A DNA stretch of 64,000 nucleotides, taken from the IMG/VR virus record IMGVR_UViG_3300032330_000970. The stretch is one strand, 5' to 3'. Each line of letters starts with the position of its first letter. Position 1 is the first letter of the stretch. Shown here piece after piece: positions 1 through 64,000 of the stretch. Both the position numbers and the translations under genes were made by a program. Source of the stretch: an uncultured virus (IMG/VR IMGVR_UViG_3300032330_000970). Taxonomy: Duplodnaviria > Heunggongvirae > Uroviricota > Caudoviricetes. A model generated the notes under the pieces. That model made no database searches. It saw only the letters and a list, made by a program, of their open reading frames with translations, and was not told where the DNA came from.

Positions 1-426
1 CCCTTCTGGCTTAGACGTATTGGTGATATCCCAAAAAACTTTGCCCTCAACGCAAGTCGAGGCGGAGCGCACGATGAACTGATCGCCAAGCACGACCTTA
101 AGTATGCCGAGGTTGTGTTCAGTACCAAGGAAGCAGAGGACAAGAAGTTGGAGATCGACCACGACGACAGCCACGCCTACAAGTCTGGCAAGCCGTTCGC
201 CTTGCTCATCCACGGGACACAACCTGCGGGTAGCATCGCGGCCAAGGCATTATCTGCCCTTCGCAAGATTGGGTGGACTGGATATAGCAGAAAGACTGCT
301 GCTATCGCGGCGTTGTGTTTGGTCATGATGGACTCGATACCCGATAAGTACTGGCCCGTGTGGGCCAGGGTAGGGAACGACAACATCATATCCAGAGTGA
401 AAATCTTTGGCGAAAGGAACGTATGA
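1..426 (+). CDS. GP88-like phage protein, C-terminal part (5' truncated by window)
   Basis: Frame 1 is open from base 1: ..NFALNASRGGAHDELI..LEIDHDDSHA..FALLIHGTQPAGS, which resembles phage gene product 88-like proteins. Confidence 0.6.
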   Translation, partial: PFWLRRIGDIPKNFALNASRGGAHDELIAKHDLKYAEVVFSTKEAEDKKLEIDHDDSHAYKSGKPFALLIHGTQPAGSIAAKALSALRKIGWTGYSRKTAAIAALCLVMMDSIPDKYWPVWARVGNDNIISRVKIFGERNV

Positions 427-641
427 GTCTAATAAATAGAGCATCAGTTAAGCGGTCAGCTCTGGACATGGCGAGCGCCAAGTTCAAGGAGCGTAATAAG
501 ACGAGGATGGAAATGGGGCTTGCCCCTACGAAGTCTGCCCCGTCGAGAGTTAGTAGTGAATTCATCGATACCTTCGAAGCCAAGGTCATTGGCTTGTTGA
601 GTGTTATGGTTCACGAGCACAAGTCAGGAGCAACACTATGA
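423..641 (+). CDS. Small basic protein, candidate histone-fold (alpha3-less) DNA-binding protein
   Basis: ATG overlaps the upstream stop. LINRASVKR..RVSSEFIDTFEAKVIGLL..KSGATL follows the alpha1-L1-alpha2-L2 pattern of prokaryotic histones. Confidence 0.55.
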   Translation: MSLINRASVKRSALDMASAKFKERNKTRMEMGLAPTKSAPSRVSSEFIDTFEAKVIGLLSVMVHEHKSGATL

Positions 642-802
642 GTAAAACAAAAAAAATAACACCAAGGATGGTTGAAGATTGGTTAATAGAAATGGATGAT
701 GTCTATTACATTTTAGCCGATATAGCCAATGGAAAAATTAAACCATCAGAGTTAAAGTCAGACATTTCAATCTATATAGATAACGAAAGGAGCTCACGAT
801 GA
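638..802 (+). CDS. Hypothetical protein (54 aa, not in ORF track)
   Basis: MSKTKKITPRMVEDWL..ERSSR*; ATGA overlaps at both ends. Confidence 0.65.
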   Translation: MSKTKKITPRMVEDWLIEMDDVYYILADIANGKIKPSELKSDISIYIDNERSSR

Positions 803-1023
803 ATTGTTATTGTATTACAAAACCGACGGAACAAAAGTTTCTATCGATCGATGAAACGTGGGTGGACTTTATCACGGGTATCCGTAATGACTCCATCCGA
901 GGCTATACCTCTGAGGAGATGGAAGCCTTAAACAACGATGCAACGAAGCATGGAGGCGAGGTGCGACAGCATCCGTCTCCCGACGGAGTCACACTCCCCT
1001 TGTTTTATGACTGGGGTACGTGA
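799..1023 (+). CDS. Hypothetical protein
   Basis: AAGGAG RBS upstream; ATGA overlap. Confidence 0.7.
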   Translation: MNCYCITKPTEQKFLSIDETWVDFITGIRNDSIRGYTSEEMEALNNDATKHGGEVRQHPSPDGVTLPLFYDWGT

Positions 1024-1645
1024 AGTATTTGAGGGACTGAAGTCCCGAGAGGTCAGCCGTTACGTCAATTACTGGGACAAGATTAAGCCCAAGTCCCGTG
1101 AAGACGAATGGCGCTTCTGGATATTCTCGATTCTCGCAGCCAACTTCGGTTGGAAGCAGAACGTGAAAGCCTTTAATGCAATCAAGAATCGCGACTCGTG
1201 GAAGTCCGATCTCGGCAAGCTACAGTTCGAACTGTATCAAACCAAGACTGGACTGTGGCGGACCAAGGCCGTGAGCATCTGGAAGTTTGATCAGATGTTC
1301 GCTGCCAAGCCCCACATCTTCGAGCGTTATCCCAATGAGCCGTTGATGCAATACCGTGATCGGATTGCGGACAACGTGCCAGGATTGGCGATTGCTAAGT
1401 CAAGCTTCTATGTGGAGATGAAACATCACGAAGAGTCAAACGTTGTTTGCCTCGATCGTCGTGTGCTTAAGTCCATCCACAAGAGGGACAGAAACGTGAA
1501 CAGGACTGACTACCTCGCGCTTGAGAACGAGTGGCAGACCTGCTCAAAGGAATACGGTATCCCCGCGGCTACCGCCAGGTTCATCTGGTGGGACAAGTTA
1601 CAGGGGTATAAAAATAGTCGGTACTGGAGTGAGGTATTAGAATGA
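1007..1645 (+). CDS. HhH-GPD superfamily DNA glycosylase-like protein (Ogg2/N-glycosylase-lyase-like)
   Basis: RDRIADNVPGLAIAKSSF (helix-hairpin-helix), VVCLDRRVL (catalytic Asp position), YLALENEW. Confidence 0.7.
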   Translation: MTGVREVFEGLKSREVSRYVNYWDKIKPKSREDEWRFWIFSILAANFGWKQNVKAFNAIKNRDSWKSDLGKLQFELYQTKTGLWRTKAVSIWKFDQMFAAKPHIFERYPNEPLMQYRDRIADNVPGLAIAKSSFYVEMKHHEESNVVCLDRRVLKSIHKRDRNVNRTDYLALENEWQTCSKEYGIPAATARFIWWDKLQGYKNSRYWSEVLE

Positions 1646-1845
1646 AAAAAGTAAACGGTGAGATTCTTTGGGGCGCTGGCGACAGCATCCACAAGATCTC
1701 TTTTATTGCAGACGTGGACACAGCCAAGGAAAAGGTCGACAACCTTAAACTTGAACTGGACCCGCAGTTCCTTGATGACGTTCTTCAGAACGTGTACAAG
1801 GCGGGTGCAGACGAAGCCCTCCGATTGGCCGCTGTCCAAGGGTGA
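1642..1845 (+). CDS. Hypothetical protein
   Basis: GAGG RBS; ATGA overlap. Confidence 0.7.
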   Translation: MKKVNGEILWGAGDSIHKISFIADVDTAKEKVDNLKLELDPQFLDDVLQNVYKAGADEALRLAAVQG

Positions 1846-1871
1846 TAAAAAAACCACGTAAAGGAATACGT

Positions 1872-2003
1872 ATGTTGGAAATGATATTACTTTGTTTCCA
1901 ACTCGTAGGATTTATAGTTGTAACTTGGTCGGTCTATTCGGCCTTCTTAGGAACATACCATAACACCTGCGTCATGATTGAAAAGAAACTACTTGGGCGG
2001 TAA
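1872..2003 (+). CDS. Small membrane protein (43 aa, not in ORF track)
   Basis: AAAGGA RBS; MLEMILLCFQLVGFIVVTWSVYSAFLG is a hydrophobic helix. Confidence 0.55.
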   Translation: MLEMILLCFQLVGFIVVTWSVYSAFLGTYHNTCVMIEKKLLGR

Positions 2004-2004
2004 A

Positions 2005-2196
2005 TTAGAAATGCTCGCCTAACCACGTTTCAAAGTCATCCAATTTATTCCCGAGTTCCTCGGGGGTTATGATACCAAGAGAACAAGCACGAGCAAATTG
2101 CAAAATATCCGTGACTTGTTCTGGAAGTATCGCAAACTCCGGGGACTCGGGAATATTTTTTAGCACAGTTTCATCCTTCTTCCTATAAGTATACAT
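2005..2196 (-). CDS. Hypothetical protein
   Basis: 63-aa ORF filling the gap, convergent with the upstream gene. Confidence 0.5.
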   Translation of the reverse strand: MYTYRKKDETVLKNIPESPEFAILPEQVTDILQFARACSLGIITPEELGNKLDDFETWLGEHF

Positions 2197-2287
2197 AAAG
2201 TTTTAAGAATTGAAAGCGTAACAAGAGCCGTAAGCCAAATAATATCACGCTTTGTGTTCTTCATTTCCCCATTTTGTCCCAGCCATA

Positions 2288-2315
2288 TTGACTTGGCAAC
2301 CCTATTAGTCAGCAT
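2288..2315 (+). promoter_or_regulatory. Sigma70-type promoter, leaderless
   Basis: TTGACT-N16-CAGCAT-N6-GTG(2322). Confidence 0.5.
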
Positions 2316-2321
2316 TGAATT

Positions 2322-2576
2322 GTGCCAAAGAAGCTCGCAGAAGCAAAGTTCGGCGAACTATCCGAACAGTTCCTCCGTGTATTACTCGCCGCAGCTGCGG
2401 TCGATGGAAAATCGGAAGAGCTGGTTATTACCCGCAAGGCTTTCTATGATCTGCACGAGAAGTTAAAGGAAGGTTATAACCCAGAGATTGATGTTTGGTA
2501 TGAGGACAATGAGCTTCACGTAGCCTTAGCCTGGAGTGAAGTTCCTATTGTTGGGTTCAGAAAAATCCGTGGCTAA
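2322..2576 (+). CDS. Hypothetical protein
   Basis: 84-aa ORF; GTG start directly after the promoter. Confidence 0.65.
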   Translation: MPKKLAEAKFGELSEQFLRVLLAAAAVDGKSEELVITRKAFYDLHEKLKEGYNPEIDVWYEDNELHVALAWSEVPIVGFRKIRG

Positions 2577-2679
2577 GAATAAAAAGAAAAAAGTTAAAAG
2601 CTTGATCGATCACTCGCATCGGCCGCGCCAGGGCTTGCTCGATAAGGTAGCCAAGCTGGCATTATACCACAAGAACTAG
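2569..2679 (+). CDS. Small basic peptide (36 aa)
   Basis: GTG start overlapping the previous gene: MAKNKKKKVKSLIDHSHRPRQGLLDKVAKLALYHKN*. Confidence 0.35.
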   Translation: MAKNKKKKVKSLIDHSHRPRQGLLDKVAKLALYHKN

Positions 2680-3992
2680 CGGCTTATTTCTTCCCAATCC
2701 ATGGAAGCAAATAAGTCTGAATTATTGTTATTAGCCGCGGCTACAATTGTCATTTCAAATCTTTCCCCTGTAATCCCATTTCTCTCTAATTGATTCTTAA
2801 ATAAAGCTTCTTTTAAAATATCAATACCCCCACCTGTTTGTTGGGTAGTGCTGAAATAACCAGAAGCAACGACTCTACCACCTATTGTTGATGTCGCAGT
2901 AATATTATATTCTACTGAACTGTCAGTGCCAGCACTTACCCATGACCCACCAGATGTAGTAGAAGCATTTCTAACCTGCCAATTAAATGTATCACCCGCT
3001 GTTTTACCTAGCATAGATATGGCTGTAACAATTACGATTGCATCGAGTCTATCTGGGGAAGATTTAAGTCTGATAGAAACAACAGGGTAAAAAGTTCCGG
3101 CCGTAGTAAGTCTGAATGGGCTTGTAACTGGAGTTCCCACAGCTTGCTGTGTTCCTCTCAATTCATATCCGCCTTCGGATAAAACCGTAGAGCAAACTTG
3201 TTTTAGATTGCTGGAGCTAGAAGTATCTCCTATATTTTTAATTTCGTACCGAAGTGGGAGACTTGCTGTCGTTATATAAGTTGACGTGATTAGATTAGCA
3301 TGATGAAACGAATGACAAGTAATGAACTGCCCGTTAATAATAAAACCAATACGAACAGTCCCAAGACCAAGCCACTCAATATCCATCCAAAGAATTTGCG
3401 CTTTGGTTATATTGAGAGTTAAACCAGAAGCTCCAGTACCGTCTAATTTATCTCCATTCCAATCAGCTTGAGCGACCAAGGTCTCAGTCACAGAACCAGT
3501 TACCAACGATCTCTCTACCAAATAAAGCGCATTCCCATAAAGCTCAAAATACATTCCGTTATCGTCGCCATAATATCCAGTCCTTTGACGGAGATTTGTT
3601 TTAGTTGGACTCATAACAAATGTATTCATGACAAGTAAAGATTTTCCAGGTTGATAAGAAAATACTTTTGTTGTCTCTCGAATTATCTCGTCATTATTTG
3701 CTGTGCCAATTGTTAACTCCATGAGACCCTGGCTTGCGTTGAAAGTAGCTGAAGCGGTGCCAGAAGTATAAGTCGACCACAGTCCATTGTCCCGATAGCG
3801 ATGGCTGGAATCAAAAAGCGTGAAAGGTTCGGAGACTCTTAAACGACCAAAGGAATCGGTAGGGAAAGACCCAATAATACCGCCAGCCCCACCACTCGAA
3901 AGGTTATCAAGACTGCTTGAGATCTTCTGGAGGCTACGGACTTCCGTATCTGACCAGAGAGGTGTGTTATTCTCTGGAAAATATTCAGGCAT
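2676..3992 (-). CDS. Beta-rich putative virion structural protein
   Basis: DSFGRLRVSEPFTLFDS, FSYQPGKS and WMDIEWLGLG motifs of a widespread uncharacterised phage family; last gene of the structural arm. Confidence 0.65.
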   Translation of the reverse strand: MPEYFPENNTPLWSDTEVRSLQKISSSLDNLSSGGAGGIIGSFPTDSFGRLRVSEPFTLFDSSHRYRDNGLWSTYTSGTASATFNASQGLMELTIGTANNDEIIRETTKVFSYQPGKSLLVMNTFVMSPTKTNLRQRTGYYGDDNGMYFELYGNALYLVERSLVTGSVTETLVAQADWNGDKLDGTGASGLTLNITKAQILWMDIEWLGLGTVRIGFIINGQFITCHSFHHANLITSTYITTASLPLRYEIKNIGDTSSSSNLKQVCSTVLSEGGYELRGTQQAVGTPVTSPFRLTTAGTFYPVVSIRLKSSPDRLDAIVIVTAISMLGKTAGDTFNWQVRNASTTSGGSWVSAGTDSSVEYNITATSTIGGRVVASGYFSTTQQTGGGIDILKEALFKNQLERNGITGERFEMTIVAAANNNNSDLFASMDWEEISR

Positions 3993-3998
3993 ATTAGC

Positions 3999-4475
3999 CT
4001 ACATTTTCCTCATAAAATTATATCCACCAAGTCTGCTGGGCAACATAGAAGCTTTACCCAATCCTGTACCTCGAGCTACGGAATCTATTGGACTCGGCGT
4101 TGGAGCTAAAGTTGGAGCCGGAACCTTCATTGGTGCAGGCTCTTTATAATCTTTCTTGATGTACCAACCAATCCCATCATGTCCATATTTTCCGGAAGTT
4201 GCTTCTGCCGTGCTTAATGTTCCGTTGATTCTAGCCCCTCTTTCATCATCCTCGACTACTGACGTCCAAATACCAGCTTCTCCGCCTCCCCGACTCACAG
4301 TTTGTACTAAACCGCGGGGGTCGGAAGCATAGACATAATCTATCGGTGACGAAGGACTTTTCCCGTCCCCGCTTCCAAGCCACGCCCATTTTGTCATCCC
4401 AGGTTGTGGCGTTGAGGACATTCCAGGAACGCCATAATTTATCCTGTTTAGACTTTGAAAAATATTATTTGCCAT
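3999..4475 (-). CDS. Hypothetical protein (G/P/S-rich)
   Basis: Tiles within the minus-strand operon. Confidence 0.65.
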   Translation of the reverse strand: MANNIFQSLNRINYGVPGMSSTPQPGMTKWAWLGSGDGKSPSSPIDYVYASDPRGLVQTVSRGGGEAGIWTSVVEDDERGARINGTLSTAEATSGKYGHDGIGWYIKKDYKEPAPMKVPAPTLAPTPSPIDSVARGTGLGKASMLPSRLGGYNFMRKM

Positions 4476-4507
4476 ATTATTTTTGGGTTAAATAAATGAT
4501 GGAAACA

Positions 4508-4654
4508 TTAAGATTTCCCCAATCCTTTTCTTGCCCTAGCTTGAAATTCCTTTTTGCCAAGTTTCTTGCGACCAATCCACGCAGCCAAAGCTTTGGGATC
4601 CTCAGCTCCTTTGGAAGCCAAACTTTTCACGAGCTTTTCATATCCCATTTTCAT
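4508..4654 (-). CDS. Small basic protein (48 aa, not in ORF track)
   Basis: MKMGYEKLVKSLASKGAEDPKALAAWIGRKKLGKKEFQARARKGLGKS*; abuts the upstream stop. Confidence 0.75.
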   Translation of the reverse strand: MKMGYEKLVKSLASKGAEDPKALAAWIGRKKLGKKEFQARARKGLGKS

Positions 4655-5539
4655 TTAAAAATTGTTATACATTCCAGTTTTTGGATTAATATTTCCAACG
4701 CCTGGAATAGCATCCTGTCTTTTTTGCCGCAGCTTTCTTTCTTCAGGGTTTCTTTCGTCACCAAATTCGAAAACAGGTTGATTAAGTTCTTGCTCAGTAG
4801 GAGCAGGGCCCCATGGATCTTGTAGTATGCCACTATTTTCTCCTCCACGAGCTTTTCTCCATCCTCCTTTGCCATTGGTTTCCCAAACTTCTCCCCCCGG
4901 CATTTGCCATCTACTAAAACTACCTTCTTTATTTGCAACGGAAACTGCTCCAGGAGGAATTCCACCAGCTTTTCTTCGTCTGGCCTCGATCATAGCAGCA
5001 CCTACTGATCCTGGCGCACCGCCACCTCCTGTGGAGTTTAACCACGCATTAAAATCTTGTTCTGACATATTCATTAATATATCATTCTGTCTTTTTTGTT
5101 CTTCCCGAATCCCCCATTCCATATCTTTATCCCAAAAATTGCTACCTTGAGGTCCACCCATAACGTTAGGTGTTCCAAGATTACCCTGACCAAGCACAGG
5201 TTTGGGGGCAGTTGCATCAGGAGATCCCATTACTGTCGGAGTTTTTGGAGTCGTCTCGTTGGAGGCTTTAGCGGCTTCAGCTGCTTTATTTGCCATGAAT
5301 GAATTGTAATCCTCTGCGTACATTGTCCGTATTTTTGGGTCAAAAATTTGAGTGAACGCAGGACTTTTAAGATTTACGGAAGGCAAATTAACAGCGAGAT
5401 TTGGGGATTTAAAACTTGGCATTTTAAGCTGTGGACCAGAAGGACCTGTCGGAAGGTTTGGCCTTTTGGTCATAATGCCTACCCGATACCCTTTTCCTAA
5501 TCCTAAATTTTTTGCTGCTTCGTAAGAATCAATTGCCAT
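4655..5539 (-). CDS. Low-complexity hypothetical protein, possibly internal virion
   Basis: 294 aa, G/P/N-rich; tiles within the operon. Confidence 0.65.
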   Translation of the reverse strand: MAIDSYEAAKNLGLGKGYRVGIMTKRPNLPTGPSGPQLKMPSFKSPNLAVNLPSVNLKSPAFTQIFDPKIRTMYAEDYNSFMANKAAEAAKASNETTPKTPTVMGSPDATAPKPVLGQGNLGTPNVMGGPQGSNFWDKDMEWGIREEQKRQNDILMNMSEQDFNAWLNSTGGGGAPGSVGAAMIEARRRKAGGIPPGAVSVANKEGSFSRWQMPGGEVWETNGKGGWRKARGGENSGILQDPWGPAPTEQELNQPVFEFGDERNPEERKLRQKRQDAIPGVGNINPKTGMYNNF

Positions 5540-5540
5540 A

Positions 5541-5696
5541 TTATTTGCCTTTTGATTTTCCTGCCGCGCTTAAAGCAATAGCAATAATCTGAGCTCGGCT
5601 ACGGGGTTTTCCCCCGGCTCCGCGTTCTTTACCTTTCTTCTTGTTGTCAGCGTAAAGTTCGCTGATATTGGCTGATACATTTTTTCCTAGTGGCAT
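5541..5696 (-). CDS. Small basic protein, DUF6496-like (51 aa, not in ORF track)
   Basis: MPLGKNVSANISELYADNKKKGK..PRSRAQIIAIALSAAGKSKGK*. Confidence 0.75.
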   Translation of the reverse strand: MPLGKNVSANISELYADNKKKGKERGAGGKPRSRAQIIAIALSAAGKSKGK

Positions 5697-5712
5697 AATT
5701 TTTCTCCTTTGA

Positions 5713-6162
5713 TTACGGGAAGGTTAGCAGATATCGAAGTTGTTGTACATCCCCCAGGATGGTGTCGCGAATATTGAGAAGATCAGTATCCTTTGGATCG
5801 AGGCAAGTTGGCAACTCGTCTTGTAAAAAAGTGACAAACTTATCCACAAACTGTAATGGACTCCCGGAATAGTTATCAAGGTTGAGTACAAACTTACCGC
5901 TCGAAGCATAGATTCTTTGATACCGCCCCATATAAGACTCAATAAAATCATCCATGTTCTTTCCGAGAGATTCATAAATTTCTCCAAAGCTTTCGTGTTG
6001 AGCGAACGATTTGGTTTGCCAGTGAAAAATTTTAAATTGATTGTGAGCTGTCATTAAATTGGTTAGCAACATTTCTCCTTTGTCGGAACTTTTGGTCTCA
6101 AGGTCAGAACCTCTATTGCTTACCTGCATTTCCTTCAGATAATCTTGGAACTTGGCAGCCAT
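5713..6162 (-). CDS. Dps/ferritin-like protein (DUF5856-like)
   Basis: HNQFKIFHWQTKSFAQHESFGEIYESL..DDFIESYMG matches the Dps ferroxidase-type H..H..D..E pattern; DLLNIRD..YLL C-terminus. Confidence 0.8.
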   Translation of the reverse strand: MAAKFQDYLKEMQVSNRGSDLETKSSDKGEMLLTNLMTAHNQFKIFHWQTKSFAQHESFGEIYESLGKNMDDFIESYMGRYQRIYASSGKFVLNLDNYSGSPLQFVDKFVTFLQDELPTCLDPKDTDLLNIRDTILGDVQQLRYLLTFP

Positions 6163-6164
6163 GA

Positions 6165-6590
6165 TTAAACTTGCTCCTCAACAGCGTCTACAAAACTTTT
6201 ATTTTTATTTTCTTTTGAATCATCCAATGGACCGCCTACAATCCAGGCTTTACATGTACGCTTTGACGCACACTTAAAATCAAAAGCTTCGCAGTATCCA
6301 AGGTCCCCGGCATCAATGGTAGCCCATTCATCTCCCTCGTCCTTTCCAAGTCCCTTGGCAATACAGTCTTTGATGCGGGTTGTGACATTAAAGGCGGCAC
6401 AATTTCCACACCTAGATTTCTTAGCTTCCTCGGGTGAAGTGTTGAACTCTTTCCCGAGTTTAATCCAATAGTCTTCATTGGGTTCGTTGGGATTCATTGG
6501 CCCGTACATAGCTGTGTTTATAGCCTTTTTTCTATTGCGTAAATTGGCCGCAATATCTTGCGTTTCAATGGGACAAACTTTAGCAGGCAT
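6165..6590 (-). CDS. Cys-rich protein with HiPIP-like Cys spacing
   Basis: CGNCAAF..GYCEAFDFKCASKRTCKAW; ATG at 6590 preferred. Confidence 0.7.
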   Translation of the reverse strand: MPAKVCPIETQDIAANLRNRKKAINTAMYGPMNPNEPNEDYWIKLGKEFNTSPEEAKKSRCGNCAAFNVTTRIKDCIAKGLGKDEGDEWATIDAGDLGYCEAFDFKCASKRTCKAWIVGGPLDDSKENKNKSFVDAVEEQV

Positions 6591-6600
6591 AACTATCAGT

Positions 6601-6810
6601 TTACTTGTACTCTTCCAGATCGTCAACACCATCTTCGTCAACGTCTTTAAAGGAGCTTGGGTCGCGAGTAAAAATTTTCTTGGCTAGCATATAGCGTTCC
6701 TCTGCTGACATCTCAGTCCACATTTCTGTCTTACCCCTTGGCTTCCAAAGGATTAGAGCAACTACAATAAAGACAAAAAATAAAATAGGCCAAAGCATTA
6801 GCAGCTCCAA
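6601..6810 (-). CDS. Small membrane protein
   Basis: N-terminal TM helix and acidic tail; start uncertain (ATG 6798 is an alternative). Confidence 0.6.
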   Translation of the reverse strand: MELLMLWPILFFVFIVVALILWKPRGKTEMWTEMSAEERYMLAKKIFTRDPSSFKDVDEDGVDDLEEYK

Positions 6811-7064
6811 AGAACTTTTCGAGCCCAGTAATTAGCTGACAGTTTGCCATCCCCTCCCTTAATACCACCACTCCTAGCGCAATAACTCTTTCGTCTTTTT
6901 GCGCTATGATGCTGAGTGAAATCTTTCATTGAGCTATCCCCAAAGTGAATGAGTTTTTCCTGCCCACCGGAACAAGCTTTGACTACCTTCTTCTTGCCCG
7001 GCCTCCACGATTTGCGTGGTTGATTGCAGGGCATGTCGGCTTTGCTGGGTTTACCTAATGGCAT
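6798..7064 (-). CDS. Basic protein, DUF5754-like
   Basis: KLIHFGD..DFTQH..RRKSYCAR..SANYWARKVLW. Confidence 0.7.
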   Translation of the reverse strand: MPLGKPSKADMPCNQPRKSWRPGKKKVVKACSGGQEKLIHFGDSSMKDFTQHHSAKRRKSYCARSGGIKGGDGKLSANYWARKVLWSC

Positions 7065-7612
7065 TATCTATCCTGTGTTTGTCCCATCCTCGAATCAATG
7101 ACGTCTGAATCTAGAATGGGTACTTTCTTCATAATAGTTTCCATATCCTTTGAAATTTTTTGTAAGTTGGAAGTATAGGGTTGAAGACTACCGGTAAAGT
7201 ATCCACCTTGTTTTAAGCCCGACGCATATCCCGCTACGTTTGTTGCCGACAAAGCGCCGTTATATCTCGGCATTTTAAGTTTCTTTGTCCAGTCTTCAAA
7301 GAACTGATTGGGGGTTTCGTAAGTCTTAAAAGGTTCTATGGCGGGCTCATTATTCTCACCTTCGGTGGTGGCCATCTTTACTTGCGCTTCTCCAACCTTG
7401 GCTTTGACTCCTCCCAGGTTACCGTATTTCTTGGCTAACTCAGACTCACCATATCCCGACTCTAAAGCTGTTTGGGCTAAAACCCATGAGGGGTCAATGC
7501 CCAAATCTGCCGCCGCTTTCATGGCTGGGGAAAACATTTTCTTAACATAGGCAATTTTTTTATCTGCCTGTGGACCCAATTGTTTTTTCCAATCTTGTGT
7601 TTCGTCAGCCAT
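7064..7612 (-). CDS. GH73 glucosaminidase/FlgJ-like peptidoglycan hydrolase (probably virion-associated)
   Basis: AQTALESGYG (catalytic Glu), NLGGVKA, TTE, FKTY, PRY, GGYFT motifs. Confidence 0.88.
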   Translation of the reverse strand: MADETQDWKKQLGPQADKKIAYVKKMFSPAMKAAADLGIDPSWVLAQTALESGYGESELAKKYGNLGGVKAKVGEAQVKMATTEGENNEPAIEPFKTYETPNQFFEDWTKKLKMPRYNGALSATNVAGYASGLKQGGYFTGSLQPYTSNLQKISKDMETIMKKVPILDSDVIDSRMGQTQDR

Positions 7613-7625
7613 GGATTTATCCTAA

Positions 7626-10600
7626 CTACTTTCTTTCCGGAAACAAGATACCTTCTTGATTTTTTTCGAGCAAAACTTGATACAGAATAGCTTTCTTAAT
7701 TGGATTAACAATCATTGGAACGATTGTCATAAACTCTGACCGCCCCATTTTTTCTAATTGAGGAATCCTTGCTCCAAGTTGTTGTTGGACAATTGGTCCA
7801 GCCCGTTGCATCCATTCATATTTTTCATCGGTTGTTAACTCGCGTTTGAGTTGAAAAAAATCGTCATAGGAAATTGGTTCTTTATTAGCCTGCTTTTGTG
7901 CAATCAATTCTTGCATAGCAAAATCTTTAAGAGTACCTGCATCCCAGCTTAACGAAAATCGATTGCTGGCAAACATGGAAATTAACTTGTCATGAATATC
8001 TTGTGGGGTTCGTTTGCCCTCGTCGTACCCAACTGAGTCCACGCCAGAAGTGGTAAGTCGGCGGACAAACGGAATAGTATTGGCTAACTGCGTTCTTACG
8101 TTACCCCCAAGAAAATCCAAATCCGGATTACCAACTTTAGACGCAAACGGAACCGATAAAGCAAAGGTTGAAAGGAAATTATTTTGATAAGGTCTAGCGC
8201 TTGGGGCTCCGGTAAATCCGTTCCAGACTTGCTCAACGTCGCGCAACGTAGCGTACCCCGGAATAAGACCCCCAACCACATTACCAAAGGTCTTGGTCAA
8301 GTTGGTCATAATACCCTTAGCATCTTTTGTTCCAGGTCCAGGCGACGTTAACGACATGATCTGACGAATTCCGGACAAGGCGGCCATATCCATAATTCCA
8401 TACATTGCCAACGCTCCACCGGTAATTGCACCGTTGATGATAGCTTCTGACTTAGAACGTTTGTCGTAGCGAACTGATTCTGCGATTGCTCCTGCGAGAA
8501 TCAGAGGCCCGGAAATACCTACAGGGAAACCTTCAAAGCTGAAGAACTGAGGTGATCCATCTTTGAATCTTCCCACCTGGATGGAGCGAAGCTTTCCACC
8601 AGCAGCAAAGAAAGCTTCACGCTGGGCTGGATCATTAGGTCCTTTAAAGTGAATCATGAAGTAAGGATCATCTTCGCCACCCATAGCTTCCTTGAGTCCA
8701 TAGATCAAAGATGCTGTAAGGATGTATCCAAGCGTCATCTTTCCTACGAGAAGATCATGTTCGACCGTTCCAGGAACGGCTGGAGGACGATAGTATTTAG
8801 TATCCTTCAACATAGCTGCTGACCCACGATACAACCGAACAGTGGAAGTTACTGGCATAAAGTTAAGAACTTCGTTGGCCAAACTAGAACCTGTTTTCAA
8901 AAACTTAATGACCAACCGCAAAGGCCAAGCTTTAGAGGACATCGCTGTCAGACCGTCGGCAAGCAGACCAAACCAGCCTTCAAAATTATTTGTGTAAGTA
9001 GATTGAGCCGCAAAGGTCTTAGCTTTTTCAGCTAGGTTCTTTACCTCTTCCTCGTCTGGTCTTCCTTGTTCTAGAATCTCTTCGACTCTCAAAGATTCCT
9101 GATCGGGCGTGAGATTAAATTCTTTAGCTTCAGCTGCGGCTTTTGCTTCTGCTCTAACGCGAGCCTCGGGAGATTGGTTCAACAACCGAGCAACTTCTAG
9201 CTCAATTTCCTCCTGACTCTTCAGTCCTTTCTCAATAGCAATATTTGTAGCCTCGGCAATTTCGTACATTTTCTTTGAAGAAATTTTATTTATAGCGTCA
9301 CCAGCTGCCATGGAACGCCCAAAGAAAATGAAGGGAGCCAAGGCTCCATATTTACTGCTGATGAATTTGGAATCCAGCGGGATACGATATTCTTGTCCCA
9401 GGATATTGACTGGCAGTTCGGGTTTGACAGCTCCAGGTTTATTTGCACGATAAGCTTCAGCTTGAGATACAATCGCCTCCCATGTACTTACTCCTCTTTG
9501 ATCACTTGCAAGTACATCTTGAACTGTCGAATAATCACCTTCAAAAAAGATATTGGACGCCGCTTTTAAAGCTGGTTTCTCCCCAACAAAAATAGCAAAG
9601 TTCAAAGCTTTAGCTGCGTCGATATAGGCTTTAGATCTGGCCTTATCCCCAACCATTCCTTTTACAAACCCAACGCTTCCAAGGATTGCCGCGTTTAGTT
9701 CATTGCTTGCCGTAGCTGCCCAGGCATTGATTCCAATCGTTCCAATTCCCGACAACAAATTGGATGTTTGATAGTTCACTAGCAACTCTCCCCACACTTG
9801 AGGTGATACTAATTTTACATACTCGTACATCTTGGAAATTTCTTTATTACGAATCATTCCGACGGGATAAATAGGAAGATCTTCAATCATCTTATTTAGT
9901 TTGTTGCGCTCTGCTTCAGTCAGTTCAGGTAAACCAAGTTGCGACCGCATTTGCATAAACACTTCGCTATCGCTCAACACGCCAAGGTTTGTTGCCTCAA
10001 TAAGTTTGTCCAGAGCTGACCGCATTTTGCGAGTCTTACGTTCTTTCTTCTTCTCAAATTTTTTCTTTATATTTTCAAGTTCTTTCTTTCTCTCTTCGGC
10101 AATAAGTTCAGTCATGCCGTCGCGAAGGAAGTCAAGAACTTCTTTCTTTTGGGCTTCGTCAAGATTGGTATTTTGAGTAAGCAAAGCTCCCATTTTATTT
10201 TCAAAGTCCATGATATCACCACGGCTGGAACGAATTAGGCTACGAATATTTGTTTGCGGGCCCCCAATAGATTCCAACGAACGGACAGCTTGCTTCAAGC
10301 TGGACACGGCAAAGGGTCGGCCAAAAGCTTCCTCAATGAAAGGCTCAAGCCCAATCAACTCTTCTTCCTTATAGTTGTTGCGGAGCGAATCGCGGACATT
10401 GCTAATGAACTCCTGAACGTCAGGATACTTGGCAATACGATCCTTTAAAACTTCAGCTTCTGTCGGTTTGGGTTCCGGTTCAAACGCGGGCTGTAGTCCG
10501 CCCATTTCCTTGGTGCGTTGGGCAATCAATCTGCGGATGCGAGCTGCAAATTCTTCGAGCGCATCCTTTACCTTGGGTTCTTGTTGAAGACGGGCGGCTT

Positions 10601-13600
10601 GTTTTTGAAGCGCATCTGCGGATGCTTCGGCAAGCTCGGCTAATTTAGAAGGAGCATCTGACGGAATGATTACCGGAGCTTGTTGGGCTGCTCTTGCTTT
10701 TGCCCGAGCTGCTCTTTCAATTGCCTCGCCTCGTGTCGCTGGCGGAGCTACAACTTCTTCTTCTACGCCAGTCTCTCTAGCCCGTGCTGCCCGCAATGCT
10801 CTCGCTCCATACGATTCAAGGGCGTACGTGAGTGAAGCGTCAAAATAAAGTTCGACCTTTCGCCTAACGTTGTCCTGGTTTTTGGCGTCACGCAAGGCGG
10901 GAACTAACATGACTAACCGTTTGATCTCATCAGCGGAAGCAGCAGTCTCGCGGGGATTTTCGGAACGCTGAATGAGCTCAAGAATAATACGTCCCAATGC
11001 CCGAGTCTGTTTAGGATCAAGGCGAATATCATCTGCTTCGCCCCCACCAACTTCGGGTGCGGCCGTAAGATCGGCTCCGAGGAATTCTGCGCCATCTTTG
11101 TTAGCGTCTTCACTGGCAAGATAGTCAGCGAGCACAGCTTGAATCTGGGAAACAGTTCCACCTTTTTTATTTAGGTCGACCAACTTGCCGAGTTGATCCA
11201 AAGTCTTCTGCATCTTTTTGCTAGTAGTAATTTTTTCAGCCGCCCTCCGACCTGCGTCAACCAGACCGGATGCAATTTCATTTTCTTCAGGCTTGTAAGC
11301 TACAAGACGATCTTTGATTGCACTGTCAATTTGTTTACCAACATACATTTTCATGGCCTCTGGGTTGGCCGACAACTCACCAAGTGCATTCCATAAATCA
11401 ACGGTACGTCCCGGTTCGGTTCCGTACTTCTTGCTTAGCAAAAGCATTACTTCGGCCAACTGTTCGCGAGCAAATCTATCGGTCTTGGCTTTTTCACCTA
11501 GACCCTTGGCCAACTCAAATCCAATTGCACCTTGCAAGGGAAGCGAAGATTTAATATTCCCGCCCAAGAAAGCATTAAGTGTATTATCAAATCCGTAAGT
11601 GCCGATGTATTGACGCGCATCCTCAAACTGTTGTTCGCGAGGGACGGACATATAATACCAAGCATCCAGTAACTTATCTTTAGTCTTTCCCTCGGGGAGT
11701 GAATCCGCAAATTTAGTTACAATATTTTTTACGGCTTGGCTTTCGCGAAGCTCAGGAGCTGCGGTTAAACGACGAGCATAGTTGTCATATCCAGCTCTAC
11801 CAATAGCGGCAATTAAAGCGCCACGATTACTGTAAGTATAATTCCTTCCGTCAAAAATAATTTCGTTACGATCCTCAAACATTTTAGCAATTGTGTTGGC
11901 TACAGCTCCGGCCGCAGTCTTAGCTGTTGTGGGATAGGACGGATAAAATCCAATCTTTACGTTGTACTTCCCATACTCGGAAGGTTCGGTCAAATTCACT
12001 GGCTCAGTCGTGGCCACAAAAGCTGCGACCGGCAACGACTCACCCGACTCTTCCATACCTTCGGCAATCTCAAGGGCTTTGTTGGCAATACCTGGAAGGC
12101 TTGCCCGGCCACCATCCATGACGGACTTAGTCGCGGCCCTGAACAAATTGCGCTCTTGATTTGTGATCATCCCGCGACGAACTGCAACATCCAAACCATC
12201 GAGCCAATCGTTTACGTCAACCGTCTTGAATAGATCGTCAGCCGCGGTAACTCCAAATACGCCGTCAGTTCTGCCTTCAAGATGGTTCTCAATCATGCGA
12301 TAGATTCGAAGATCGTAGGAGTCAAATTTATTGGATGGTCGGGGAGACGTTGGGGAGCGACCAGGCTCGGGAGCCGGTACGGGTCCGGGTTTTGATTCGT
12401 CCATGAAATATTTAGAAGTCTTACGAAGATTAGAAATGGCATCTTCGATTCCTTGACGCAACACTAAGCGATCCGTGGCTTGAGGAGCCAAGCCCAACCC
12501 ACGTTTCACCACAGTGGCCATACTATCAAACCACACGCCAAGTCTGGCTAGAACGGACTTGGGTTCTTGACCAACAAGATCTTTCAGGCGTTGTGTCGCC
12601 CTGGCAATATCTTTTGGATCTACTGAAGTAACTTGTTCGGTAATACCACCTGTAAGATTTAGCTGCGATAATTGTCGGATACCTTCCATGGCAACCTGGT
12701 AAGAATCATTGGCCAAAGCTTTTATTTTTCCTTGAATAACGGGATCGGTAATGTCAGAACCAAGTTGAGAATTATAAAGTCTGGCAATACCTAATCGAGT
12801 TGCTTGGCTCATACCATCACCAATTGCCGTTACTTCTTCAACTGGATTTAATCCAAGTTCACGGAAATAACGGTAAGTTTCTATGTGGATTGTTTCCTCC
12901 AACATAACCTTTGTAAGATAGGATTTAAAATCTTTTTCGGGCACGCGTGATTTACTGACAGCCAATTTTTCGGGGTTAATAATAATTGTGTCGGATTCAT
13001 TATCGGTTCCAGCTTGAGCCGCTACGCTATGCTCCGCCGTGGGAGATACAAAAACATTGTAAGTACGAGATTGACCTTTGGCGTCTTTAAAGGTGACTGT
13101 ATTGTCTTTGTAGTTAGCCCCAAGAACGGAGGTTAGTTCCGTGTCTACAAACTTTTGTTGTTGGGTTGACGCTTCGTTTGTTTCCTTAATTGGAGCTACA
13201 ACTTCTTCAGCCCGGAGACCTTCGAATCCCGCACCAACGGTAGCGTCCAGCAAACGCAACTTGGCTCGCATACGGCCTATGGTATTTTGGTCAATCTCGG
13301 CCTGTGATTCGAGGAATACAATGTTGGGACGGCTAGCGCTGTCCACACGCCAGACACGATAGATAAGCTGAACCGCTTGAATTGCGCTAATCGGAGGAGA
13401 TAAAACAATCATCTCTCTGGACTCGTCACCAAACTTGTCATCCAGTTCAATTCCAGTTCCACCCATTTCCTTGGTTGCAATTAGAACATCGGCCTCACCT
13501 TCGTTAAAGGAAGCCATCGCTTGTTCCTTCGTCTGTTCAGAACCAGTATACATCCGGGCGATCTTGAGAGTCGGGTCAAGCTTAATGATTGCAGCTTCGA

Positions 13601-16600
13601 GTGACGCGGAAGTAGGATTAACTGTTTCGCCTTTGGAGTTTTCATCCGAAACAAATCCAACATAAAGGACAGGTTTCTTGCCACGCTTAATAGCATCTAC
13701 TGCTCGTTTAGCGGCTGCGTCAACTTTGTATTCTTCGAGCGCACGTTTTTGGGCTGCTGCCATTTTGCGTAAAGCCGAGATGTCCACGTTTTGAGTTCCG
13801 CCATACATCGCCTTGATGTTCTCGAGCTGTTGTTTAATCTGGTTATCGAGAGGAACATCCTGAAACTCTACTTCAACGCCATCCAGTTTGAGCGAACGAG
13901 AACGCATGATCCCGTTTTTTGCCATTCCATCAAGATAAGTTTCTAACCGATCTTGCATTTCGGTCTCGGTAACTCCTTGGGCCAACTGCCAATAGAATTT
14001 TTTTCCACCACGAAGAGCATATTTTTGAAAACCCAAACGGCTAAACAATGCGTCAGGGGATTCATTATCAAAGATGCCAAGACGTCCGAGAGAAAGAAGT
14101 TGGTCGGGAGTTTCAAACGGAGTGCCTGAAGCCATCAATGTGCGACCGGCTTTGTTGGCGATATCATCCATCAATATTGCCCACGACCGGGTCTTTCCGC
14201 CTTGAATAGCTTTAGATAAGTTACGGCCAGAATGCTGTTCGTCTAAAAGAACTACAGTCTTGTCATCAATTAACGGCAAAAGTTTTTCGAGGTATATGGA
14301 ATTGTATGTAGTGACTAACATGCGACCCGGAACAAATTCAATTGGCAATCCCTTTCCGTTCTCACCTTTGCCACCACGAACTGCTAGCGGAACGCCAAGA
14401 ATCGCCGCATCTTTCTGAATTGATCCACCAATTTCCCCATAGTCCCAGTTTGGCGTGACGGCATCGGGGGCCGTTATATAAACAACCTTATACTCTTTGT
14501 TGAGGTAATAAGCTCCAGTGCCAAGCAACACTCGCGTCTTTCCAGTTCCCGGTCCGTTCGCCAAGTAGAACGCTTTGTGCTTAGAGTTTTCGATTGTAGT
14601 GACAGCCGCGGCCACATCTTGAGTCTGTTCTTTGGACAAGTTGGAGAGAACTTGTTGCCCCGCGGGAGCAAGAATCTTTTCGTCGAAAGGTTTGCCTAAC
14701 TGGTTACGGGGCTCGACGAAGGACTTGGGGATTGGGGTGCCACGAGGGCGCTCAACTCCAGGTCTCCCGATTCCGGCTGGCGGACGCTCAACAGGTCGTT
14801 CCACTTCTTTCCGCTGCGCGGGAACGGCTTTTTCAGGAACTCGCTTTGCGGTGGTAGCGCGTTTTGCTTCGAGTTCGGCAAGCTTTGCGCTAGCTTCCTG
14901 ACGTCGATCAGCGGTCGTCTTGGCTTCAAGTTTTGGTGTGGTTGGTTGTTCGGGTTGTTCATAGGTTCCTTCCTTGTTCATGGTTAATCCGCTGTCGCGC
15001 AGGATTTGGTCGCTGACGCGAAGCAAGTTTGACCGGAAAGCGGCCGCAATTTTATTTTTGGCGTCTCCCTCCGGCATGCTTTCCGAAGCCAAATAGGGCT
15101 CGGCAAGTTTGTTTAATGTGGCAACATAGGCATCAGCTTGTTTCTGTGAAATAGTTCCGTCCTCGGTAGATTGCCGAAGATTGGTATCAATCGCTTCAGT
15201 AAGTTCCGTAATAGATTCCGGAGTTAATTTAGAAGTAGCTACGTTTTCAATAAAGGTATCAAATGATTTCAGTAGATCGCCTGATCGGGACGATTGAACT
15301 TCGCCAAGCAAAGTCTTGGCTGCGACTAACTCGGCATCATCAAAGAAATTATCCGCTTGCAACTGGCGGAACCGGTCAACATAAGGCTTGATCTGGTTGG
15401 CCGTAAGGCTACCTTCGCGTACAACGCCGGCTGGTTCCTCAACAGCTCGAACCGGTAGTGTCCCAGCTCGTTGATTATTTCGATAATTGTTTTCCAAGCC
15501 CTGAACAAACTTAGTTCTGACCGCGGGTTGAAGAGCGTTGATGTTGTCAATTGTTGTTCCGATCTTGGCCGCTTCCGAAGCCACGTTCTTTACATCTCCA
15601 ACAACGGCATCAAACGCCAACTTTTCGGCATCCGTGGCCAAAGAATCGCGAAAGGGTTGCTTAAAGTTTTCCGCAAGGATAGCTAATGCTTCCTGCCTTT
15701 GAGCTGCGGAAGGAACTTCGACTTGTCCTTGGATTTGAAAATCTGTTTCAGTCGCGTCGATCTGGTCGAGTGTCTCGTTAATTGCGCCGGCGACCGCTGG
15801 GTTAAGCCCTTGTTCTTCAGCCAGAGTTTCAGCGTCTACAGCTTGAGTGCGAAGGCCGGGAGTTTCCATGCTTACCGCCGCGCCAATTCCAACACCAGCC
15901 CGCATGCGGGGAACGGCTTGACGAATAAAATCGCGTAAGCGACTATTAAAAATTGTACTTAAGGAAAGATTCTTTTTACCTTGACGAAGCTCATATAAAA
16001 ATGAATTGATCGTCCCCATTGAGACTTCATCTGCAATGTTGTACGTTTGATAACCGGCCAAAGACTTGCTTTGAAGATAAGCATTCTTGCGTTTAATATA
16101 AGCCATCAAAGTCTCAGCGGGAGTCATTGTGTTGCGACCATTTTCATCAATCGCACCAAGACTCTGAAGTAGCTCAACCGTTGATGGATTCTTTAAATTA
16201 AATACGTCGCCAAGAGCATTTACATCGTTCTCTCTAGGATCAGGAGCCAGCTTCTGAAATTTCTGATACGATGCTTGTTCGGGATTGTTGATGGCAAGAA
16301 TAACGTCAGGACGAGCTTCTAATTCAGGAGCAATCGTTCCACCTTTGATAGCTGCATTTGTCTCGCGCTCAAACTGCCCCACCAAACTTGCAACACTTTG
16401 CTCACCTCGAGTGCCACGTTCCATTTCGCCCTGACCTTGCATGGCTTGCAACTTGGCAAGCTGTTCTTCGAGAGCCGGAGTTTCTTCCAAAGGAGACTGC
16501 CTGATCTTAGTCTGCAAAGCCGTGATCTGATCGGCAATCTTTTTAGCCCTGAACTCGGCGGGTCTTTCCTCGGCAACCAATTCTTGCTGTTGGGCAAGAC

Positions 16601-18713
16601 GAGTTTCCAGTGCAGTTTGAATTTGACTTGGTCCAAGATGTTTCGAAGCAATAGCCTCAATCTCTGGCATCGATCCAGCTGTATCCAATAGATCGCTGAT
16701 CTGGTCAACTTCGTTTTGGGTTATACCAGGTTTACTTTCAATTTCTTGCAAGATTGCGTCCTTCTCATCCTGCATGATTTCCGCTGGATCTTCTTTACCA
16801 AGCCAATTCCCCTCGTTATCCTTGACTCCTAAAACTTGATACCGTGACCCGTCTTCACTGAGTTTTCCGTAAACGCGACCCTGACTTTCAAGCCAATCAA
16901 TTTTGGCTTGATTGTTTGGGGTCGAAGAAAGATCAACCGAAGTTCCTCCTTTTTGAAATACATTTACTAATTCATTAAGGGCGCCAAGAGCTTCCTCGTC
17001 AGTTGCGGGAACTCCGGCCTCCATAGTTGGTGGCACTCCCATCTGAGTAGGTTGTACCTGAGCCTGGGCTTCGGCTACTTTACTTAAAAGCAAAGATTCA
17101 ATTGCTCCTTGTTTTGAGTTGTTAATTGCTTCGTCAGCTACAGCGGTAGTTTCAGGAGCAGTTGTTGGATCAAGAGAGGCGCGAACATTAACAGCATCAA
17201 AAAGAGCTTGAGCTTCGGGGCTATTTAAAGAATCGCGCAGTTCAACAATCTGTTGCATTTTCTGCTCTTCTGGAATCTTGGGATCATTCTTAATTCCAGT
17301 AACTGTTTGACGGAGCGTATCTGCAAATTTGTCATTGGCCATTTGATTAAGTCTAGCTCTCCGCCCAACAAATCCTTCGGCCAAAACCATGCCAAGACCA
17401 ATACCCCCGGAAGCAGCTAGGCTTTGTGGAATCTGAGCAATAGGATCTTGCCCGCGGGCAATCGCGTCAATTACATCGGATGAAGTTTCTCCAAGAGTTG
17501 TTCCAATTAATTTTGCAGTACCTTGAACAACTGGAGCAAACATGGGTAACTTGGTTTCCAGAGCCTTAGCCACCATATGATTGGCCAAAGCATGATCGGC
17601 AACATCTTCCAATTTATTGCCAGCTTCTTCGGATAAAGCTAAAACTCCAGCTTCGCTTACAATCGAGGCCAGCCGTTGCCCAACACTTAAGTTACGCGGA
17701 TCTTGATCGAGGGATTGAGAAGCGCCAACAACCGCGTAAGTTGCGCCCTTTGACAGGGTAGTTGGAACTTTAATTGTCTGACCTGCAATATCCGCAGCCT
17801 TGCCAAGCAGACCTGTGGCCCCCGCTCCAACTGCCATGAACTGACCCAAAGATCCGGTAGCCAATCCGGCCAAAGTGGACGGCATGTAATCTTTTTGAAT
17901 TACGTCGTTGATTCCGTTGGTAAGAGCGGCACGACGGGCCACTTGGTCAGGATTATTTTCATCGACAATAATATCTCCAATAGATACAAATGGAACAAAG
18001 GCATCCCCAGATTGAATTGCAAAGTTTCGAAGTCCCGCGGTTCCAAGTTTCTTTGTTTTGTCGCTCTGAAGATCTTTATAATATTCCTGTGCTCGGGCCA
18101 AATTCATTCCAACTTTTGGGGTATTCCATGCCCCAACCCCAAACTCCATTGCTGGAGCTTGGTCCTTGGGGGCAATAGACTTCCCCGCCGTTAACTCATC
18201 GGAGTAAAGAGTTCCAAGTTCAAGTGCTTTAGCAGCTTGGGTCGGATCTTTAATTGTTCCAATGTAATTGCGGGACGCCAAACTTTCCTGCATCGCTCTG
18301 GCATCTTCATTAGTAATTCCAAGCCCAGTTTGCAAATAAGATCCAATAACTTTACCCACACCTCCAACGGCAATTTTGGTAAGGCCCAACCAGTCATTGT
18401 TCTTTTCCGCGTCAAGGGTAGCTTGAGATGTGGATGTTATGTAATCATTGACATTCTGTTGAGCATCCTGCCATGACTGCGTATTAAAAGGTAGTTTTCC
18501 TTCTTTGAAGCGAGTAGCCGTACCAAGCAAAAGATCATTGGCTTTCGGGTTATCCCGAAGTTCCATAAGGTGGCCCGCTTGAGCCAAAGCCGACGAAGGC
18601 TGGCTTAATACGGAATCAAGTTCGTCTTGTTGTTGAACGGGAGTTTGTCCAAGAATATCCCCGACAATGCTATCGAGTGAACTGGCATCCATAGAAGAAA
18701 AGGGGTCTGCCAT
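7626..18713 (-). CDS. Giant (3695 aa) polyvalent internal virion/ejection protein: Strawberry-notch-like SF2 helicase, zincin-like domain, possible sigma-like module
   Basis: GPGTGKT, TTY, DEQH, SGT, GGTGIEL and QLIYRVWR helicase motifs (~aa 1365-1830); LEETIH zincin-like motif (~aa 1940); follows two ejection-type genes. Confidence 0.85.
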   Translation of the reverse strand: MADPFSSMDASSLDSIVGDILGQTPVQQQDELDSVLSQPSSALAQAGHLMELRDNPKANDLLLGTATRFKEGKLPFNTQSWQDAQQNVNDYITSTSQATLDAEKNNDWLGLTKIAVGGVGKVIGSYLQTGLGITNEDARAMQESLASRNYIGTIKDPTQAAKALELGTLYSDELTAGKSIAPKDQAPAMEFGVGAWNTPKVGMNLARAQEYYKDLQSDKTKKLGTAGLRNFAIQSGDAFVPFVSIGDIIVDENNPDQVARRAALTNGINDVIQKDYMPSTLAGLATGSLGQFMAVGAGATGLLGKAADIAGQTIKVPTTLSKGATYAVVGASQSLDQDPRNLSVGQRLASIVSEAGVLALSEEAGNKLEDVADHALANHMVAKALETKLPMFAPVVQGTAKLIGTTLGETSSDVIDAIARGQDPIAQIPQSLAASGGIGLGMVLAEGFVGRRARLNQMANDKFADTLRQTVTGIKNDPKIPEEQKMQQIVELRDSLNSPEAQALFDAVNVRASLDPTTAPETTAVADEAINNSKQGAIESLLLSKVAEAQAQVQPTQMGVPPTMEAGVPATDEEALGALNELVNVFQKGGTSVDLSSTPNNQAKIDWLESQGRVYGKLSEDGSRYQVLGVKDNEGNWLGKEDPAEIMQDEKDAILQEIESKPGITQNEVDQISDLLDTAGSMPEIEAIASKHLGPSQIQTALETRLAQQQELVAEERPAEFRAKKIADQITALQTKIRQSPLEETPALEEQLAKLQAMQGQGEMERGTRGEQSVASLVGQFERETNAAIKGGTIAPELEARPDVILAINNPEQASYQKFQKLAPDPRENDVNALGDVFNLKNPSTVELLQSLGAIDENGRNTMTPAETLMAYIKRKNAYLQSKSLAGYQTYNIADEVSMGTINSFLYELRQGKKNLSLSTIFNSRLRDFIRQAVPRMRAGVGIGAAVSMETPGLRTQAVDAETLAEEQGLNPAVAGAINETLDQIDATETDFQIQGQVEVPSAAQRQEALAILAENFKQPFRDSLATDAEKLAFDAVVGDVKNVASEAAKIGTTIDNINALQPAVRTKFVQGLENNYRNNQRAGTLPVRAVEEPAGVVREGSLTANQIKPYVDRFRQLQADNFFDDAELVAAKTLLGEVQSSRSGDLLKSFDTFIENVATSKLTPESITELTEAIDTNLRQSTEDGTISQKQADAYVATLNKLAEPYLASESMPEGDAKNKIAAAFRSNLLRVSDQILRDSGLTMNKEGTYEQPEQPTTPKLEAKTTADRRQEASAKLAELEAKRATTAKRVPEKAVPAQRKEVERPVERPPAGIGRPGVERPRGTPIPKSFVEPRNQLGKPFDEKILAPAGQQVLSNLSKEQTQDVAAAVTTIENSKHKAFYLANGPGTGKTRVLLGTGAYYLNKEYKVVYITAPDAVTPNWDYGEIGGSIQKDAAILGVPLAVRGGKGENGKGLPIEFVPGRMLVTTYNSIYLEKLLPLIDDKTVVLLDEQHSGRNLSKAIQGGKTRSWAILMDDIANKAGRTLMASGTPFETPDQLLSLGRLGIFDNESPDALFSRLGFQKYALRGGKKFYWQLAQGVTETEMQDRLETYLDGMAKNGIMRSRSLKLDGVEVEFQDVPLDNQIKQQLENIKAMYGGTQNVDISALRKMAAAQKRALEEYKVDAAAKRAVDAIKRGKKPVLYVGFVSDENSKGETVNPTSASLEAAIIKLDPTLKIARMYTGSEQTKEQAMASFNEGEADVLIATKEMGGTGIELDDKFGDESREMIVLSPPISAIQAVQLIYRVWRVDSASRPNIVFLESQAEIDQNTIGRMRAKLRLLDATVGAGFEGLRAEEVVAPIKETNEASTQQQKFVDTELTSVLGANYKDNTVTFKDAKGQSRTYNVFVSPTAEHSVAAQAGTDNESDTIIINPEKLAVSKSRVPEKDFKSYLTKVMLEETIHIETYRYFRELGLNPVEEVTAIGDGMSQATRLGIARLYNSQLGSDITDPVIQGKIKALANDSYQVAMEGIRQLSQLNLTGGITEQVTSVDPKDIARATQRLKDLVGQEPKSVLARLGVWFDSMATVVKRGLGLAPQATDRLVLRQGIEDAISNLRKTSKYFMDESKPGPVPAPEPGRSPTSPRPSNKFDSYDLRIYRMIENHLEGRTDGVFGVTAADDLFKTVDVNDWLDGLDVAVRRGMITNQERNLFRAATKSVMDGGRASLPGIANKALEIAEGMEESGESLPVAAFVATTEPVNLTEPSEYGKYNVKIGFYPSYPTTAKTAAGAVANTIAKMFEDRNEIIFDGRNYTYSNRGALIAAIGRAGYDNYARRLTAAPELRESQAVKNIVTKFADSLPEGKTKDKLLDAWYYMSVPREQQFEDARQYIGTYGFDNTLNAFLGGNIKSSLPLQGAIGFELAKGLGEKAKTDRFAREQLAEVMLLLSKKYGTEPGRTVDLWNALGELSANPEAMKMYVGKQIDSAIKDRLVAYKPEENEIASGLVDAGRRAAEKITTSKKMQKTLDQLGKLVDLNKKGGTVSQIQAVLADYLASEDANKDGAEFLGADLTAAPEVGGGEADDIRLDPKQTRALGRIILELIQRSENPRETAASADEIKRLVMLVPALRDAKNQDNVRRKVELYFDASLTYALESYGARALRAARARETGVEEEVVAPPATRGEAIERAARAKARAAQQAPVIIPSDAPSKLAELAEASADALQKQAARLQQEPKVKDALEEFAARIRRLIAQRTKEMGGLQPAFEPEPKPTEAEVLKDRIAKYPDVQEFISNVRDSLRNNYKEEELIGLEPFIEEAFGRPFAVSSLKQAVRSLESIGGPQTNIRSLIRSSRGDIMDFENKMGALLTQNTNLDEAQKKEVLDFLRDGMTELIAEERKKELENIKKKFEKKKERKTRKMRSALDKLIEATNLGVLSDSEVFMQMRSQLGLPELTEAERNKLNKMIEDLPIYPVGMIRNKEISKMYEYVKLVSPQVWGELLVNYQTSNLLSGIGTIGINAWAATASNELNAAILGSVGFVKGMVGDKARSKAYIDAAKALNFAIFVGEKPALKAASNIFFEGDYSTVQDVLASDQRGVSTWEAIVSQAEAYRANKPGAVKPELPVNILGQEYRIPLDSKFISSKYGALAPFIFFGRSMAAGDAINKISSKKMYEIAEATNIAIEKGLKSQEEIELEVARLLNQSPEARVRAEAKAAAEAKEFNLTPDQESLRVEEILEQGRPDEEEVKNLAEKAKTFAAQSTYTNNFEGWFGLLADGLTAMSSKAWPLRLVIKFLKTGSSLANEVLNFMPVTSTVRLYRGSAAMLKDTKYYRPPAVPGTVEHDLLVGKMTLGYILTASLIYGLKEAMGGEDDPYFMIHFKGPNDPAQREAFFAAGGKLRSIQVGRFKDGSPQFFSFEGFPVGISGPLILAGAIAESVRYDKRSKSEAIINGAITGGALAMYGIMDMAALSGIRQIMSLTSPGPGTKDAKGIMTNLTKTFGNVVGGLIPGYATLRDVEQVWNGFTGAPSARPYQNNFLSTFALSVPFASKVGNPDLDFLGGNVRTQLANTIPFVRRLTTSGVDSVGYDEGKRTPQDIHDKLISMFASNRFSLSWDAGTLKDFAMQELIAQKQANKEPISYDDFFQLKRELTTDEKYEWMQRAGPIVQQQLGARIPQLEKMGRSEFMTIVPMIVNPIKKAILYQVLLEKNQEGILFPERK

Positions 18714-18747
18714 AAACCAAACTATTCAAGCAGATTCCCGCCCGACG

Positions 18748-20334
18748 TCAACGATTTTGTCCCTGATTAACTATGTTGGACTCAGGTGTTTGGCCAAGTC
18801 CAGGGAGTTCTCCCAACTGTTGTTTAAGCTTGGCTACAATCTCTCTTACAGGACGACCACGATATAACGCATCTGGATTGGCATTATATATGGAAACAAC
18901 TTCTGCAACTTTGGACATCGTTTCAGGTGAAAGTTGAGCTTTTTGCGTTCCTGGAACAGTTGGAATAGTTGCCGTACCGGGAGCCTGAACCATATCAAAC
19001 TTACTGGGTGAAGTTACTCGAGGTTTTAGACTGGCCGTTTTTTCCAACTCTTCTTTACTTTGCCCTGTGATGGGAGCCATTCCAAGATTTTGAGTCATCC
19101 GCATAAACGTATCAGGTCGATCCAAATATCCTGGTTTTTGAACATCGTCAACCCAACGTTTGTTGGCTTCTTTTACAATTTTTGTAAGTTTGCCAGTTTG
19201 CGGATCAATTGCCCCATCATATCCCACTGATGGTGTAAGGTCGGGCGGGGCAATCGGAAAATCTTTTACCGTTTCGCCGGTCCTAGGGTCAATCTGAGGG
19301 GCTCCAAGGTATTTATTTTGAGCCATTAAACGTTCGCCAATTCGAATGTTCTGAGCATCCATTGCCTTTAAAGTTTCAATTGATTTAGCCTTGTTCGCTT
19401 CAAACATGATGCGTCTTTTTTTGTTCACATAATCGGTAGAAGATTTTGCTTCTTCGCTCGAATACTTCGGATCGTTTTGAAGTTCGTCCCATTTCTTTTG
19501 ATAGTCTGGAATCAATTGTCCCAAGTTTGCCCTGTCTTCAAATTCGCCCAAAGATGTTCCCAATTCGGACTTCAAATAATCATCGTGTCTTTTGGCCACG
19601 GTTTGCGTTACCGCGGATAAAGACGACGCAAGTCTTTCGTCGCGGTTACCTAGAGCGGCATAACGTTTATTAACATCGTCAATTTTATTTCGTAAACTCT
19701 CAGGGCTTAGTCCGTCAACTTTTGTAAAGTTAATTTCATTGATAAGATCAATAGCTTGACCTTGAGTTTTAACATTTGTCTGATCTTGATCTAGTTGACG
19801 TTTTGCCGAAACCAAAGCCATCGCATTTTTATAGGCATCGTTTCTCTGTTTTAAATTAAGGATTGAACCGGAAGCTTTGTTTGTAACCTCAATAAGTTTT
19901 GTCGGATCATCGCTTTCCAACGCAATCCTAAATTCATTTTCTAAGGAACTAGCAGCTAGCTCTTGATCTCTTTCAACTTGTTTTTGTTCAACCTCATGCA
20001 AATCTTTGAGTTGGCTCCACTTAAATTTTCGTTCGTCTAAATCTCTCTCGACAGCTTTAGCCTGCGCCGCGGCTTGCGACTTTATTAAATCGCTAGCATT
20101 TTGAGCATCAGCCGCAGCAATTCGAGCCGTGTTAATTTCGGCTGCTTGGGCTTGATTTGCCGCCTGTTGGTTTAACTGAGCATAAGAAAAATTAAGTCTA
20201 TTTTCTTCAAGTTGTTTTTGTTGGGCCAATTGTTGTTCCTGAAGAGACAATTGGGCTTTTTTCAAATAGTTTTCGCGCAAATCACCAATGATTCCGCGCA
20301 CTTGATTGACATAATCTGGAGCTACTGGTGTCAT
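18748..20334 (-). CDS. Coiled-coil internal virion (ejection) protein
   Basis: Q/A/E-rich helical N-terminus; position between tail and giant protein genes. Confidence 0.7.
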   Translation of the reverse strand: MTPVAPDYVNQVRGIIGDLRENYLKKAQLSLQEQQLAQQKQLEENRLNFSYAQLNQQAANQAQAAEINTARIAAADAQNASDLIKSQAAAQAKAVERDLDERKFKWSQLKDLHEVEQKQVERDQELAASSLENEFRIALESDDPTKLIEVTNKASGSILNLKQRNDAYKNAMALVSAKRQLDQDQTNVKTQGQAIDLINEINFTKVDGLSPESLRNKIDDVNKRYAALGNRDERLASSLSAVTQTVAKRHDDYLKSELGTSLGEFEDRANLGQLIPDYQKKWDELQNDPKYSSEEAKSSTDYVNKKRRIMFEANKAKSIETLKAMDAQNIRIGERLMAQNKYLGAPQIDPRTGETVKDFPIAPPDLTPSVGYDGAIDPQTGKLTKIVKEANKRWVDDVQKPGYLDRPDTFMRMTQNLGMAPITGQSKEELEKTASLKPRVTSPSKFDMVQAPGTATIPTVPGTQKAQLSPETMSKVAEVVSIYNANPDALYRGRPVREIVAKLKQQLGELPGLGQTPESNIVNQGQNR

Positions 20335-20337
20335 AAA

Positions 20338-21933
20338 TTAAGCTCTCAATTGTGGCACATAAGCCGAACCTGTCCAGTTTTGAGCTTCTTGCTGAGCTTG
20401 TTGCTGAGCTTGTTGCTGTTGTTGCCTGATTTGTGATACTAAAATTTGACCACCTGGTCCTTTTAATCGAGAAGCGGGAATATTTACCCCACCCATATTA
20501 ATCATAAAATCACTCGAAGAACTTGGCGAACTTGCCGCAATTGCCGCGCTCACGGAACCGGGAACCGTTGGCCTTTGAGCCAAATATTCACCCGGCTTGA
20601 AAGATACAAACTGGCCTTTCTTAATATCAAACTGACCCGGCAATGCTTGACTCTGCCAAGCATTTAAAGCATTAGCATTTGCAATTTGGCTGTTGTATTG
20701 AGCCTGATCAGTCAAAGCTGAAAATACCTGGCTTGGAGAAATCAATTTGCTAGCTTCAAAATTTGAACGGGCTAAAGTAGACTGTTGAGCCATATTTGCC
20801 ATGTTATTATATACATCTTGTGGCTTAACGTAAACAGCATTAAAAATAGTATTTGGGTCAACGTTGTTGCGATTTAAAATTGCCGTATTGGCGTTAGCTG
20901 TGCTGGTAATTGCGCTTAAAATTGAAGCTGGGTTAGTTATAAATTGAGCCTGATTAGAAATAAGCGGTGACACAAATTCAGCTCCGGTCACTGGCATTGT
21001 TTCGCGGCCAACAGTTGCCGCAAGTTTCGCGGTCTGTTCTAACAATCCGGCTCCAGCGGATTGAAGTTGTAAACTAGTCAATCCCAAATCGCGGGCAACA
21101 ATGTTTCTTCCAATACCACCTCCGTATAGACCGGTAGCAAAACCCTTTGCGGCTGAATTTCTAAAAACTTGATCAACTACATCTTGCGGAATTTTACCAG
21201 CTAAATAATCCGTTGTAAGTTTGTTGGCCTTTGCCATATTTTGTTGATAGCCTGGCATTGCGGCGGCAAATTGAGCTTGATACTTTGCGTTAAGTTGGGC
21301 GGCCATGTTACTGGCTTGACCAACAATTCTGTCCATCATGTTTGGGTCTTGTTTATTTAAAGTAGCTGCAGCGGAAGCGGCTTGAGATACAATATCGGAT
21401 ATTGATGTTACTGCGGGAGCTCCGTTGATTCCGGAGATCATGGCCTGAATTTGTTTGTCCGAAAGATTTAATTGTCCAGCAATAGATTTCGCATCAGCTG
21501 CAAGTTTATTTTGGTCAACAAAAAAGCTTGGATTTACTCCGCTGTTAAGTTGACTAAAAGTATTTCTAAAATCACCCATCACTCCAGATAAATCAACACC
21601 TTGTACGGTAGGGGCCGAACCTAAGAAAAACTCTACAGGAGTAGCTTGCGATTGTTGTGATGTCGATTGATTAAAAGAACCTCCCCCGCCGCTATAAGAA
21701 ACTCTTCCTCCAGTAGAAAATACGTTCCTGGATGGAACGCGGCTCCCAGTCGCCCCATACTGGCTTTGTGAAGGCATATTCGCCCACAAACTTCCCGAGC
21801 CTGGAGCCATAACTTGTTGACTGGTTTGCTGACTAATCGGAGAACTCATATACGCATTCCAGGCGGCATCGCCACTAGAATAAGAAGGAGCTGCTCCTCC
21901 ACCACCCAGATAATCAAAAACCATATTAGCCAT
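20338..21933 (-). CDS. Internal virion/DNA-injection protein
   Basis: A/S/G/Q-rich; GKIPQDVVDQV..ARDLGLTSLQLQ; synteny. Confidence 0.7.
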   Translation of the reverse strand: MANMVFDYLGGGGAAPSYSSGDAAWNAYMSSPISQQTSQQVMAPGSGSLWANMPSQSQYGATGSRVPSRNVFSTGGRVSYSGGGGSFNQSTSQQSQATPVEFFLGSAPTVQGVDLSGVMGDFRNTFSQLNSGVNPSFFVDQNKLAADAKSIAGQLNLSDKQIQAMISGINGAPAVTSISDIVSQAASAAATLNKQDPNMMDRIVGQASNMAAQLNAKYQAQFAAAMPGYQQNMAKANKLTTDYLAGKIPQDVVDQVFRNSAAKGFATGLYGGGIGRNIVARDLGLTSLQLQSAGAGLLEQTAKLAATVGRETMPVTGAEFVSPLISNQAQFITNPASILSAITSTANANTAILNRNNVDPNTIFNAVYVKPQDVYNNMANMAQQSTLARSNFEASKLISPSQVFSALTDQAQYNSQIANANALNAWQSQALPGQFDIKKGQFVSFKPGEYLAQRPTVPGSVSAAIAASSPSSSSDFMINMGGVNIPASRLKGPGGQILVSQIRQQQQQAQQQAQQEAQNWTGSAYVPQLRA

Positions 21934-21936
21934 AAA

Positions 21937-23169
21937 TTACGCCATGTTGGGGATTTCACCCATTGCAAATGCTCTCATCTGAACTTGCGGACGGCCAATA
22001 TTGGCTCCGTCCACTTCTTTAAGTTCTTCTTTCAAAAGTTCCACAGCTTTATCCTCATAGATTTTGGCTTCAACAAGATTGTTGTTCTCTTCCTTCTCAA
22101 TGGCAATTGCCATCATCTTGAGGGCTCCAAGGTTGGTGACAATAAGATCGTCATCGTCACCTGTAACTGGAATGAATTTACGTTTGGCAAGTACCGTAAC
22201 GGCGGAACCTTCTTCATTCTCAAAACCTGGAATTGCATATCTTCTATACTGCGGTAAAGTTTCATCCGGCGCAAGTATGGCAATGCAATTTTCAGCTGCT
22301 GTGATTGGATCGACCGCATAGACGCGGACCCAACCTTTTGTGGGGCTTTTGTTTATTGCATCGATGCTTCTGAAGGCATTTCTTGTAGTGCGAGGGAGTT
22401 CCGTAAAAGTTCCTTGAGACCAAAAAGCATCAGATAACCAAGGGTATTCTGCATTATTAGCAAGTTGAGAATTAACAATAATTCCTACTAATGGATCAGG
22501 AGAAGATACTCTCCATTCGGATTCTATTGAATCATAAGAAATCACATATCCTTTAAGATTTTTATACGCTGGCTTTGAATTTGTTATTTTATACCAAGCA
22601 TAAACACCGTTTGCTTCCGGATAATTTCCGGGCATGCCGGAAACTAAAACACTGGAATTACCCGACCCAGCGCTTAGATTTAATCGCTCGCCGTCGATAT
22701 AGGCGCCATTTTCTTGGGTTTGAATTCGGTTGTTGTAAGTATCTGATCCACGAAACAAAATGGTCAAAGTGGAGTCTTCTATAAGATCGGTATAAACTCG
22801 AATGAAACTTTGATTTGCCAAAGACCTAAAACACGGAACATAACCTCGGTCAATTAACTGGCGCCAATCCCCGGCTTGAATCGTTCCCGGACCATTTGCC
22901 ATAAATTCATACCATTGATTATAAACTTGTGCTGGAACTCCCCCAAAGTTATACCCTAGGATTGATTCGAATTCGCGGGGAAGGGTGATACACCCGCCAT
23001 AAACACAAACAGAATATCGGCCATAAGTTCCGGCATACAATCCTTTATTAAGCAAACGTTCTTGAGCTTCATTGACTCTAGCCAAGAGCTGAGGGTCCGA
23101 CGCGCACATTCCATTTTGTGTGACTCTGGCCAATTGTTCTCTGACCGAGCCGTAGGTTCTGCGAATCAT
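21937..23169 (-). CDS. Tail tubular protein A-like / head-tail adaptor
   Basis: Helical N- and C-termini (RVNEAQERLL; ALKMMAIAI) around a beta core; podovirus synteny. Confidence 0.55.
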   Translation of the reverse strand: MIRRTYGSVREQLARVTQNGMCASDPQLLARVNEAQERLLNKGLYAGTYGRYSVCVYGGCITLPREFESILGYNFGGVPAQVYNQWYEFMANGPGTIQAGDWRQLIDRGYVPCFRSLANQSFIRVYTDLIEDSTLTILFRGSDTYNNRIQTQENGAYIDGERLNLSAGSGNSSVLVSGMPGNYPEANGVYAWYKITNSKPAYKNLKGYVISYDSIESEWRVSSPDPLVGIIVNSQLANNAEYPWLSDAFWSQGTFTELPRTTRNAFRSIDAINKSPTKGWVRVYAVDPITAAENCIAILAPDETLPQYRRYAIPGFENEEGSAVTVLAKRKFIPVTGDDDDLIVTNLGALKMMAIAIEKEENNNLVEAKIYEDKAVELLKEELKEVDGANIGRPQVQMRAFAMGEIPNMA

Positions 23170-23591
23170 GAGTAGTTACCAACGTAAACTTTATATTTAA
23201 ACCCGGTGGGAGGTGAGGTTGGAGTTGCGGGAGTAACCACTTTTTGTCCCGAAACCGTATAAGATGTTCCACCTGTACCCCAAGGGTTTCCAATAACAGA
23301 GGCTTCTGGAACCATAATTATGTCCCCAAAATTAAATTGTGTAAACTCGGTCCAAGCTCCGTTAATATATAAATTAACCGTAGTTGGATTTCCGTCAACG
23401 GAAGATAACCTAAACCAAACTTTGTCAAGATCATTTCCCGTTGGTGTTGAAGAAGAAACAATTCCGGTTCTTAAATTGTCTGGATATTCTACGGTCAAAT
23501 ATGAAGAAGCAACATTTAAAAACTCTTGAAAATTACCTGGATAAGGAGTGCCAGCTGGTACAACTCCGGAACTAAGGGGAATATCAGCCAT
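23166..23591 (-). CDS. Tail protein; short paralog of 26420..28453
   Basis: DKVWF, WTEF..GDIIMVP, PWG and PPTGFKYKVYVG are shared with the ends of the 677-aa protein. Confidence 0.75.
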   Translation of the reverse strand: MADIPLSSGVVPAGTPYPGNFQEFLNVASSYLTVEYPDNLRTGIVSSSTPTGNDLDKVWFRLSSVDGNPTTVNLYINGAWTEFTQFNFGDIIMVPEASVIGNPWGTGGTSYTVSGQKVVTPATPTSPPTGFKYKVYVGNYS

Positions 23592-23600
23592 AGCTAACTT

Positions 23601-23628
23601 AGATTAAAGGGTTCAATTTGCATGTCAA
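23601..23628 (-). promoter_or_regulatory. Sigma70-type promoter, near-leaderless
   Basis: TTGACA-N16-TAATCT-N9-ATG(23591). Confidence 0.7.
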
Positions 23629-23630
23629 GG

Positions 23631-26423
23631 TTAACCAGTTACAGTTATATTCAAAATTTCAGGGTTACTGGTATAGACATTATTGGTAGCGGTAATCGAT
23701 GTATCTGTTACAACGGGTTGTACCTCTTTTCCAACCTTTCGTATGGTGTGGTTATTTGTATCGGCCACATATACATATCCAATCGCGGCGGCAATTCCTG
23801 TAGGATTATTAAACGAGGCCGCGTTTCCAGCCCCATTTGCTGAACCTGTTTTCCCGGAAGCATTAGCAAAAATTTGAAGTCTATAATTTCCTAGAAGATT
23901 TGCTTGACTTATAGAATTGTAGATAGAATTAGTTAAGTAAAGACTTCCATCGGGACTGATAGAGAAATTACTACAATCTCCGCCCAAACGGGCTCGCGAA
24001 TCTGATACCGAGCTGGCATGAACCCTCTGAACATCTGATATATAACCCTGTGCGGAAAGATATTTACTTCCAGTTGCACTGCCACAAGGGGATTGATCTG
24101 ACACTAAAAGATCTGGAAAAGATGAAGTCGAATCAAATCCGCGATAAATCCAATTGTATAACAATCCTGCATTTGTGTCTTGAATTAAAAACCACATTCT
24201 TCGTTCACTATTTCCAGTATTGGAATTTACATACATTCCATCATAGGCCAAATCAATTATCCGTCTTGAAACATTTGTAGATATTCTGCTAACAGTACCA
24301 GTTGAAGTTATTTTTATATAGGTTCCAATTTGAAAGTTGTCAGCTACATAAACATTTTCATTTTCATCAACGGTTATTCCCGTTGGATTTAAAAGTCCTG
24401 ACGAAACAAAAGTTGATACAACTCCTGCGGGCGTAATTTTCTTAACAAGATTATTTGCCGTATCAGTAACATATACATTTCCAGAAGGAGCGTAAGCCAA
24501 GTATTTTGGTTCATTCAAACCAGTGGCCAGTGTTGTAACTACTCCAAGTGGGGTCATTTTTCTAATTGCACCATTTCCCGTATCGGCAATATATAAATTA
24601 CCAGAAGGAGAAAGTTTTAATCCTTGAGGACTTGAAAATCTGGCTGCTGATCCAGTCCCGTTTACAAAACCAGAAGATCCTGCGGAACCGGCAAAAGTTG
24701 TTGTGCTGGAATTCTGAGGATTGAGTGTAACTTTTGAAACATAACCACCTGTTGAATAACCAATGTCTGGACCGGTTGAGGAATAAAAATTATTTAAACT
24801 ATCTCCGAAGAGAAGTATTCCGCCAAACGGCATTGTACTCACATCGGGATATCTTAAAGCTCCGGATAATAACCGATTGGTGTATCGTCCGTTTGCATTA
24901 TCGTCAAAAGTTAATGAATATAAACTACTACCTTGAGTAAAATATACGGTTTCATTTGCGTCGACCCAAATTCCAGATATCGGAGCATCGTCTTGAATAT
25001 ACGTATTCTTTGTCAAATTAGAAGCATTTGGCGGTATACCAATTGCTTGCCATGTTCCTGATGAAGAAATACGTAAAATAGCCCCTTTACTTCCACTATA
25101 AGGGGAAACACCAACATAAATGTATCCGGAAGAAGAAGATATTGTTAAAACAGAAAACTTTCCACCGGCATTTGCGGAAGATGTAACATCCCCATATCCG
25201 AGTCCAGAAGAAGAAATTCCCGATACAAAAGTTTGAGAAGTGGCATTAAAAGAAGAATAAACCCCGGCGGATGTTCTTTTTATAAGCGTATTATCTGGCG
25301 TCCCAGATAACAAGTAAAGAGTAGCAGGGTCAACAAAATCGCATGCCATAGAATAAAAAGGTTTATCAGTTGGAAGGCCAGTTAAATAAGTTCTGCTAGT
25401 ATTGTAAATTGAAAGTACCCCATACGTACTAGCTTGCTCATTATAATAACCAATAAAAATTGGACTGTTTGAACGCAAAGCTATACTAATTGGTCTTTGA
25501 AAATTAAACGCATTAGACTGGCTAGTGACAGAAGAATACTTACCAGAAGCGTCGCGCTTCTGTACGGTAAAGGTATGAAAAACATAAGGATTTGTATAAG
25601 TCGTAACACTAAAATAGTATATAGATCCGTCTGATTCTACAGCAAATGCTGAATCTCGCCAAAGAGATGTTACTGACGGTATATCGTATGTACTTCTAAA
25701 AGTTACAGTCTTCTCGAGAGCCGGAATAGTAGCCAAACCAGAGGGATCAGATATAACTGGTGTTCCTGAAATTTTTCCAGTTCCGGCATCGAGGTTCAAT
25801 CCGGTCGGCAAAGGAGCAGCACTAAAAGACAAAGGAGATTTGGTCGCGGTAATAGTATACGGAGTTATGGGAAAATTTTGCACAAATGTAAGTGGGGTTA
25901 AGGAGCTTGTAATTACAGGTCGTTGTTGTATTGTCAAAATTAAATTTTGATACCCAGTCCCGGCGGCATTTGTTGCACTCAATACAACGGTGGTTGTTTC
26001 AACTGGATTATCAGAAGCAGAAGTCGGAGTTCCGGAAATTAATCCGGAAGATGTGTTTACAGTTAATCCTGTCGGTAAATTAGTAGCGTTGTAAGATAAA
26101 ATAGCTGTTGGAGAACTGGCCGTAATCTGGTAAGAAAAAGCCGTGCCCATTTCATGTGTTCTAGTATCGGGACTTGTTATAAAAGGTGTAAGCGGAGCTG
26201 TTACAGTTAAATCAAGAACGGCCGCACTAGTTCCACCTATTCCACGCGCTAAAATTGTCACAGCAAACCGACCGGGTTGAATTGGTATTCCAGAAATAAG
26301 TCCACTTTGGCTCAAAGTTAACCCATTTGGTAAATTGACCGAAGCAAAAAATAAACTGTTAGGGGCAGTAATAACTTTACTATATGAATCACCGGCCGTT
26401 ACAGTTTGATAAATAATTGTCAT
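23631..26423 (-). CDS. Putative-Ig (He_PIG) plus NHL-repeat beta-propeller protein; candidate receptor-binding/tail appendage
   Basis: Three LPxGL..G.ISG.P repeats; NHL motifs AARFSSPQGL..LYIADTGNGAIRK, VYVTDTANN, VYVADTNNHTIRK. Confidence 0.85.
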   Translation of the reverse strand: MTIIYQTVTAGDSYSKVITAPNSLFFASVNLPNGLTLSQSGLISGIPIQPGRFAVTILARGIGGTSAAVLDLTVTAPLTPFITSPDTRTHEMGTAFSYQITASSPTAILSYNATNLPTGLTVNTSSGLISGTPTSASDNPVETTTVVLSATNAAGTGYQNLILTIQQRPVITSSLTPLTFVQNFPITPYTITATKSPLSFSAAPLPTGLNLDAGTGKISGTPVISDPSGLATIPALEKTVTFRSTYDIPSVTSLWRDSAFAVESDGSIYYFSVTTYTNPYVFHTFTVQKRDASGKYSSVTSQSNAFNFQRPISIALRSNSPIFIGYYNEQASTYGVLSIYNTSRTYLTGLPTDKPFYSMACDFVDPATLYLLSGTPDNTLIKRTSAGVYSSFNATSQTFVSGISSSGLGYGDVTSSANAGGKFSVLTISSSSGYIYVGVSPYSGSKGAILRISSSGTWQAIGIPPNASNLTKNTYIQDDAPISGIWVDANETVYFTQGSSLYSLTFDDNANGRYTNRLLSGALRYPDVSTMPFGGILLFGDSLNNFYSSTGPDIGYSTGGYVSKVTLNPQNSSTTTFAGSAGSSGFVNGTGSAARFSSPQGLKLSPSGNLYIADTGNGAIRKMTPLGVVTTLATGLNEPKYLAYAPSGNVYVTDTANNLVKKITPAGVVSTFVSSGLLNPTGITVDENENVYVADNFQIGTYIKITSTGTVSRISTNVSRRIIDLAYDGMYVNSNTGNSERRMWFLIQDTNAGLLYNWIYRGFDSTSSFPDLLVSDQSPCGSATGSKYLSAQGYISDVQRVHASSVSDSRARLGGDCSNFSISPDGSLYLTNSIYNSISQANLLGNYRLQIFANASGKTGSANGAGNAASFNNPTGIAAAIGYVYVADTNNHTIRKVGKEVQPVVTDTSITATNNVYTSNPEILNITVTG

Positions 26424-28453
26424 AAAAATATTGGTGGAGGAAGGGGATTTTGTATTCGTGCTCCAATATAGTATTTATATTTAAAGCCAGATGGAGGAGT
26501 TGGTAAAGTTGGTACAGTAAAATAAGTTTCACCCCAAGGAGTTAGGTCATAAGTTTTTTCTGATTCACCCCATGGAAATTTAGTTTCAAAAGTATCTGGA
26601 ACAAGAATAATATCCCCTCGAATAGAAGTGGAAAACTCATACCAGGAATTAAGTTGTTGATTATAGTTTCTAAGGGATTGAGTATTATAAGTAGTTGTGG
26701 GAATGCCAGAAGACACACTAATAATCAACCCTTTTGTCCCAGTCCCAAAACTATTTGTGGCACTTAAAGAAACAATAAAAACCCCGGACTGCGTTGGAGT
26801 TCCAGATATAACTCCTGTACTACTGTCTATGGATAAACCGGAAGGTAATCCAGTGGCGCCATAAGAAGAAGCTTGCGGAGCAGAGGTTACGCTTAAAGAA
26901 AAAGAAGAACTAGTATCTGTATCAACTGAATTTACCGTTGTGATTCCGGGTGTTCCAGCAAAGATCATGGATCCAGAAGCCCCAATCTGTATGTAATTGT
27001 AAGTAAGGGTATAAATTGGTTGTCTAAAATATACTTTAGAATCTGGTCCAAGTAGTAGAGCTCCGGCATTATTTATAATAGTTTCTCCCGATGGAACTGT
27101 TAAAAGTTTTTTATCCAATATTCCAGAGGTGGCATTTAAACGGCCTATATAATAATTTACAGGCTCTGAAAAATCAAAAGGACTTGCAAAAGTAGTGTCA
27201 AGAAATGGAATTTGCGCATAATATCTTTGATAAGTTCCTGAAATGGAAATTGACGGTAGAGTTTTATTAAAAGGTTTAAGAGTACCGGCGTCAGTATTAG
27301 TTATTACTTGCCCTCCAGGAAAAGATTTTCCTTGATACTTCAAGTTAAACCAATAGCTTGGGTCTGAAGAAGAAAAAGCGCGAGTTGTGATAAAAGTTGA
27401 ATCCGGAAAAACAAGGGTAGTGCTCATGGGGCTAGTAGCTGAGCTTAAATAGCCCCAATAAGGATCGACAGAAAGGACACCTGAAGAATACAGAAGGCGA
27501 GTTAAAATATTAGCGTTTCTTACATCAACATATATACCCCCATCGGGAGCAAGCTGAAGTTTTCTAACTACGTCATATGAGACACTTGGGATATTTCCAT
27601 TAAATACTAAACTTCCGCTGGGATTAAGTACAGCAAGACCATTGAATACGGTGCTGCTTTTATATTTACCAAGACCCTCACCGCTTATAGCTCCACCAAC
27701 AATTATATTTCCATCCGGCATTACAAGCATATCTACAACAAAATTCTGGTCAGGACTGTTGATAGTATTAAAGCCAATCCCGGAAGCAAAGGTTGAATTG
27801 TAACTACCGTCAGTATTAATACTAACTATTCTTCCAGCATTGTTTGTTCCGTATTTATTAAAATATCCTGCGGCATATAATTTACCATCAGAAGCAAAGG
27901 CAATTTTAAAAATAGAAGGCTCATGTACGGCAATTCCCTCAATAGTAAAATCTTCGATAAATTCCAAACTGGTAAAACTTGTATCTCTAGTTCCGTTATT
28001 ATTTATTTTATAAATTCTAGCTCCTTCTCCAGCTATCAAATCAAGTCCAGCGACATAAACAGCTCCGGTTTTTGAAATAGCTAAAGTATTTACTTTGGCA
28101 GATGTTCCGCCATTTAACCACGAAGCAGTTGAAAAAGTTGCGTCAATATCTCCATTGGTGTCAAAAGCAATAAGATTGGTTCCTTGCGGATTAGCTGTAA
28201 TTAATCTTGAAGTGTAGGAAGCTGGGGCCGGTGTTGGTAAAGGAGTAGGTGATATTCCGGTACCCGCAGTAGCTTGAACCCAAATCTTATTTTGCTGATC
28301 GTTATTTGGAACTTTATTTGAAAAAGTGTATAACTCGGGATCCGCTGTTTTGTCAACAGTTCCATTTAAACCCATATACGACACGGCGTCAGGCAAAATC
28401 CTGGGGTAGTCCTTAAATTGAGATGGCGTAAAAGATACTGTGTATTCAGACAT
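26420..28453 (-). CDS. Tail protein with delta-60-like beta-propeller repeats and a He_PIG domain
   Basis: GDIDATF, GTRDTSF, DGKLYAAG.F, DGNIIVGG repeats; GLPSGLSIDSSTGVISGTPT. Confidence 0.8.
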   Translation of the reverse strand: MSEYTVSFTPSQFKDYPRILPDAVSYMGLNGTVDKTADPELYTFSNKVPNNDQQNKIWVQATAGTGISPTPLPTPAPASYTSRLITANPQGTNLIAFDTNGDIDATFSTASWLNGGTSAKVNTLAISKTGAVYVAGLDLIAGEGARIYKINNNGTRDTSFTSLEFIEDFTIEGIAVHEPSIFKIAFASDGKLYAAGYFNKYGTNNAGRIVSINTDGSYNSTFASGIGFNTINSPDQNFVVDMLVMPDGNIIVGGAISGEGLGKYKSSTVFNGLAVLNPSGSLVFNGNIPSVSYDVVRKLQLAPDGGIYVDVRNANILTRLLYSSGVLSVDPYWGYLSSATSPMSTTLVFPDSTFITTRAFSSSDPSYWFNLKYQGKSFPGGQVITNTDAGTLKPFNKTLPSISISGTYQRYYAQIPFLDTTFASPFDFSEPVNYYIGRLNATSGILDKKLLTVPSGETIINNAGALLLGPDSKVYFRQPIYTLTYNYIQIGASGSMIFAGTPGITTVNSVDTDTSSSFSLSVTSAPQASSYGATGLPSGLSIDSSTGVISGTPTQSGVFIVSLSATNSFGTGTKGLIISVSSGIPTTTYNTQSLRNYNQQLNSWYEFSTSIRGDIILVPDTFETKFPWGESEKTYDLTPWGETYFTVPTLPTPPSGFKYKYYIGARIQNPLPPPIFL

Positions 28454-28456
28454 AAA

Positions 28457-30442
28457 TCAACACTCCCCCAAATCGCTGATGTCCTTACGCGAAGCATGCA
28501 ACCTAAATAACACAAGTTTAGCTTGACCTTGCCAATAAATTTTACTTTGGAACATATACCCAAAATTAGACAATCGATTCGTTTCGTCAACTTTAACAGA
28601 TATTGGTTTGACTGTTCTTGAATTTTTAAACCCGTAAGTAAAATTAGGAGGAGATTGGGTAGTCAGAATTGATGTTTCTTGATTATTAAGAACAGATCCA
28701 GATTGAATAGAATAAAATAAATTGATGAAATCAGGATTATACTCTAATGACCATGTTACATTTTTATAGACATCCGTAAAGCCAAGATCGGCTCTCATTA
28801 ATGTTTTAATGTCAAATGGAGTACCAAACGAAAAACGTTTTGTTTCTACGGAGCATTTTATAGGTAAATTGGTAACGGCCGAAGTTCTTGTTGCTTTTAA
28901 ATTATCTGAATAATCCCCCAAAGTAATCTCATATAAAGCATTCTTTCCATCAGAATCGCACGTAATTGCAAAACATTTACGTTCTCTTCCAAATAAACCC
29001 TCAACTAATTTGCAAATTTGAAGTCCGTTCCATTCGCCATCATAAATGGCAACGGGAGAATTCACCACGGAGCCTGCGTTAAAATCTTTGCTTACAATTT
29101 TAGAAAAAACATAATTAAATCTTCCAATGAAATTCCCATTATTATCTGTAACTCTTTGTATTTTTGGAGCTCCACCTAATAAATATCTGCTATCAAATAA
29201 AGTACCCGGAGCATATGTTATCCAGCGTTCTGTATCATAAGCAATTACTCGTGTTGCTTCAAGGCTATCAACAAAACTTACAACACCACGAGATTGAGTG
29301 GTCTGAGATAAAGAACGAATGCCTTCAAATGATCTAAAATAAAGATCTTTGTCTGTTTGAATGATTGACTCAAAATTAACAGATCCTCTGCCAATAAAAA
29401 TTTGACGCTGCATACCTGCTGTTCCTTGCCACTGTGTCCGATCATATACGGAAGATCGGATTGCGTGAATCTCATCCCTTGTAAAAATCAAAAGATCACC
29501 CAAGCCTGTTGTGGTGTCAGAACCAGGAAGAAATTGTAATCCGGTTATTCTGGAGGGAAACATAAATACCCCTCCACCAGTAAGATATATCGTTTCTGAA
29601 AATTTAATTTCTGCATTGACGGAAGACCCAACTAAATCCCCCGCATAAAGTTCATTTCCATTTGCTACCCACAACCTGCCATTTCCATAAGCCATAATTG
29701 AACCAATAGGAATACTTATATCCTGTTCAATAATTCCAGCATTATAAAATTTACAATCAGTTTGAACAGTTATTACGGGAGCTTTACTTAAAGTAATTTG
29801 TTGCGTAGACGGAGTTCCAGAAGCCGTTCCAATCGCAGTAATAACAGTTCCATCTGGTACGGCTCCCACAAAAGAAGATACCATAACCATGCCAACTTTT
29901 AAAATATTTGTGACTTCCTCTGTTGCTATATTATAGGTATTGTCTGCAGCAGTTAAATTTATAGTGATGGTAGTTACTGGTTCAACAGGTTCTGTCTGAT
30001 TTTCGGAACGAAACGTTCGGTTTCCATCATACACCATTGCGGGGGTTAAACCGTCTTGACTTACCAAAAAATTATTTACTTGTACTAAACATGCCTTGTG
30101 TGAAATATAGGGAGAAGATGGATCATTAGGCGGAGAAATATTTTCAACAGCGTGTTCTGCGTCCGAGGCAAACAAATTATAAAGTCTTCCGTCAATAAGT
30201 GAAACAATATCCTGACTGTCCCGTAAACGATTTTTAAAGTAACAAGCTCCTTGAACTACTCCATTAGGTAGAAGTTTTACAAATTTAAATCCAGGTCGAG
30301 TGGCTAAAAAACCATCGCGGGCAATAACATTCTCAGCCCAAGAATATTGATTGTCCGCTATCAAAGCTGGGTCAACCGCAGAATTGGCTCCACCCAGAAA
30401 GGAACCCATCCCCTCTGTTAACCTATTTTGATCTGAGATCAT
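28457..30442 (-). CDS. Tail tubular protein B-like (nozzle / packaged-DNA stabilisation)
   Basis: FLGGANS..ENVIARDG.LATRPG N-terminus; MAYGNGRLWVA, DLYFRSFEGIRSL propeller blades. Confidence 0.7.
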   Translation of the reverse strand: MISDQNRLTEGMGSFLGGANSAVDPALIADNQYSWAENVIARDGFLATRPGFKFVKLLPNGVVQGACYFKNRLRDSQDIVSLIDGRLYNLFASDAEHAVENISPPNDPSSPYISHKACLVQVNNFLVSQDGLTPAMVYDGNRTFRSENQTEPVEPVTTITINLTAADNTYNIATEEVTNILKVGMVMVSSFVGAVPDGTVITAIGTASGTPSTQQITLSKAPVITVQTDCKFYNAGIIEQDISIPIGSIMAYGNGRLWVANGNELYAGDLVGSSVNAEIKFSETIYLTGGGVFMFPSRITGLQFLPGSDTTTGLGDLLIFTRDEIHAIRSSVYDRTQWQGTAGMQRQIFIGRGSVNFESIIQTDKDLYFRSFEGIRSLSQTTQSRGVVSFVDSLEATRVIAYDTERWITYAPGTLFDSRYLLGGAPKIQRVTDNNGNFIGRFNYVFSKIVSKDFNAGSVVNSPVAIYDGEWNGLQICKLVEGLFGRERKCFAITCDSDGKNALYEITLGDYSDNLKATRTSAVTNLPIKCSVETKRFSFGTPFDIKTLMRADLGFTDVYKNVTWSLEYNPDFINLFYSIQSGSVLNNQETSILTTQSPPNFTYGFKNSRTVKPISVKVDETNRLSNFGYMFQSKIYWQGQAKLVLFRLHASRKDISDLGEC

Positions 30443-31359
30443 TAGACAACCAGAACAAAGGTTGTAATTGCCAGGTTCAAATTAATTGAAACACTTGTAT
30501 AAGCGGTGGTTGAAAAATTAGTCAAAAATACGGTTACAGTGTTGGCTGCCGTTACCACAGCAGAAAGAGACACATCCGACTCAAAGGATCCGGCTGGATT
30601 GGCGCCATATCCAACATGAACAATATCTCCTAACGCAGCTCCAGTAACCGTCAAAGTAGCCCTCGCAACCGCGCCAACTGTGTTAGCTAATGAAACTGTG
30701 GTGGATTGATTGGAAAATAAAATTTTAGTAAGTTCTCCGCTTGTTGCGGTAGTTCCAGTTCTAAATCTAGGTGCTTGCACGACGCCAGAAGAAATTAACG
30801 TATCTCCGGTAATTTCAACTGATCCCCCAACAGTTAAAGTTTTTCCGTCAGAAACTGGACTTACATTGATACCAACTTTGTTAAGAGTTGCATCGACTTG
30901 AAGAAGTGGCAAAGTGTTTGAACCGTTTACTCTCAGGGCTGGGTTTACTGCTGTGTACCCTAAATTAATGTCCAAGGAAGATATATTTGAATCAACAAGA
31001 CGAGCCGTTGATGATGTAGTAACTTGGCGACCAGAAGTTACTGTAGCGCCGGGGGCAACCTGGTCAGCATCGGCTAGAGAAACTGTTATTGATGTAACAG
31101 AATTGATCGCGCTAACTGTATAGTATCCAGCTTGAGCAATATAAATTGTCTGTCCCAAAGCAATCCAAGAAGAGTTAGCAACTGAAATAGTTGCTGTATT
31201 GGATGCTGTTGGGTATTCATTTGGTTGAATAAAACCTGTTGTAAGAGTTGTAAAAGCGTTAACACCATTAGTTCCATTGGTTCCGTCAAAGCCCCCCAAA
31301 CCTTGAGGCCCTTGAGGTCCGGCTTCTCCAATTACAAGTGTATTACAATCGCAGCTCAT
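30442..31359 (-). CDS. Tail fibre-like protein with short collagen motif
   Basis: GEAGPQGPQG; NKVGINV..LTVGG fibre-shaft motif; C-terminal TVTGAALGD..VTAANTVTV domain. Confidence 0.7.
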   Translation of the reverse strand: MSCDCNTLVIGEAGPQGPQGLGGFDGTNGTNGVNAFTTLTTGFIQPNEYPTASNTATISVANSSWIALGQTIYIAQAGYYTVSAINSVTSITVSLADADQVAPGATVTSGRQVTTSSTARLVDSNISSLDINLGYTAVNPALRVNGSNTLPLLQVDATLNKVGINVSPVSDGKTLTVGGSVEITGDTLISSGVVQAPRFRTGTTATSGELTKILFSNQSTTVSLANTVGAVARATLTVTGAALGDIVHVGYGANPAGSFESDVSLSAVVTAANTVTVFLTNFSTTAYTSVSINLNLAITTFVLVV

Positions 31360-31371
31360 TTAATCCTCCTA

Positions 31372-31755
31372 TCAACCTTTAATAATGGTTACTTTAAAAT
31401 CGTATACTGCTGGATCAATAGATCCAGAAGTTGGATTGTGTGCTCTTACGGTAACTATATTTGTATTAGAAACAAAAGCTTCAAAAATAAGTTTACCATC
31501 TGTAGCCCCTCTTCCATTTGTATTCATAGAAGTAACAAAAACGGAATCTTCAACCGACGCTCCAATAAGATTAATTTGTAAATCAACAAAACCGCCAGAA
31601 CTAATGCTGGTAAAATTAAGTTGAGTAGGAACACTTATTAAACGGATGGCTTGTTCAGCTTCAACAATAAGACTAGCCGGGGGAGGAGTCGTATTAGCCC
31701 CAGCTGTTCCGCAATCGCAATCTCTGGCGTAGTTGTCGGGATTAGGAAAACTCAT
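31372..31755 (-). CDS. Structural protein paralogous to the C-terminal domain of 30442..31359
   Basis: IGASVEDSVFV..AFVSNTNIVTVRAHN vs TGAALGDIVHV..AVVTAANTVTVFLTN. Confidence 0.7.
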   Translation of the reverse strand: MSFPNPDNYARDCDCGTAGANTTPPPASLIVEAEQAIRLISVPTQLNFTSISSGGFVDLQINLIGASVEDSVFVTSMNTNGRGATDGKLIFEAFVSNTNIVTVRAHNPTSGSIDPAVYDFKVTIIKG

Positions 31756-31762
31756 CGCAAGT

Positions 31763-31790
31763 AGTATGGCAACTGGTTTTTGGGAGTCAA
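31763..31790 (-). promoter_or_regulatory. Sigma70-type promoter, leaderless
   Basis: TTGACT-N16-CATACT-N7-ATG(31755). Confidence 0.7.
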
Positions 31791-31797
31791 TATAACA

Positions 31798-32436
31798 TTA
31801 CGCATTTACTATTAAACATTCAATGAATGCATTAACCGTCAATGTAGTATAGGTAAATCCGCTTGCAGGAGAATATTGCTGAGAAGCCCCAATCGAAATA
31901 GATTCGCCGGCAAGAGCGGTTTGTCTTCCACCCGCGGGAGTCGAGTTAAAACCAAAATGATCGGTGGATAAATAATTAGCGGTTGCAAAAGTGAGGGTAT
32001 TGGCAACCTGTTCATTTGTTCCCCCTTTATACACGCGAAAAATTGGAGCACTCCACCCTGATCCTGAATAAGTCCCCGTCAAAGTTACTGCGGTTACTTT
32101 CATATAACAAGTTTTAACAATTGCTATTTGACCGGAAGGTACTGTAAAAGCACTTCCATCCATATAAGTAAACAACGTTGTATTTCCTCCGCTTGAAGTT
32201 ACTACCGGTCCCAATAAATTCACACCAGTAGCTTTTAAAGCGATGGTGTAAGCATTTTCTCCTTTAGGGCCTTGTGGGCCTGTAGCTCCTGTAGGTCCTG
32301 TGGGTCCTGTAGCCCCTTGCGGGCCTTGCGGGCCTTGTTCGCCTGTTCCAGTACCGGTAGTTGTGGGAACAGTATTTGGATCAGTGTATAAAACATTTCT
32401 TGTCCGAGCCAGATCGTCAGACCCAAAAATGCTCAT
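31798..32436 (-). CDS. Collagen triple-helix repeat structural protein
   Basis: G-X-Y run GEQGPQGPQGATGPTGPTGATGPQGPKGE; ATG 32436 overlaps the upstream stop. Confidence 0.8.
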   Translation of the reverse strand: MSIFGSDDLARTRNVLYTDPNTVPTTTGTGTGEQGPQGPQGATGPTGPTGATGPQGPKGENAYTIALKATGVNLLGPVVTSSGGNTTLFTYMDGSAFTVPSGQIAIVKTCYMKVTAVTLTGTYSGSGWSAPIFRVYKGGTNEQVANTLTFATANYLSTDHFGFNSTPAGGRQTALAGESISIGASQQYSPASGFTYTTLTVNAFIECLIVNA

Positions 32437-32834
32437 CGATTCAAGACTCCTTTCAATATGCTCCAATTATCTCGCCATTTGCAATTTGGCTCTAGGTAAA
32501 TTGATTTTGTTCTGGGAAGCTTTTCCCTTGGTATAACAAATAAAGCGTCCAAAGTTGTATTGAGAAAAATAAAAGCGTCACAATCTCCTTTGTTGTATAA
32601 TCTTTTTTGCATGTGCCCAAATCCTGGCCCACGAATTGCAAAGAATTTTAATTTTCTACGCTGGCAATCACTACTACCAATAGTAGTTTTGACTTGAACG
32701 CGCATCATCTTTCCCTTCCAATCTGTGATCAAATCATATCCATCATCATAAATAGGTAAGTTTACAAGAAAGCCCTGCTCCATCAGTTTAGTGGAAACTT
32801 TCTGAACTCCTATTGCTCCTAATTTAATACTCAT
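32433..32834 (-). CDS. PD-(D/E)XK endonuclease (PDDEXK_5, group I intron-associated family)
   Basis: V.LP..D.GYDLI..RVQVKT..Y...DCDAF. Confidence 0.75.
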   Translation of the reverse strand: MSIKLGAIGVQKVSTKLMEQGFLVNLPIYDDGYDLITDWKGKMMRVQVKTTIGSSDCQRRKLKFFAIRGPGFGHMQKRLYNKGDCDAFIFLNTTLDALFVIPREKLPRTKSIYLEPNCKWRDNWSILKGVLNR

Positions 32835-33373
32835 AACCAGCTCCTTGCAAGCATTGTACACAATGGCCTTCGCTTGCGATAGACCCCATCCCCCTCCCTA
32901 CTCCCATTGTCGTTTGTATTGCCTTCGATTGTAACTGCCATTTTACCCTCAATCCGCTCTATAAGCCCCGTGTGGGCCACTCTATGTAAGCTTTGGAAAT
33001 ATATGCCAAAAGAATCGGCGGGGTTTGGCACGGTACCTTTACCGCGATCCCACGTAGGTTTAATGACAAAGGCTGGACTCCAAGCGGAACGTGGAAAAGG
33101 GTTGTTTTGTTTACTAAAAGCTTTATCTCCAACATAGACAACCCAAGCCGCGCACCATGGGGCCCGACTGCCTTCTAATCCAACTGTGGCTAAGATCTCG
33201 TCCACCACGGCCCCGGAGTTTCCAGGTTCTTCTCGAAGGCCAATCGTGTCTCTAGCGACTTCAATAAGTCGCGATACTCTTTCTCCTCGCGACGGTACGA
33301 TTCCTTCAGCAACTCCCTTTCCGGTACCCAACAAAGATAGAGATGCCAAAGCCAGCGCATGGATTATCCGCAT
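32831..33373 (-). CDS. CHAP-domain endolysin with N-terminal signal/SAR-like segment
   Basis: PWCAAWV (Cys), HTGLI (His), TIEGNT..REGDGVY; hydrophobic N-terminus. Confidence 0.85.
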   Translation of the reverse strand: MRIIHALALASLSLLGTGKGVAEGIVPSRGERVSRLIEVARDTIGLREEPGNSGAVVDEILATVGLEGSRAPWCAAWVVYVGDKAFSKQNNPFPRSAWSPAFVIKPTWDRGKGTVPNPADSFGIYFQSLHRVAHTGLIERIEGKMAVTIEGNTNDNGSREGDGVYRKRRPLCTMLARSWL

Positions 33374-33705
33374 AACAAGGCGAAAGCTAAGACAAGTCCT
33401 ATGAACACAACGACCAATATAGTCGACCGTGTCTGCCCGTTTAATTCTTTCCAGTCATCCTCCAAAGCATTATTATCCATGTATTGATCTAAAAACTTAA
33501 ACTCAATATTGATTATTAGCCAAGCTAATGTCACCGCAAAAAGTAGTTTAACCCCAGCAAGTAGTACTACATGAAGGGCTCCAAGGTCTACAACTCCAGC
33601 TCCGGGATCAATAGCGTGAAGGATTGGGCCTAAAGCAAGAAATAAAAGCAAACCACACGACAAAGCGCCCAAGCCCTGGACGTTATCCTTTAACCACTTT
33701 TTCAC
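33364..33705 (-). CDS. Putative holin (3 TM)
   Basis: Three hydrophobic segments; directly upstream of the endolysin; GTG start. Confidence 0.65.
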   Translation of the reverse strand: MKKWLKDNVQGLGALSCGLLLFLALGPILHAIDPGAGVVDLGALHVVLLAGVKLLFAVTLAWLIINIEFKFLDQYMDNNALEDDWKELNGQTRSTILVVVFIGLVLAFALLCG

Positions 33706-34095
33706 TTAAAAGAGTTTAAGAAAAGGAAAGAAATTACGCAAGGCCAAAAATGCGGGCAGTAAAAGCATTCCGCCAATACCAATCAAACGCCACTTCCAAA
33801 GTAAACCAACGGATTTGCTATACTTACCCTCAAGATATTCGAGCCTTTCAGCCATCTCAGAACGTTCTTTGAAGTTCTTGTCGACTTGAGCTTGGAGCTT
33901 TAAAATTTGGTCTTTGGTATTTTCTAATTCGTCGGCCACGTCTTTGCAAGCTGGAATAGAACGGGCTATGGATTGCGCTTTCAATACGGAAGCGGTCGTG
34001 GCCTGAAGAGTAAGTGAACCGGAAGAAGTTGTGCGTGTTGTGGAAGCGCAAGAGGACAGGGCAAGGCATAGGATAAAGATGGTGAGGAGGTTCAT
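33706..34095 (-). CDS. Candidate unimolecular spanin
   Basis: Lipobox LSSC, central coiled coil, C-terminal TM helix; in the lysis cassette. Confidence 0.6.
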   Translation of the reverse strand: MNLLTIFILCLALSSCASTTRTTSSGSLTLQATTASVLKAQSIARSIPACKDVADELENTKDQILKLQAQVDKNFKERSEMAERLEYLEGKYSKSVGLLWKWRLIGIGGMLLLPAFLALRNFFPFLKLF

Positions 34096-34202
34096 CAAGC
34101 GGCGGTGATAATGACGGATGCTGGCCCAGATTGATCCGCAAAATTGGGGGCGTCATACGGGCAACAGGAGTAAAGCAAAAGAGTGAGAATTAAGTATTTC
34201 AT
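34095..34202 (-). CDS. 35-aa lipoprotein (not in ORF track)
   Basis: MKYLILTLLLYSCCPYDAPNFADQSGPASVIITAA*; ATGA and TGATG overlaps with both neighbours. Confidence 0.6.
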   Translation of the reverse strand: MKYLILTLLLYSCCPYDAPNFADQSGPASVIITAA

Positions 34203-35092
34203 GTTGAAACAGTAAAATTTCCACTTGCTGTAAATGTATGGATTCTGTAGCCACCAACAGTTGTAATTGTTCCGCCAGAACCTCTAGTTCCGTATGCACT
34301 GGTTAGATATCTAATAATAACAATTCCAGATCCTCCATCATATCCTGGTCCCGCACTCGGACCACCAGCCCCGCCTCCACCACCGCCAGTATTTGCTTTT
34401 CCGTAAAGACCCCCTCCGATTGAATAGTCCTCGCCATGTCCTCCACCACCAATTCCACCAGAGCCGCCAGCAGATGGACTTCCACTACCATCACCATATC
34501 CACCTCCTCCACCACCTCCAGCATAATAAACCAATGAACCAGAAAATGAGTTTGCTAGTCCAGCACCGCCATTACCACCACATTGAGAAAAATTTGTTCC
34601 AGAATCATCACCAGCAGATCCTGCTCCACCGCCGCCACCTCCCGATGATGTATTGGAACCACCTGGGCCTCCTTGGCCGCCGCTGTTCCCTTGCCCAGAT
34701 ACTCCATCTCCACCAGGCGTATATTCTTCATTTGATTGGCCACCACCGCCGCCAGATCCGCCTGCTACTCCACCAGCATTAAGAGTTCCTCCACCTCCAC
34801 CTCCGATTGAAATATATCCATTAAAACTGCTGTTTTCTCCATTATTCCCGCCAGTCTCAGATTCTCCTCCAAGGCCGCCATTTCCAACTACTACAGAATA
34901 AACACCATTATTTAGTGATATACTTGTAAGTGCTTGAAATCCTCCACCTCCTCCACCTCCTCCCAATGAATCGGCAACTCCAGCACCGCCTCCGCCGCCA
35001 GCGACTATCAATGCATCGACAAGAATAGAAGGTGGGGGTTCACTAGTAATCCTAGTCTGCGGTAACGATAAGCCTAAGCCGAGTTTCGGCAT
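34199..35092 (-). CDS. Glycine-rich domain structural protein
   Basis: LIVAGGGGG..YYAGGGGGG..ANTGGGGGG..GGSGIVIIRY..IHTFTASG. Confidence 0.85.
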   Translation of the reverse strand: MPKLGLGLSLPQTRITSEPPPSILVDALIVAGGGGGAGVADSLGGGGGGGGFQALTSISLNNGVYSVVVGNGGLGGESETGGNNGENSSFNGYISIGGGGGGTLNAGGVAGGSGGGGGQSNEEYTPGGDGVSGQGNSGGQGGPGGSNTSSGGGGGGAGSAGDDSGTNFSQCGGNGGAGLANSFSGSLVYYAGGGGGGGYGDGSGSPSAGGSGGIGGGGHGEDYSIGGGLYGKANTGGGGGGAGGPSAGPGYDGGSGIVIIRYLTSAYGTRGSGGTITTVGGYRIHTFTASGNFTVST

Positions 35093-35098
35093 AGCAAT

Positions 35099-35395
35099 TT
35101 ATGCCTTGTAGGCTATTACTTTTCCAGATGTCAAATCGTATCCAGTAAAAGGTCCGTAAATAATCGTTCCAGCGGTCAAAGTAATTCCTGAGCCACCAGC
35201 AAGATTTCCTACTGTAGAATTTAAAACTGTAAGACTTGCAAAAACAGTATCGGCAATAATTTGAATTGCCGCAAAGTTACCGTTAACAGCATTAGTATCA
35301 TCCGTAAAAATAAACCCGCGTTGACCCAAAGAAACAAGCGAAGCGTCAGTTTCTTGAGTTACAGAGGAAGCAAGATTTTCGTCAAAAAATGCCAT
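35099..35395 (-). CDS. Small beta-rich virion protein
   Basis: GNFAAIQII.D..AGTIIYGPFT..LTSGKVIAY; AGGAG RBS. Confidence 0.7.
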   Translation of the reverse strand: MAFFDENLASSVTQETDASLVSLGQRGFIFTDDTNAVNGNFAAIQIIADTVFASLTVLNSTVGNLAGGSGITLTAGTIIYGPFTGYDLTSGKVIAYKA

Positions 35396-35430
35396 ATAGT
35401 TCTCCTATTGTGTGGTCTTATTTTTGTTTG

Positions 35431-35646
35431 TCAACTATTCTTACCAAAAATCTTTGACCAAAAGAATTCAGCAAATGTAGAAATCATAAAGGTCATAACT
35501 GCTACGACTCCATACCCCATGTGAATATGCTTCTCTACTTTACCAATTCGATTCTCGTGTTTATCGCGATCTTCGAGCAAGGAATCAAGCTTCTCGTCCA
35601 TGCGAGCAGTCCGTTCAAGAAGGGTAATTAGATGGTCATTTTCCAT
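35431..35646 (-). CDS. Coiled-coil plus TM protein (XhlA/holin-like)
   Basis: ERTARMDEKLDSL..HENRIGKVEK followed by a hydrophobic helix. Confidence 0.65.
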   Translation of the reverse strand: MENDHLITLLERTARMDEKLDSLLEDRDKHENRIGKVEKHIHMGYGVVAVMTFMISTFAEFFWSKIFGKNS

Positions 35647-35860
35647 GACTAAATATCCTATCTAGGGTTGGGTATAACCGTGATTTCATCTTATTGGCAG
35701 TATAGCTCTCAACACCTAGCAAAGGCAAGAATAGTTCGAAACAAAGTTCAAAAGATTCCCGCTCGTAACAGGCTTTGGGCCTGGCTGGCTTCTTGCCGGT
35801 ATCAAGATCCTGGAGATCATTCCAAGCTTGTTTGACAACCGCCAAGATGAGCTTGTCCAC
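35636..35860 (-). CDS. Hypothetical protein
   Basis: GTG start at 35860, just after the previous stop; LILAVVKQAWNDL. Confidence 0.55.
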   Translation of the reverse strand: MDKLILAVVKQAWNDLQDLDTGKKPARPKACYERESFELCFELFLPLLGVESYTANKMKSRLYPTLDRIFSHGK

Positions 35861-35864
35861 GGCT

Positions 35865-36128
35865 TTACGCCATTTTCTTCTGGGACATTCCTTTTTCAAC
35901 GGCGTCAACCATGCCCATTTCAACTTCAGGTTGCCCGGAAGATTGTTCAGCAGCTTTTTCTGCTTTGGCTTCAGAAGCAGATTCCTCAACTTCTGAACCT
36001 TCAACTGCTGTAAGATACATGGTTGGTCCTTTAAAATAACCGCTAGCCATGAAGTCAAATGAGTCGCCTTCTTTAACACCTTCCGGAGGTGTAAAACCTT
36101 TGGGTACGGGAAAAGAAATATTTTTCAT
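35865..36128 (-). CDS. Acidic hypothetical protein
   Basis: FPVPKGFTPPEGVKEGDSFDFMA; follows the terminator. Confidence 0.7.
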   Translation of the reverse strand: MKNISFPVPKGFTPPEGVKEGDSFDFMASGYFKGPTMYLTAVEGSEVEESASEAKAEKAAEQSSGQPEVEMGMVDAVEKGMSQKKMA

Positions 36129-36133
36129 AAGAT

Positions 36134-36173
36134 AAAAGTATGGTCCCCCGGGGGATAGAACCCCGGGGGACCA
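36134..36173 (-). terminator. Intrinsic terminator after the capsid genes
   Basis: Perfect 13-bp stem TGGTCCCCCGGGG/CCCCGGGGGACCA, 7-nt loop, followed by TACTTTT on the minus strand. Confidence 0.8.
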
Positions 36174-36181
36174 ATTAGTTA

Positions 36182-36496
36182 TTAGCTACCTTCGGCTGGA
36201 AGGTTCAGATTACGCAACACGTTAAGAATCGTGTTCACCTTGCCTACAATCGTCGCAATGTCATTAGCAGAAAAAGCGCTGTTAGTGACTGTCGACGTTA
36301 CGCTAGGTGTACCGGCGTTGGTGAGGGCGAGCAAGCTCAAAGAGCTCACTGTATCGCCGGACACGCCTCCGGTAGTTGATCCAATTGTTGCAACGGTGCT
36401 GCCTGAAGTACCCCATTCAGGGCCTTTATTCAGGCAAACACGCATGTTAGCAGCAAGAACCTTGTCTTGTGTAGCTGTTTGTTTAGGGAAGCTCAT
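36182..36496 (-). CDS. Head decoration/head-fibre-like protein
   Basis: Follows MCP with AAAGGAG RBS; C-terminal NDIATIVGKVNTILNVLR trimerisation-type helix. Confidence 0.6.
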   Translation of the reverse strand: MSFPKQTATQDKVLAANMRVCLNKGPEWGTSGSTVATIGSTTGGVSGDTVSSLSLLALTNAGTPSVTSTVTNSAFSANDIATIVGKVNTILNVLRNLNLPAEGS

Positions 36497-36518
36497 GTTA
36501 GAGTTCTCCTTTCTTCAA

Positions 36519-37934
36519 TTAGCTAACGTAGTCAAGGCTGATGGCAGGCCGTGTGTGCAGAACGACATAGCCGTACTGCGGGAACACGGGCCGGGCGCCG
36601 CTGGCCAGCACTCCGCGGAAATATCCGACATTACCGTCCGGATTGTATGCGCGGTCAAGGATGTTAACCCATTTGAACTCACCACGGTAGTTCTGGGGGT
36701 TGAATCCCATTTTGCTGTCCACCGACAACGAGTTAGGAACCACAGAACGCATAACATCTTGATGGAAGATGTAGCTGATTTCGTAGGTCGCCGTCTCGTA
36801 GGCGGGGTTAATGTTGTACGCTGTACCCTTAGTCGTGGTCTCCCTGCGGAAGGGGAACACGCGGATAAGTGCGTCGTTAGTCGTATCATACACGGCAAAC
36901 CGTGGAGGATACGGATCAACTGAATGGTAGAAACCACCGTAAGAACGCTCAATACCGAGAGGAGTGAGCAATTCATTCGGCTTCGCCCACCTGAAGTCCT
37001 GACGGATGTCAGCGTTCAAGCGGATGAGGTTTTCGCTGGTCTCAGCACCGCAGATCAACATGAACACCGGAGCGCCGTTTTCACGGCCCATGGCGTTAGT
37101 TCCCGCGCCGTCGCGGATAAGTTTCATGTAGAGCCGCTTTAGGATGCCCTGAGTCAATTGACTCTGTGGGAGAGCATTTGCAGCAAACGCGCCTGAGTTA
37201 CAAGTTCCGGTACCAGTGGTAACGGCATTGTAAACACCAACTAAGTCAGTGGCACTGATGCTGAAGGAGTTCGTTCCAGTCGAATTGACGGGAAGAATTC
37301 CAATAGTCGAAGCGCTGGGAATAACAAGGTTACCTTCAGCTGCAACCTGTTCGGTAAACAACTGGCGATAACGATCCTGCCAAACCAAGGAAGTCGATTC
37401 AGTGAGGACATCCATGATGTTGGACAACTGTTCCCGACGTTTCACTGCAAAGCGCAAGTCTTCGAGCGCAATGTCAGGGGAGTCAACCGAGGCCCATTGG
37501 AGGCGGTACTGACGGAGCTTCTGACCGAACGAAGCGTTGGTCAAAGGCTGAGGCAGAACGTTACCAGTGGTAGACGAAGGCGAACTGGAAGACACCGGAG
37601 GTGTCGATCCACCTGAGATCGTCTGAGTATACGGATTAAATCCGGTATAGGTCTGATCGATCGGGTTCGAACCCAGAGTCCGCCAGTTGTAACCAGCGTC
37701 AGCCGTGATATCGCCAGAGGTATAACCGTTAGCGGTCGAGGCTGCCACCGAGCGGGAAGGGTAGAAACGCTCAAAAGTAACTGAGCTGATCACATCACCC
37801 ATCTCCTCGGGGAAGGTTTCTTGCTTGGTGAGCTTGAGCCAAGCGGAAGTGTCAATCGTCCGGCGATAAATTTCCGGTCCGATACGACCTGCTTCTTTAA
37901 CAAGAAGCTGCTCGATAGAGTACGTAGTAGCCAT
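36519..37934 (-). CDS. Major capsid protein
   Basis: 471 aa after the scaffold; GAAAGGA RBS, own promoter and leader, codon usage differing from neighbours, downstream terminator. Confidence 0.8.
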   Translation of the reverse strand: MATTYSIEQLLVKEAGRIGPEIYRRTIDTSAWLKLTKQETFPEEMGDVISSVTFERFYPSRSVAASTANGYTSGDITADAGYNWRTLGSNPIDQTYTGFNPYTQTISGGSTPPVSSSSPSSTTGNVLPQPLTNASFGQKLRQYRLQWASVDSPDIALEDLRFAVKRREQLSNIMDVLTESTSLVWQDRYRQLFTEQVAAEGNLVIPSASTIGILPVNSTGTNSFSISATDLVGVYNAVTTGTGTCNSGAFAANALPQSQLTQGILKRLYMKLIRDGAGTNAMGRENGAPVFMLICGAETSENLIRLNADIRQDFRWAKPNELLTPLGIERSYGGFYHSVDPYPPRFAVYDTTNDALIRVFPFRRETTTKGTAYNINPAYETATYEISYIFHQDVMRSVVPNSLSVDSKMGFNPQNYRGEFKWVNILDRAYNPDGNVGYFRGVLASGARPVFPQYGYVVLHTRPAISLDYVS

Positions 37935-37949
37935 ATTAGTATCAATTTC

Positions 37950-38160
37950 CTTTCATCCTTCCCCCAGCTCGCGCTAAGGGTCGGTTATGATTTGTAGTAA
38001 CAATGCCAGTTCCTATCGGAACTATCCATTGTTGCTACTGTCAAAACTTTTCCCTGGCGGCATCCCAGAGCTTTTAATGCCCGAATTCTGCTAGACCGTT
38101 TCAATCTTTATAGGTCTTGTTCGGCAAGGGTCTCAATCTTTATACCTGCACCGAACTAGA
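37950..38160 (-). promoter_or_regulatory. Structured 5' leader of the capsid gene
   Basis: Twin hairpins with loop UAUAAAGAUUGARAC, an H-type pseudoknot, a long GAUA-capped hairpin and a GCGA-capped hairpin. Confidence 0.65.
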
Positions 38161-38162
38161 TA

Positions 38163-38190
38163 AAAGTATCAACCGGTTGGAACGTGTCAA
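38163..38190 (-). promoter_or_regulatory. Sigma70-type promoter of the capsid operon
   Basis: TTGACA-N16-TACTTT. Confidence 0.7.
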
Positions 38191-38204
38191 TACTTTTAAC
38201 AAAT

Positions 38205-39431
38205 TTATTTTAAACCACGCTCCAAAGCATCTAAGAAGTTAAGGTCGGCTGGCATTTCAGCAGAAAAACCTTTAGAGCTCCCGGCTGAGGGGGTAGCGGA
38301 TCTTAGTTCTTTAGCAAGGTTCTCAAGCTCTGCAATCCTTGCTTGGGATTTGCTGACATAATCCTGAAACACATTCATAACAACAGGCATTGCCGCCGCG
38401 CTAAAAGTCAATTTGGCTTTTGAACGTGGGTCAAGTTCAGTATTCTCAATATCAAAAGCTTGTTTTTGAATACTTTGAATAGTGTTATTCCATTGTTCGT
38501 TTCCTTCAATAGGGCGCAAAAGAGCGTTTTCTTTCTGCATATTTTCCCATTCAGATTGATAAGCACTTTGAATTTCGGTCTGCATTCTTTTATGAGTAGC
38601 CTCGCGCTGTTGTTTTTCTTCAGACTCAATCAACTGCAAGACAGTATTAACGTCTTTAGTTAAAACATCTCTACGAGCAAATACTTTATGAAGCTCTTCG
38701 GCTTTAGTTCGAACGGCAAGTGAATCCACCGGGTCAAAAGTACTCGTCGCTTCTTTAAGCATAGCCCTGCGTTTGGCGGGATCTGTTTCGGCCATAGCTA
38801 CGTAAAGATTGCGGGGATCAACATTTTCATAAAGAGATGCAATTTCAGCCACTTCTTGTTGTAGATTACTTAATGGTTCAGTCACTGCTTGTTTATACTC
38901 GCGAGTAGACTCAAGCCTAGAAAACTTTAATTCGTTTTCATACTCATCTCGCTCGGCCTTAAGCGTATCTAACTGACTTTGTAAATTAGCTTGCTCAACG
39001 GAAGTATTTGAAGTATCAGATATTTTTGTTTCAAGATCTTTAAGTTTTGTTCGGGCATCCCGCAAATCTTTGGTAAGGCGAGCCCAAGCAGTTTGGGCTT
39101 CTGGTTTGAGATTATCTGGAGCCTTAATATCCAAATCATCGGCTGCATCAGTTTTTGACTGAGAAACAACTTCTTCTTTACCGGTCAAACGTTTGGTCAA
39201 CACATCCAAAGGATTTGTGTTGCTTGAAGCATCTGATTTTGAGGTAGAAACAACTTCTTGATTTTTTACGGGTTCAGGAGCGACAGCAATTGGTGCAGTT
39301 TCCGAAACTGCTGGTTTATCGATGGACTCAAATCCTTTGTCTAAAGCATCAGCAAAAGATACAAAATTATCTCCCGACGGCGCTGGAGTTGATGCTGGTG
39401 TTTCTGGTGTTGCAATGGTTGTTTCGCTCAT
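38205..39431 (-). CDS. Capsid scaffolding protein
   Basis: Acidic disordered N-terminus and long coiled coils; between portal and MCP. Confidence 0.7.
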   Translation of the reverse strand: MSETTIATPETPASTPAPSGDNFVSFADALDKGFESIDKPAVSETAPIAVAPEPVKNQEVVSTSKSDASSNTNPLDVLTKRLTGKEEVVSQSKTDAADDLDIKAPDNLKPEAQTAWARLTKDLRDARTKLKDLETKISDTSNTSVEQANLQSQLDTLKAERDEYENELKFSRLESTREYKQAVTEPLSNLQQEVAEIASLYENVDPRNLYVAMAETDPAKRRAMLKEATSTFDPVDSLAVRTKAEELHKVFARRDVLTKDVNTVLQLIESEEKQQREATHKRMQTEIQSAYQSEWENMQKENALLRPIEGNEQWNNTIQSIQKQAFDIENTELDPRSKAKLTFSAAAMPVVMNVFQDYVSKSQARIAELENLAKELRSATPSAGSSKGFSAEMPADLNFLDALERGLK

Positions 39432-39443
39432 GGTTGATTTTCC

Positions 39444-39734
39444 TTATTGGTTTGTGGTTTCTATTTTAGTTTCCCAGGGTTCTGGTAATTCGTCCTTCCG
39501 GACAAAATCTTCGGATAAAGAATTTAAAACACGAAGCGCTTCAAAATAACCTTCCCTGCGGGCATTTAAAGTGGCGTTCCAATCAATAAAATCTACTCCG
39601 ACTGGAGGCATAGTTGGAATAGGAACACCAAGATTTGTAAGAACTTTTGTTAACGCTTCGCCAGCTTCAGAACGGCAAAATGTTTTCCAAGCAATTTTAA
39701 AATCGTCTCGTTTATTCCAATCGTTTAATGTCAT
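39444..39734 (-). CDS. Hypothetical protein (portal-adjacent)
   Basis: ATGA overlap with the portal stop. Confidence 0.7.
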   Translation of the reverse strand: MTLNDWNKRDDFKIAWKTFCRSEAGEALTKVLTNLGVPIPTMPPVGVDFIDWNATLNARREGYFEALRVLNSLSEDFVRKDELPEPWETKIETTNQ

Positions 39735-42001
39735 GCTTTTGGTGCGGTGTTAGTTTTCAACGCGGCACTTAAACTAGCCGCAGCTTGAGCATCTTGTAAA
39801 GCTAATTTTTGTTTCATCTCAGCTTCTTTAAACTTAGCATCCATCATGGCTTTCTCTTGTTTCAACTGCATATCAAGCTGATGTTCTTGCATTTTCATTT
39901 GCATTTGTGGAGTTATCGACTGAACTTGTCCTTGTTCCAATGCCGCTTGTTGCTGTTGTTCGTTTGCGTTACGAATATCTTCCTCAACATCGCGTTGTAA
40001 ATTAACAACAGCTTCTCTCATCAAATTCATGGCCATCTTAATTTGCCCAAGCTCTGCTTGCTTAGTTTGGTCTTGAGCAATCTTAACAAAGTGATCGTTA
40101 ACGTGCTGGAACATTATAGAAAGATAAGCCAGAGCCTGTTGTTTGTTTTCCACTTGTTTATTCTGTACTGCTTGAACAATATTTCCACTGTCTCCAAGGT
40201 GAACAGATAAATGAATAGAATGATTTTCGCTGGGAAGAACACTCATTTGCTTGCCTTCCTGCATGGCTGCATTTTCTAACTGAGCAATTTTGGCGTCCGC
40301 GGGAATACGATTTTTTACATTTGGATTCGGTAAATATCGATCAACCTGGTCGTAACCAACCCGCGCAGCAATCCTATCGCGAATAGCGTTAACTTGTCCA
40401 ACTTCGTCAAAACGTGGAAGCATACCCATAAACTCATTGAAAGCAGTAATACGAGCGGCTGGTGAACCCAAACCAACAGACTTGACAGGTTCAACGCTGT
40501 ACACAGCTTTTACTGCTTCCCACGGAACGCCTCTTTCTTGCAAACGCCCGCGAAACATCATTGCCTCTTCTGCTCCGTCTTCTCCAGGAATCCAAATATC
40601 CCGTTGCAATCTACGAAACTGTTCCCGAAGCAATCTACCCCAAGGAACGTAAAACAAATTCATTGAATTTGTTGTCAAGATACTTTCATTAGCTACTTGT
40701 GCTTCTACTTCCGTGGCGGTCCTGGGATTTCCAGACGGACCGTTCATTTGAGTCCTATAAGAGCCGGTATTGCTTTGGCGAACCATCGCCATCTCATTGA
40801 TTAAAGGTTGAACATTAGCAGCAAGATTGGGATACTGGGTTTGAACTACATTAAGGCCGGGAGGTAAAAATGACAACGGTCCGGAATACGCCATTGACAT
40901 TCGAGATACGTCTTCTCCGCTTTGTGGTTGAAGAAGAACAGAGGTCTGCAACATGGCGCCATCTGCCATGGCACAACGCAAACGATTTGTCATCTGGATG
41001 TGCGGAAAAATTTTATACCCTAAACCGCGGATTGAATGATAAGTGCCGTTACCAATCCCATATGTAAAGATATGAAAAGCTTCTGCCGCATTTTTAAACC
41101 GACCAATCTTCTTAAATAAGAAATCACCACTTCCGTCTCTTCGCCCAATTGCGTGAGAATAAGATCCATCAAACTCACGAACATAATAATGCACAACATG
41201 GATTTCTTTGGACCGAACGTGGGCAAAATAAAGATCGTTGTTCTTCATCTGCCTCTGTAATTCTTCCCAATTCAACCCCTCGTTAGGGAAAGTAGTGGTG
41301 GCGTCCATAATTGCTTGTCTGGCGGCATCAACATTCCATCCGGCTTGAGCAGCAATTTTAGGATCTTTAATGTATTCATACAATTCGTGAGTCAAATAAA
41401 TTCTACGAACGCAAGCAATATCTACTTTTCCTTCGGTGGCGGAAGTGCCGCGGGGCATAAAGAAATCTCCAATCGGACAAACGTTCCACTTCCAATTTCT
41501 TTCGTCTTCAAAAAAAGCAATTCCTAAACCTTGAGATACAAAGTAATAAGAAAGCAACTGTTGTTTAAAGTAAAAACTATCCCAGTCTTTTGTGATAAGA
41601 CGATTAAACTCTTCTGCAATAATAGCCCCGTATTCTTCCCTCTGGCTCTCATCGCCAAACTTGGTTCTAATATTAACCAAACGATCAACGGAAGTTACAA
41701 GATCATTATACGAAGTCAGGGCTTTTTCCAAATCTGCTCCGGCTTCACCAAAGTTTAAATTAGCTCTATAACTTTGTCCAAGCCGTCGCAAAACGGTTGG
41801 TTCGTATGGAGCCGCTCCGTCAAACATATCCATAATGCGGGCGCGGTCACGAGCTGACTGTTCATCGGCTAAATACAACTGTTGATACAAACCATGCAAA
41901 CCCTTTTGGTCTGTAATGCGTGTTTTTGGCGCCTTACCCTTGCTATCCAAATTTAACAAGGAGTCGTCTTTAGGGGCGGAAAGAGGATATTTAGGCTCCA
42001 C
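39731..42001 (-). CDS. Portal protein (podovirus/P22-like with C-terminal helical barrel)
   Basis: Follows TerL; RTATEVEAQ motif; Q/E-rich C-terminal coiled coil; GTG 42001 preferred because it lies downstream of the promoter. Confidence 0.8.
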   Translation of the reverse strand: MEPKYPLSAPKDDSLLNLDSKGKAPKTRITDQKGLHGLYQQLYLADEQSARDRARIMDMFDGAAPYEPTVLRRLGQSYRANLNFGEAGADLEKALTSYNDLVTSVDRLVNIRTKFGDESQREEYGAIIAEEFNRLITKDWDSFYFKQQLLSYYFVSQGLGIAFFEDERNWKWNVCPIGDFFMPRGTSATEGKVDIACVRRIYLTHELYEYIKDPKIAAQAGWNVDAARQAIMDATTTFPNEGLNWEELQRQMKNNDLYFAHVRSKEIHVVHYYVREFDGSYSHAIGRRDGSGDFLFKKIGRFKNAAEAFHIFTYGIGNGTYHSIRGLGYKIFPHIQMTNRLRCAMADGAMLQTSVLLQPQSGEDVSRMSMAYSGPLSFLPPGLNVVQTQYPNLAANVQPLINEMAMVRQSNTGSYRTQMNGPSGNPRTATEVEAQVANESILTTNSMNLFYVPWGRLLREQFRRLQRDIWIPGEDGAEEAMMFRGRLQERGVPWEAVKAVYSVEPVKSVGLGSPAARITAFNEFMGMLPRFDEVGQVNAIRDRIAARVGYDQVDRYLPNPNVKNRIPADAKIAQLENAAMQEGKQMSVLPSENHSIHLSVHLGDSGNIVQAVQNKQVENKQQALAYLSIMFQHVNDHFVKIAQDQTKQAELGQIKMAMNLMREAVVNLQRDVEEDIRNANEQQQQAALEQGQVQSITPQMQMKMQEHQLDMQLKQEKAMMDAKFKEAEMKQKLALQDAQAAASLSAALKTNTAPKA

Positions 42002-42011
42002 AAGTTCGTCT

Positions 42012-42040
42012 AGTATGTAGGAACGGCATGTTCCTGTCAA
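42012..42040 (-). promoter_or_regulatory. Sigma70-type promoter, near-leaderless
   Basis: TTGACA-N17-CATACT-N10-GTG. Confidence 0.65.
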
Positions 42041-42051
42041 TCAGATTTGAA

Positions 42052-43788
42052 TTAACCAAGGAAGGAAGAATCTGCTATTGCTTGATCTAATTTTCTTACT
42101 TGGGTTTGCCAAGAGTCCCTCATTTTACCGCCCACAAGTGAACCAGCTTGAATACCAAGTCTTTGCCTAGCTAAATCAAGTCCTAGGAAAAAAGCATCAG
42201 CCAAATCGGGGGATCGACCAAGTCGCAGTTTATAATCTCGTTTGGGTTCAATAGTTACTTTCCCTCCGGCAGTGGTAGTATACTTTCGACCAGTCATCTC
42301 TTTGGCTAAGTCGGGAAGTATTCCTTTAAGCTGACCCGATCTCATATACTCAACCCCTGAAAACCAAAGTTCGGTAACACGATTTGTATATTTGTCTAAG
42401 CCTCGAATAGGGTTAGTAATACTGACTGGTAGGATTGATGCCTTCTCTCCGAACTTGATTCGCACAATTCTTGGAGACCATAGCTCGGCCAAGATATCGC
42501 AAAACGGATCACCCGCGCCAGTGGCATCTATGGCCAGCCGTTCAGGTGGGACACCAGATTCATTGCACAGCCGAACAACTTCTCTAGCAATTTGAAAGTT
42601 TCTAGGCTCGGGCTTGGTGACATCTTCTTTTAAGTGATGAAACTTATGTAAGGCCACAGCGGGACCTGACTCCTCACTCTGCCCGTATTTAACAATAGCC
42701 AGTACAGATCTATCTCCTCCGTTTGTAAACGCAGGATCGAATCCAGCCAAGAAGAGGGGAGGATTTGACCATCTAGGTTCTTTAGATACATCGTACTTTC
42801 TAAAATCAGCTTCCGAATAAATGCCCTCTTCAGCTCCAACAGGAGCGGGAAAACTTCTAATGAACCGCCAGAATGACAGAGAGTTTTCTCCTTCATTCTC
42901 AATAGCGTACTTTACTTGCTTGGAGGTTAACAAAAACGGCCATTTATCATTGTGTTCGATGTTGGGCGTTTTAAGTCCGTCCAAGTGAATGCATTTTCCC
43001 GTTTTGGTATCCCACTCATCGGCGTCTACCGTTATTGAGTTCCAGCCATCTTTCGGTGTGGAAAATACTCCAAAGGGGTCGTACTGCGAATTAAAGTTCC
43101 CAAGAGCGACGCATTGGAACTGAGGGTTAGCATTAAGATTATTAATGGCTTCAAATACGGAATTGGTGACGTCGGTGGCTTCGTCAATAATTAGAAATAC
43201 TCTTTTATTCTTTAAACCAATTAGTTTAGCGGTCGCTTCTTTTTCCTTGTCGGGACTGGAGGGAACTAAAGTTATAGAGGATCGATCCGAAGCTTCGCCG
43301 GACTCAGATACGTCTAATACAATTTTACCCATGGAGTCAATTAGCTTTCCTGGAAGTCCTGGAACCTGCATATACCGCTCGCGTATTGAACCCCATAAAC
43401 GCTTTCTAGCTTCGCGAACGCTGGTCGTAGTAACCAATACAAGAGTTTCATGCGGGGCACACAGCCAATTAACAAGACCCCACATGGCCATAGTAGAAGT
43501 TTTAGCTGAAGATTTTGGTCCGGAAATGGCTAGGTAGTTATGTTCGCAAGCTCGCTCAATCATCCAGTCGGCCCAAGGGTGCCAATGAAATCCGTTTTTA
43601 CTTTTAGTTTTGTGGTAAGGCCATAAAATATCCACCACATTTTTAAAGTGCTGAGCCTTGCCCAAACCTCCATCTTCCGGGCGCAAACCCCATTTGAAGG
43701 CGAGCAATTCAATGTCGAGGTCGCCAGCACCATCGGGCCAGGACTTTCCATATTTCTCTATAGGCAAGGGACTACTCTGCATAATCAC
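42052..43788 (-). CDS. terL: Terminase large subunit
   Basis: Walker A-like GPKSSAKT, Walker B LIIDEA, LGN, nuclease GFDPA..GGD, IDATGAG, SPDLADA; true start may be ATG 43782 or TTG 43767. Confidence 0.92.
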   Translation of the reverse strand: MIMQSSPLPIEKYGKSWPDGAGDLDIELLAFKWGLRPEDGGLGKAQHFKNVVDILWPYHKTKSKNGFHWHPWADWMIERACEHNYLAISGPKSSAKTSTMAMWGLVNWLCAPHETLVLVTTTSVREARKRLWGSIRERYMQVPGLPGKLIDSMGKIVLDVSESGEASDRSSITLVPSSPDKEKEATAKLIGLKNKRVFLIIDEATDVTNSVFEAINNLNANPQFQCVALGNFNSQYDPFGVFSTPKDGWNSITVDADEWDTKTGKCIHLDGLKTPNIEHNDKWPFLLTSKQVKYAIENEGENSLSFWRFIRSFPAPVGAEEGIYSEADFRKYDVSKEPRWSNPPLFLAGFDPAFTNGGDRSVLAIVKYGQSEESGPAVALHKFHHLKEDVTKPEPRNFQIAREVVRLCNESGVPPERLAIDATGAGDPFCDILAELWSPRIVRIKFGEKASILPVSITNPIRGLDKYTNRVTELWFSGVEYMRSGQLKGILPDLAKEMTGRKYTTTAGGKVTIEPKRDYKLRLGRSPDLADAFFLGLDLARQRLGIQAGSLVGGKMRDSWQTQVRKLDQAIADSSFLG

Positions 43789-43816
43789 TTGACAGTTGTC
43801 AATTTGAGTTCACCCT
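43774..43816. promoter_or_regulatory. Overlapping divergent promoters between the structural and replication arms
   Basis: Near-palindrome TTGACAGTTGTCAA (43789-43802) supplies both -35 boxes; minus -10 CAGAGT at N17, plus -10 CACCCT at N16. Confidence 0.6.
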
Positions 43817-43845
43817 ACGTTCCACGATGAATACACACTCAAAAA

Positions 43846-44247
43846 ATGAACAGTTGTACAAAAGGCAAAGTTGGAGAGCGTGAGTGGCGCGATGTCCTCA
43901 AGGCGAAAGGTTTCGAGGCAAGGCGCGGTCGCCAGTTCTCGGGGAGCCCAGAATCGCCAGATGTTGTCAGCAACCTCCCTTTTCATTTTGAAGTCAAAAG
44001 GGTTGAGGCACTCAACATTAATAAAGCAATGGAACAGGCCAAACGAGACAGTGGCAAGAGTGTGCCAGTTGTGGCCCATAGAAAAAACAAGTGCCCGTGG
44101 CTTGTTACGATGGCTGCGGAAGATTGGCTTGAATTAGTTCGTGAAAGACACTCAGACGCTTGTTCAGCTGCACCCGTGGCAGGAGAAATCAAAAAGTATT
44201 ATACTTCGGGCAATTCAGAACCACTCGATCGCGCTGGATTGCTCTGA
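43846..44247 (+). CDS. Holliday junction resolvase (Hjc-like PD-(D/E)XK)
   Basis: KGKVGERE..RRGRQFSG..PDV..FEVKRVE. Confidence 0.8.
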   Translation: MNSCTKGKVGEREWRDVLKAKGFEARRGRQFSGSPESPDVVSNLPFHFEVKRVEALNINKAMEQAKRDSGKSVPVVAHRKNKCPWLVTMAAEDWLELVRERHSDACSAAPVAGEIKKYYTSGNSEPLDRAGLL

Positions 44248-45445
44248 TACTGGGACTGGAAAAACAGTAACTGCTTGTTCGGTAGTCAAAGAACTCAACA
44301 TTCCGTTTGCAATTGTAGCTCCTAAAATAGTTCTTCCAGCCTGGAAAGAATGGTGTAGCACTTTTGGGCTACAACCAAAATTTGTACTTAACTACGAAAA
44401 GTTGCGTACTGGTAACACTCCTCACATTAAAAAACTAGGAAATAAACAATGGGAGTGGACGGACAGCAATCCTAATTTTATGTACATATTCGACGAAGTG
44501 CATAAGTGTAAAAGCTATAAGTCTCAAAATGGGGCAATGCTTGAGGCTGCAAAATCTTCTAAAATCCTGATGTTGTCAGCTACCGCGGCTGGCAGTCCAT
44601 TGGATATGCGTTTTACGGGGAGACTATTGGGGTTACACAACGGAGTAAACTTTTTTAGTTGGCTTCACAAGAACGGTGTAGTTAAAGCTCCGTGGGGAGG
44701 AATGACTTTTCGTGGGGGAAAGAAAGTTCTTACGGACATCCATTCGAAGGTATTCCCGGACAAGGGGGTTCGAATAAAGATTAGTGAGCTTGGAGATGCT
44801 TTCCCAAGCAATCAGGTTAACGCTCAAACGTTTGACATTTCCCCAAAGATCGGAGAACTATATCAGCAAGTGGAGCGAGAGATAGCCGAACTGAAAGACA
44901 AAGCCAAAGACGATAGAGATCCGGAAAGCCCTTTAACAAAACGCCTCCGCATGAGACAGGAAATTGAACTTTTGCGAGTTCCTGTGATTGTAGAAATGGC
45001 GGAAGAATTTCTTGCGGAAGATAAAAGCGTTGTCTGCTTTGTGAACTTCAGACAAACATTGGAAGCAATCGGAGAGCGGATGAAAAAACTAAAACCTTTG
45101 TTTATCCACGGCGGGCAATCTTCTGAAGAGCGGGAGGACAATGTAAAGGCATTTCAGTCGAACGCACATCATCTATTGTTGTGTCAAATTAATGCCGGAG
45201 GAGTTGGGGTGAATCTTCACGATTTACACGGAAGACCGCGCGTATCGCTAATCAGCCCAACGTACTCGGCTATTGATTTGAAACAGGCTCTTGGTCGTAT
45301 CCATCGTTCGGGAGCAAAATCGCCAGCTCTTCAATATATTTTGTTTGCAGCAAATTCTGTTGAAGAAGAAGTCAGCCAATCTGTCAAGAGAAAACTTCGT
45401 AACATTGATTTATTGAACGACGGCGATTTGTTAACTCATAATTAA
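44141..45445 (+). CDS. SF2 (SNF2-like DEAD/H) DNA helicase
   Basis: TGTGKT, LNYE, DEVH, SAT, GGVGVNL, QALGRIHR. Confidence 0.92.
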   Translation: MKDTQTLVQLHPWQEKSKSIILRAIQNHSIALDCSDTGTGKTVTACSVVKELNIPFAIVAPKIVLPAWKEWCSTFGLQPKFVLNYEKLRTGNTPHIKKLGNKQWEWTDSNPNFMYIFDEVHKCKSYKSQNGAMLEAAKSSKILMLSATAAGSPLDMRFTGRLLGLHNGVNFFSWLHKNGVVKAPWGGMTFRGGKKVLTDIHSKVFPDKGVRIKISELGDAFPSNQVNAQTFDISPKIGELYQQVEREIAELKDKAKDDRDPESPLTKRLRMRQEIELLRVPVIVEMAEEFLAEDKSVVCFVNFRQTLEAIGERMKKLKPLFIHGGQSSEEREDNVKAFQSNAHHLLLCQINAGGVGVNLHDLHGRPRVSLISPTYSAIDLKQALGRIHRSGAKSPALQYILFAANSVEEEVSQSVKRKLRNIDLLNDGDLLTHN

Positions 45446-45448
45446 TCC

Positions 45449-45476
45449 TTGACGATTGTGATTCCAGAGTCACAAT
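45449..45476 (+). promoter_or_regulatory. Sigma70-type promoter
   Basis: TTGACG-N16-CACAAT-N13-ATG. Confidence 0.6.
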
Positions 45477-45489
45477 CTACCCCACGCTA

Positions 45490-45726
45490 ATGGACACTCA
45501 ACACGCAAGGTATAGCCCAAGCACTCTTAAAAACCGCGAACTCTGTCCGGGGTATGAACCCAAGAGAGACGGAGAAGTACATATTGTTACTCAACGGGGA
45601 ACCGCTATGCATCACGCTTGTGAAATGAGCGACTTTGAAAATTTGAATGCCGACGAAACTAAACTTGTAATGAAATGTTTAGACTACATCGAACGTTTAC
45701 GAGCGGAGTTGACTACTGATGCTTGA
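45490..45726 (+). CDS. N-terminal part of a DUF2800/Cas4-like nuclease
   Basis: HARYSPS..CPG..RGTAMH..E. Confidence 0.75.
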   Translation: MDTQHARYSPSTLKNRELCPGYEPKRDGEVHIVTQRGTAMHHACEMSDFENLNADETKLVMKCLDYIERLRAELTTDA

Positions 45727-46591
45727 CCTCAAAGAAATTAAGCTAGAGGTTTTTGATCAATGGGGTTTTGTAGACCGATTGATGATTCGCGGTAATAAAG
45801 CGCATTTGATTGATTATAAATTTGGGTTCAACCCCGTAGATGATGCGGAGCATAATGCTCAGATGTGGGCTTATACGTTGGGTGTATTTGATAAATACGA
45901 TTACATTGACGAGGTAACAGTTCACATTTTGCAGCCAAGACTAGATTTGATTTTCACCCATGCGTTTAGCCGCGAGGCTGACTACGGGAGAATCCACAAA
46001 AGAATAAAAGGAATCATAGACAAATGCAAAAATCATACGGAATTGGATTACACTCCGGGAGATCAGTGTATCTACTGTCACAAACTATCCGACTGTCCAG
46101 CAGTTCACGGAGCTACTATGCAAATTGTTAAAGCTTATGACATGGCGCACGACGCTCAACTTCCGGAGCTCTTTCAGCCAAGCCAACTATCCACCCCAGA
46201 ACGTAGGGCTCAAGCGCAACGTATTGCAATGGTTATGGAGGCTTGGTGTTCAAGTGTGCGTAAACACAATTTAGAATTTGCCAAAGAGGGTGGAGAAATT
46301 CCGGGGTATGGATTGAAAGAAATTCAAGGACGCCGTGAGATTAAGGACTCTCAGAAGGCTTGGGATTTGGTAAAGAATAAACTTACTCCCGAGGAGTTTA
46401 GCTCCGCGTGTGAGATTAAGTTCACAGATTTGGCCGATCTAGTTGCGGCCAAGGCGCCTCGCGGTCAGAAGACCGTGGCGAAAGAACAACTGGAAGATGA
46501 CCTCATCGCTGCCGAAGCAATGACGCGCGGGGAGCCATCTTATCAACTAAGAAAAAATAAAGAAGTAAAAGAGCTAAAACAAATAAAATGA
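45719..46591 (+). CDS. C-terminal part of a DUF2800/Cas4-like PD-(D/E)XK exonuclease
   Basis: GFVD..IDYKFG..NAQMWAY..QPR..CIYC..C. Confidence 0.85.
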   Translation: MLDLKEIKLEVFDQWGFVDRLMIRGNKAHLIDYKFGFNPVDDAEHNAQMWAYTLGVFDKYDYIDEVTVHILQPRLDLIFTHAFSREADYGRIHKRIKGIIDKCKNHTELDYTPGDQCIYCHKLSDCPAVHGATMQIVKAYDMAHDAQLPELFQPSQLSTPERRAQAQRIAMVMEAWCSSVRKHNLEFAKEGGEIPGYGLKEIQGRREIKDSQKAWDLVKNKLTPEEFSSACEIKFTDLADLVAAKAPRGQKTVAKEQLEDDLIAAEAMTRGEPSYQLRKNKEVKELKQIK

Positions 46592-47304
46592 AAACATCAT
46601 TCAGTAAGAAGGATAAAGAAGCGGTAGAGGCAAACGAAGATAAGGCATTGGCGGTTGCGGAGAACAAATCTCCAACAATTACCAATCGCAACGCTGGAGT
46701 AGACGGAGAGTTCAAGGCTTCCGACTTTTTGATCCCAAGGATCAATCTTGTCGGTAAGACTGGAAACCTCAGCAATAACTTTCAGCCAGGTTCTTTTGTG
46801 TTCAACAAAGAACTTGTTGTTGGGAGCAAGGACTCGGCGATGGAAGCAATCATCACCCATATCCAGAAGAAATACATCCAGGAAATTCCTTACGGAACGG
46901 ATGTAATTCCAAAGATCTTTGCTTCGCAAGCCGAGGTAGAATCAGCGGGTGGGACTTTGGATATCTCCGAATCCGACGATGTGGATCGGTATATTCCATT
47001 CTTGGTTCTAACTTTGTTAGTTTCAGAACCTAAAGAAAAGAATCCGGTCTTCTCACTTGAAGGACCGGATAAAAAGAATTATGCGCTGGCGCAGTATAAT
47101 CTTACCAAGAGTGCGTACCGCGGAGCTGGTCGTCAGTTATTGACTGACAGTCAGACAGTATTGCGTGGTGGCCTAACAAAGGGTCGCTATCAAGTTAGCA
47201 GCAAGCTCAACACCAATACGATGGGTAGTTGGTTTACCCCCACGTTTAAATTGGCTGGAACAAACAATGACGAGTTCCAGGCTTGGGCTTCTAGCTTAAT
47301 CTAA
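46588..47304 (+). CDS. ssDNA-binding/annealing-type replication protein
   Basis: DFLIPRINLV..PGSF..SWFTP; position after the nuclease in the replication module. Confidence 0.55.
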   Translation: MKTSFSKKDKEAVEANEDKALAVAENKSPTITNRNAGVDGEFKASDFLIPRINLVGKTGNLSNNFQPGSFVFNKELVVGSKDSAMEAIITHIQKKYIQEIPYGTDVIPKIFASQAEVESAGGTLDISESDDVDRYIPFLVLTLLVSEPKEKNPVFSLEGPDKKNYALAQYNLTKSAYRGAGRQLLTDSQTVLRGGLTKGRYQVSSKLNTNTMGSWFTPTFKLAGTNNDEFQAWASSLI

Positions 47305-47316
47305 GCTAATGAAGAA

Positions 47317-47399
47317 GGGGAGACGTTCCGGCATGGTGCGACGCGAGAAGCGTCGACAGGTTAAGTGTTCCTTGCCGCGTGAAACACCGGACGTCCTCC
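47317..47399 (+). ncRNA. Candidate multi-stem structured RNA after the SSB-like gene
   Basis: Outer stem GACGTTCCGG/CCGGACGTC enclosing CGACGC-GAGAA-GCGTCG and AGG/CCT hairpins. Confidence 0.4.
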
Positions 47400-47469
47400 G
47401 TCAACTTGTACATCTTTTTCAAGATGTATTTCATTTTCAAGTACAAGCACCGATGCAAGTGAAAGGTAT

Positions 47470-47769
47470 ATGGATCAAGACAAAATAGCTCCTACGATTG
47501 AGGAAGTGGCAACTGTGGCTTTTTCCGTGGTATCCCGAATCATGGATAAAGGTTCGGACAAAAGTCCTTTTGGAAGGTGGTTTCACACTGACAGTCGTAG
47601 ATATAATGCAGATAGGCTTATTGCCCACGTAACACAAGCGATGATGCAAATTGATGGGAATAGACCTAATCCAGATACCAATGGAGAAGATGCTATTGCG
47701 CATTTAGAAAGAGCATTGGTCCGAGCAGTTTTTCTTTTATATAAAACTTACAGAGGTAAAATACAATGA
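47470..47769 (+). CDS. DUF5664-like (dATP/dGTP diphosphohydrolase-type) all-alpha protein
   Basis: IMDKGSDKS..W..RY..DRLIAH..D.NGED..AHL resembles the DUF5664 pattern; divergent. Confidence 0.45.
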   Translation: MDQDKIAPTIEEVATVAFSVVSRIMDKGSDKSPFGRWFHTDSRRYNADRLIAHVTQAMMQIDGNRPNPDTNGEDAIAHLERALVRAVFLLYKTYRGKIQ

Positions 47770-47972
47770 TGGATTATTTTTGGCTATGGCTTTTTGTGTG
47801 GATCAGCAAGCGGTGGTTTCCTACTGTCATTTTTTCTACTGATCCAAAAACTGAACGGACTACCTCTATTTTCTTTTTTGACTGCGATGCTCACGCAAAA
47901 AAATTAATGGATCTTATTCAGGAAAATAAACTAAACCATCAACTAGAAAAGGAGACACCTAATGATAATTGA
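47766..47972 (+). CDS. Hypothetical protein
   Basis: GAGG RBS; ATGA overlap. Confidence 0.6.
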   Translation: MMDYFWLWLFVWISKRWFPTVIFSTDPKTERTTSIFFFDCDAHAKKLMDLIQENKLNHQLEKETPNDN

Positions 47973-48055
47973 ATGGCTATGGGATCGTCGGGGATTTGCA
48001 TTCCCAAAAACCGAAACAAAAAATACAAAACCAAATATAAAAAAGGTAAAATCAA

Positions 48056-48199
48056 ATGCTAAAAGAAAACCAAGAAAACAAAAATAAATTTACCGCGGAG
48101 GTATTAAAGGAGCTAGATTATCTTCTAGCAGAAGGATTTGTATGTTTAACCAACCCGAAGAACCCTACCATTGTTTTAAACCAGGAGGCCAGCATATGA
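48056..48199 (+). CDS. Hypothetical protein (47 aa, not in ORF track)
   Basis: AAGG RBS; MLKENQENKNKFTAEVLKELDYLLAEGF..; ATGA overlap with the next gene. Confidence 0.5.
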   Translation: MLKENQENKNKFTAEVLKELDYLLAEGFVCLTNPKNPTIVLNQEASI

Positions 48200-48501
48200 A
48201 AATTGAAGAAGTAATAGGCAAAGAAGAACTGAAAAAAGAATCCTTTTCAACTCAAAAAAACTTACATAGAATACATCAGTTTTACCACCGAGTGGTAGAT
48301 CTGGCGGAACAAAACCATAAAACGGCTGCTGTCCTTGTGGAGGAGAATGGCCGTCTACAAATAGAGAATGAGGGGCTGAAAGAGTTTACCCAGGAACTTT
48401 TAGGCTTCATGGCAGACCTTGAGCGGGAATGTTCGGATTGTCGCAGCAAGGCCAGGTCAATCATCCTCAACCAACCACAAATGAAAGAAGAAGAAAAATA
48501 A
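48196..48501 (+). CDS. Coiled-coil hypothetical protein
   Basis: AGGAGG RBS before ATG 48196. Confidence 0.65.
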   Translation: MKIEEVIGKEELKKESFSTQKNLHRIHQFYHRVVDLAEQNHKTAAVLVEENGRLQIENEGLKEFTQELLGFMADLERECSDCRSKARSIILNQPQMKEEEK

Positions 48502-48502
48502 T

Positions 48503-48838
48503 ATGATTGAATTAGCAATTCAGATTAAAAACGAAGACGGAACAGATAAGATCAGCGTGGAAATGCTTCCGCGTGATGGCGAGGCAAACGCAGTAGAAAA
48601 AGATGTACTTAGCGGATTGTTCCCTCTCATAGTTGAACTTTTCAATGGAGTTCTTGGCGGAGAGGGTTTTCGTAAGAACGAAAAGATGGCTCAGATTCCG
48701 GAACAAGAGTCACGAATTGTGGACAAGAACGGAGCCCCAACAGCTATTCCGATGAACGAGGAATACCTTCTAAAGAAAGGTCTAATCGAGCCGCTTGATG
48801 GACCTCAAATTGTTGATAGAAAATCCCTAGAGGGATAA
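48503..48838 (+). CDS. Hypothetical protein
   Basis: Tiles within the operon. Confidence 0.7.
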   Translation: MIELAIQIKNEDGTDKISVEMLPRDGEANAVEKDVLSGLFPLIVELFNGVLGGEGFRKNEKMAQIPEQESRIVDKNGAPTAIPMNEEYLLKKGLIEPLDGPQIVDRKSLEG

Positions 48839-48839
48839 C

Positions 48840-49121
48840 TTGAAACGAGCCAGTGAAGGACTGGCCGAACAATTTAACATAATACCGTACCCATTCGTGG
48901 GTAGGGATTATGATGAAATAGCGGCCGAGTTTGTATTGCTCCGGGAATCTGGAGTTCGTTCTAAAGAACTTGCTCAGATGCTTTTGGACGCAATAGAAAT
49001 CCTTTTACGTGGATTGGCAAAACAAAATATAACAAAACAAAGAGAAGAAAAACTTACCAGAGATCTGTCAGACATGCTTGGGAGACTGAGCATCCTTGAA
49101 GACCTCAACTTTAAAAAATGA
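48840..49121 (+). CDS. Hypothetical protein
   Basis: TTG start after GAGGG; overlaps the polymerase start. Confidence 0.65.
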   Translation: MKRASEGLAEQFNIIPYPFVGRDYDEIAAEFVLLRESGVRSKELAQMLLDAIEILLRGLAKQNITKQREEKLTRDLSDMLGRLSILEDLNFKK

Positions 49122-50911
49122 AAAATACATACGCGATCGATTTTGAAACTTATTACGACAAAGAAATATCAATTACAACAATGGGGCAGTGGCATTACTT
49201 GCGAAACCCAGCATCAGACATTTATCTGGTTTCAATTCATGGGCCCGATGTACAGTACGTCGGATCTCCAAAGAAAGCTCCGTGGGAAAAGATTGATGGT
49301 GGAAATTGGTTGGCACACAATTATTCATTTGACGGAGCTGTGTTGGAAAGATTGCGAGAGCTTGGAATAACTAAAGCAAATCCGTCTAGTTGGTTTTGTA
49401 CGGCGAATCTGTCTGTTGCTGTCGGTGCTCCTAGAAATTTGTTGGGCGCATCGCGGGAACTTCTTAATCGAAAGATTGACAAAGATCCGCGGGATAAAAT
49501 GCACAGCAAAAAGTGGAGTGATGTCGAGGGAACGGAATTTGCTAAAGAAGTCATTGAGTATGCGAAAAACGATGCTCAAGCATGCTACGAAATCTACGAT
49601 AAGTTCCACAATCAGATGCTTCCAACGGAACAGGAACTATCTAAACACACCATAGAAATGGGCTGGAAAGGGGTCCAAATTGACCAAAATGCGGTTGAAA
49701 TGGGGGTAAAAAAGCTTGAAAGAGTGACTTGGGAGAGCGAAAACGCCCTACCTTGGATTGAGGAAACCAATGGGGTTGTCCTTTCCACAAAGGCTTTTAG
49801 GCGTGAATGCGCCAAGGCTGGCATCCCTTGGCCCACATCGTTGGCTGAAAACTCGGAAGAATGTGCTCTATGGGAGGAACAATACGGGAATCAGGTTCCG
49901 TTTGTGGGTATCATGCGGGATTGGCGCAAGGCTAATTCCTTGTTGGCAAAGCTAAAGGTAATGAGAAACCGTATACGCCCAGACGGGACAATGGCTTACG
50001 GACTCAAATACATGGGCGCACACACTGGTCGGTGGTCTGGTGACAGTAAGTGGAATTGCCAGAACCTTCCGAGAAATGAGATGTTTGGGGTAGATTTACG
50101 GGGTTGTATTATACCCCGTTCGGGTAAGAAGTTTGTAATTTGTGATCTAGCGCAAATTGAGCCCAGAGTATTAGCTTGGCTATCTGGAAACGAAGGACTT
50201 CTAGATGCAATCAGAAAAGGATATGGCATCTACGAGGCGGCCGCAAAAAATATGGGGCTATGGAATGGTGACAAGGGAACCCTTAAGAAAACCGATCCTG
50301 ATCTTTATCAATTGGTAAAGTGTATGGTTTTGGGTTTGGGCTATGGAGCTGGGTCTAAGAAGTTTGCGCTGATCGCAAAGATGCAATACGGAATCAATAT
50401 GACTGAGGCAAGAGCCGGAACGGTGGTGAATGATTTCCGATCACGCAATCAGCCAATTATGGATTTATGGAGAAAGCTTGAAGGTGATTTTCAAAGGGCT
50501 AAGGCAGACAAACAGTTTGAGGTTGGATTGCCTGGGGGAAGAATCCTTACCTACCGTAACATCATGTCACAGTGGCCTGAGTCACAGAAGTTTGGAAAGA
50601 ATGGAGTGGCTCGCAAGCCAGCATGGACTGCATGTGTTGAGCGTGGAGGACCGCAGATCCCGTTCTATGGTGGAAAACTATGTGAGAATCTTGTACAGGC
50701 TGTGGCGCGAGATGTTATGGGAGAGGCTATTCTGCGGTTAGAAAAAGCGGGATGCTCCGTGGTGATGCACATCCATGACGAAGCTGTTTGCGAAGTTGAC
50801 AATTCAGTTCGGGCTGGTGAGATTGAACACCTCATGAGCGTCTGTCCTGAATGGCTTGAGGGTTGTCCGATAGGGGCGGAAGCAGCAGATGCAATGAGGT
50901 ACAAAAAATGA
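49118..50911 (+). CDS. polA: Family A DNA polymerase with 3'-5' exonuclease
   Basis: IDFET, AHN..FD, YAKND; HTGRWSG..NCQNLPR; motif A DLAQIEPR; motif B K..VLGLGYG; motif C HIHDE. Confidence 0.95.
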   Translation: MKNTYAIDFETYYDKEISITTMGQWHYLRNPASDIYLVSIHGPDVQYVGSPKKAPWEKIDGGNWLAHNYSFDGAVLERLRELGITKANPSSWFCTANLSVAVGAPRNLLGASRELLNRKIDKDPRDKMHSKKWSDVEGTEFAKEVIEYAKNDAQACYEIYDKFHNQMLPTEQELSKHTIEMGWKGVQIDQNAVEMGVKKLERVTWESENALPWIEETNGVVLSTKAFRRECAKAGIPWPTSLAENSEECALWEEQYGNQVPFVGIMRDWRKANSLLAKLKVMRNRIRPDGTMAYGLKYMGAHTGRWSGDSKWNCQNLPRNEMFGVDLRGCIIPRSGKKFVICDLAQIEPRVLAWLSGNEGLLDAIRKGYGIYEAAAKNMGLWNGDKGTLKKTDPDLYQLVKCMVLGLGYGAGSKKFALIAKMQYGINMTEARAGTVVNDFRSRNQPIMDLWRKLEGDFQRAKADKQFEVGLPGGRILTYRNIMSQWPESQKFGKNGVARKPAWTACVERGGPQIPFYGGKLCENLVQAVARDVMGEAILRLEKAGCSVVMHIHDEAVCEVDNSVRAGEIEHLMSVCPEWLEGCPIGAEAADAMRYKK

Positions 50912-53043
50912 ATTTGTATCGCATACCAAATTTATCGTCGACGATTGCTGGTCCTTGCACTCCTTGGGATGGGAATGTTAATCAACCGCCAAGCCTAGAT
51001 CCTGATATAGCCAAACGGTGGGCTATTCAGAGTTCTACTGATGGAATGTTTGTCAGCGGATTTGAGGGTCGTGCCGCGGCTATGCGGGTTACCAAAGATA
51101 ATCCTCCGGCCAAGATGCATGCCTTTATTGCAGATTATGATTGCGAACTTACATCCGAAGAGTTTATTTCCGGTATTGGGGCTAAAGCCAAAGCCGGTCT
51201 TAAGCCAATGTACGCTCATCGCACACCAAGTGGAGGTGCGAGAGTCATCTGGATGTTTGAGTCCCCCATGCAGATTCCGGTGGGTTTGTTGCCCGCATTC
51301 TTAAAACGAGTTGCAAAAGAGCTTGGTGCAAAGCGTATATTTGCAGGGCTTGATGATAACCACGTAAAGCCTGAGCAGTATTACGCTTGGTATCTTCCGA
51401 TCACAAAAGTTGGGGATATCCCTTTAAGGACAGAGACATTGTACAGTTGGTTTGCCTCGACAATTGACGCTGACCACAAGTACCGCGGCGAAGGCCCGGT
51501 AGAGATCCCAATGGATCGTGTACGTAATCGCGTACATGAAATGTATCCAGACAAACTGATGGGAAGTCTTGAGGTGAATGGAAGAACGAATGCGTTCTGG
51601 ACTGCTACTTCGGACAACCCAACGGCTTGCGTAGTTACTCCTACCGGTATTGTTAGTTTCTCGCAGGACAAGAGTTTCTACAGCTGGGCCGAAATCCTTG
51701 GCGCTGGCTGGGTGAAAGAGTTTGAGGAGGATCGTCTTGGTGCTCCATTGGCAAACTATTACTTCGACGGAAAGCGTTACTGGAGGCAGGACGGCAGAGG
51801 AATCTGGCGTGATACAGACTCTGAGACTACCAGAAAAGATATTGCTGGAATATATGGATTGTCTTTAGCCCCAATGCAGCGAGGTGGGATGTGCGAAGTT
51901 GACCAGACTGTCTTGCGTGTCCGTGAGACTCGTCGGGTAGACGATGCCGGACCGATCCTGTTTAGTAAGGAAGAAGTCGTTTACATGGGTGGACGGACTG
52001 TCCTGAATATCTCACGGGTAAAGGTGTTGGAGCCGCGTAACGAACCGTGTGAAAAGTGGGGAGATGGATTCCCATGGATAGCCAAGTTCCTTGACGGCTT
52101 CTTTGATCCGCACGATTCGCTTCAGTATTTTCTGGCATGGCTGCATCACTTCTATGTAAATGCCAAGTCGGGTAAGCAGTCTCAGGGTCAGGCAATCTTT
52201 ATTGCCGGGCCAGTCGGTGTCGGCAAGACGCTTATGGGAACACAGATTGTTTCCAGGCTAATGGGTGGAGGTTGTGACGCATCGGGACATATCTCGGGAG
52301 AGAGTGAATTCAACTCTGAGATGTTCGAGGTCGGTGTTCTCAACGTTGACGATACGATTGCATCAACTAGCCACGAGAAGCACTTGCTATTCTCCAATAC
52401 GGTGAAGAAGTTTGTTGCCAATCGTCGACATCGTTACCGCGCCATGTGGAAGAATCCTGCCACCATTGAATGGAGCGGACGGGTATTTGTGACTTTGAAT
52501 GACGATCCAGATTCGATGCGAGCCGTTCCATACACAGACGCAAGTATATTAGACAAGCTAATGCTATTCAAAGCCTCGTCTAAAGGTATGGAGTTTCCTC
52601 ATTCACAGGAACTACAACGTATCTTAGACGGAGAATTGCCGGCGTTCGCCAGGTGGCTAACCGATCACGAGATTTCGGAAGAGTTGAAAAGTTCAAATCG
52701 ATTCCAGGTTAAGTGCTACCATCATGCGGATATCTTGGAAGACACGAGAACAACTCACCCCAATCATGCGTTCTCGGAACTGTTGGATGAATTCCTAATC
52801 GGATTCAATCAGGCCAATCCAAAAGAAAGAACGTGGAAGGGTTCAGCGACCCAGCTACTCAACCAGATGCTCAACGATAACAATCTTACAAATCTTACCC
52901 GTCACTACGCCTCTACTCCGGAGAAGATGGGGCAGCGGTTGGCAAAGTTAATGACCACAAAGGGCATTGAGCGGGTAACCGTACAGGGCAAGGTGCTATG
53001 GAAAATCCCGGTTGACTCAAACCCGGAGGTTGAAGTAAAATGA
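50908..53043 (+). CDS. Primase-helicase (N-terminal primase-like domain, DUF5906/SF3-like NTPase)
   Basis: ADYD..TPSGGARVIW primase-like motifs; GPVGVGKT; FN..LNVDD; ATG 50908. Confidence 0.85.
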   Translation: MNLYRIPNLSSTIAGPCTPWDGNVNQPPSLDPDIAKRWAIQSSTDGMFVSGFEGRAAAMRVTKDNPPAKMHAFIADYDCELTSEEFISGIGAKAKAGLKPMYAHRTPSGGARVIWMFESPMQIPVGLLPAFLKRVAKELGAKRIFAGLDDNHVKPEQYYAWYLPITKVGDIPLRTETLYSWFASTIDADHKYRGEGPVEIPMDRVRNRVHEMYPDKLMGSLEVNGRTNAFWTATSDNPTACVVTPTGIVSFSQDKSFYSWAEILGAGWVKEFEEDRLGAPLANYYFDGKRYWRQDGRGIWRDTDSETTRKDIAGIYGLSLAPMQRGGMCEVDQTVLRVRETRRVDDAGPILFSKEEVVYMGGRTVLNISRVKVLEPRNEPCEKWGDGFPWIAKFLDGFFDPHDSLQYFLAWLHHFYVNAKSGKQSQGQAIFIAGPVGVGKTLMGTQIVSRLMGGGCDASGHISGESEFNSEMFEVGVLNVDDTIASTSHEKHLLFSNTVKKFVANRRHRYRAMWKNPATIEWSGRVFVTLNDDPDSMRAVPYTDASILDKLMLFKASSKGMEFPHSQELQRILDGELPAFARWLTDHEISEELKSSNRFQVKCYHHADILEDTRTTHPNHAFSELLDEFLIGFNQANPKERTWKGSATQLLNQMLNDNNLTNLTRHYASTPEKMGQRLAKLMTTKGIERVTVQGKVLWKIPVDSNPEVEVK

Positions 53044-53058
53044 CGCCACGCAGAAAGT

Positions 53059-53472
53059 ATGAACATTCGTATCATAGCCATGGCTATATCCATGCTTCTA
53101 TCGTTCCCTATTGTCGCGTCAAACGTGATAATCGAACCGGAACCAAAATCCAAACCTTCGAAGAAACTCAAGGTTCGGGTTACAGCTTATTGGTGTGGTC
53201 AAGACCCGGACACATCCAGATTTAGATCCTCAACGGGCTATACCTTGAAGTCAGGTAGGTCGTGTGCGGTTGATCCCAGGATCATTCCGTATGGGAGTAC
53301 TGTGGTTATCGACGGCAAGGAGTTTAAAGCCATCGACACGGGTACGGATGTGATCAGAAAAAAAGCTTCCCACGGAAAACTTCCGGTAGTAGACTTATTT
53401 TACAAAACGGAAAAGCAAGCCATGGTAGCACTGGATAATCTGCCTATGCATCCATGGGTTGAAATACGATAA
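53059..53472 (+). CDS. 3D-domain (MltA-like) cell-wall protein with signal peptide
   Basis: VTAY..AVDPRIIPYGS..AIDTG..VVDLF (three Asp). Confidence 0.85.
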   Translation: MNIRIIAMAISMLLSFPIVASNVIIEPEPKSKPSKKLKVRVTAYWCGQDPDTSRFRSSTGYTLKSGRSCAVDPRIIPYGSTVVIDGKEFKAIDTGTDVIRKKASHGKLPVVDLFYKTEKQAMVALDNLPMHPWVEIR

Positions 53473-53481
53473 GGAGCACAC

Positions 53482-53697
53482 ATGAAAAAGACACCCAAAC
53501 CCGAAACGCTGGGGACAATTAAAATCCTGGCCGAACGTCAACTCCAATATGTTGAAATGGATTTAGACGTTGATGGAAACACATTCAACAAAATTGCCAA
53601 GGCTGGGCTGATTGAAATCAAGCGTGATAAAAAAGCGTTGTTCAATTATGCAATCACCAAGGCACTGGAAGAATTAAGTGCAAGAGAGCGTAATTAA
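53482..53697 (+). CDS. Hypothetical protein
   Basis: AAGGAG RBS. Confidence 0.7.
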   Translation: MKKTPKPETLGTIKILAERQLQYVEMDLDVDGNTFNKIAKAGLIEIKRDKKALFNYAITKALEELSARERN

Positions 53698-54687
53698 ATG
53701 TTTAGCATCAGCTTTGGCGGCCTTACTGGGTTTGGCCGTATGTGTATTTTTAACCGCCATCTACATGCAAGTTCGTTGTTGGCTGCGGCGCTGGTTTTAA
53801 TCCCGCTTTCGGCAAAAGGAACAGACTTTAGTCACCCATGCGAACTGAGCATGAAGTCTGTAGTTCGTGTGTTCCAGAATGAAAAGGACACAAACAAGAT
53901 CACGTTTGGAACCGGCACAATCATTGGAAGGGATGGAACTATCCTGACATGCGCCCACGTAGTTGATGGGACTGGCAAGATTGATGTAATGTTTGGTGAC
54001 GGTCTTACCAACGCAGTTTATAGTGCCAAGGTAATTCAATCCGACGCGAAGTTGGATTTGGCTCTACTGAAACTTGAGGGATGTCCGGAACATTTGCGGC
54101 CGATGCCACTATCCAAAATGCCAACGCCTCCGCGGGGAACTCCAGTAGTGGCAATTGGTTCACCGCTTAAGATATTCCGAACGGCAACCCAAGGCATCGT
54201 TAGTTATGCAGGTCCGGATGAAGGCCAAGATATCCTGGTGTTTGACGCCAGGGTCATGCCAGGATGCTCAGGAGGGCCCGTAATAGACGAATCTGGCGAC
54301 CTTATAGGCATTGTGACGGGTGATCTAGGCAGAGACACTCATAGGCTTGCTAGGGCCGTTTACTTGACAGAAATCGAAAAGTTCTTGGCAAACGTATCGT
54401 CCAACGCTCCCCAACGGGGGTTTCTTGGGATTGACACAACTCCGGTAGGTACGGGGATTGCGGGTCCTGGAATGTCAGAAGGTCTGAAGGTTACCAATAT
54501 GTCTGCCATAGATGAGCTTCTTCCGGGAGACGTAATCATGACTTTCAATGATTACCAAGCAACTAACCATAAAGACCTAGTTAGGATGGTTCGTAAATGT
54601 ACACCAGGAGACCGAGTTGAGGTAGGCATTTTACGTAATGGTGAGTTCAAACTTATACACATGATTATTAAGGAGTTGCGGAAATGA
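53698..54687 (+). CDS. HtrA/DegP-family serine protease with PDZ domain
   Basis: LTCAHVV, DLALLK, PGCSGGP catalytic triad; GFLGI and LLPGDVI PDZ motifs; start uncertain. Confidence 0.88.
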   Translation: MFSISFGGLTGFGRMCIFNRHLHASSLLAAALVLIPLSAKGTDFSHPCELSMKSVVRVFQNEKDTNKITFGTGTIIGRDGTILTCAHVVDGTGKIDVMFGDGLTNAVYSAKVIQSDAKLDLALLKLEGCPEHLRPMPLSKMPTPPRGTPVVAIGSPLKIFRTATQGIVSYAGPDEGQDILVFDARVMPGCSGGPVIDESGDLIGIVTGDLGRDTHRLARAVYLTEIEKFLANVSSNAPQRGFLGIDTTPVGTGIAGPGMSEGLKVTNMSAIDELLPGDVIMTFNDYQATNHKDLVRMVRKCTPGDRVEVGILRNGEFKLIHMIIKELRK

Positions 54688-54938
54688 CAACTCTTTTGGG
54701 CATCTTGTTCTCTACCATAGGGTTATGCGTGTGTGTTATTGGGTTCTCTCATTGGTTTGTGCAAACATTTAACATTGATGCATTTGTCAATAAATTTTGG
54801 GATCATGAAGAGGCTAGAAACATACGTTTTGTCCCCAAAGGGACACATAAAATGATTAAGGTAAGGACTGACTTTATAGTCAAGTTACATACCCCCACCC
54901 ACAGGAATTGGTGTAAAGGATTACGAATCAAAGGTTAA
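54684..54938 (+). CDS. Small membrane protein
   Basis: N-terminal TM helix; AAGGAG RBS. Confidence 0.65.
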   Translation: MTTLLGILFSTIGLCVCVIGFSHWFVQTFNIDAFVNKFWDHEEARNIRFVPKGTHKMIKVRTDFIVKLHTPTHRNWCKGLRIKG

Positions 54939-55198
54939 GGATTCGAAGGGTGTAGGGTGGGGGGTGGAGGGGTGGTTTTGAACTCGTTGTTCCTACAGCT
55001 TTGCGTGTGTGCCGTGTGTGTCAAAACTTCCGGAACGAGTTGGGGTACCCCCACCCACCCCCACCACTCCCACCCTCTCTTTCTTTATATTTATATATTT
55101 AAATAATAAACATATACTTACACAAGGACCCAAGGTTAAAAATTTGGGTGGGGGTACCACTTTTTGACCCCCCACCCTAGGCAACACCCCCACCCTAA
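54890..55198. repeat. GGGTGGGGG/CCCCCACCC repeat cluster around an AT-rich core; candidate replication origin
   Basis: Several direct and inverted copies, two GGGGTACC sites, AT-rich block at ~55080-55120. Confidence 0.55.
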
Positions 55199-55202
55199 AG
55201 GA

Positions 55203-55291
55203 TGCTTCTGCTGGTGACTGCCTGCCGCACTTCTCTCTTCAGCTAGTCCAAAGGGCAAGGAAAGTGCTAAAACGCCCACCCAGCAAAAGCA
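55203..55291 (-). ncRNA. Candidate ~90-nt rod-shaped small RNA
   Basis: 12-bp terminal stem UGCUUUUGCUGG/CCAGCAGAAGCA starting at the predicted TSS; inner GCACUU/AAGUGC stem. Confidence 0.5.
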
Positions 55292-55297
55292 ATCACG

Positions 55298-55325
55298 ACT
55301 ATGATTTGTCCTTTACAGAAGTCAA
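55298..55325 (-). promoter_or_regulatory. Sigma70-type promoter for the candidate sRNA
   Basis: TTGACT-N16-CATAGT. Confidence 0.55.
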
Positions 55326-55347
55326 AGGGTTTGAGACACTACGCCCT

Positions 55348-55524
55348 ATGAAAACACTTGGTTTCAACTTCAGCCTATTCGGTTTTGTTTTCAACCTTCG
55401 AATCAGCGCTTATCGATCTGCGCACCATGCCCCAGTGTTTCATTACGGTTCGACTTCAAACTTTGGTAAATGGAAGATTCCCCCGACTGGCATCAAGAAC
55501 AAATACAAGAGGAGACATAAATGA
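55348..55524 (+). CDS. Hypothetical protein (58 aa)
   Basis: ATG 55348, 7 nt after TTTACA-N17-GACACT; ATGA overlap with the next gene. Confidence 0.5.
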   Translation: MKTLGFNFSLFGFVFNLRISAYRSAHHAPVFHYGSTSNFGKWKIPPTGIKNKYKRRHK

Positions 55525-56261
55525 AACAACCTAAAATTGTAACCATCGGTACACCCGCTTATGGTGGTCAGGTCACCAGCGGGTTTGCCACCTCCCTTGC
55601 TGCGTCAGTCAGTTTGTTTCAAAGCTACAACATGGAGTTGCACTGCATTCTTTTAACCGGACATTCCGTGATCCAAATGGCTCGCAACCGTGTGTTGCGC
55701 GAGTTCTTGAAAACAGACAGCGAAATGCTTGTGTGGATTGATTCCGATATTTCGTGGAATCCCACAGATCTTTTAAAGCTTTGCTTGCATGAAGAAGAAG
55801 TTGTCGGAGCAACCTACAGAAAGAAAACTGCCAACACGACCGAGTTTACCGTTCAGTTAAAGCGTGGAAATCTTGACCCCGATGACCGCGGCTTGCTTGA
55901 AGTTGACCGCATTGGAACAGGATTCCTTCGCGTAACGCGGGAAGCTCTTGACGATTTGATTAAGGATACCAATCACCTTGACCTCCACAATAAAAATACC
56001 CAGACCCATACGATTGGTGGTTCTGGCAAGTATCAGGATTCCCAAACAGAATATATCCACAATGTGTTTGAGGTCGGCATCTACAAAGGCGAGTTCCTTT
56101 CCGAAGACTTTATCTTTTGTGAGAAGCTAAAAGAAAAAGGTTACAAGATCATGATGGATACCAAAATTGATCTTGGGCATGAAGGGTCTTATGTTTACCG
56201 CGGAAGCATTTCGCACTTTCTTAAGTACATCAAAGAAGAAGAGGCCAAAGAAAAGAAATGA
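55521..56261 (+). CDS. GT-A fold glycosyltransferase-like protein
   Basis: IGTPAY, ARN, WIDSD (DxD), GTGF, SEDFIFC, H.G. Confidence 0.8.
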   Translation: MKQPKIVTIGTPAYGGQVTSGFATSLAASVSLFQSYNMELHCILLTGHSVIQMARNRVLREFLKTDSEMLVWIDSDISWNPTDLLKLCLHEEEVVGATYRKKTANTTEFTVQLKRGNLDPDDRGLLEVDRIGTGFLRVTREALDDLIKDTNHLDLHNKNTQTHTIGGSGKYQDSQTEYIHNVFEVGIYKGEFLSEDFIFCEKLKEKGYKIMMDTKIDLGHEGSYVYRGSISHFLKYIKEEEAKEKK

Positions 56262-56319
56262 TATACGGATTCTTGCTGGGAATTCTTGTCTATTGGATCT
56301 TTGACAAATCCCGTAAAAG

Positions 56320-56754
56320 GTGCGGCTGGTGCAATCGACCTCAGTAAAAACTAAGTGGCTTGATCTCGCTATGCGGCTGGCTGACGCCGCGGCTAAAACC
56401 AGCGAAGATCAATTTGTTAAAGTTGGTTCTGCAATTCTTCGACACGACGGATCGGTTTGCGGAGTTGGCTATAACGGTTATCCACCAGGGTTTGATTTGA
56501 CTAAACAAGAATCTTTAGACCGCGATTACCGGCGGGACTTTATGGTCCATGCCGAGATCAACGCCTTGGCTTATTGCAATCCTGGCGAACCTTTTATTAT
56601 GGCCGTGACTTACCCTCCGTGTAAAGCTTGCTTGTTGGAAGCCGCCCGGTATGGAGTTAAGAATTTGATTTACCGTGAAAACAAAGACCGTGACATTTTT
56701 CCGTCAGATTATTTGGCCGCCCGTTTGGGCCTCACCCTGATTATCGAGAAGTAA
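56320..56754 (+). CDS. dCMP deaminase
   Basis: SED..KVG, GYNG.P.G, HAE.NA, PCKAC; start uncertain. Confidence 0.9.
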   Translation: MRLVQSTSVKTKWLDLAMRLADAAAKTSEDQFVKVGSAILRHDGSVCGVGYNGYPPGFDLTKQESLDRDYRRDFMVHAEINALAYCNPGEPFIMAVTYPPCKACLLEAARYGVKNLIYRENKDRDIFPSDYLAARLGLTLIIEK

Positions 56755-57084
56755 TTAGGCAGACCACCAACCAACGTTGGGAGGAAATGCGCTTTTCTTC
56801 TTTGTGATATCCGCACCCTGACCGGGAACTTGAGGCTGCCCCGGCTTTTGATTTTGAGGGATTGCGGGAGCTTGCACTGGTTGCGGTGGAACTGTATCAG
56901 TAATTTGCTTTTGACCCGCTGCTACCAGTTTGTCGTATTCACTTTTGATAATAGCGTCAATGCTTGCAACACCGGTCAACAAGTCTTCAATCCGCGGAAG
57001 AGTGCTCGCCGCACCCGTATTCTTTGGGAGGATGTTCTGTGGGGAATAATCGTCAGCCTGATGAATGCCTGAAAGCAATTCCAT
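56755..57084 (-). CDS. P/Q-rich hypothetical protein
   Basis: Has its own leaderless promoter. Confidence 0.65.
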   Translation of the reverse strand: MELLSGIHQADDYSPQNILPKNTGAASTLPRIEDLLTGVASIDAIIKSEYDKLVAAGQKQITDTVPPQPVQAPAIPQNQKPGQPQVPGQGADITKKKSAFPPNVGWWSA

Positions 57085-57090
57085 TAACCA

Positions 57091-57118
57091 AGTGTATTTT
57101 GCCAGCCATCTAAGTCAA
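57091..57118 (-). promoter_or_regulatory. Sigma70-type promoter, leaderless
   Basis: TTGACT-N16-TACACT-N6-ATG(57084). Confidence 0.7.
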
Positions 57119-57271
57119 CCCACAAAAATAAATTAAATTTTTAAAATACATATACCCTATTATGGGCTGGCTGGAAGGGGGGTGGGGGAGGGGGTGCGTA
57201 TAGGGGTTGTCCCGCAAACCCACAGCCCGATAGGGCAGGGGGGAGGGGGAAACCAAAAAGGAAACATAACT

Positions 57272-57697
57272 ATGAACAAAGCAATCATTAACTCTAACGA
57301 AGTAACCATCAAACCCGCACGCACGGCCAAGAGTGGCAAGGCACTGAAGGCAGTGTTTGGACGTTGGGATGGCGAGGCACTTGTGACGGATGGCGGAAGG
57401 CTGGCATCTCGCAAGGATTTCGGAACCATCCAAGACATCAAGGGTGCTCAACTCACAACCGAATACGCCAAGGCTCAAGCATCCTTCAACACCCTCGGCG
57501 AAGCCACGCTCGCAAAGGAGCAGAGCGAGGTAGCATCGGGACGGCGAGAGATGAAACGCATCTTCACCAACCCCAAGAATGGGCGAACCATTCTCGAGAC
57601 TGCACCCGCTGACAAGGCGGTGAAGGTTGTCGAAGCCCTCAAGGGATTGCCCCAAGAGGTGCAGGACAAGGTACTGGCCGCCCTCAAGATGGCCTAA
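57272..57697 (+). CDS. Basic K/A-rich stand-alone early protein
   Basis: AAAGGA RBS before ATG 57272; followed by a terminator. Confidence 0.75.
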   Translation: MNKAIINSNEVTIKPARTAKSGKALKAVFGRWDGEALVTDGGRLASRKDFGTIQDIKGAQLTTEYAKAQASFNTLGEATLAKEQSEVASGRREMKRIFTNPKNGRTILETAPADKAVKVVEALKGLPQEVQDKVLAALKMA

Positions 57698-57703
57698 CCC
57701 ACT

Positions 57704-57741
57704 AGGGGAGGGGGGAGAGAAATCTCCCCCCTTCTCTTTTT
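57704..57741 (+). terminator. Intrinsic terminator
   Basis: GGGGGGAGA-GAAA-TCTCCCCCC stem, extended by G-U pairs, then TTTTT. Confidence 0.8.
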
Positions 57742-57819
57742 ATATCAAAGAATCCAAGAATCTTAGAATCTATGATACCAAGCTTAATGTATAAGTCGCA
57801 CAATACATCTTGTATCAAA

Positions 57820-58275
57820 TTACACGTCGATGGTCGGCTTCGGTGCATCGTCGGTTCGAAGAATCGCCAAGTTAACCACAGTCTTTCCCATTTGTCCACC
57901 GTTTTGTGTTGCGAGTCCCAAAGCTGGTCGAGCTATTCTGTCCACCTTCTCGAGAACTTCGATATGATCTTTCAATTCCTTCCTGCTTCCAGGCATCTCG
58001 GCTTCGAGGACGTCCAAGCTGTGGTCGACTTGATTAGCAATCCTCGACAGATATCTGGCCTGTTTATCGGTAGCAGTCTGCACAATCTCCCGATCCACCT
58101 TCTGCTTCAGTTGCACAATGTTTGCATCCTTCCGTGCAACCCACTTGCATCGCCTAGCTTTACTAGCCAAAGTGTTAAGGCTCAGACAATACTGCGATGC
58201 AATGAAGCTACGACTCTTGCCTCCAACGAAGTCACGTTCAACCGCTTTCCAATCTATAGCCAAGGCTTTAGGCAT
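57820..58275 (-). CDS. terS: Terminase small subunit
   Basis: DWKAVERDFVGG.S...IASQY.LS.NTL..ARR.KW N-terminal HTH, central coiled coil, C-terminal VVNL strand. Confidence 0.7.
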   Translation of the reverse strand: MPKALAIDWKAVERDFVGGKSRSFIASQYCLSLNTLASKARRCKWVARKDANIVQLKQKVDREIVQTATDKQARYLSRIANQVDHSLDVLEAEMPGSRKELKDHIEVLEKVDRIARPALGLATQNGGQMGKTVVNLAILRTDDAPKPTIDV

Positions 58276-58281
58276 AAGCCT

Positions 58282-58310
58282 AGCTTATCGGGCATTGTGC
58301 ATAAGGTCAA
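58282..58310 (-). promoter_or_regulatory. Sigma70-type promoter, leaderless (terS)
   Basis: TTGACC-N17-TAAGCT-N6-ATG(58275). Confidence 0.7.
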
Positions 58311-58432
58311 TGCATCTTTGAATCAAGGAATCAACGATGCCGTGCATCCTGTGCACAATCAACCTTCATCCCCCCTGCCTTTCGGGTCGTTCCCGAAGGG
58401 GGAGGGGGAACCGCAGCGTATAAGGAGTACAT

Positions 58433-58909
58433 ATGAATAACACATACCTACAAGACTTCGGAACCTTACGCCGTGCAATGCACGACCGAGAGGTTAATGA
58501 CCCTATGTCCAGTGCTGGTCGTTGGGATGACCTGCAACTTGACCTACGCAAACCCCATATCCCGAAGCCTCGTCGGGACAATGTCCCCGCTAACCGCAGC
58601 TTGACTGTGGGCGGTGTGACGATTGGCCTCAAGGCTAACGTGAGTGGCGAGGTGACTACTGCCCTTGGCTTTGTATCCCGCGGGGCTTACAAGCACCAGT
58701 TGGTTACCCCCAAGGCTCACAACTACCGCAGGGCTATGACCGAGGCTGGCAAGCCCGAGCAGACCAAGCTATTCCTCGATGTGGCTCCCAAGTATATGTC
58801 CATCCGCGATGGTATCAGATTCCATATCAGGAAGGTTCGGTTCGGTAGGTCTCCCGCCCGCAGTTTGGAAGCTGTGCGGTTGCTGTGGCCTTTGAGGAAC
58901 TCCCGATGA
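58433..58909 (+). CDS. Basic hypothetical early protein
   Basis: TAAGGAG RBS; first gene of the early operon. Confidence 0.7.
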   Translation: MNNTYLQDFGTLRRAMHDREVNDPMSSAGRWDDLQLDLRKPHIPKPRRDNVPANRSLTVGGVTIGLKANVSGEVTTALGFVSRGAYKHQLVTPKAHNYRRAMTEAGKPEQTKLFLDVAPKYMSIRDGIRFHIRKVRFGRSPARSLEAVRLLWPLRNSR

Positions 58910-59157
58910 AGTGTGTCATCTGTGACGATCTTATCGAGGCCGAGCGTATCAACCTAGGTTTCTCCAAGTGCAAGGGCTGTGCGTTCCTGCACCCCGAAGA
59001 GAAGGTCAAAGGTGCGATGGTTTACTTGGATAAGACTGGCGGGGCAATCAATGTGATGAGTCCCGAAAGCTTTGATAACTACAAACGAATTTCGCGCAGG
59101 GTCGGTCAGCGTTCGGCACTAAGGAATGTGCTGGACAATGGCGGTCGCTCGCAATAA
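58906..59157 (+). CDS. TraR/DksA-like C4 zinc-finger protein
   Basis: CVIC..IEAERINLG..CKGC; GAGG RBS. Confidence 0.6.
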   Translation: MKCVICDDLIEAERINLGFSKCKGCAFLHPEEKVKGAMVYLDKTGGAINVMSPESFDNYKRISRRVGQRSALRNVLDNGGRSQ

Positions 59158-59178
59158 CCAAAAGGAGACACAAACCAA

Positions 59179-59463
59179 ATGAGAGGTAGACCCATCGATC
59201 TCAAACACGTCGTGACCAATGCCAGCCAAGCTTATTATAATCGCAGACTGAATAAGAAAGACTGGCAAAGGAATGTCAAGATGGCCAGACGCACTAGCCG
59301 AACGACCATCGCGCTCAAGCGGAAAGAAGGCTTGGAATATCAGTATGCGTTGACTGACATCCATCGGGCGATCATCAAGAAAGCTATGATGACCCCCGAT
59401 GAAGCTTATCAACGAAACAAGGTAACCAAGAAGCTAGGGCTTGCTTGGGTTATGTGCGGATGA
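59179..59463 (+). CDS. Basic hypothetical protein
   Basis: AAAGGAG RBS. Confidence 0.75.
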   Translation: MRGRPIDLKHVVTNASQAYYNRRLNKKDWQRNVKMARRTSRTTIALKRKEGLEYQYALTDIHRAIIKKAMMTPDEAYQRNKVTKKLGLAWVMCG

Positions 59464-59533
59464 GTGCCGAGAGATTACTGCTGTGGAGTTGGCTGTTCAT
59501 GCTGACTCCGTCACCCAAGCTTCGGCACGGAAA

Positions 59534-59603
59534 CAACTAGGCGGATAGACCAACTGACCTGCTGCCCGCGGGTAGGTCAGAAGTCTGGCCGATAGGCTGG
59601 AAA
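59534..59603 (+). repeat. Intergenic structured element, copy A
   Basis: TAGAC-hairpin-GTCTGGCCGATAGGCTGGAAA. Confidence 0.65.
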
Positions 59604-59638
59604 TGAAAGTAACACTAACCAAGAAAGAATCAGTAAAT

Positions 59639-59872
59639 ATGAAACTGAATAACGAAGGTAAGATAGTCATTGAAGTGAAACACGGCGTGTCATCAGACGG
59701 GAGTCTGAACGGCCGTTACTATATGGCCAGCATGGAAGGCTGGACTGGTGAGGGCTTGACCGAAGCGGACGCGGTGCGCGATGTGCATCAGTCCCGTGCG
59801 GAAGCTTTGACCAAGCTTCACCACAACAACCGCGTGTTTGGAACGCGCCTAAACTTCGAGGTGGTCTCGTGA
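59639..59872 (+). CDS. Hypothetical protein (HicB-like fold possible)
   Basis: YYMA..GWTGEGLTEADAV resembles the HicB G.T.EEA pattern; weak. Confidence 0.6.
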   Translation: MKLNNEGKIVIEVKHGVSSDGSLNGRYYMASMEGWTGEGLTEADAVRDVHQSRAEALTKLHHNNRVFGTRLNFEVVS

Positions 59873-60009
59873 GTTGGGCGGAGTTCTTTGAGGTGATGAC
59901 GATCATCATCCAACTCGTGTGTGCGTTTCTGGTAATCCCTAGTTGCCTAGTCGCAGCTACGATTCTTCTACACCGCCTTCTCAAGATGGCCGCGGAGGAA
60001 TTGAATTGA
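59869..60009 (+). CDS. Small membrane protein (46 aa, not in ORF track)
   Basis: GTGA overlap and GAGG RBS; MSWAEFFEVMTIIIQLVCAFLVIPSCLVAATILL. Confidence 0.55.
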   Translation: MSWAEFFEVMTIIIQLVCAFLVIPSCLVAATILLHRLLKMAAEELN

Positions 60010-60359
60010 AAGCTGGCGACAAGCTATGGGTCGATGCCCAAATGATTGAGATCTTGAAAGGTCACAATCTTGGGCGGAAGTTCCGCTTGAACACTGGCGT
60101 GGTCGAGGTAGCTGGCGACATCTACACCGATGACACGATGGTGCCGAAGGAACTGAATGTGAAAATCGGTGATGCCCGTTGGGTCAGCCTGCCTTTGGGT
60201 GAGCTGGAACGTCCGTGGCGTTACCCAACCTTCCGCCGTTTGCTTGCGGTTATCCGCTCGTGGACTGGTGACTGGTTGTTCCGTGCTCGCAAGAAAGAGC
60301 AGGGAATCGACATCGAAGAAACAATTAACAATGAGGAGAACGACAATGATCAAAGTTAA
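60006..60359 (+). CDS. Hypothetical protein
   Basis: GGAGG RBS; TTG start overlapping the previous stop. Confidence 0.6.
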   Translation: MKAGDKLWVDAQMIEILKGHNLGRKFRLNTGVVEVAGDIYTDDTMVPKELNVKIGDARWVSLPLGELERPWRYPTFRRLLAVIRSWTGDWLFRARKKEQGIDIEETINNEENDNDQS

Positions 60360-60531
60360 GCTTGGTTGGGGGTGGATGCGTTTCCACTTCTTCGCAAACA
60401 GATTCAACAACGCCATCGTGGCTAACGTGGAGTTTCGGCCTCTCGGTTTTGAATTCTACCGCGGTAGTCATTCGGCAATCATCTACTTGGAGCTTGTCAT
60501 CGGCACGCTGATGATCAAGTTGAGCAAATGA
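60346..60531 (+). CDS. Hypothetical protein
   Basis: GAGGAG RBS before ATG 60346. Confidence 0.6.
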   Translation: MIKVKLGWGWMRFHFFANRFNNAIVANVEFRPLGFEFYRGSHSAIIYLELVIGTLMIKLSK

Positions 60532-60695
60532 AAGCTGACAAATACTTAGATACTTGTACAGAAGCAGAGTGTGAGTTTGTATACGAGAGATTTTATGGCC
60601 AATCGACGCATGAATTGGTTGAAGATCTCCTAAGTTACATTGACCACGAACCTATCAAACAATTAGTCGAAAACTATAGAAAGGAAACCAAATGA
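60528..60695 (+). CDS. Hypothetical protein (55 aa, not in ORF track)
   Basis: ATGA overlaps at both ends. Confidence 0.6.
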   Translation: MKADKYLDTCTEAECEFVYERFYGQSTHELVEDLLSYIDHEPIKQLVENYRKETK

Positions 60696-61081
60696 GTTAC
60701 CCAATCGAAGTCGTGGCCGAGAAGGGAACGCTCCAGCGCAGGCTGGGTCTGACCCCTATCGACCGAACCTCAACGGCAGACTTCCCGAAAGGGAAGGTGA
60801 CCATCAGAACAAACAGAATTCCAACAACATCAGAGGGCGGAGCTTATGCGTTCTACTACTCAAACCCCAAAGGTTACAGAGCAGTGTGTCACGTCGGCCC
60901 TGTGTTTGAATACACAAGCCAAGGAAGAGTTGCCAGTGAGGAAATCTATTATCACTTCAACTCTGGTTGCTTGAAGAAAACTCAACTCGACGCGTTTGTC
61001 GGAACCATCAAGGCCATCGAAGCCAAGGTCGATGCCCTTATGAGAAAGGAATCCAATGGCTACCAAGACGAAATCAGTTAA
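60692..61081 (+). CDS. Hypothetical protein
   Basis: AAAGGA RBS. Confidence 0.7.
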   Translation: MSYPIEVVAEKGTLQRRLGLTPIDRTSTADFPKGKVTIRTNRIPTTSEGGAYAFYYSNPKGYRAVCHVGPVFEYTSQGRVASEEIYYHFNSGCLKKTQLDAFVGTIKAIEAKVDALMRKESNGYQDEIS

Positions 61082-61391
61082 GCAGAAGCTGACCAATGCC
61101 CAGCTTGAGAGGATAAAGATTCAGGGCTTTATTAGCATCTATGCCGATGACGAGCACAAAGAAAACATCATCCTAGCCGATGGCTTGGACAAAGCTTTCA
61201 TTGGGCTTGCCTATCGAGATGGTGAACACGGAGCACAAGTGGCGGTGTATGGAATTTTTTCCTGCATCGACACACTCGTGAAACAAAACAAATGGGATTG
61301 GGACGAAGCTGAAGAATACTTCAACTTCAATACCCGCTGGGCTTATGTCGGCGAGTATACCCCAATGTTCATTGAGGAGATGCCACGATGA
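61056..61391 (+). CDS. Conserved phage hypothetical protein
   Basis: ADGLDKAFIG..VAVY..EAEEYFNFN..AYVGEYTP pattern, common in aquatic phages. Confidence 0.75.
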   Translation: MATKTKSVKQKLTNAQLERIKIQGFISIYADDEHKENIILADGLDKAFIGLAYRDGEHGAQVAVYGIFSCIDTLVKQNKWDWDEAEEYFNFNTRWAYVGEYTPMFIEEMPR

Positions 61392-61636
61392 CTGCCAAGC
61401 TGACACCTCAAGAGATTAGGCAAGGCGACACCGTGTGGTGGCGCGGAAGCTTTGGCAATGATGGCTGGGAGAAGGCGAAGGTTCATCGGATTGAACTCGT
61501 TCGCCCAGGCCAAAAAGAAAACGGACTCCTTGTGCCTTGGGTGCCTACAACCATTATCGAGAACTGTGTTTTCGATTTGGACAATGGGCATTGGGCATAT
61601 GGATATCAAATCAAACCAGTGGAGGAAACACTATGA
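61388..61636 (+). CDS. Hypothetical protein
   Basis: GDTVWWRGSFG..LDNGHWAYGYQI; GAGGAG RBS. Confidence 0.75.
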   Translation: MTAKLTPQEIRQGDTVWWRGSFGNDGWEKAKVHRIELVRPGQKENGLLVPWVPTTIIENCVFDLDNGHWAYGYQIKPVEETL

Positions 61637-61884
61637 GCGTGCAACAACTAAACTGCGGAACTATGATAACAGGAGAAAGCATCAATAGGTTTCGCCTATT
61701 GATGGCAATCCAAGGCTTGGAGACTCACATTCGATCGGGTGGTCGGATGCGTGTGTCACGAGGCGTAACACCGAAACTTTGTATGGGGATTGTGAGTGGG
61801 TTCACTCGCAAGAAATACAAGAGGACAGACGCGCAGAAAGCGGCTGATGATGGCCGTAACTTCTTAGCTCTGAATGGACTATGA
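61633..61884 (+). CDS. Hypothetical protein
   Basis: GGAGG RBS; ATG 61633. Confidence 0.7.
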   Translation: MSVQQLNCGTMITGESINRFRLLMAIQGLETHIRSGGRMRVSRGVTPKLCMGIVSGFTRKKYKRTDAQKAADDGRNFLALNGL

Positions 61885-62027
61885 GCATCGACCCTAAGCA
61901 AGACGGAGCTAACGGAGGTTATACCGAGGAGGAGCGAGAGATTGTCGAGCAATGTAAGTTCGACGAATACATCGCCACCAAGGATCTAGACGAGGACGGA
62001 GAGTCTGAGTCGGAATCTGAAGAGTAG
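61881..62027 (+). CDS. Small acidic protein (48 aa, not in ORF track)
   Basis: MSIDPKQDG..DLDEDGESESESEE*; ATGA overlap. Confidence 0.55.
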   Translation: MSIDPKQDGANGGYTEEEREIVEQCKFDEYIATKDLDEDGESESESEE

Positions 62028-62094
62028 TTGTCGCCTAGACACTCTGCCCCGTCGCTCGGACGGCGGGGTAGCAGTCTGGCCGATCGGCTGGAAA
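62025..62094 (+). repeat. Intergenic structured element, copy B
   Basis: TAGAC-hairpin-GTCTGGCCGATCGGCTGGAAA. Confidence 0.65.
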
Positions 62095-62124
62095 CAAACG
62101 AAAACCAAAATGAAAGGACACAAT

Positions 62125-62442
62125 ATGGAACTAACAATACCATCAGAAGTGGTAGATGAGTTCGGTCGGGCGACCGAGTGGCTCAAACTATCCAATGAGA
62201 AACGCAAAGAATATCGGACTCTATTCCTAGAATCCGCGAAGCAAGGAATCAAAAGCTGGGTGGGCCAGCACTTCACGGTTCAGATGGATGAGCACGATAA
62301 GGCAAGACTTGCCAAACCTTTGCTCAAATCCAACCTGCTCAAGTATCTGACGCCAGAGCAAGTCAACCACATCATCGATGCTTCAACAGTATCGAGCGAA
62401 GAGTGGCACTTTACGGCGCGAAGGATTCCGACAGGTGAGTGA
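62125..62442 (+). CDS. Hypothetical protein
   Basis: GAAAGGA RBS before ATG 62125. Confidence 0.7.
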   Translation: MELTIPSEVVDEFGRATEWLKLSNEKRKEYRTLFLESAKQGIKSWVGQHFTVQMDEHDKARLAKPLLKSNLLKYLTPEQVNHIIDASTVSSEEWHFTARRIPTGE

Positions 62443-62644
62443 GGCTGTAAAGATTGCAAACGAGATAACAAAGTGGGATGGCTACGCTTTGTTTGACAAA
62501 GACAATGTATTACTCAACGACCAGTTATTCACACACTACGAACGGGCGCAGAAGATTGCCGCCTGTTACGAGAATGGTGAAGCCATCATCTGGAAAGTTG
62601 AACTGAACAGAAAGGAAAAAGTCAATGATAATTACGTCATCTAG
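62435..62644 (+). CDS. Hypothetical protein
   Basis: GTG start overlapping the previous gene. Confidence 0.55.
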   Translation: MSEAVKIANEITKWDGYALFDKDNVLLNDQLFTHYERAQKIAACYENGEAIIWKVELNRKEKVNDNYVI

Positions 62645-64000
62645 AAACACGCCAGTATCGAGCGGGGTTACCGACACGATCGACTACAAGATCGATGTGT
62701 CCAATCTCGGTCACATTGCCAGTATCCTACGCAAAGCTTACTCTGACCCGATCAGAGCGGTTGTGCGTGAGTATGGCACCAATGCCTGCGAGGGTCACAT
62801 CCTCAATGGTAAAACCAACAAGCCCATCCAAGTCTCGCTTCCGACTGGTATGAAGCCAGTCTTTACGATTCGTGACTTCGGCCCTGGACTTGGCAAGGAG
62901 AAGTTCCAAGAGTTGTTCTGCTCGTATGGCGGTAGCGACAAGCGGGCAAGCAACGCCTTCACGGGCTGTCTTGGTATCGGTTGCAAATCGTATGGTGCCT
63001 ATACGGATGCCATTACGGTAGTCGATTGCAACGATGGCATAAAGCGTATCTGGAACTGCCACATTGACGAGAGTGAGGTGGGCAAGGCGTCGCTATTAAC
63101 CGAGGCCAAGACCAACGAACCCTCTGGCGTTGAGATATCGATTCCAGTTCGGCCACAAGACATTAGTAGATTCCGCGAAACTGCGATGCAAGTCTATCGT
63201 GTCTTTGATGTTCGTCCCGACATCGTTAACCTATCGCCAGAAGAGAAGAAAGCATATGCCACTCAGACATACAAGGATGGCATTATCAAAGGAACCAACT
63301 GGTCTTTCAATGGTGAAGGCCAAAGCTGGCTCCAGATGGGTCTTGTGCTTTACCCGCTCAAGTCCGACTTCTCTGGCTCACCAGTAATCAAACAGTTGAT
63401 TGATGCTGGAGTCTACGTGAGGGTCGATCTTGGCGATGTTCAAGTCGCTCCGTCTCGTGAGGACTTGCAGTATTCGCAGAAGACAATCCAAGGCTTGGTC
63501 AAGCATCTCAATCCAGTCATTGACTCGATGGGGTCGACCTTGCTTGCCGACATTCAAGCGGCTCCAGATTACTTCCAAGCTCACTTGATCTTGCGTAGGT
63601 TCACTGGCACTGGCGGATATAGTTCCTCCAGTTTCCGTGAAGGCATTGTCAAGAAGCTGAAAGGCAAGCTGAAGTGGAAGGGAATCGATATGCATGACGA
63701 TAATCGCATCCCCTTGTGTGCTTCGCCTCTCAAGAAAGATCAGACTGAAATCGAGTTGCTTAAGTCTCACGGCATCACTGCTATGAGTATAGGCAAGCGT
63801 AGTTGGGGCAAGGCTAAGTTCAATGTCGATCGCTCCGTTGACGAGCTGATTGTCCACAAGGACACACTCGTCATGGTCAACGATACTGGCACTGGCTCTG
63901 GTGAAGCTCGCGTTCGTCACTGGTTGATGAACGGTGGTCCGTCTGGCGCGACCGTGACTATCATCAACTTCAAAAACGGTGGCAGGGAGTTCCTTAACAA
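62625..64000 (+). CDS. rIIA: rIIA-like GHKL (HATPase_c) protein, 3' truncated; missing from ORF track
   Basis: AAAGGA RBS; YSDPIRAVVREYGTNA, FTIRDFGPGL, YGGSDKRASNAFTGCLGIGCKS..AYTD. Confidence 0.85.
   Translation, partial: MIITSSRNTPVSSGVTDTIDYKIDVSNLGHIASILRKAYSDPIRAVVREYGTNACEGHILNGKTNKPIQVSLPTGMKPVFTIRDFGPGLGKEKFQELFCSYGGSDKRASNAFTGCLGIGCKSYGAYTDAITVVDCNDGIKRIWNCHIDESEVGKASLLTEAKTNEPSGVEISIPVRPQDISRFRETAMQVYRVFDVRPDIVNLSPEEKKAYATQTYKDGIIKGTNWSFNGEGQSWLQMGLVLYPLKSDFSGSPVIKQLIDAGVYVRVDLGDVQVAPSREDLQYSQKTIQGLVKHLNPVIDSMGSTLLADIQAAPDYFQAHLILRRFTGTGGYSSSSFREGIVKKLKGKLKWKGIDMHDDNRIPLCASPLKKDQTEIELLKSHGITAMSIGKRSWGKAKFNVDRSVDELIVHKDTLVMVNDTGTGSGEARVRHWLMNGGPSGATVTIINFKNGGREFLN

Follow-up and report, generated by a model that had tools for sequence, protein, structure and literature searches.

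A phage gene family for probable two-helix histone-fold proteins without alpha3 or the RD clamp

The locus and its genomic setting

The DNA analysed here, referred to below as the window, is a 64,000-nucleotide stretch of an uncultured virus record (IMG/VR IMGVR_UViG_3300032330_000970) that comprises 64,406 bases and is 91% complete. Since its genes include those for terminase, tail, endolysin, helicase and family A polymerase, the source is a tailed phage. The gene of interest and its surroundings are arranged as follows.

1..426 (+): GP88-family gene, its 5' part outside the record (PF17338, E 1.6e-6; full gene in relative L002, E 3e-39)
413..418 (+): Shine-Dalgarno-like AAAGGA (AGGA at 415-418), with a function presumed from sequence
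423..641 (+): gene for P0001, a probable two-helix histone-fold protein (open reading frame, 80 homologues, purifying selection, profile matches to the histone HTkC, AF2 model)
638..802 (+): 54-aa downstream gene, separate from the histone-fold gene
938..1645 (+): Ogg-HhH glycosylase-like gene, start uncertain (PF22175, E 1.1e-8)
1..2138 (no strand): right part of a CCGG-free gene block, from CCGG counts, holding the P0001 gene
56977..64000 (no strand): left part of the CCGG-free block, with the rIIA start at 62625, lying ~2.5 kb upstream of window base 1 in relatives

The open reading frame at 423-641 (+) encodes 72 aa, MSLINRASVKRSALDMA...RVSSEFIDTFEAKVIGLLSVMVHEHKSGATL*, and the translation is identical to that in the first-pass annotation, in which a model, working from the letters alone, had described a basic protein at this position. 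The protein carries 12 K+R against 7 D+E residues and has a pI of 10.1. P0001 is a real gene under purifying selection: all of the candidate homologues (80/80) were homologous, with 68-96% identity and in most cases a length of 72 aa, and dN/dS against the loci of 24 relatives was 0.03-0.24 in 14 comparisons, with dN = 0 in 2 and saturated dS in 8. A longer start at GTG 360 was rejected, as most homologues are 72 aa long. The Shine-Dalgarno-like word is located 4 nt 5' of the ATG, within the 3' end of the upstream GP88 gene, and the P0001 gene forms an ATGA overlap with each of its two neighbours. Scanning for promoters returned 3 sites, against an expectation of 3.3. In 4/4 freshwater or lake-water metatranscriptome runs, contigs of relatives (mostly 90-99% alike) span the gene partly or fully, a coverage to which DNA carry-over may contribute.

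The gene lies in a co-oriented block that spans both ends of the record; BLAST comparison with relatives L001-L003 shows ~2.5 kb missing between the two parts. The block holds rIIA, the GP88 gene and the Ogg-HhH gene, and in relatives rIIB as well. Across the block (56977-64406 plus 1-2138), CCGG occurs 0 times versus 23.8 expected, compared with 180 versus 204.7 in the rest of the genome, and CATG (9 versus 36.7), GTAC (9 versus 23.1) and GATC (29 versus 57.2) are also depleted there, while the rest of the genome retains these words. This would fit an early region exposed to restriction, and in this clade the block looks like one that avoids it. Early expression, which the first-pass annotation had proposed, gains indirect backing from this CCGG-free setting with rIIA, but a comparable context (0-1 CCGG upstream of the gene) is found in only 7 of the 24 relatives, and most of L013-L024 have no such gap. 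Because so few relatives are depleted, the loss of CCGG is a trait of the clade and not a property of the gene.

Several other features were observed in this genome and its relatives. Two Ogg-HhH copies are present in relative L014 (one region L014:7155-8804), and no GGATC/GATCC occurs over ~10 kb in L031-L035, which belong to the alpha2-duplicated relatives described below. A DUF5856 gene at 5713-6162 (-), which we take to be Dps/ferritin-like, has its match in phrog_858 ('starvation-inducible transcriptional regulator'), with a weak one in a DNA-binding PHROG; it is possibly a second DNA-protecting gene. An ORF of 3,695 aa at 7626-18713 (-), with helicase-like motifs in mid-protein, adjoins the glucosaminidase gene at 7064-7612 and probably encodes an injected virion protein. 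At 53059-54687 (+), a 3D-domain protein and a trypsin-PDZ (HtrA-like) protease are encoded amid replication genes.

A family of short basic proteins and its histone kinship

No match to P0001 was found in Pfam, PHROGs or a single-sequence search of the PDB, nor did tblastn with P0001 and the short form P0091 detect any match in 50,697 GenBank phage records. A profile search of 1.84 billion representatives yielded 12 matches, among them insert-free forms of 57-61 aa and a tandem doublet of 130 aa, and a short-form profile recovered at least 338 clusters at E<=0.001 (best 120 of 338 listed). Full-length homology between the P0001 insert clade and the short forms is shown by hhalign (probability 99.0, E 7.5e-18). 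The family occurs in the following forms.

Short form, 57-63 aa
Insert form, 72 aa (P0001)
~85-aa form, with an insert other than that of the P0001 clade
~100-aa form, alpha2-duplicated
Tandem doublet

The proteins used for family counts number 241 and range from 31 to 149 aa; their pI is at least 9 in 240 of them. In the ~100-aa forms mid-alpha2 is present twice, the second match being significant in 8/9 examined, and the relatives P0168, P0199, L029:5001 and L031-L036 show the order alpha1-L1-alpha2(first part)-linker-alpha2(last part)-L2. P0092 is the 130-aa tandem doublet of the two-helix unit. In a tree of 72 sequences, 14 of the 17 rows labelled as the 72-aa insert form, including P0001, cluster at 99 within the short forms; this is a quick, unrooted version with 45 of 69 inner branches open, from which the direction of change is not readable.

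Short forms are present in a 1.9-Mb contig of a Verrucomicrobiae bin and in a contig of a Planctomycetaceae bin, both found by exact words of one short form (2 matches, uninformative on rarity), and a Verrucomicrobia bin is the listed source of one 72-aa form. A 179-kb phage carries a short form adjoining DUF2997. The neighbours of short forms include RadC/JAB, DUF2997, AAA ATPase and WGR/ATP-dependent ligase genes (L038:2658-9782, L039:996-6991, L025:5795-6186), in mobile-element-like clusters that come from the Verrucomicrobiae and Planctomycetaceae bins and the 179-kb phage. Given that short forms reside in such chromosomal clusters and that CCGG depletion is limited to 7/24 relatives, a role tied to the entry of phage DNA is not general.

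Published systems are compared here on the basis of the accessible portions of Schwab 2024 (PMC11390915), Liu 2025 (PMC13681535), PMC11317129 and PMC12701072. The sole significant PDB sequence match of the family profiles is HTkC, a face-to-face alpha3 histone of Thermococcus kodakarensis (9F2C; PMC11390915). With the insert-clade profile alone, HTkC is the sole PDB row, at E 0.58; with three wider family profiles it was found at E 2.6e-5 (sole PDB match at E<=10), E 4.5e-5 (best of 6, next 0.6) and E 1e-5 (HTkC residues 1-46, best of 5, next 0.15). The last of these matches is colinear across 46/59 HTkC residues, and the alpha1 start, the RVS in L1 and alpha2 are in register. Histone Pfams gave no score in 65 + 11 family members, with none at E<=10 for PF00808 (CBFD_NFYB_HMF), and the nearest named clusters in ESM Atlas bear PF00808 (0.85-0.86), as leads only. 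For DUF1931 (PF09123), to which a likeness had been suggested, there is no match in the same 65 + 11 members, the closest solved relative is the face-to-face HTkC, and DUF1931 is a pseudodimer with two histone folds per chain (PMC12701072), whereas P0001 is a single fold of 72 aa.

AF2 models of P0001 (pLDDT 92) and the short form P0091 (pLDDT 94) each consist of two helices, at residues 6-30 and 45-65 and at residues 6-20 and 30-49, respectively. In both, alpha2 is 20-21 residues long, shorter than nucleosomal, as in the description of alpha3 histones, and the spacing from RVS to the glycine of L2 is 27-28 in 205/208 counted proteins, near that of HTkC. Foldseek gave no match at E<=0.001 in the PDB or a viral library for either model; among the rows listed, none of them significant, histone, nucleosome or TFIID entries make up 44/46 for the P0091 model and 2/17 for the P0001 model. 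In VIA, 11 of 50 rows for the P0001 model fall below 3 A rmsd, and 11/11 are histone, nucleosome or TFIID/TAF entries, at Z values (3.9-5.0 overall, 4.1-5.0 for rows below 3 A) that lie below the level the tool regards as meaningful for helical models. The rows include HTkC (Z 4.9, 1.7 A, 51 residues aligned, 28% identity), HLp (Z 4.4, 1.8 A, 49 residues) and HBb (Z 4.2, 2.2 A, 49 residues).

TAF4 and TAF13 head the VIA rows, and TAFs, whose histone folds serve as protein scaffolds, make up several of the best structural matches. Human TAF4 of the TAF4-TAF12 pair (1H3O) aligns over 49/49 residues at 1.9 A and represents a two-helix histone-fold piece that still dimerises, its alpha3 being presumably absent from that structure; as part of a eukaryotic heterodimer in TFIID with 10% identity, it offers a structural precedent only.

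These comparisons bear out the proposed histone-fold kinship, and we regard homology of the P0001 family to the histone fold as very probable, with a predicted alpha1-L1-alpha2-L2 geometry for P0001. Alternatively, the family might have no kinship with histones and be a basic helix-loop-helix that converged on this fold, as the missing Pfam histone match and the weak structural scores would allow; we give this hardly any credence in view of the colinear HTkC profile match at E 1e-5, with RVS and alpha2 in register, and of the histone fold in every low-rmsd match. The family is thus best described as one of probable histone-fold proteins, which, judged from sequence and models, may work like histones.

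The shortened C-terminus and the basic insert

The predicted elements of P0001 map to the window as follows.

438..512 (+): predicted extended alpha1, residues 6-30 (AF2 helix 6-30 versus 6-20 in P0091)
474..545 (+): clade-specific basic insert, residues 18-41 (alignment A1, spacing counts)
546..554 (+): L1 motif R42-V43-S44 (RVS in 211/241 family proteins; aligns with the RVS of HTkC)
555..617 (+): predicted helix alpha2, residues 45-65, the likely dimerisation helix (AF2; covariation)
627..641 (+): L2 motif G69-A70-T71-L72 and stop; the bases GGAGCAACACTATGA double as the start region of the next gene, with its ATG and a Shine-Dalgarno-like GGAG

The first-pass annotation had noted an extended alpha1/L1 with an insert of ~22 aa. 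The extension is supported by the predicted helices and by the spacing from the N-terminus to RVS (37 versus 21-23 in short forms). The insert is equally real, but its size needs qualification: the stretch from ...LDMA to RVS comprises 24 residues (18-41); HTkC lacks a counterpart for ~21 of them (51/72 residues of P0001 aligned), the short forms for ~15. Relative to the short form, the insert gives alpha1 ~10 further residues and introduces a loop of 14 residues, and its residues K22, R24, N25, T27, R28, M31, P35 and P40 are invariant in 65/65 aligned insert-clade sequences.

At the other end, 236 of the 241 proteins stop no more than five residues past G-x-T (one residue in 114, two in 81, three in 31); the other five comprise one truncated copy, three divergent ends and one 15-residue tail. 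P0001 stops one residue past T71 and has no third helix alpha3, in line with the earlier description, and a C-terminal alpha-helical tetramerisation domain is found in none of the 241 proteins of 31-149 aa. L72 aligns structurally with residue 54 of HTkC and with residue 58 of HLp, a face-to-face histone of Leptospira perolatii (9QT0; PMC12701072), in which T56 and V58 of L2 meet L1 of the other chain and R55-D62 forms the clamp. Counted back from L72, G69 occupies the position of the clamp arginine and is invariant in alignments A1 (65), A3 (89) and A5 (103), and the position of the clamp aspartate lies past the P0001 stop; among the 241 proteins, a D five residues after T occurs only in P0138 and P0139, both without the clamp R. 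Neither the RxTxxxxD clamp motif of face-to-face histones nor the RKTxxxD motif of bacterial dimer histones is present, P0001 ending in G-A-T-L-stop and the short forms in G-K-T-x-K-stop. Since the chain ends after G-x-T and a glycine replaces the clamp arginine, alpha3 and both clamp partners have been lost together, and the reported lack of an RD clamp is therefore upheld. The chain appears to end at the last residue needed for L1-L2' pairing.

Three other accounts of this ending were considered and rejected. A split histone was suggested by the next ORF, which starts ...KKITPRMV and is L2/alpha3-like, yet it lies behind the gene in only 5/24 relatives, other genes taking its place in the remaining loci. 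Stop readthrough supplying alpha3 is contradicted by a second in-frame stop four codons on. Retention of G-x-T-L solely as the ribosome site of the next gene does not agree with the short forms, which keep G-x-T without the ATGA overlap; in the insert clade this overlap is present at the gene end in 22/24 loci. The GGAG-N7-ATGA junction (window 627-641; L004, L006-L016, L019-L024) precedes a wide variety of genes in relatives and also closes a different gene in L010 and L011; small gene modules may be exchanged at this point.

The L2 motif of known histones, given as G.KT[VL] in the first-pass annotation, has its counterpart here in G-x-T-L, but the lysine is missing from the G-A-T-L of P0001; A, V, L or M stands in its place across the insert clade, while the short forms have it as consensus. 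The corresponding lysine of HBb, K52, contacts DNA (PMC11317129). Its loss would suit a protein that keeps the handshake fold and acts through protein contacts, for example in early counter-defence, with DNA binding incidental or lost, and the gene is grouped with rIIA/rIIB and many small unknown genes. This explanation is nevertheless highly improbable, given that the basic charge is kept in 240/241 proteins and that 65/65 insert-clade sequences keep R42 (L1) and T71 (L2).

Unlike HTkC, P0001 is phage-encoded, lacks the RxTxxxxD clamp and alpha3 and is 21 residues longer in alpha1/L1; the residues described for the tetramer of face-to-face histones lie in, or need, the end that P0001 has lost. 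HLp wraps ~60 bp as a tetramer via R49, N53, R55, T61 and F63 (PMC12701072), and the part of HLp beyond residue 58 has no counterpart in P0001. HBb (Bd0055 of Bdellovibrio bacteriovorus, 8CMP; PMC11317129) resembles P0001 as a small, basic, single-fold protein and provides a model of a DNA-bending dimer, but it retains one alpha3 turn, the R51-D58 clamp and the K52-T53 motif, whereas P0001 has neither alpha3 nor the clamp and carries another residue in place of the K.

Among viral proteins, the phage histones of Schwab 2024 (A0A2E7QIQ9) and VTTHFP, one of the six viral histone-fold types of Liu 2025, are Caudoviricetes-encoded and without RxTxxxD, like the P0001 family, and show by eye a similar alpha1 and an R-[IVL]-S / K-T-[LM] layout (PMC11390915, PMC13681535). 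They run on into a C-terminal tetramerisation helix, whereas proteins of the P0001 family terminate after L2 and are longer in alpha1-L1. VHHHFP (Liu 2025, PMC13681535), described as an alpha3 histone fold with a short loop behind it, comprises small Caudoviricetes histone folds that likewise have no such helix, but all its alignment rows (114 lines, by eye) extend past the L2 motif K-R-[LIV], and its L1 is mostly Q-x-x rather than R-V-S. Alpha3 histones, for their part, are defined by a truncated alpha3 of 3-4 residues (Schwab 2024, PMC11390915). Because each published category has a defining feature that was checked and found lacking here, the P0001 family lies outside all of them.

In the accessible portions of the two published phage-histone catalogues (Schwab 2024, Liu 2025), the family was not found: the accession A0A0F9XIG5 (one UniProt-type id) does not appear in the Schwab 2024 source data (PMC11390915), and 0/7 family contig ids appear in mmc5 of Liu 2025 (PMC13681535), while a control id was found in each. 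No description of an alpha3-less phage histone was found in the literature, although the supplements of both studies could still list members, and family members could be hidden in the bacterial-like set of Liu 2025 (PMC13681535).

Predicted dimer, mode of action and significance

Mean-field coupling analysis of anchored blocks covered 214/246 proteins, the 32 left out being fragments, long forms and regex misses. T50-M62 ranks first among the coupled pairs in the full set as well as in the short forms (z 5.1 and 5.6); the two residues are located 12 positions apart in one helix, and the pair is most simply read as a putative contact between the antiparallel alpha2 helices of two chains. L72 couples with F47, P40, A13 and A17, all of which in the monomer sit at the opposite end of alpha2. 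Handshake-class pairs, in classes drawn after the top pairs had been seen, account for 11/20 top pairs in the set of 100 short forms, where simulation on the tree gave a mean of 2.35 and in 0/60 runs reached this number, and for 9/20 in the full set versus a null of 3.95 (0/40), at an effective depth of 65-96 and with a site-independent model on the tree as the null. The maximum coupling z was matched in 2/60 and 7/40 simulations, and the alpha2-alpha2 class alone is not enriched in the full set (9/40 simulations reached it). Taken with homology, this covariation is suggestive of an antiparallel handshake dimer in the P0001 family. The alpha2-duplicated forms and the doublet would fit this geometry as single-chain half and whole dimers, respectively: the ~100-aa relatives may be half-dimers with one L1-L2 site, and P0092 is a possible pseudodimer.

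The reading that we favour, at slightly better than even odds (about 0.55), is that P0001 pairs into a handshake homodimer with non-specific DNA-binding and DNA-bending activity, whose target early in infection is probably the DNA of the phage itself. Two alpha2 helices would cross antiparallel in a head-to-tail arrangement, bringing L1 (R42-V43-S44) of each chain into pairing with L2 (G69-x-T71-L72) of its partner. DNA would be contacted through the L1-L2' ends and alpha1 and bent without sequence preference, as in HBb; K22, R24, K26 and R28 of the insert would add phosphate contacts beside L1, and the insert may compensate for the L2 lysine lost in this clade. Assembly would stop at the dimer, as in HBb, and not proceed to a tetramer of the HTkC/HLp type, because without alpha3 and the clamp the alpha3 half of the face-to-face interface is missing.

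Since face-to-face tetramers need the alpha2 end, L2 and alpha3 (PMC12701072), the protein could also be directed at the host, either as a heterodimer with a host alpha3 histone that blocks the host tetramer or by coating host DNA and disturbing the nucleoid. Relatives occur in Verrucomicrobiae and Planctomycetaceae bins, and Planctomycetota are among the phyla with bacterial-dimer histones (PMC11390915); however, bacterial histones are reported in <2% of genomes (PMC12701072), and covariation inside the family points to self-pairing, both of which make host targeting distinctly unlikely. Less doubtful, but still unlikely in our estimation, is a histone-fold regulator of transcription or recombination that, like TAF/NF-Y histone folds, occupies few sites or bends the DNA on behalf of a partner, without coating it. 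The TAF4 and TAF13 rows at the top of the structural search, the eight insert positions invariant in 65/65 sequences, which would suit a specific contact, and the short forms within RadC/DUF2997/AAA/ligase clusters all speak for it, whereas the sequence kinship is to HTkC and not to TAFs, HBb binds genome-wide without specificity (PMC11317129), and the insert is missing from most of the family.

Beyond non-specific binding and bending by a homodimer, a broader and rather speculative proposal, which we consider doubtful, is that the family constitutes a separate sixth class of prokaryotic single-fold histones and the smallest working one (alpha1-L1-alpha2-L2). It would have been spread by phages and mobile elements of Verrucomicrobia/Planctomycetes-type hosts and would coat first-expressed or incoming DNA against restriction and DNA-sensing defences, with the footprint tuned by basic inserts and by single-chain alpha2-duplicated versions.

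Phage histone folds are already in print; what is new, as far as found, is a variant that lacks both alpha3 and the clamp. In the accessible literature, single-fold phage histones have been catalogued by computer, and no bench test of them was found. Published prokaryotic histones keep at least one alpha3 turn and nearly all keep the RD clamp, and hundreds of natural proteins that have lost both together, yet remain under strong selection, would therefore provide a test of the minimum that the histone fold requires for dimerising and DNA binding. As a protein of 58 or 72 aa is easy to make, the use of histones by phages for organising or protecting DNA would become directly testable.

Follow-up and report, generated by a model that had tools for sequence, protein, structure and literature searches.

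A very diverged, probably sigma-70-derived module beside a helicase in the giant protein of an uncultured phage

Known systems

How transcription begins in the first seconds of infection, in phages that have neither a polymerase of their own nor strong host-type promoters, is an open question. One described arrangement is the free-standing phage sigma factor, of which T4 gp55, SPO1 gp28 and gp34, and phiEco32 gp36 are examples. These are small separate proteins that redirect the host core RNA polymerase and are made after infection for middle and late genes. Of these, T4 gp55 has diverged strongly, and the -10 is the sole promoter element that it recognises. Another arrangement is the virion RNA polymerase, of which gp66 of the crAss-like phages is an example.

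Parts of PMC11445570 and PMC12633501 describe the N4 vRNAP and the DEV protein as ejected proteins of about 3400-3700 aa that start early transcription. For group 2 jumbo phages, the relevant part of PMC7824862 presents sigma factors as separate genes. T4 Alt is packaged, injected and turns the host RNA polymerase to phage genes, according to the main text of PMC5512222. The same main text (Iyer et al. 2017) treats polyvalent proteins and counts Strawberry-notch-like ATPases, ADP-ribosyltransferases and an N4-like RNA polymerase among their cargo. The word "sigma" is absent from it, and the accompanying domain tables may bear on novelty. No published description of a sigma domain within a virion protein was found, as judged mostly from abstracts.

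The module described here is most like the ECF (group 4) sigma-70 factors, such as RpoE, SigR, SigH, SigL and AlgU. Its predicted anatomy is theirs, with a sigma-2-like bundle, a short linker and a sigma-4 helix-turn-helix (HTH) in the same order and of the same size; ECF factors are the best fold matches for both of its halves, and homologues match the ECF family TIGR02937. Unlike an ECF factor, the module is embedded in a 3695-aa protein, stays below every family cut-off, and has an extra helix-hairpin in front, two extra linker helices and a drifted recognition helix. It resembles the free-standing phage sigmas as a phage-coded factor predicted to redirect the host core, and differs from them as a predicted part of a virion protein. 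The surrounding protein is like the polyvalent proteins in the main text of PMC5512222, being a giant multi-domain protein of the virion block with a Strawberry-notch-like SF2 ATPase and a zincin-like motif. Unlike the virion RNA polymerases, it has no polymerase catalytic motif, and the phage would borrow the catalytic core of the host. Whereas T4 Alt modifies the polymerase chemically, the module would itself supply a specificity subunit.

The locus and the giant protein

The window, that is, the whole stretch of DNA analysed, is 64,000 bases long and comes from a linear virus record of 64,406 bases, which is 91% complete. Its plus strand carries the replication and early genes. The giant gene stands in a head-to-tail row of minus-strand genes. 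Upstream of it in this row are a terminase gene (PHROG 2, E 2e-10), genes of tail-fibre type (NHL, He_PIG, DUF5122, collagen) and four genes without a name, coding for 141, 410, 531 and 528 aa. It is followed by a glucosaminidase gene, a Dps-like gene and a gene matching a PHROG "virion structural protein". A giant multi-domain gene is therefore found inside the virion gene block and on the same strand, a position that the ejection proteins of short-tailed phages occupy. From this position and from its size, in analogy to ejection proteins of the N4 and T7 type, we infer that the giant protein would be packaged in the virus particle and ejected together with the DNA. The coordinates of all features are collected in Table 1.

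Table 1. Features of the giant protein and candidate promoters, in window coordinates
Feature	Residues (aa)	Position	Strand	Basis or remark
Zincin-like motif LEETIHIE	1938-1945	12879..12902	-	EExxH in 16/19, HExxH in 3/19 homologues
Giant protein, 3695 aa		7626..18713	-	Final large gene of the virion block; likely ejection/polyvalent protein, presumed virion location
SF2 helicase, Strawberry-notch-like, Walker A GPGTGKT + DEQH	1359-1824	13242..14639	-	Pfam
Sigma-4-like HTH domain	1008-1078	15480..15692	-	VIA, hhalign, TIGR02937 in homologues
Two extra helices	961-995	15729..15833	-	Model H127-134 and H138-161; identity 0.33
Sigma-3.2 finger-like linker AAVSMETP	945-952	15858..15881	-	RpoD likeness; pLDDT <50
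Sigma-2-like helical bundle (regions 2.1-2.4)	863-941	15891..16127	-	AlphaFold + VIA
Helix + short hairpin (LLQSLGAIDE..R..MTPAE)	843-864	16122..16187	-	Leads into the sigma-2-like bundle; stands where sigma factors have region 1.2
Candidate early promoter 1		57179..57205	+	GGGGWGGGG-N7-10-GCGTATARGG, ~70 bases before the first early gene
Candidate early promoter 2		58399..58425	+	Motif of site 1, in register

The giant protein carries cargo typical of polyvalent proteins, an SF2 ATPase and a metallopeptidase-like motif, and a homologue adds a match to an ADP-ribosyltransferase (ART). The SF2 helicase, which the sequence-only reading had placed beside the module, is confirmed by matches to Pfam AAA_34, ResIII, Helicase_C and Helicase_C_4 (E 7e-5 to 0.016, all below curated cut-offs), and in homologues the SF2 ATPase is above cut-off. 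Its Walker A, GxGK[TS], is kept in 50 of the 53 giant proteins that carry the module, and DE.[HQ] is kept too. The motif LEETIHIE is presumably a metallopeptidase-like site. The ART match, to ART-PolyVal, was seen in the homologue P0052 (E 7e-7), where its 30.5 bits fall just below the cut-off of 31.2.

No polymerase was recognised. The two-barrel motif D[FY]DGD and the T7-type motif B, which we take as the polymerase catalytic motifs, are absent from all six frames of the 64,406-base record, and Pfam, PHROGs and NCBIfam give no polymerase family match on the giant protein. Nor was a stand-alone Sigma70_r2 gene found in the genome. A Sigma70_r2 candidate at 33333-33410 (E 0.013) was rejected; it contains an internal stop and lies on the strand opposite to the virion genes.

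The module, the terminase and the primase have no match among 50,697 phage records, hence no cultured relative is present there, and no module-bearing prophage was found in GTDB genomes. One 1.5-kb primase contig in a MAG is too weak a lead for naming a host.

Extent and conservation of the module

The sequence-only reading had drawn a sigma-like segment at 15490..16110. This corresponds to aa ~869-1075 of the ORF 7626-18713 (-), and the strings that had been quoted for it follow one another as claimed: IADEVSMGTINSFL, LSLSTIFNSRLRDFIRQ, AAVSMETP and LATDAEKLAFDAVVGDVKNVASEAAKIGTTIDNINALQPAVRTKFVQGL, with YELRQGKKN between the first two. The module begins earlier than first drawn, at ~aa 843 (window 16187), and spans ~843-1078, or ~240 residues.

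Conservation in homologous giant proteins had been proposed as a check, and the module is indeed conserved, not a product of chance. When aa 820-1110 served as the query, 45 proteins among 3602 candidates matched, with 42-96% identity and lengths of 3406-4629 aa. A 16-row profile searched against 1.84 billion representatives gave 12 matches at E<=0.001, down to E 1e-5, ten of them proteins of 2241-4629 aa and two of them apparent fragments of 307 aa. This profile search reached no stand-alone sigma factor, and for fused forms of 441-2000 aa a single match was found, an apparent fragment. The module is present in 53 giant proteins (2241-4629 aa), a presence that holds by construction, since the set consists of the query and of proteins found or kept via the module. 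In 47 of these 53, the Walker A of the helicase lies 546-619 residues downstream of the module start (~550 here).

Conservation differs along the module. In the seven most distant rows of a 19-protein alignment, identity is 0.51 for aa 780-850 and 0.56 for aa 850-945, then 0.33 for aa 945-1000, 0.38 for aa 1000-1085 and 0.28 for aa 1085-1250, with 0.59 for the helicase; the flanks stand at 0.28-0.36 compared with 0.51-0.56 for aa 780-945. These values by region point to strong constraint on the N-half, the putative sigma-2 part, whose conservation is on a level with that of the helicase, and to weaker constraint on the C-half.

Sequence searches

The giant protein's own segment has no sigma match in Pfam, PHROGs, NCBIfam or PDB sequences, and none of the single tests on this sequence is significant. 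Searches of PDB sequences with module profiles found no sigma, and the Pfam sigma model matched none of the 23 homologue rows. A Pfam HA2_N match (15 residues, E 0.014-0.023, in 9 of the 23 rows) was rejected as a short local likeness. The top NCBIfam family is TIGR02937 (sigma70-ECF), matched by two of the 23 rows, both distant homologues (E 3.7e-5 and 2.2e-4); the best score, 20.9 bits, is below the curated family cut-off of 42.9. In the homologue L011, which is homologous end to end with the window segment (29%, E 3e-26), the signal lies in the region-4 half (positions 97-163, E 8.9e-4 alone). The N-half alone gave no match in the TIGR02937 scan.

By ESM features, the L011 segment stands at 0.95-0.96 to Sigma70_r4_2, ECF and GerE clusters (named clusters only). 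The giant protein's own segment stands at 0.93, with a Sigma70_r2 cluster at rank 9 and 7 of 30 matches in the Sigma70_r2 set. These results are leads, because the shared-feature counts (135-150 of 256) are below the 170 typical for true family members.

The region-4 half

The C-half of the module was compared, profile to profile, with 38 sigma factors, 5 from E. coli and 33 from other genomes. It aligns in register in hhalign (Prob 65%, E 6e-5) and scores 25.8, whereas 20 column shuffles reach 13.2 at most and the reversed profile 12.5. Among 65 windows of the giant protein, the one holding this half comes first. An earlier comparison with only the five E. coli sigma factors had also put region 4 first, of 66 windows, by a marginal 21.8 versus 19.8. 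In structural alignment (VIA), region 4 of sigmaE (2h27_D) matches with Z 5.3 and rmsd 3.1 over 69 of 69 residues, and that of SigR with Z 4.9 and rmsd 2.5 over 65 of 65. The hhalign result, the TIGR02937 matches in homologues and the structural alignment all argue for a sigma-4 HTH. A LuxR-type match of the same half, to RhlR, is weak (E 1.4).

The putative recognition helix has two basic residues and one acidic residue in 17. Members of the near clade have 1-4 basic and 1-4 acidic residues, and L011 and P0051 have five basic and none acidic. To judge from these compositions, the ordinary reading of a -35 element has likely decayed in the clade of the giant protein, with the core-binding half retained.

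The region-2 half

An AlphaFold model of the N-domain alone (23 rows) reached pLDDT 90.1 and pTM 0.80. When it was compared with 48,161 chains in VIA, the sigma-2 domains of RpoE (5uxx_C) and SigR (1h3l_B) came out on top, with Z 6.3 and rmsd 3.5-3.8 over 73-74 aligned residues; unrelated bundles such as SelA tie within 1 Z of them (Z 6.1). Among the best 50 rows, eight are sigma factors by title and two more are probable. In Foldseek the N-domain has a TM of 0.39 to sigma-A domain 2, with a best E of 1.3. DEAH-helicase rows in the same list were rejected as short local likenesses.

The N-half was not detected in the profile-profile comparison with the 38 sigma factors (16.8, out of register, with shuffles up to 21.3), and region 2 is missing from the top 8 in the comparison with the five from E. 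coli. By eye, the D-x4-G-x-I of region 2.2 can be seen, and the next motif follows 23 versus 24 residues on. Without gaps, LSTIFNSRLRDFI lines up with FSTYATWWIRQAI of RpoD and FTTYAVQRIRGAM of FliA, an alignment that hhalign did not recover. The region 2.3 tryptophans of RpoD are absent from the module, as they are from FliA; by eye the pair is Ser-Arg. A complex prediction that paired the N-domain with residues 245-335 of E. coli beta' scored 0.01 against a mark of 0.32 and weighs neither way.

In the helix-hairpin in front of the bundle, G19 is invariant and L15, A20 and E23 are nearly invariant in 23 rows (model H9-18). A fragment of RpoS covering regions 1.2-2 aligns to model 10-103 (Z 4.5, rmsd 4.6). 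The hairpin would correspond to sigma region 1.2.

The linker and the fold of the whole module

Between the two halves, RpoD has ISMETP at the place of VSMETP. The linker reads SLD, SID or TLD in five distant homologues, and the finger is variable across the family. A search with the A4 profile over 131 prokaryote genomes gave eight matches at E<=0.05. The best of them, L127, is a very distant fragment (E 1.1e-4 for one genome) whose contig ends within the sigma-2 part; it reads SLD...GD..ED where AVSMETP stands and then runs into an SF2 helicase. Its only matches are Pfam Sigma70_r3 (46-77, E 0.043), RpoD_Cterm (0.03) and SigH (0.059). In the alignment, the two extra helices that follow the finger are variable or absent in distant homologues.

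AlphaFold models aa 835-1085 (19 rows; pLDDT 82.4, pTM 0.50) as two helical domains joined by a disordered linker at model 108-120. The best Foldseek match in the PDB has E 0.12, with nothing at E<=0.001. Sigma chains make up 45 of 48 among the matches listed, over 220-317 columns, as judged by title and chain length and with many copies of few sigma factors. In BFVD the best E is 0.17, and 13 of the 50 listed rows are named sigma. In VIA, sigma factors account for 15 of the 50 listed rows, of which at least two align out of register; the top row is the unrelated NttA (Z 6.6), and all Z are below 8. The rows collinear over the whole length are AlgU, SigB, SigH and SigL.

Each of these fold scores, taken alone, is within the range of common helical folds. 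The weight comes from three consecutive parts, each of which picks its own counterpart among the sigma regions: sigma-2, linker or finger, and sigma-4 follow one another along the chain as they do in a sigma factor, in alignments of which none is significant alone. The sequence-only reading had proposed exactly such a series, with an SLD.P linker, fused to an SF2 helicase. It has the support of several concordant, individually weak lines, of which those for region 4 are the best; what points to region 2 is the predicted fold's ranking and the motifs matched by eye. It had also named a lack of any sigma hit, or of conservation in homologues, as evidence to the contrary; the module is conserved, and homologues have sub-threshold sigma profile matches.

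The module is very probably derived from sigma-70 and very diverged. It is filed as sigma-derived and not as a member of sigma-70, because it fails the curated cut-offs and the defining activity, core binding and initiation, is a prediction.

Candidate early promoters

The early genes had been said to lack an obvious TTGAC promoter. This holds in a weak sense: 56000-64000 contains six sigma-70-type sites versus 7.3 expected by chance, and none of them stands before the first early gene. Two non-coding sites share GGGGG-W-GGGGG-A-N6-GCGTATA-R-GG in register and are kept in relatives (Table 1). The first also occurs in a phage with a module of 43% identity. At the second, relatives change the following AGGAG yet keep GCGTATA, which argues that it is more than a ribosome site.

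Across 2.9 million viral contigs, the motif was matched 22 times, in 16 contigs. Twelve of the matches fall in seven of the ten module-bearing contigs, the other three contigs being fragments of 38-43 kb; two are in a fragment whose primase is 95% identical, and eight in contigs without a demonstrated relation. Markov simulations gave the pattern in 0 of 200 cases, with a pattern drawn from the same sequences. The motif statistics speak for conservation and not for function, because the pattern was derived from the relatives. Taken by itself, GCGTATA shows no clear enrichment (7 versus 3.5 expected; 6 of 100 shuffles). At the level of contigs, four RNA runs show small word shares. Relatives in them cover stretches within 57533-60200 and leave all of 56800-57483 uncovered; this coverage demonstrates neither a start site nor transcription.

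The G-rich box and GCGTATA thus make up candidate promoters, proposed from sequence patterns. The same sites may instead be read by a host sigma, or mark a genome end or origin.

Proposed mechanism and alternatives

The main reading, to which we give about even odds (roughly 0.5), is that of a diverged sigma within a giant protein, likely packed and ejected, which would bind the host's core RNA polymerase and likely initiate transcription from the two candidate promoters. The process would begin with the ejection of the giant protein together with the DNA. From what is known of sigma factors, the sigma-2 part would then dock on the beta' clamp helices and open a -10-type element, for which GCGTATA is the candidate. 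Region 4 would keep its fold, perhaps for the beta flap, with ordinary -35 reading likely lost in the clade, which would leave specificity to sigma-2, the G-rich box and the tether. More speculatively, the neighbouring helicase might aid in opening the DNA or pulling it in, offsetting the missing melting tryptophans. A wider form of this reading is tentative: a family of uncultured phages may inject a complete sigma factor fused to a helicase. Such a fusion would seize the host core polymerase ahead of all phage protein synthesis, recognise a phage-specific G-rich/GCGTATA promoter and link early transcription with the entry of the DNA.

Alternatively, the module may be sigma-derived and initiate nothing. 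It could be an ejected decoy that displaces the host sigma, or a tether of the host polymerase to the ejection channel, with transcription and the helicase pulling in the genome. Several observations fit such a role: the better conserved half is the core-binding one (0.56 versus 0.38), the recognition helix of most near-clade members has no basic face, the tryptophan pair of RpoD is replaced by Ser-Arg as read by eye, and the module stays fused to the helicase at 546-619 residues in 47 proteins. FliA likewise lacks the tryptophan pair, however, and is a working sigma. The order of finger and region 4 is also kept in very distant homologues, which goes beyond the needs of a decoy, and conserved early sites specific to the phage are present. 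On balance, a decoy or tether is unlikely.

The module might also be no sigma at all, consisting of a generic four-helix bundle and an ordinary HTH DNA-binding domain, which together might, for instance, anchor an ejection protein to DNA. The N-half has no significant match by any sequence method, the fold scores fall within the range of common helical bundles, and the C-half has the weak RhlR match (E 1.4) and GerE clusters in the ESM atlas. Such an origin is nonetheless improbable: three separate parts point to the matching sigma regions in the right order, and it takes both halves in the query for sigma chains to fill the Foldseek list. Least probable is a working sigma that is never injected, serving middle or late genes inside the infected cell or being removed from the protein before packaging; known phage sigma factors are synthesised in the course of infection (as parts of PMC7824862 describe), the phage codes for a trypsin-PDZ protease and packaging is deduced from gene position and size, but the far end of the virion block is a poor place for a late switch, and none of the 12 profile matches is a stand-alone form.

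Implications

The main reading, that of an ejected sigma, is directly testable with the 250-residue module and the two 27-base candidate promoters. If the module works inside a 400-kDa chain and with a drifted region 4, it would reveal the minimal requirements of a sigma factor. It is likely a new cargo of ejection and polyvalent proteins, and if the reading is true, a transcription-specificity domain joins that cargo. A sigma factor delivered by the virion would then be a third way to start an infection, beside promoters read by host sigma factors and virion RNA polymerases.

Elements around the early genes

The sequence around the early genes of the window holds several elements that are kept in relatives. 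Directly before the first candidate early promoter lies an A+T-rich block, which is kept in all six aligned copies and is possibly an UP-like element, an origin or a genome end. At the second candidate promoter, the hairpin has both arms changed as a pair in relatives, from TTTCGGG/CCCGAAG to TATCGGG/CCCGTAG. Between the two sites, the intrinsic terminator is kept in relatives despite a differing first early gene, and the start region of the opposing 151-residue reading frame is also kept. The deepest coverage in two RNA-library contig sets falls at 57707-58407, although this is contig coverage and not proof of transcription.

Two further repeats occur. Each 34-base copy has a hairpin 5' of it and an early gene 3' of it, and the pair are candidates for further promoters or processing sites. 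The C-rich repeats are the reverse of the G-rich box of the candidate promoters.

Features located in the window
Feature	Position	Strand	Remark
8-oxoguanine glycosylase gene	938-1645	+	host-type
Dps-like protein gene	5713-6162	-	host-type
Zincin-like motif	12879-12902	-	in the giant protein
Trypsin-PDZ protease gene	53698-54687	+	host-type
C-rich repeats CCCCCACCC	55047-55196	+	within non-coding stretch
A+T-rich block AAAATAAAT.AATTTTTAAA.TACATATAC	57124-57160	+	directly 5' of candidate promoter 1
Intrinsic terminator, strong	57704-57745	+	3' of first early gene
151-aa ORF	57820-58275	-	between the two early sites, opposite strand
Imperfect hairpin, centre TCGTT	58368-58411	+	overlaps candidate promoter 2
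34-base repeat AGTCTGGCCGAT.GGCTGGAAA, two copies	59579-59612 and 62070-62103	+	82% alike

The giant-protein family

The clearest stretch resembling a sigma finger is found in L127 (G014:C290:1360-3091), a fragment of a very distant relative of the giant protein. One metagenome-assembled genome contains both L127 and a related primase contig, L089, and is a possible lead to the host group.

The zincin-like motif has glutamate in place of the first histidine in 16 of the 19 homologues; the remaining three have HExxH. In the homologue P0052, residues 2497-2655 form an ART-PolyVal-like domain (E 7e-7). Thus, the cargo differs among the giant proteins of the family.
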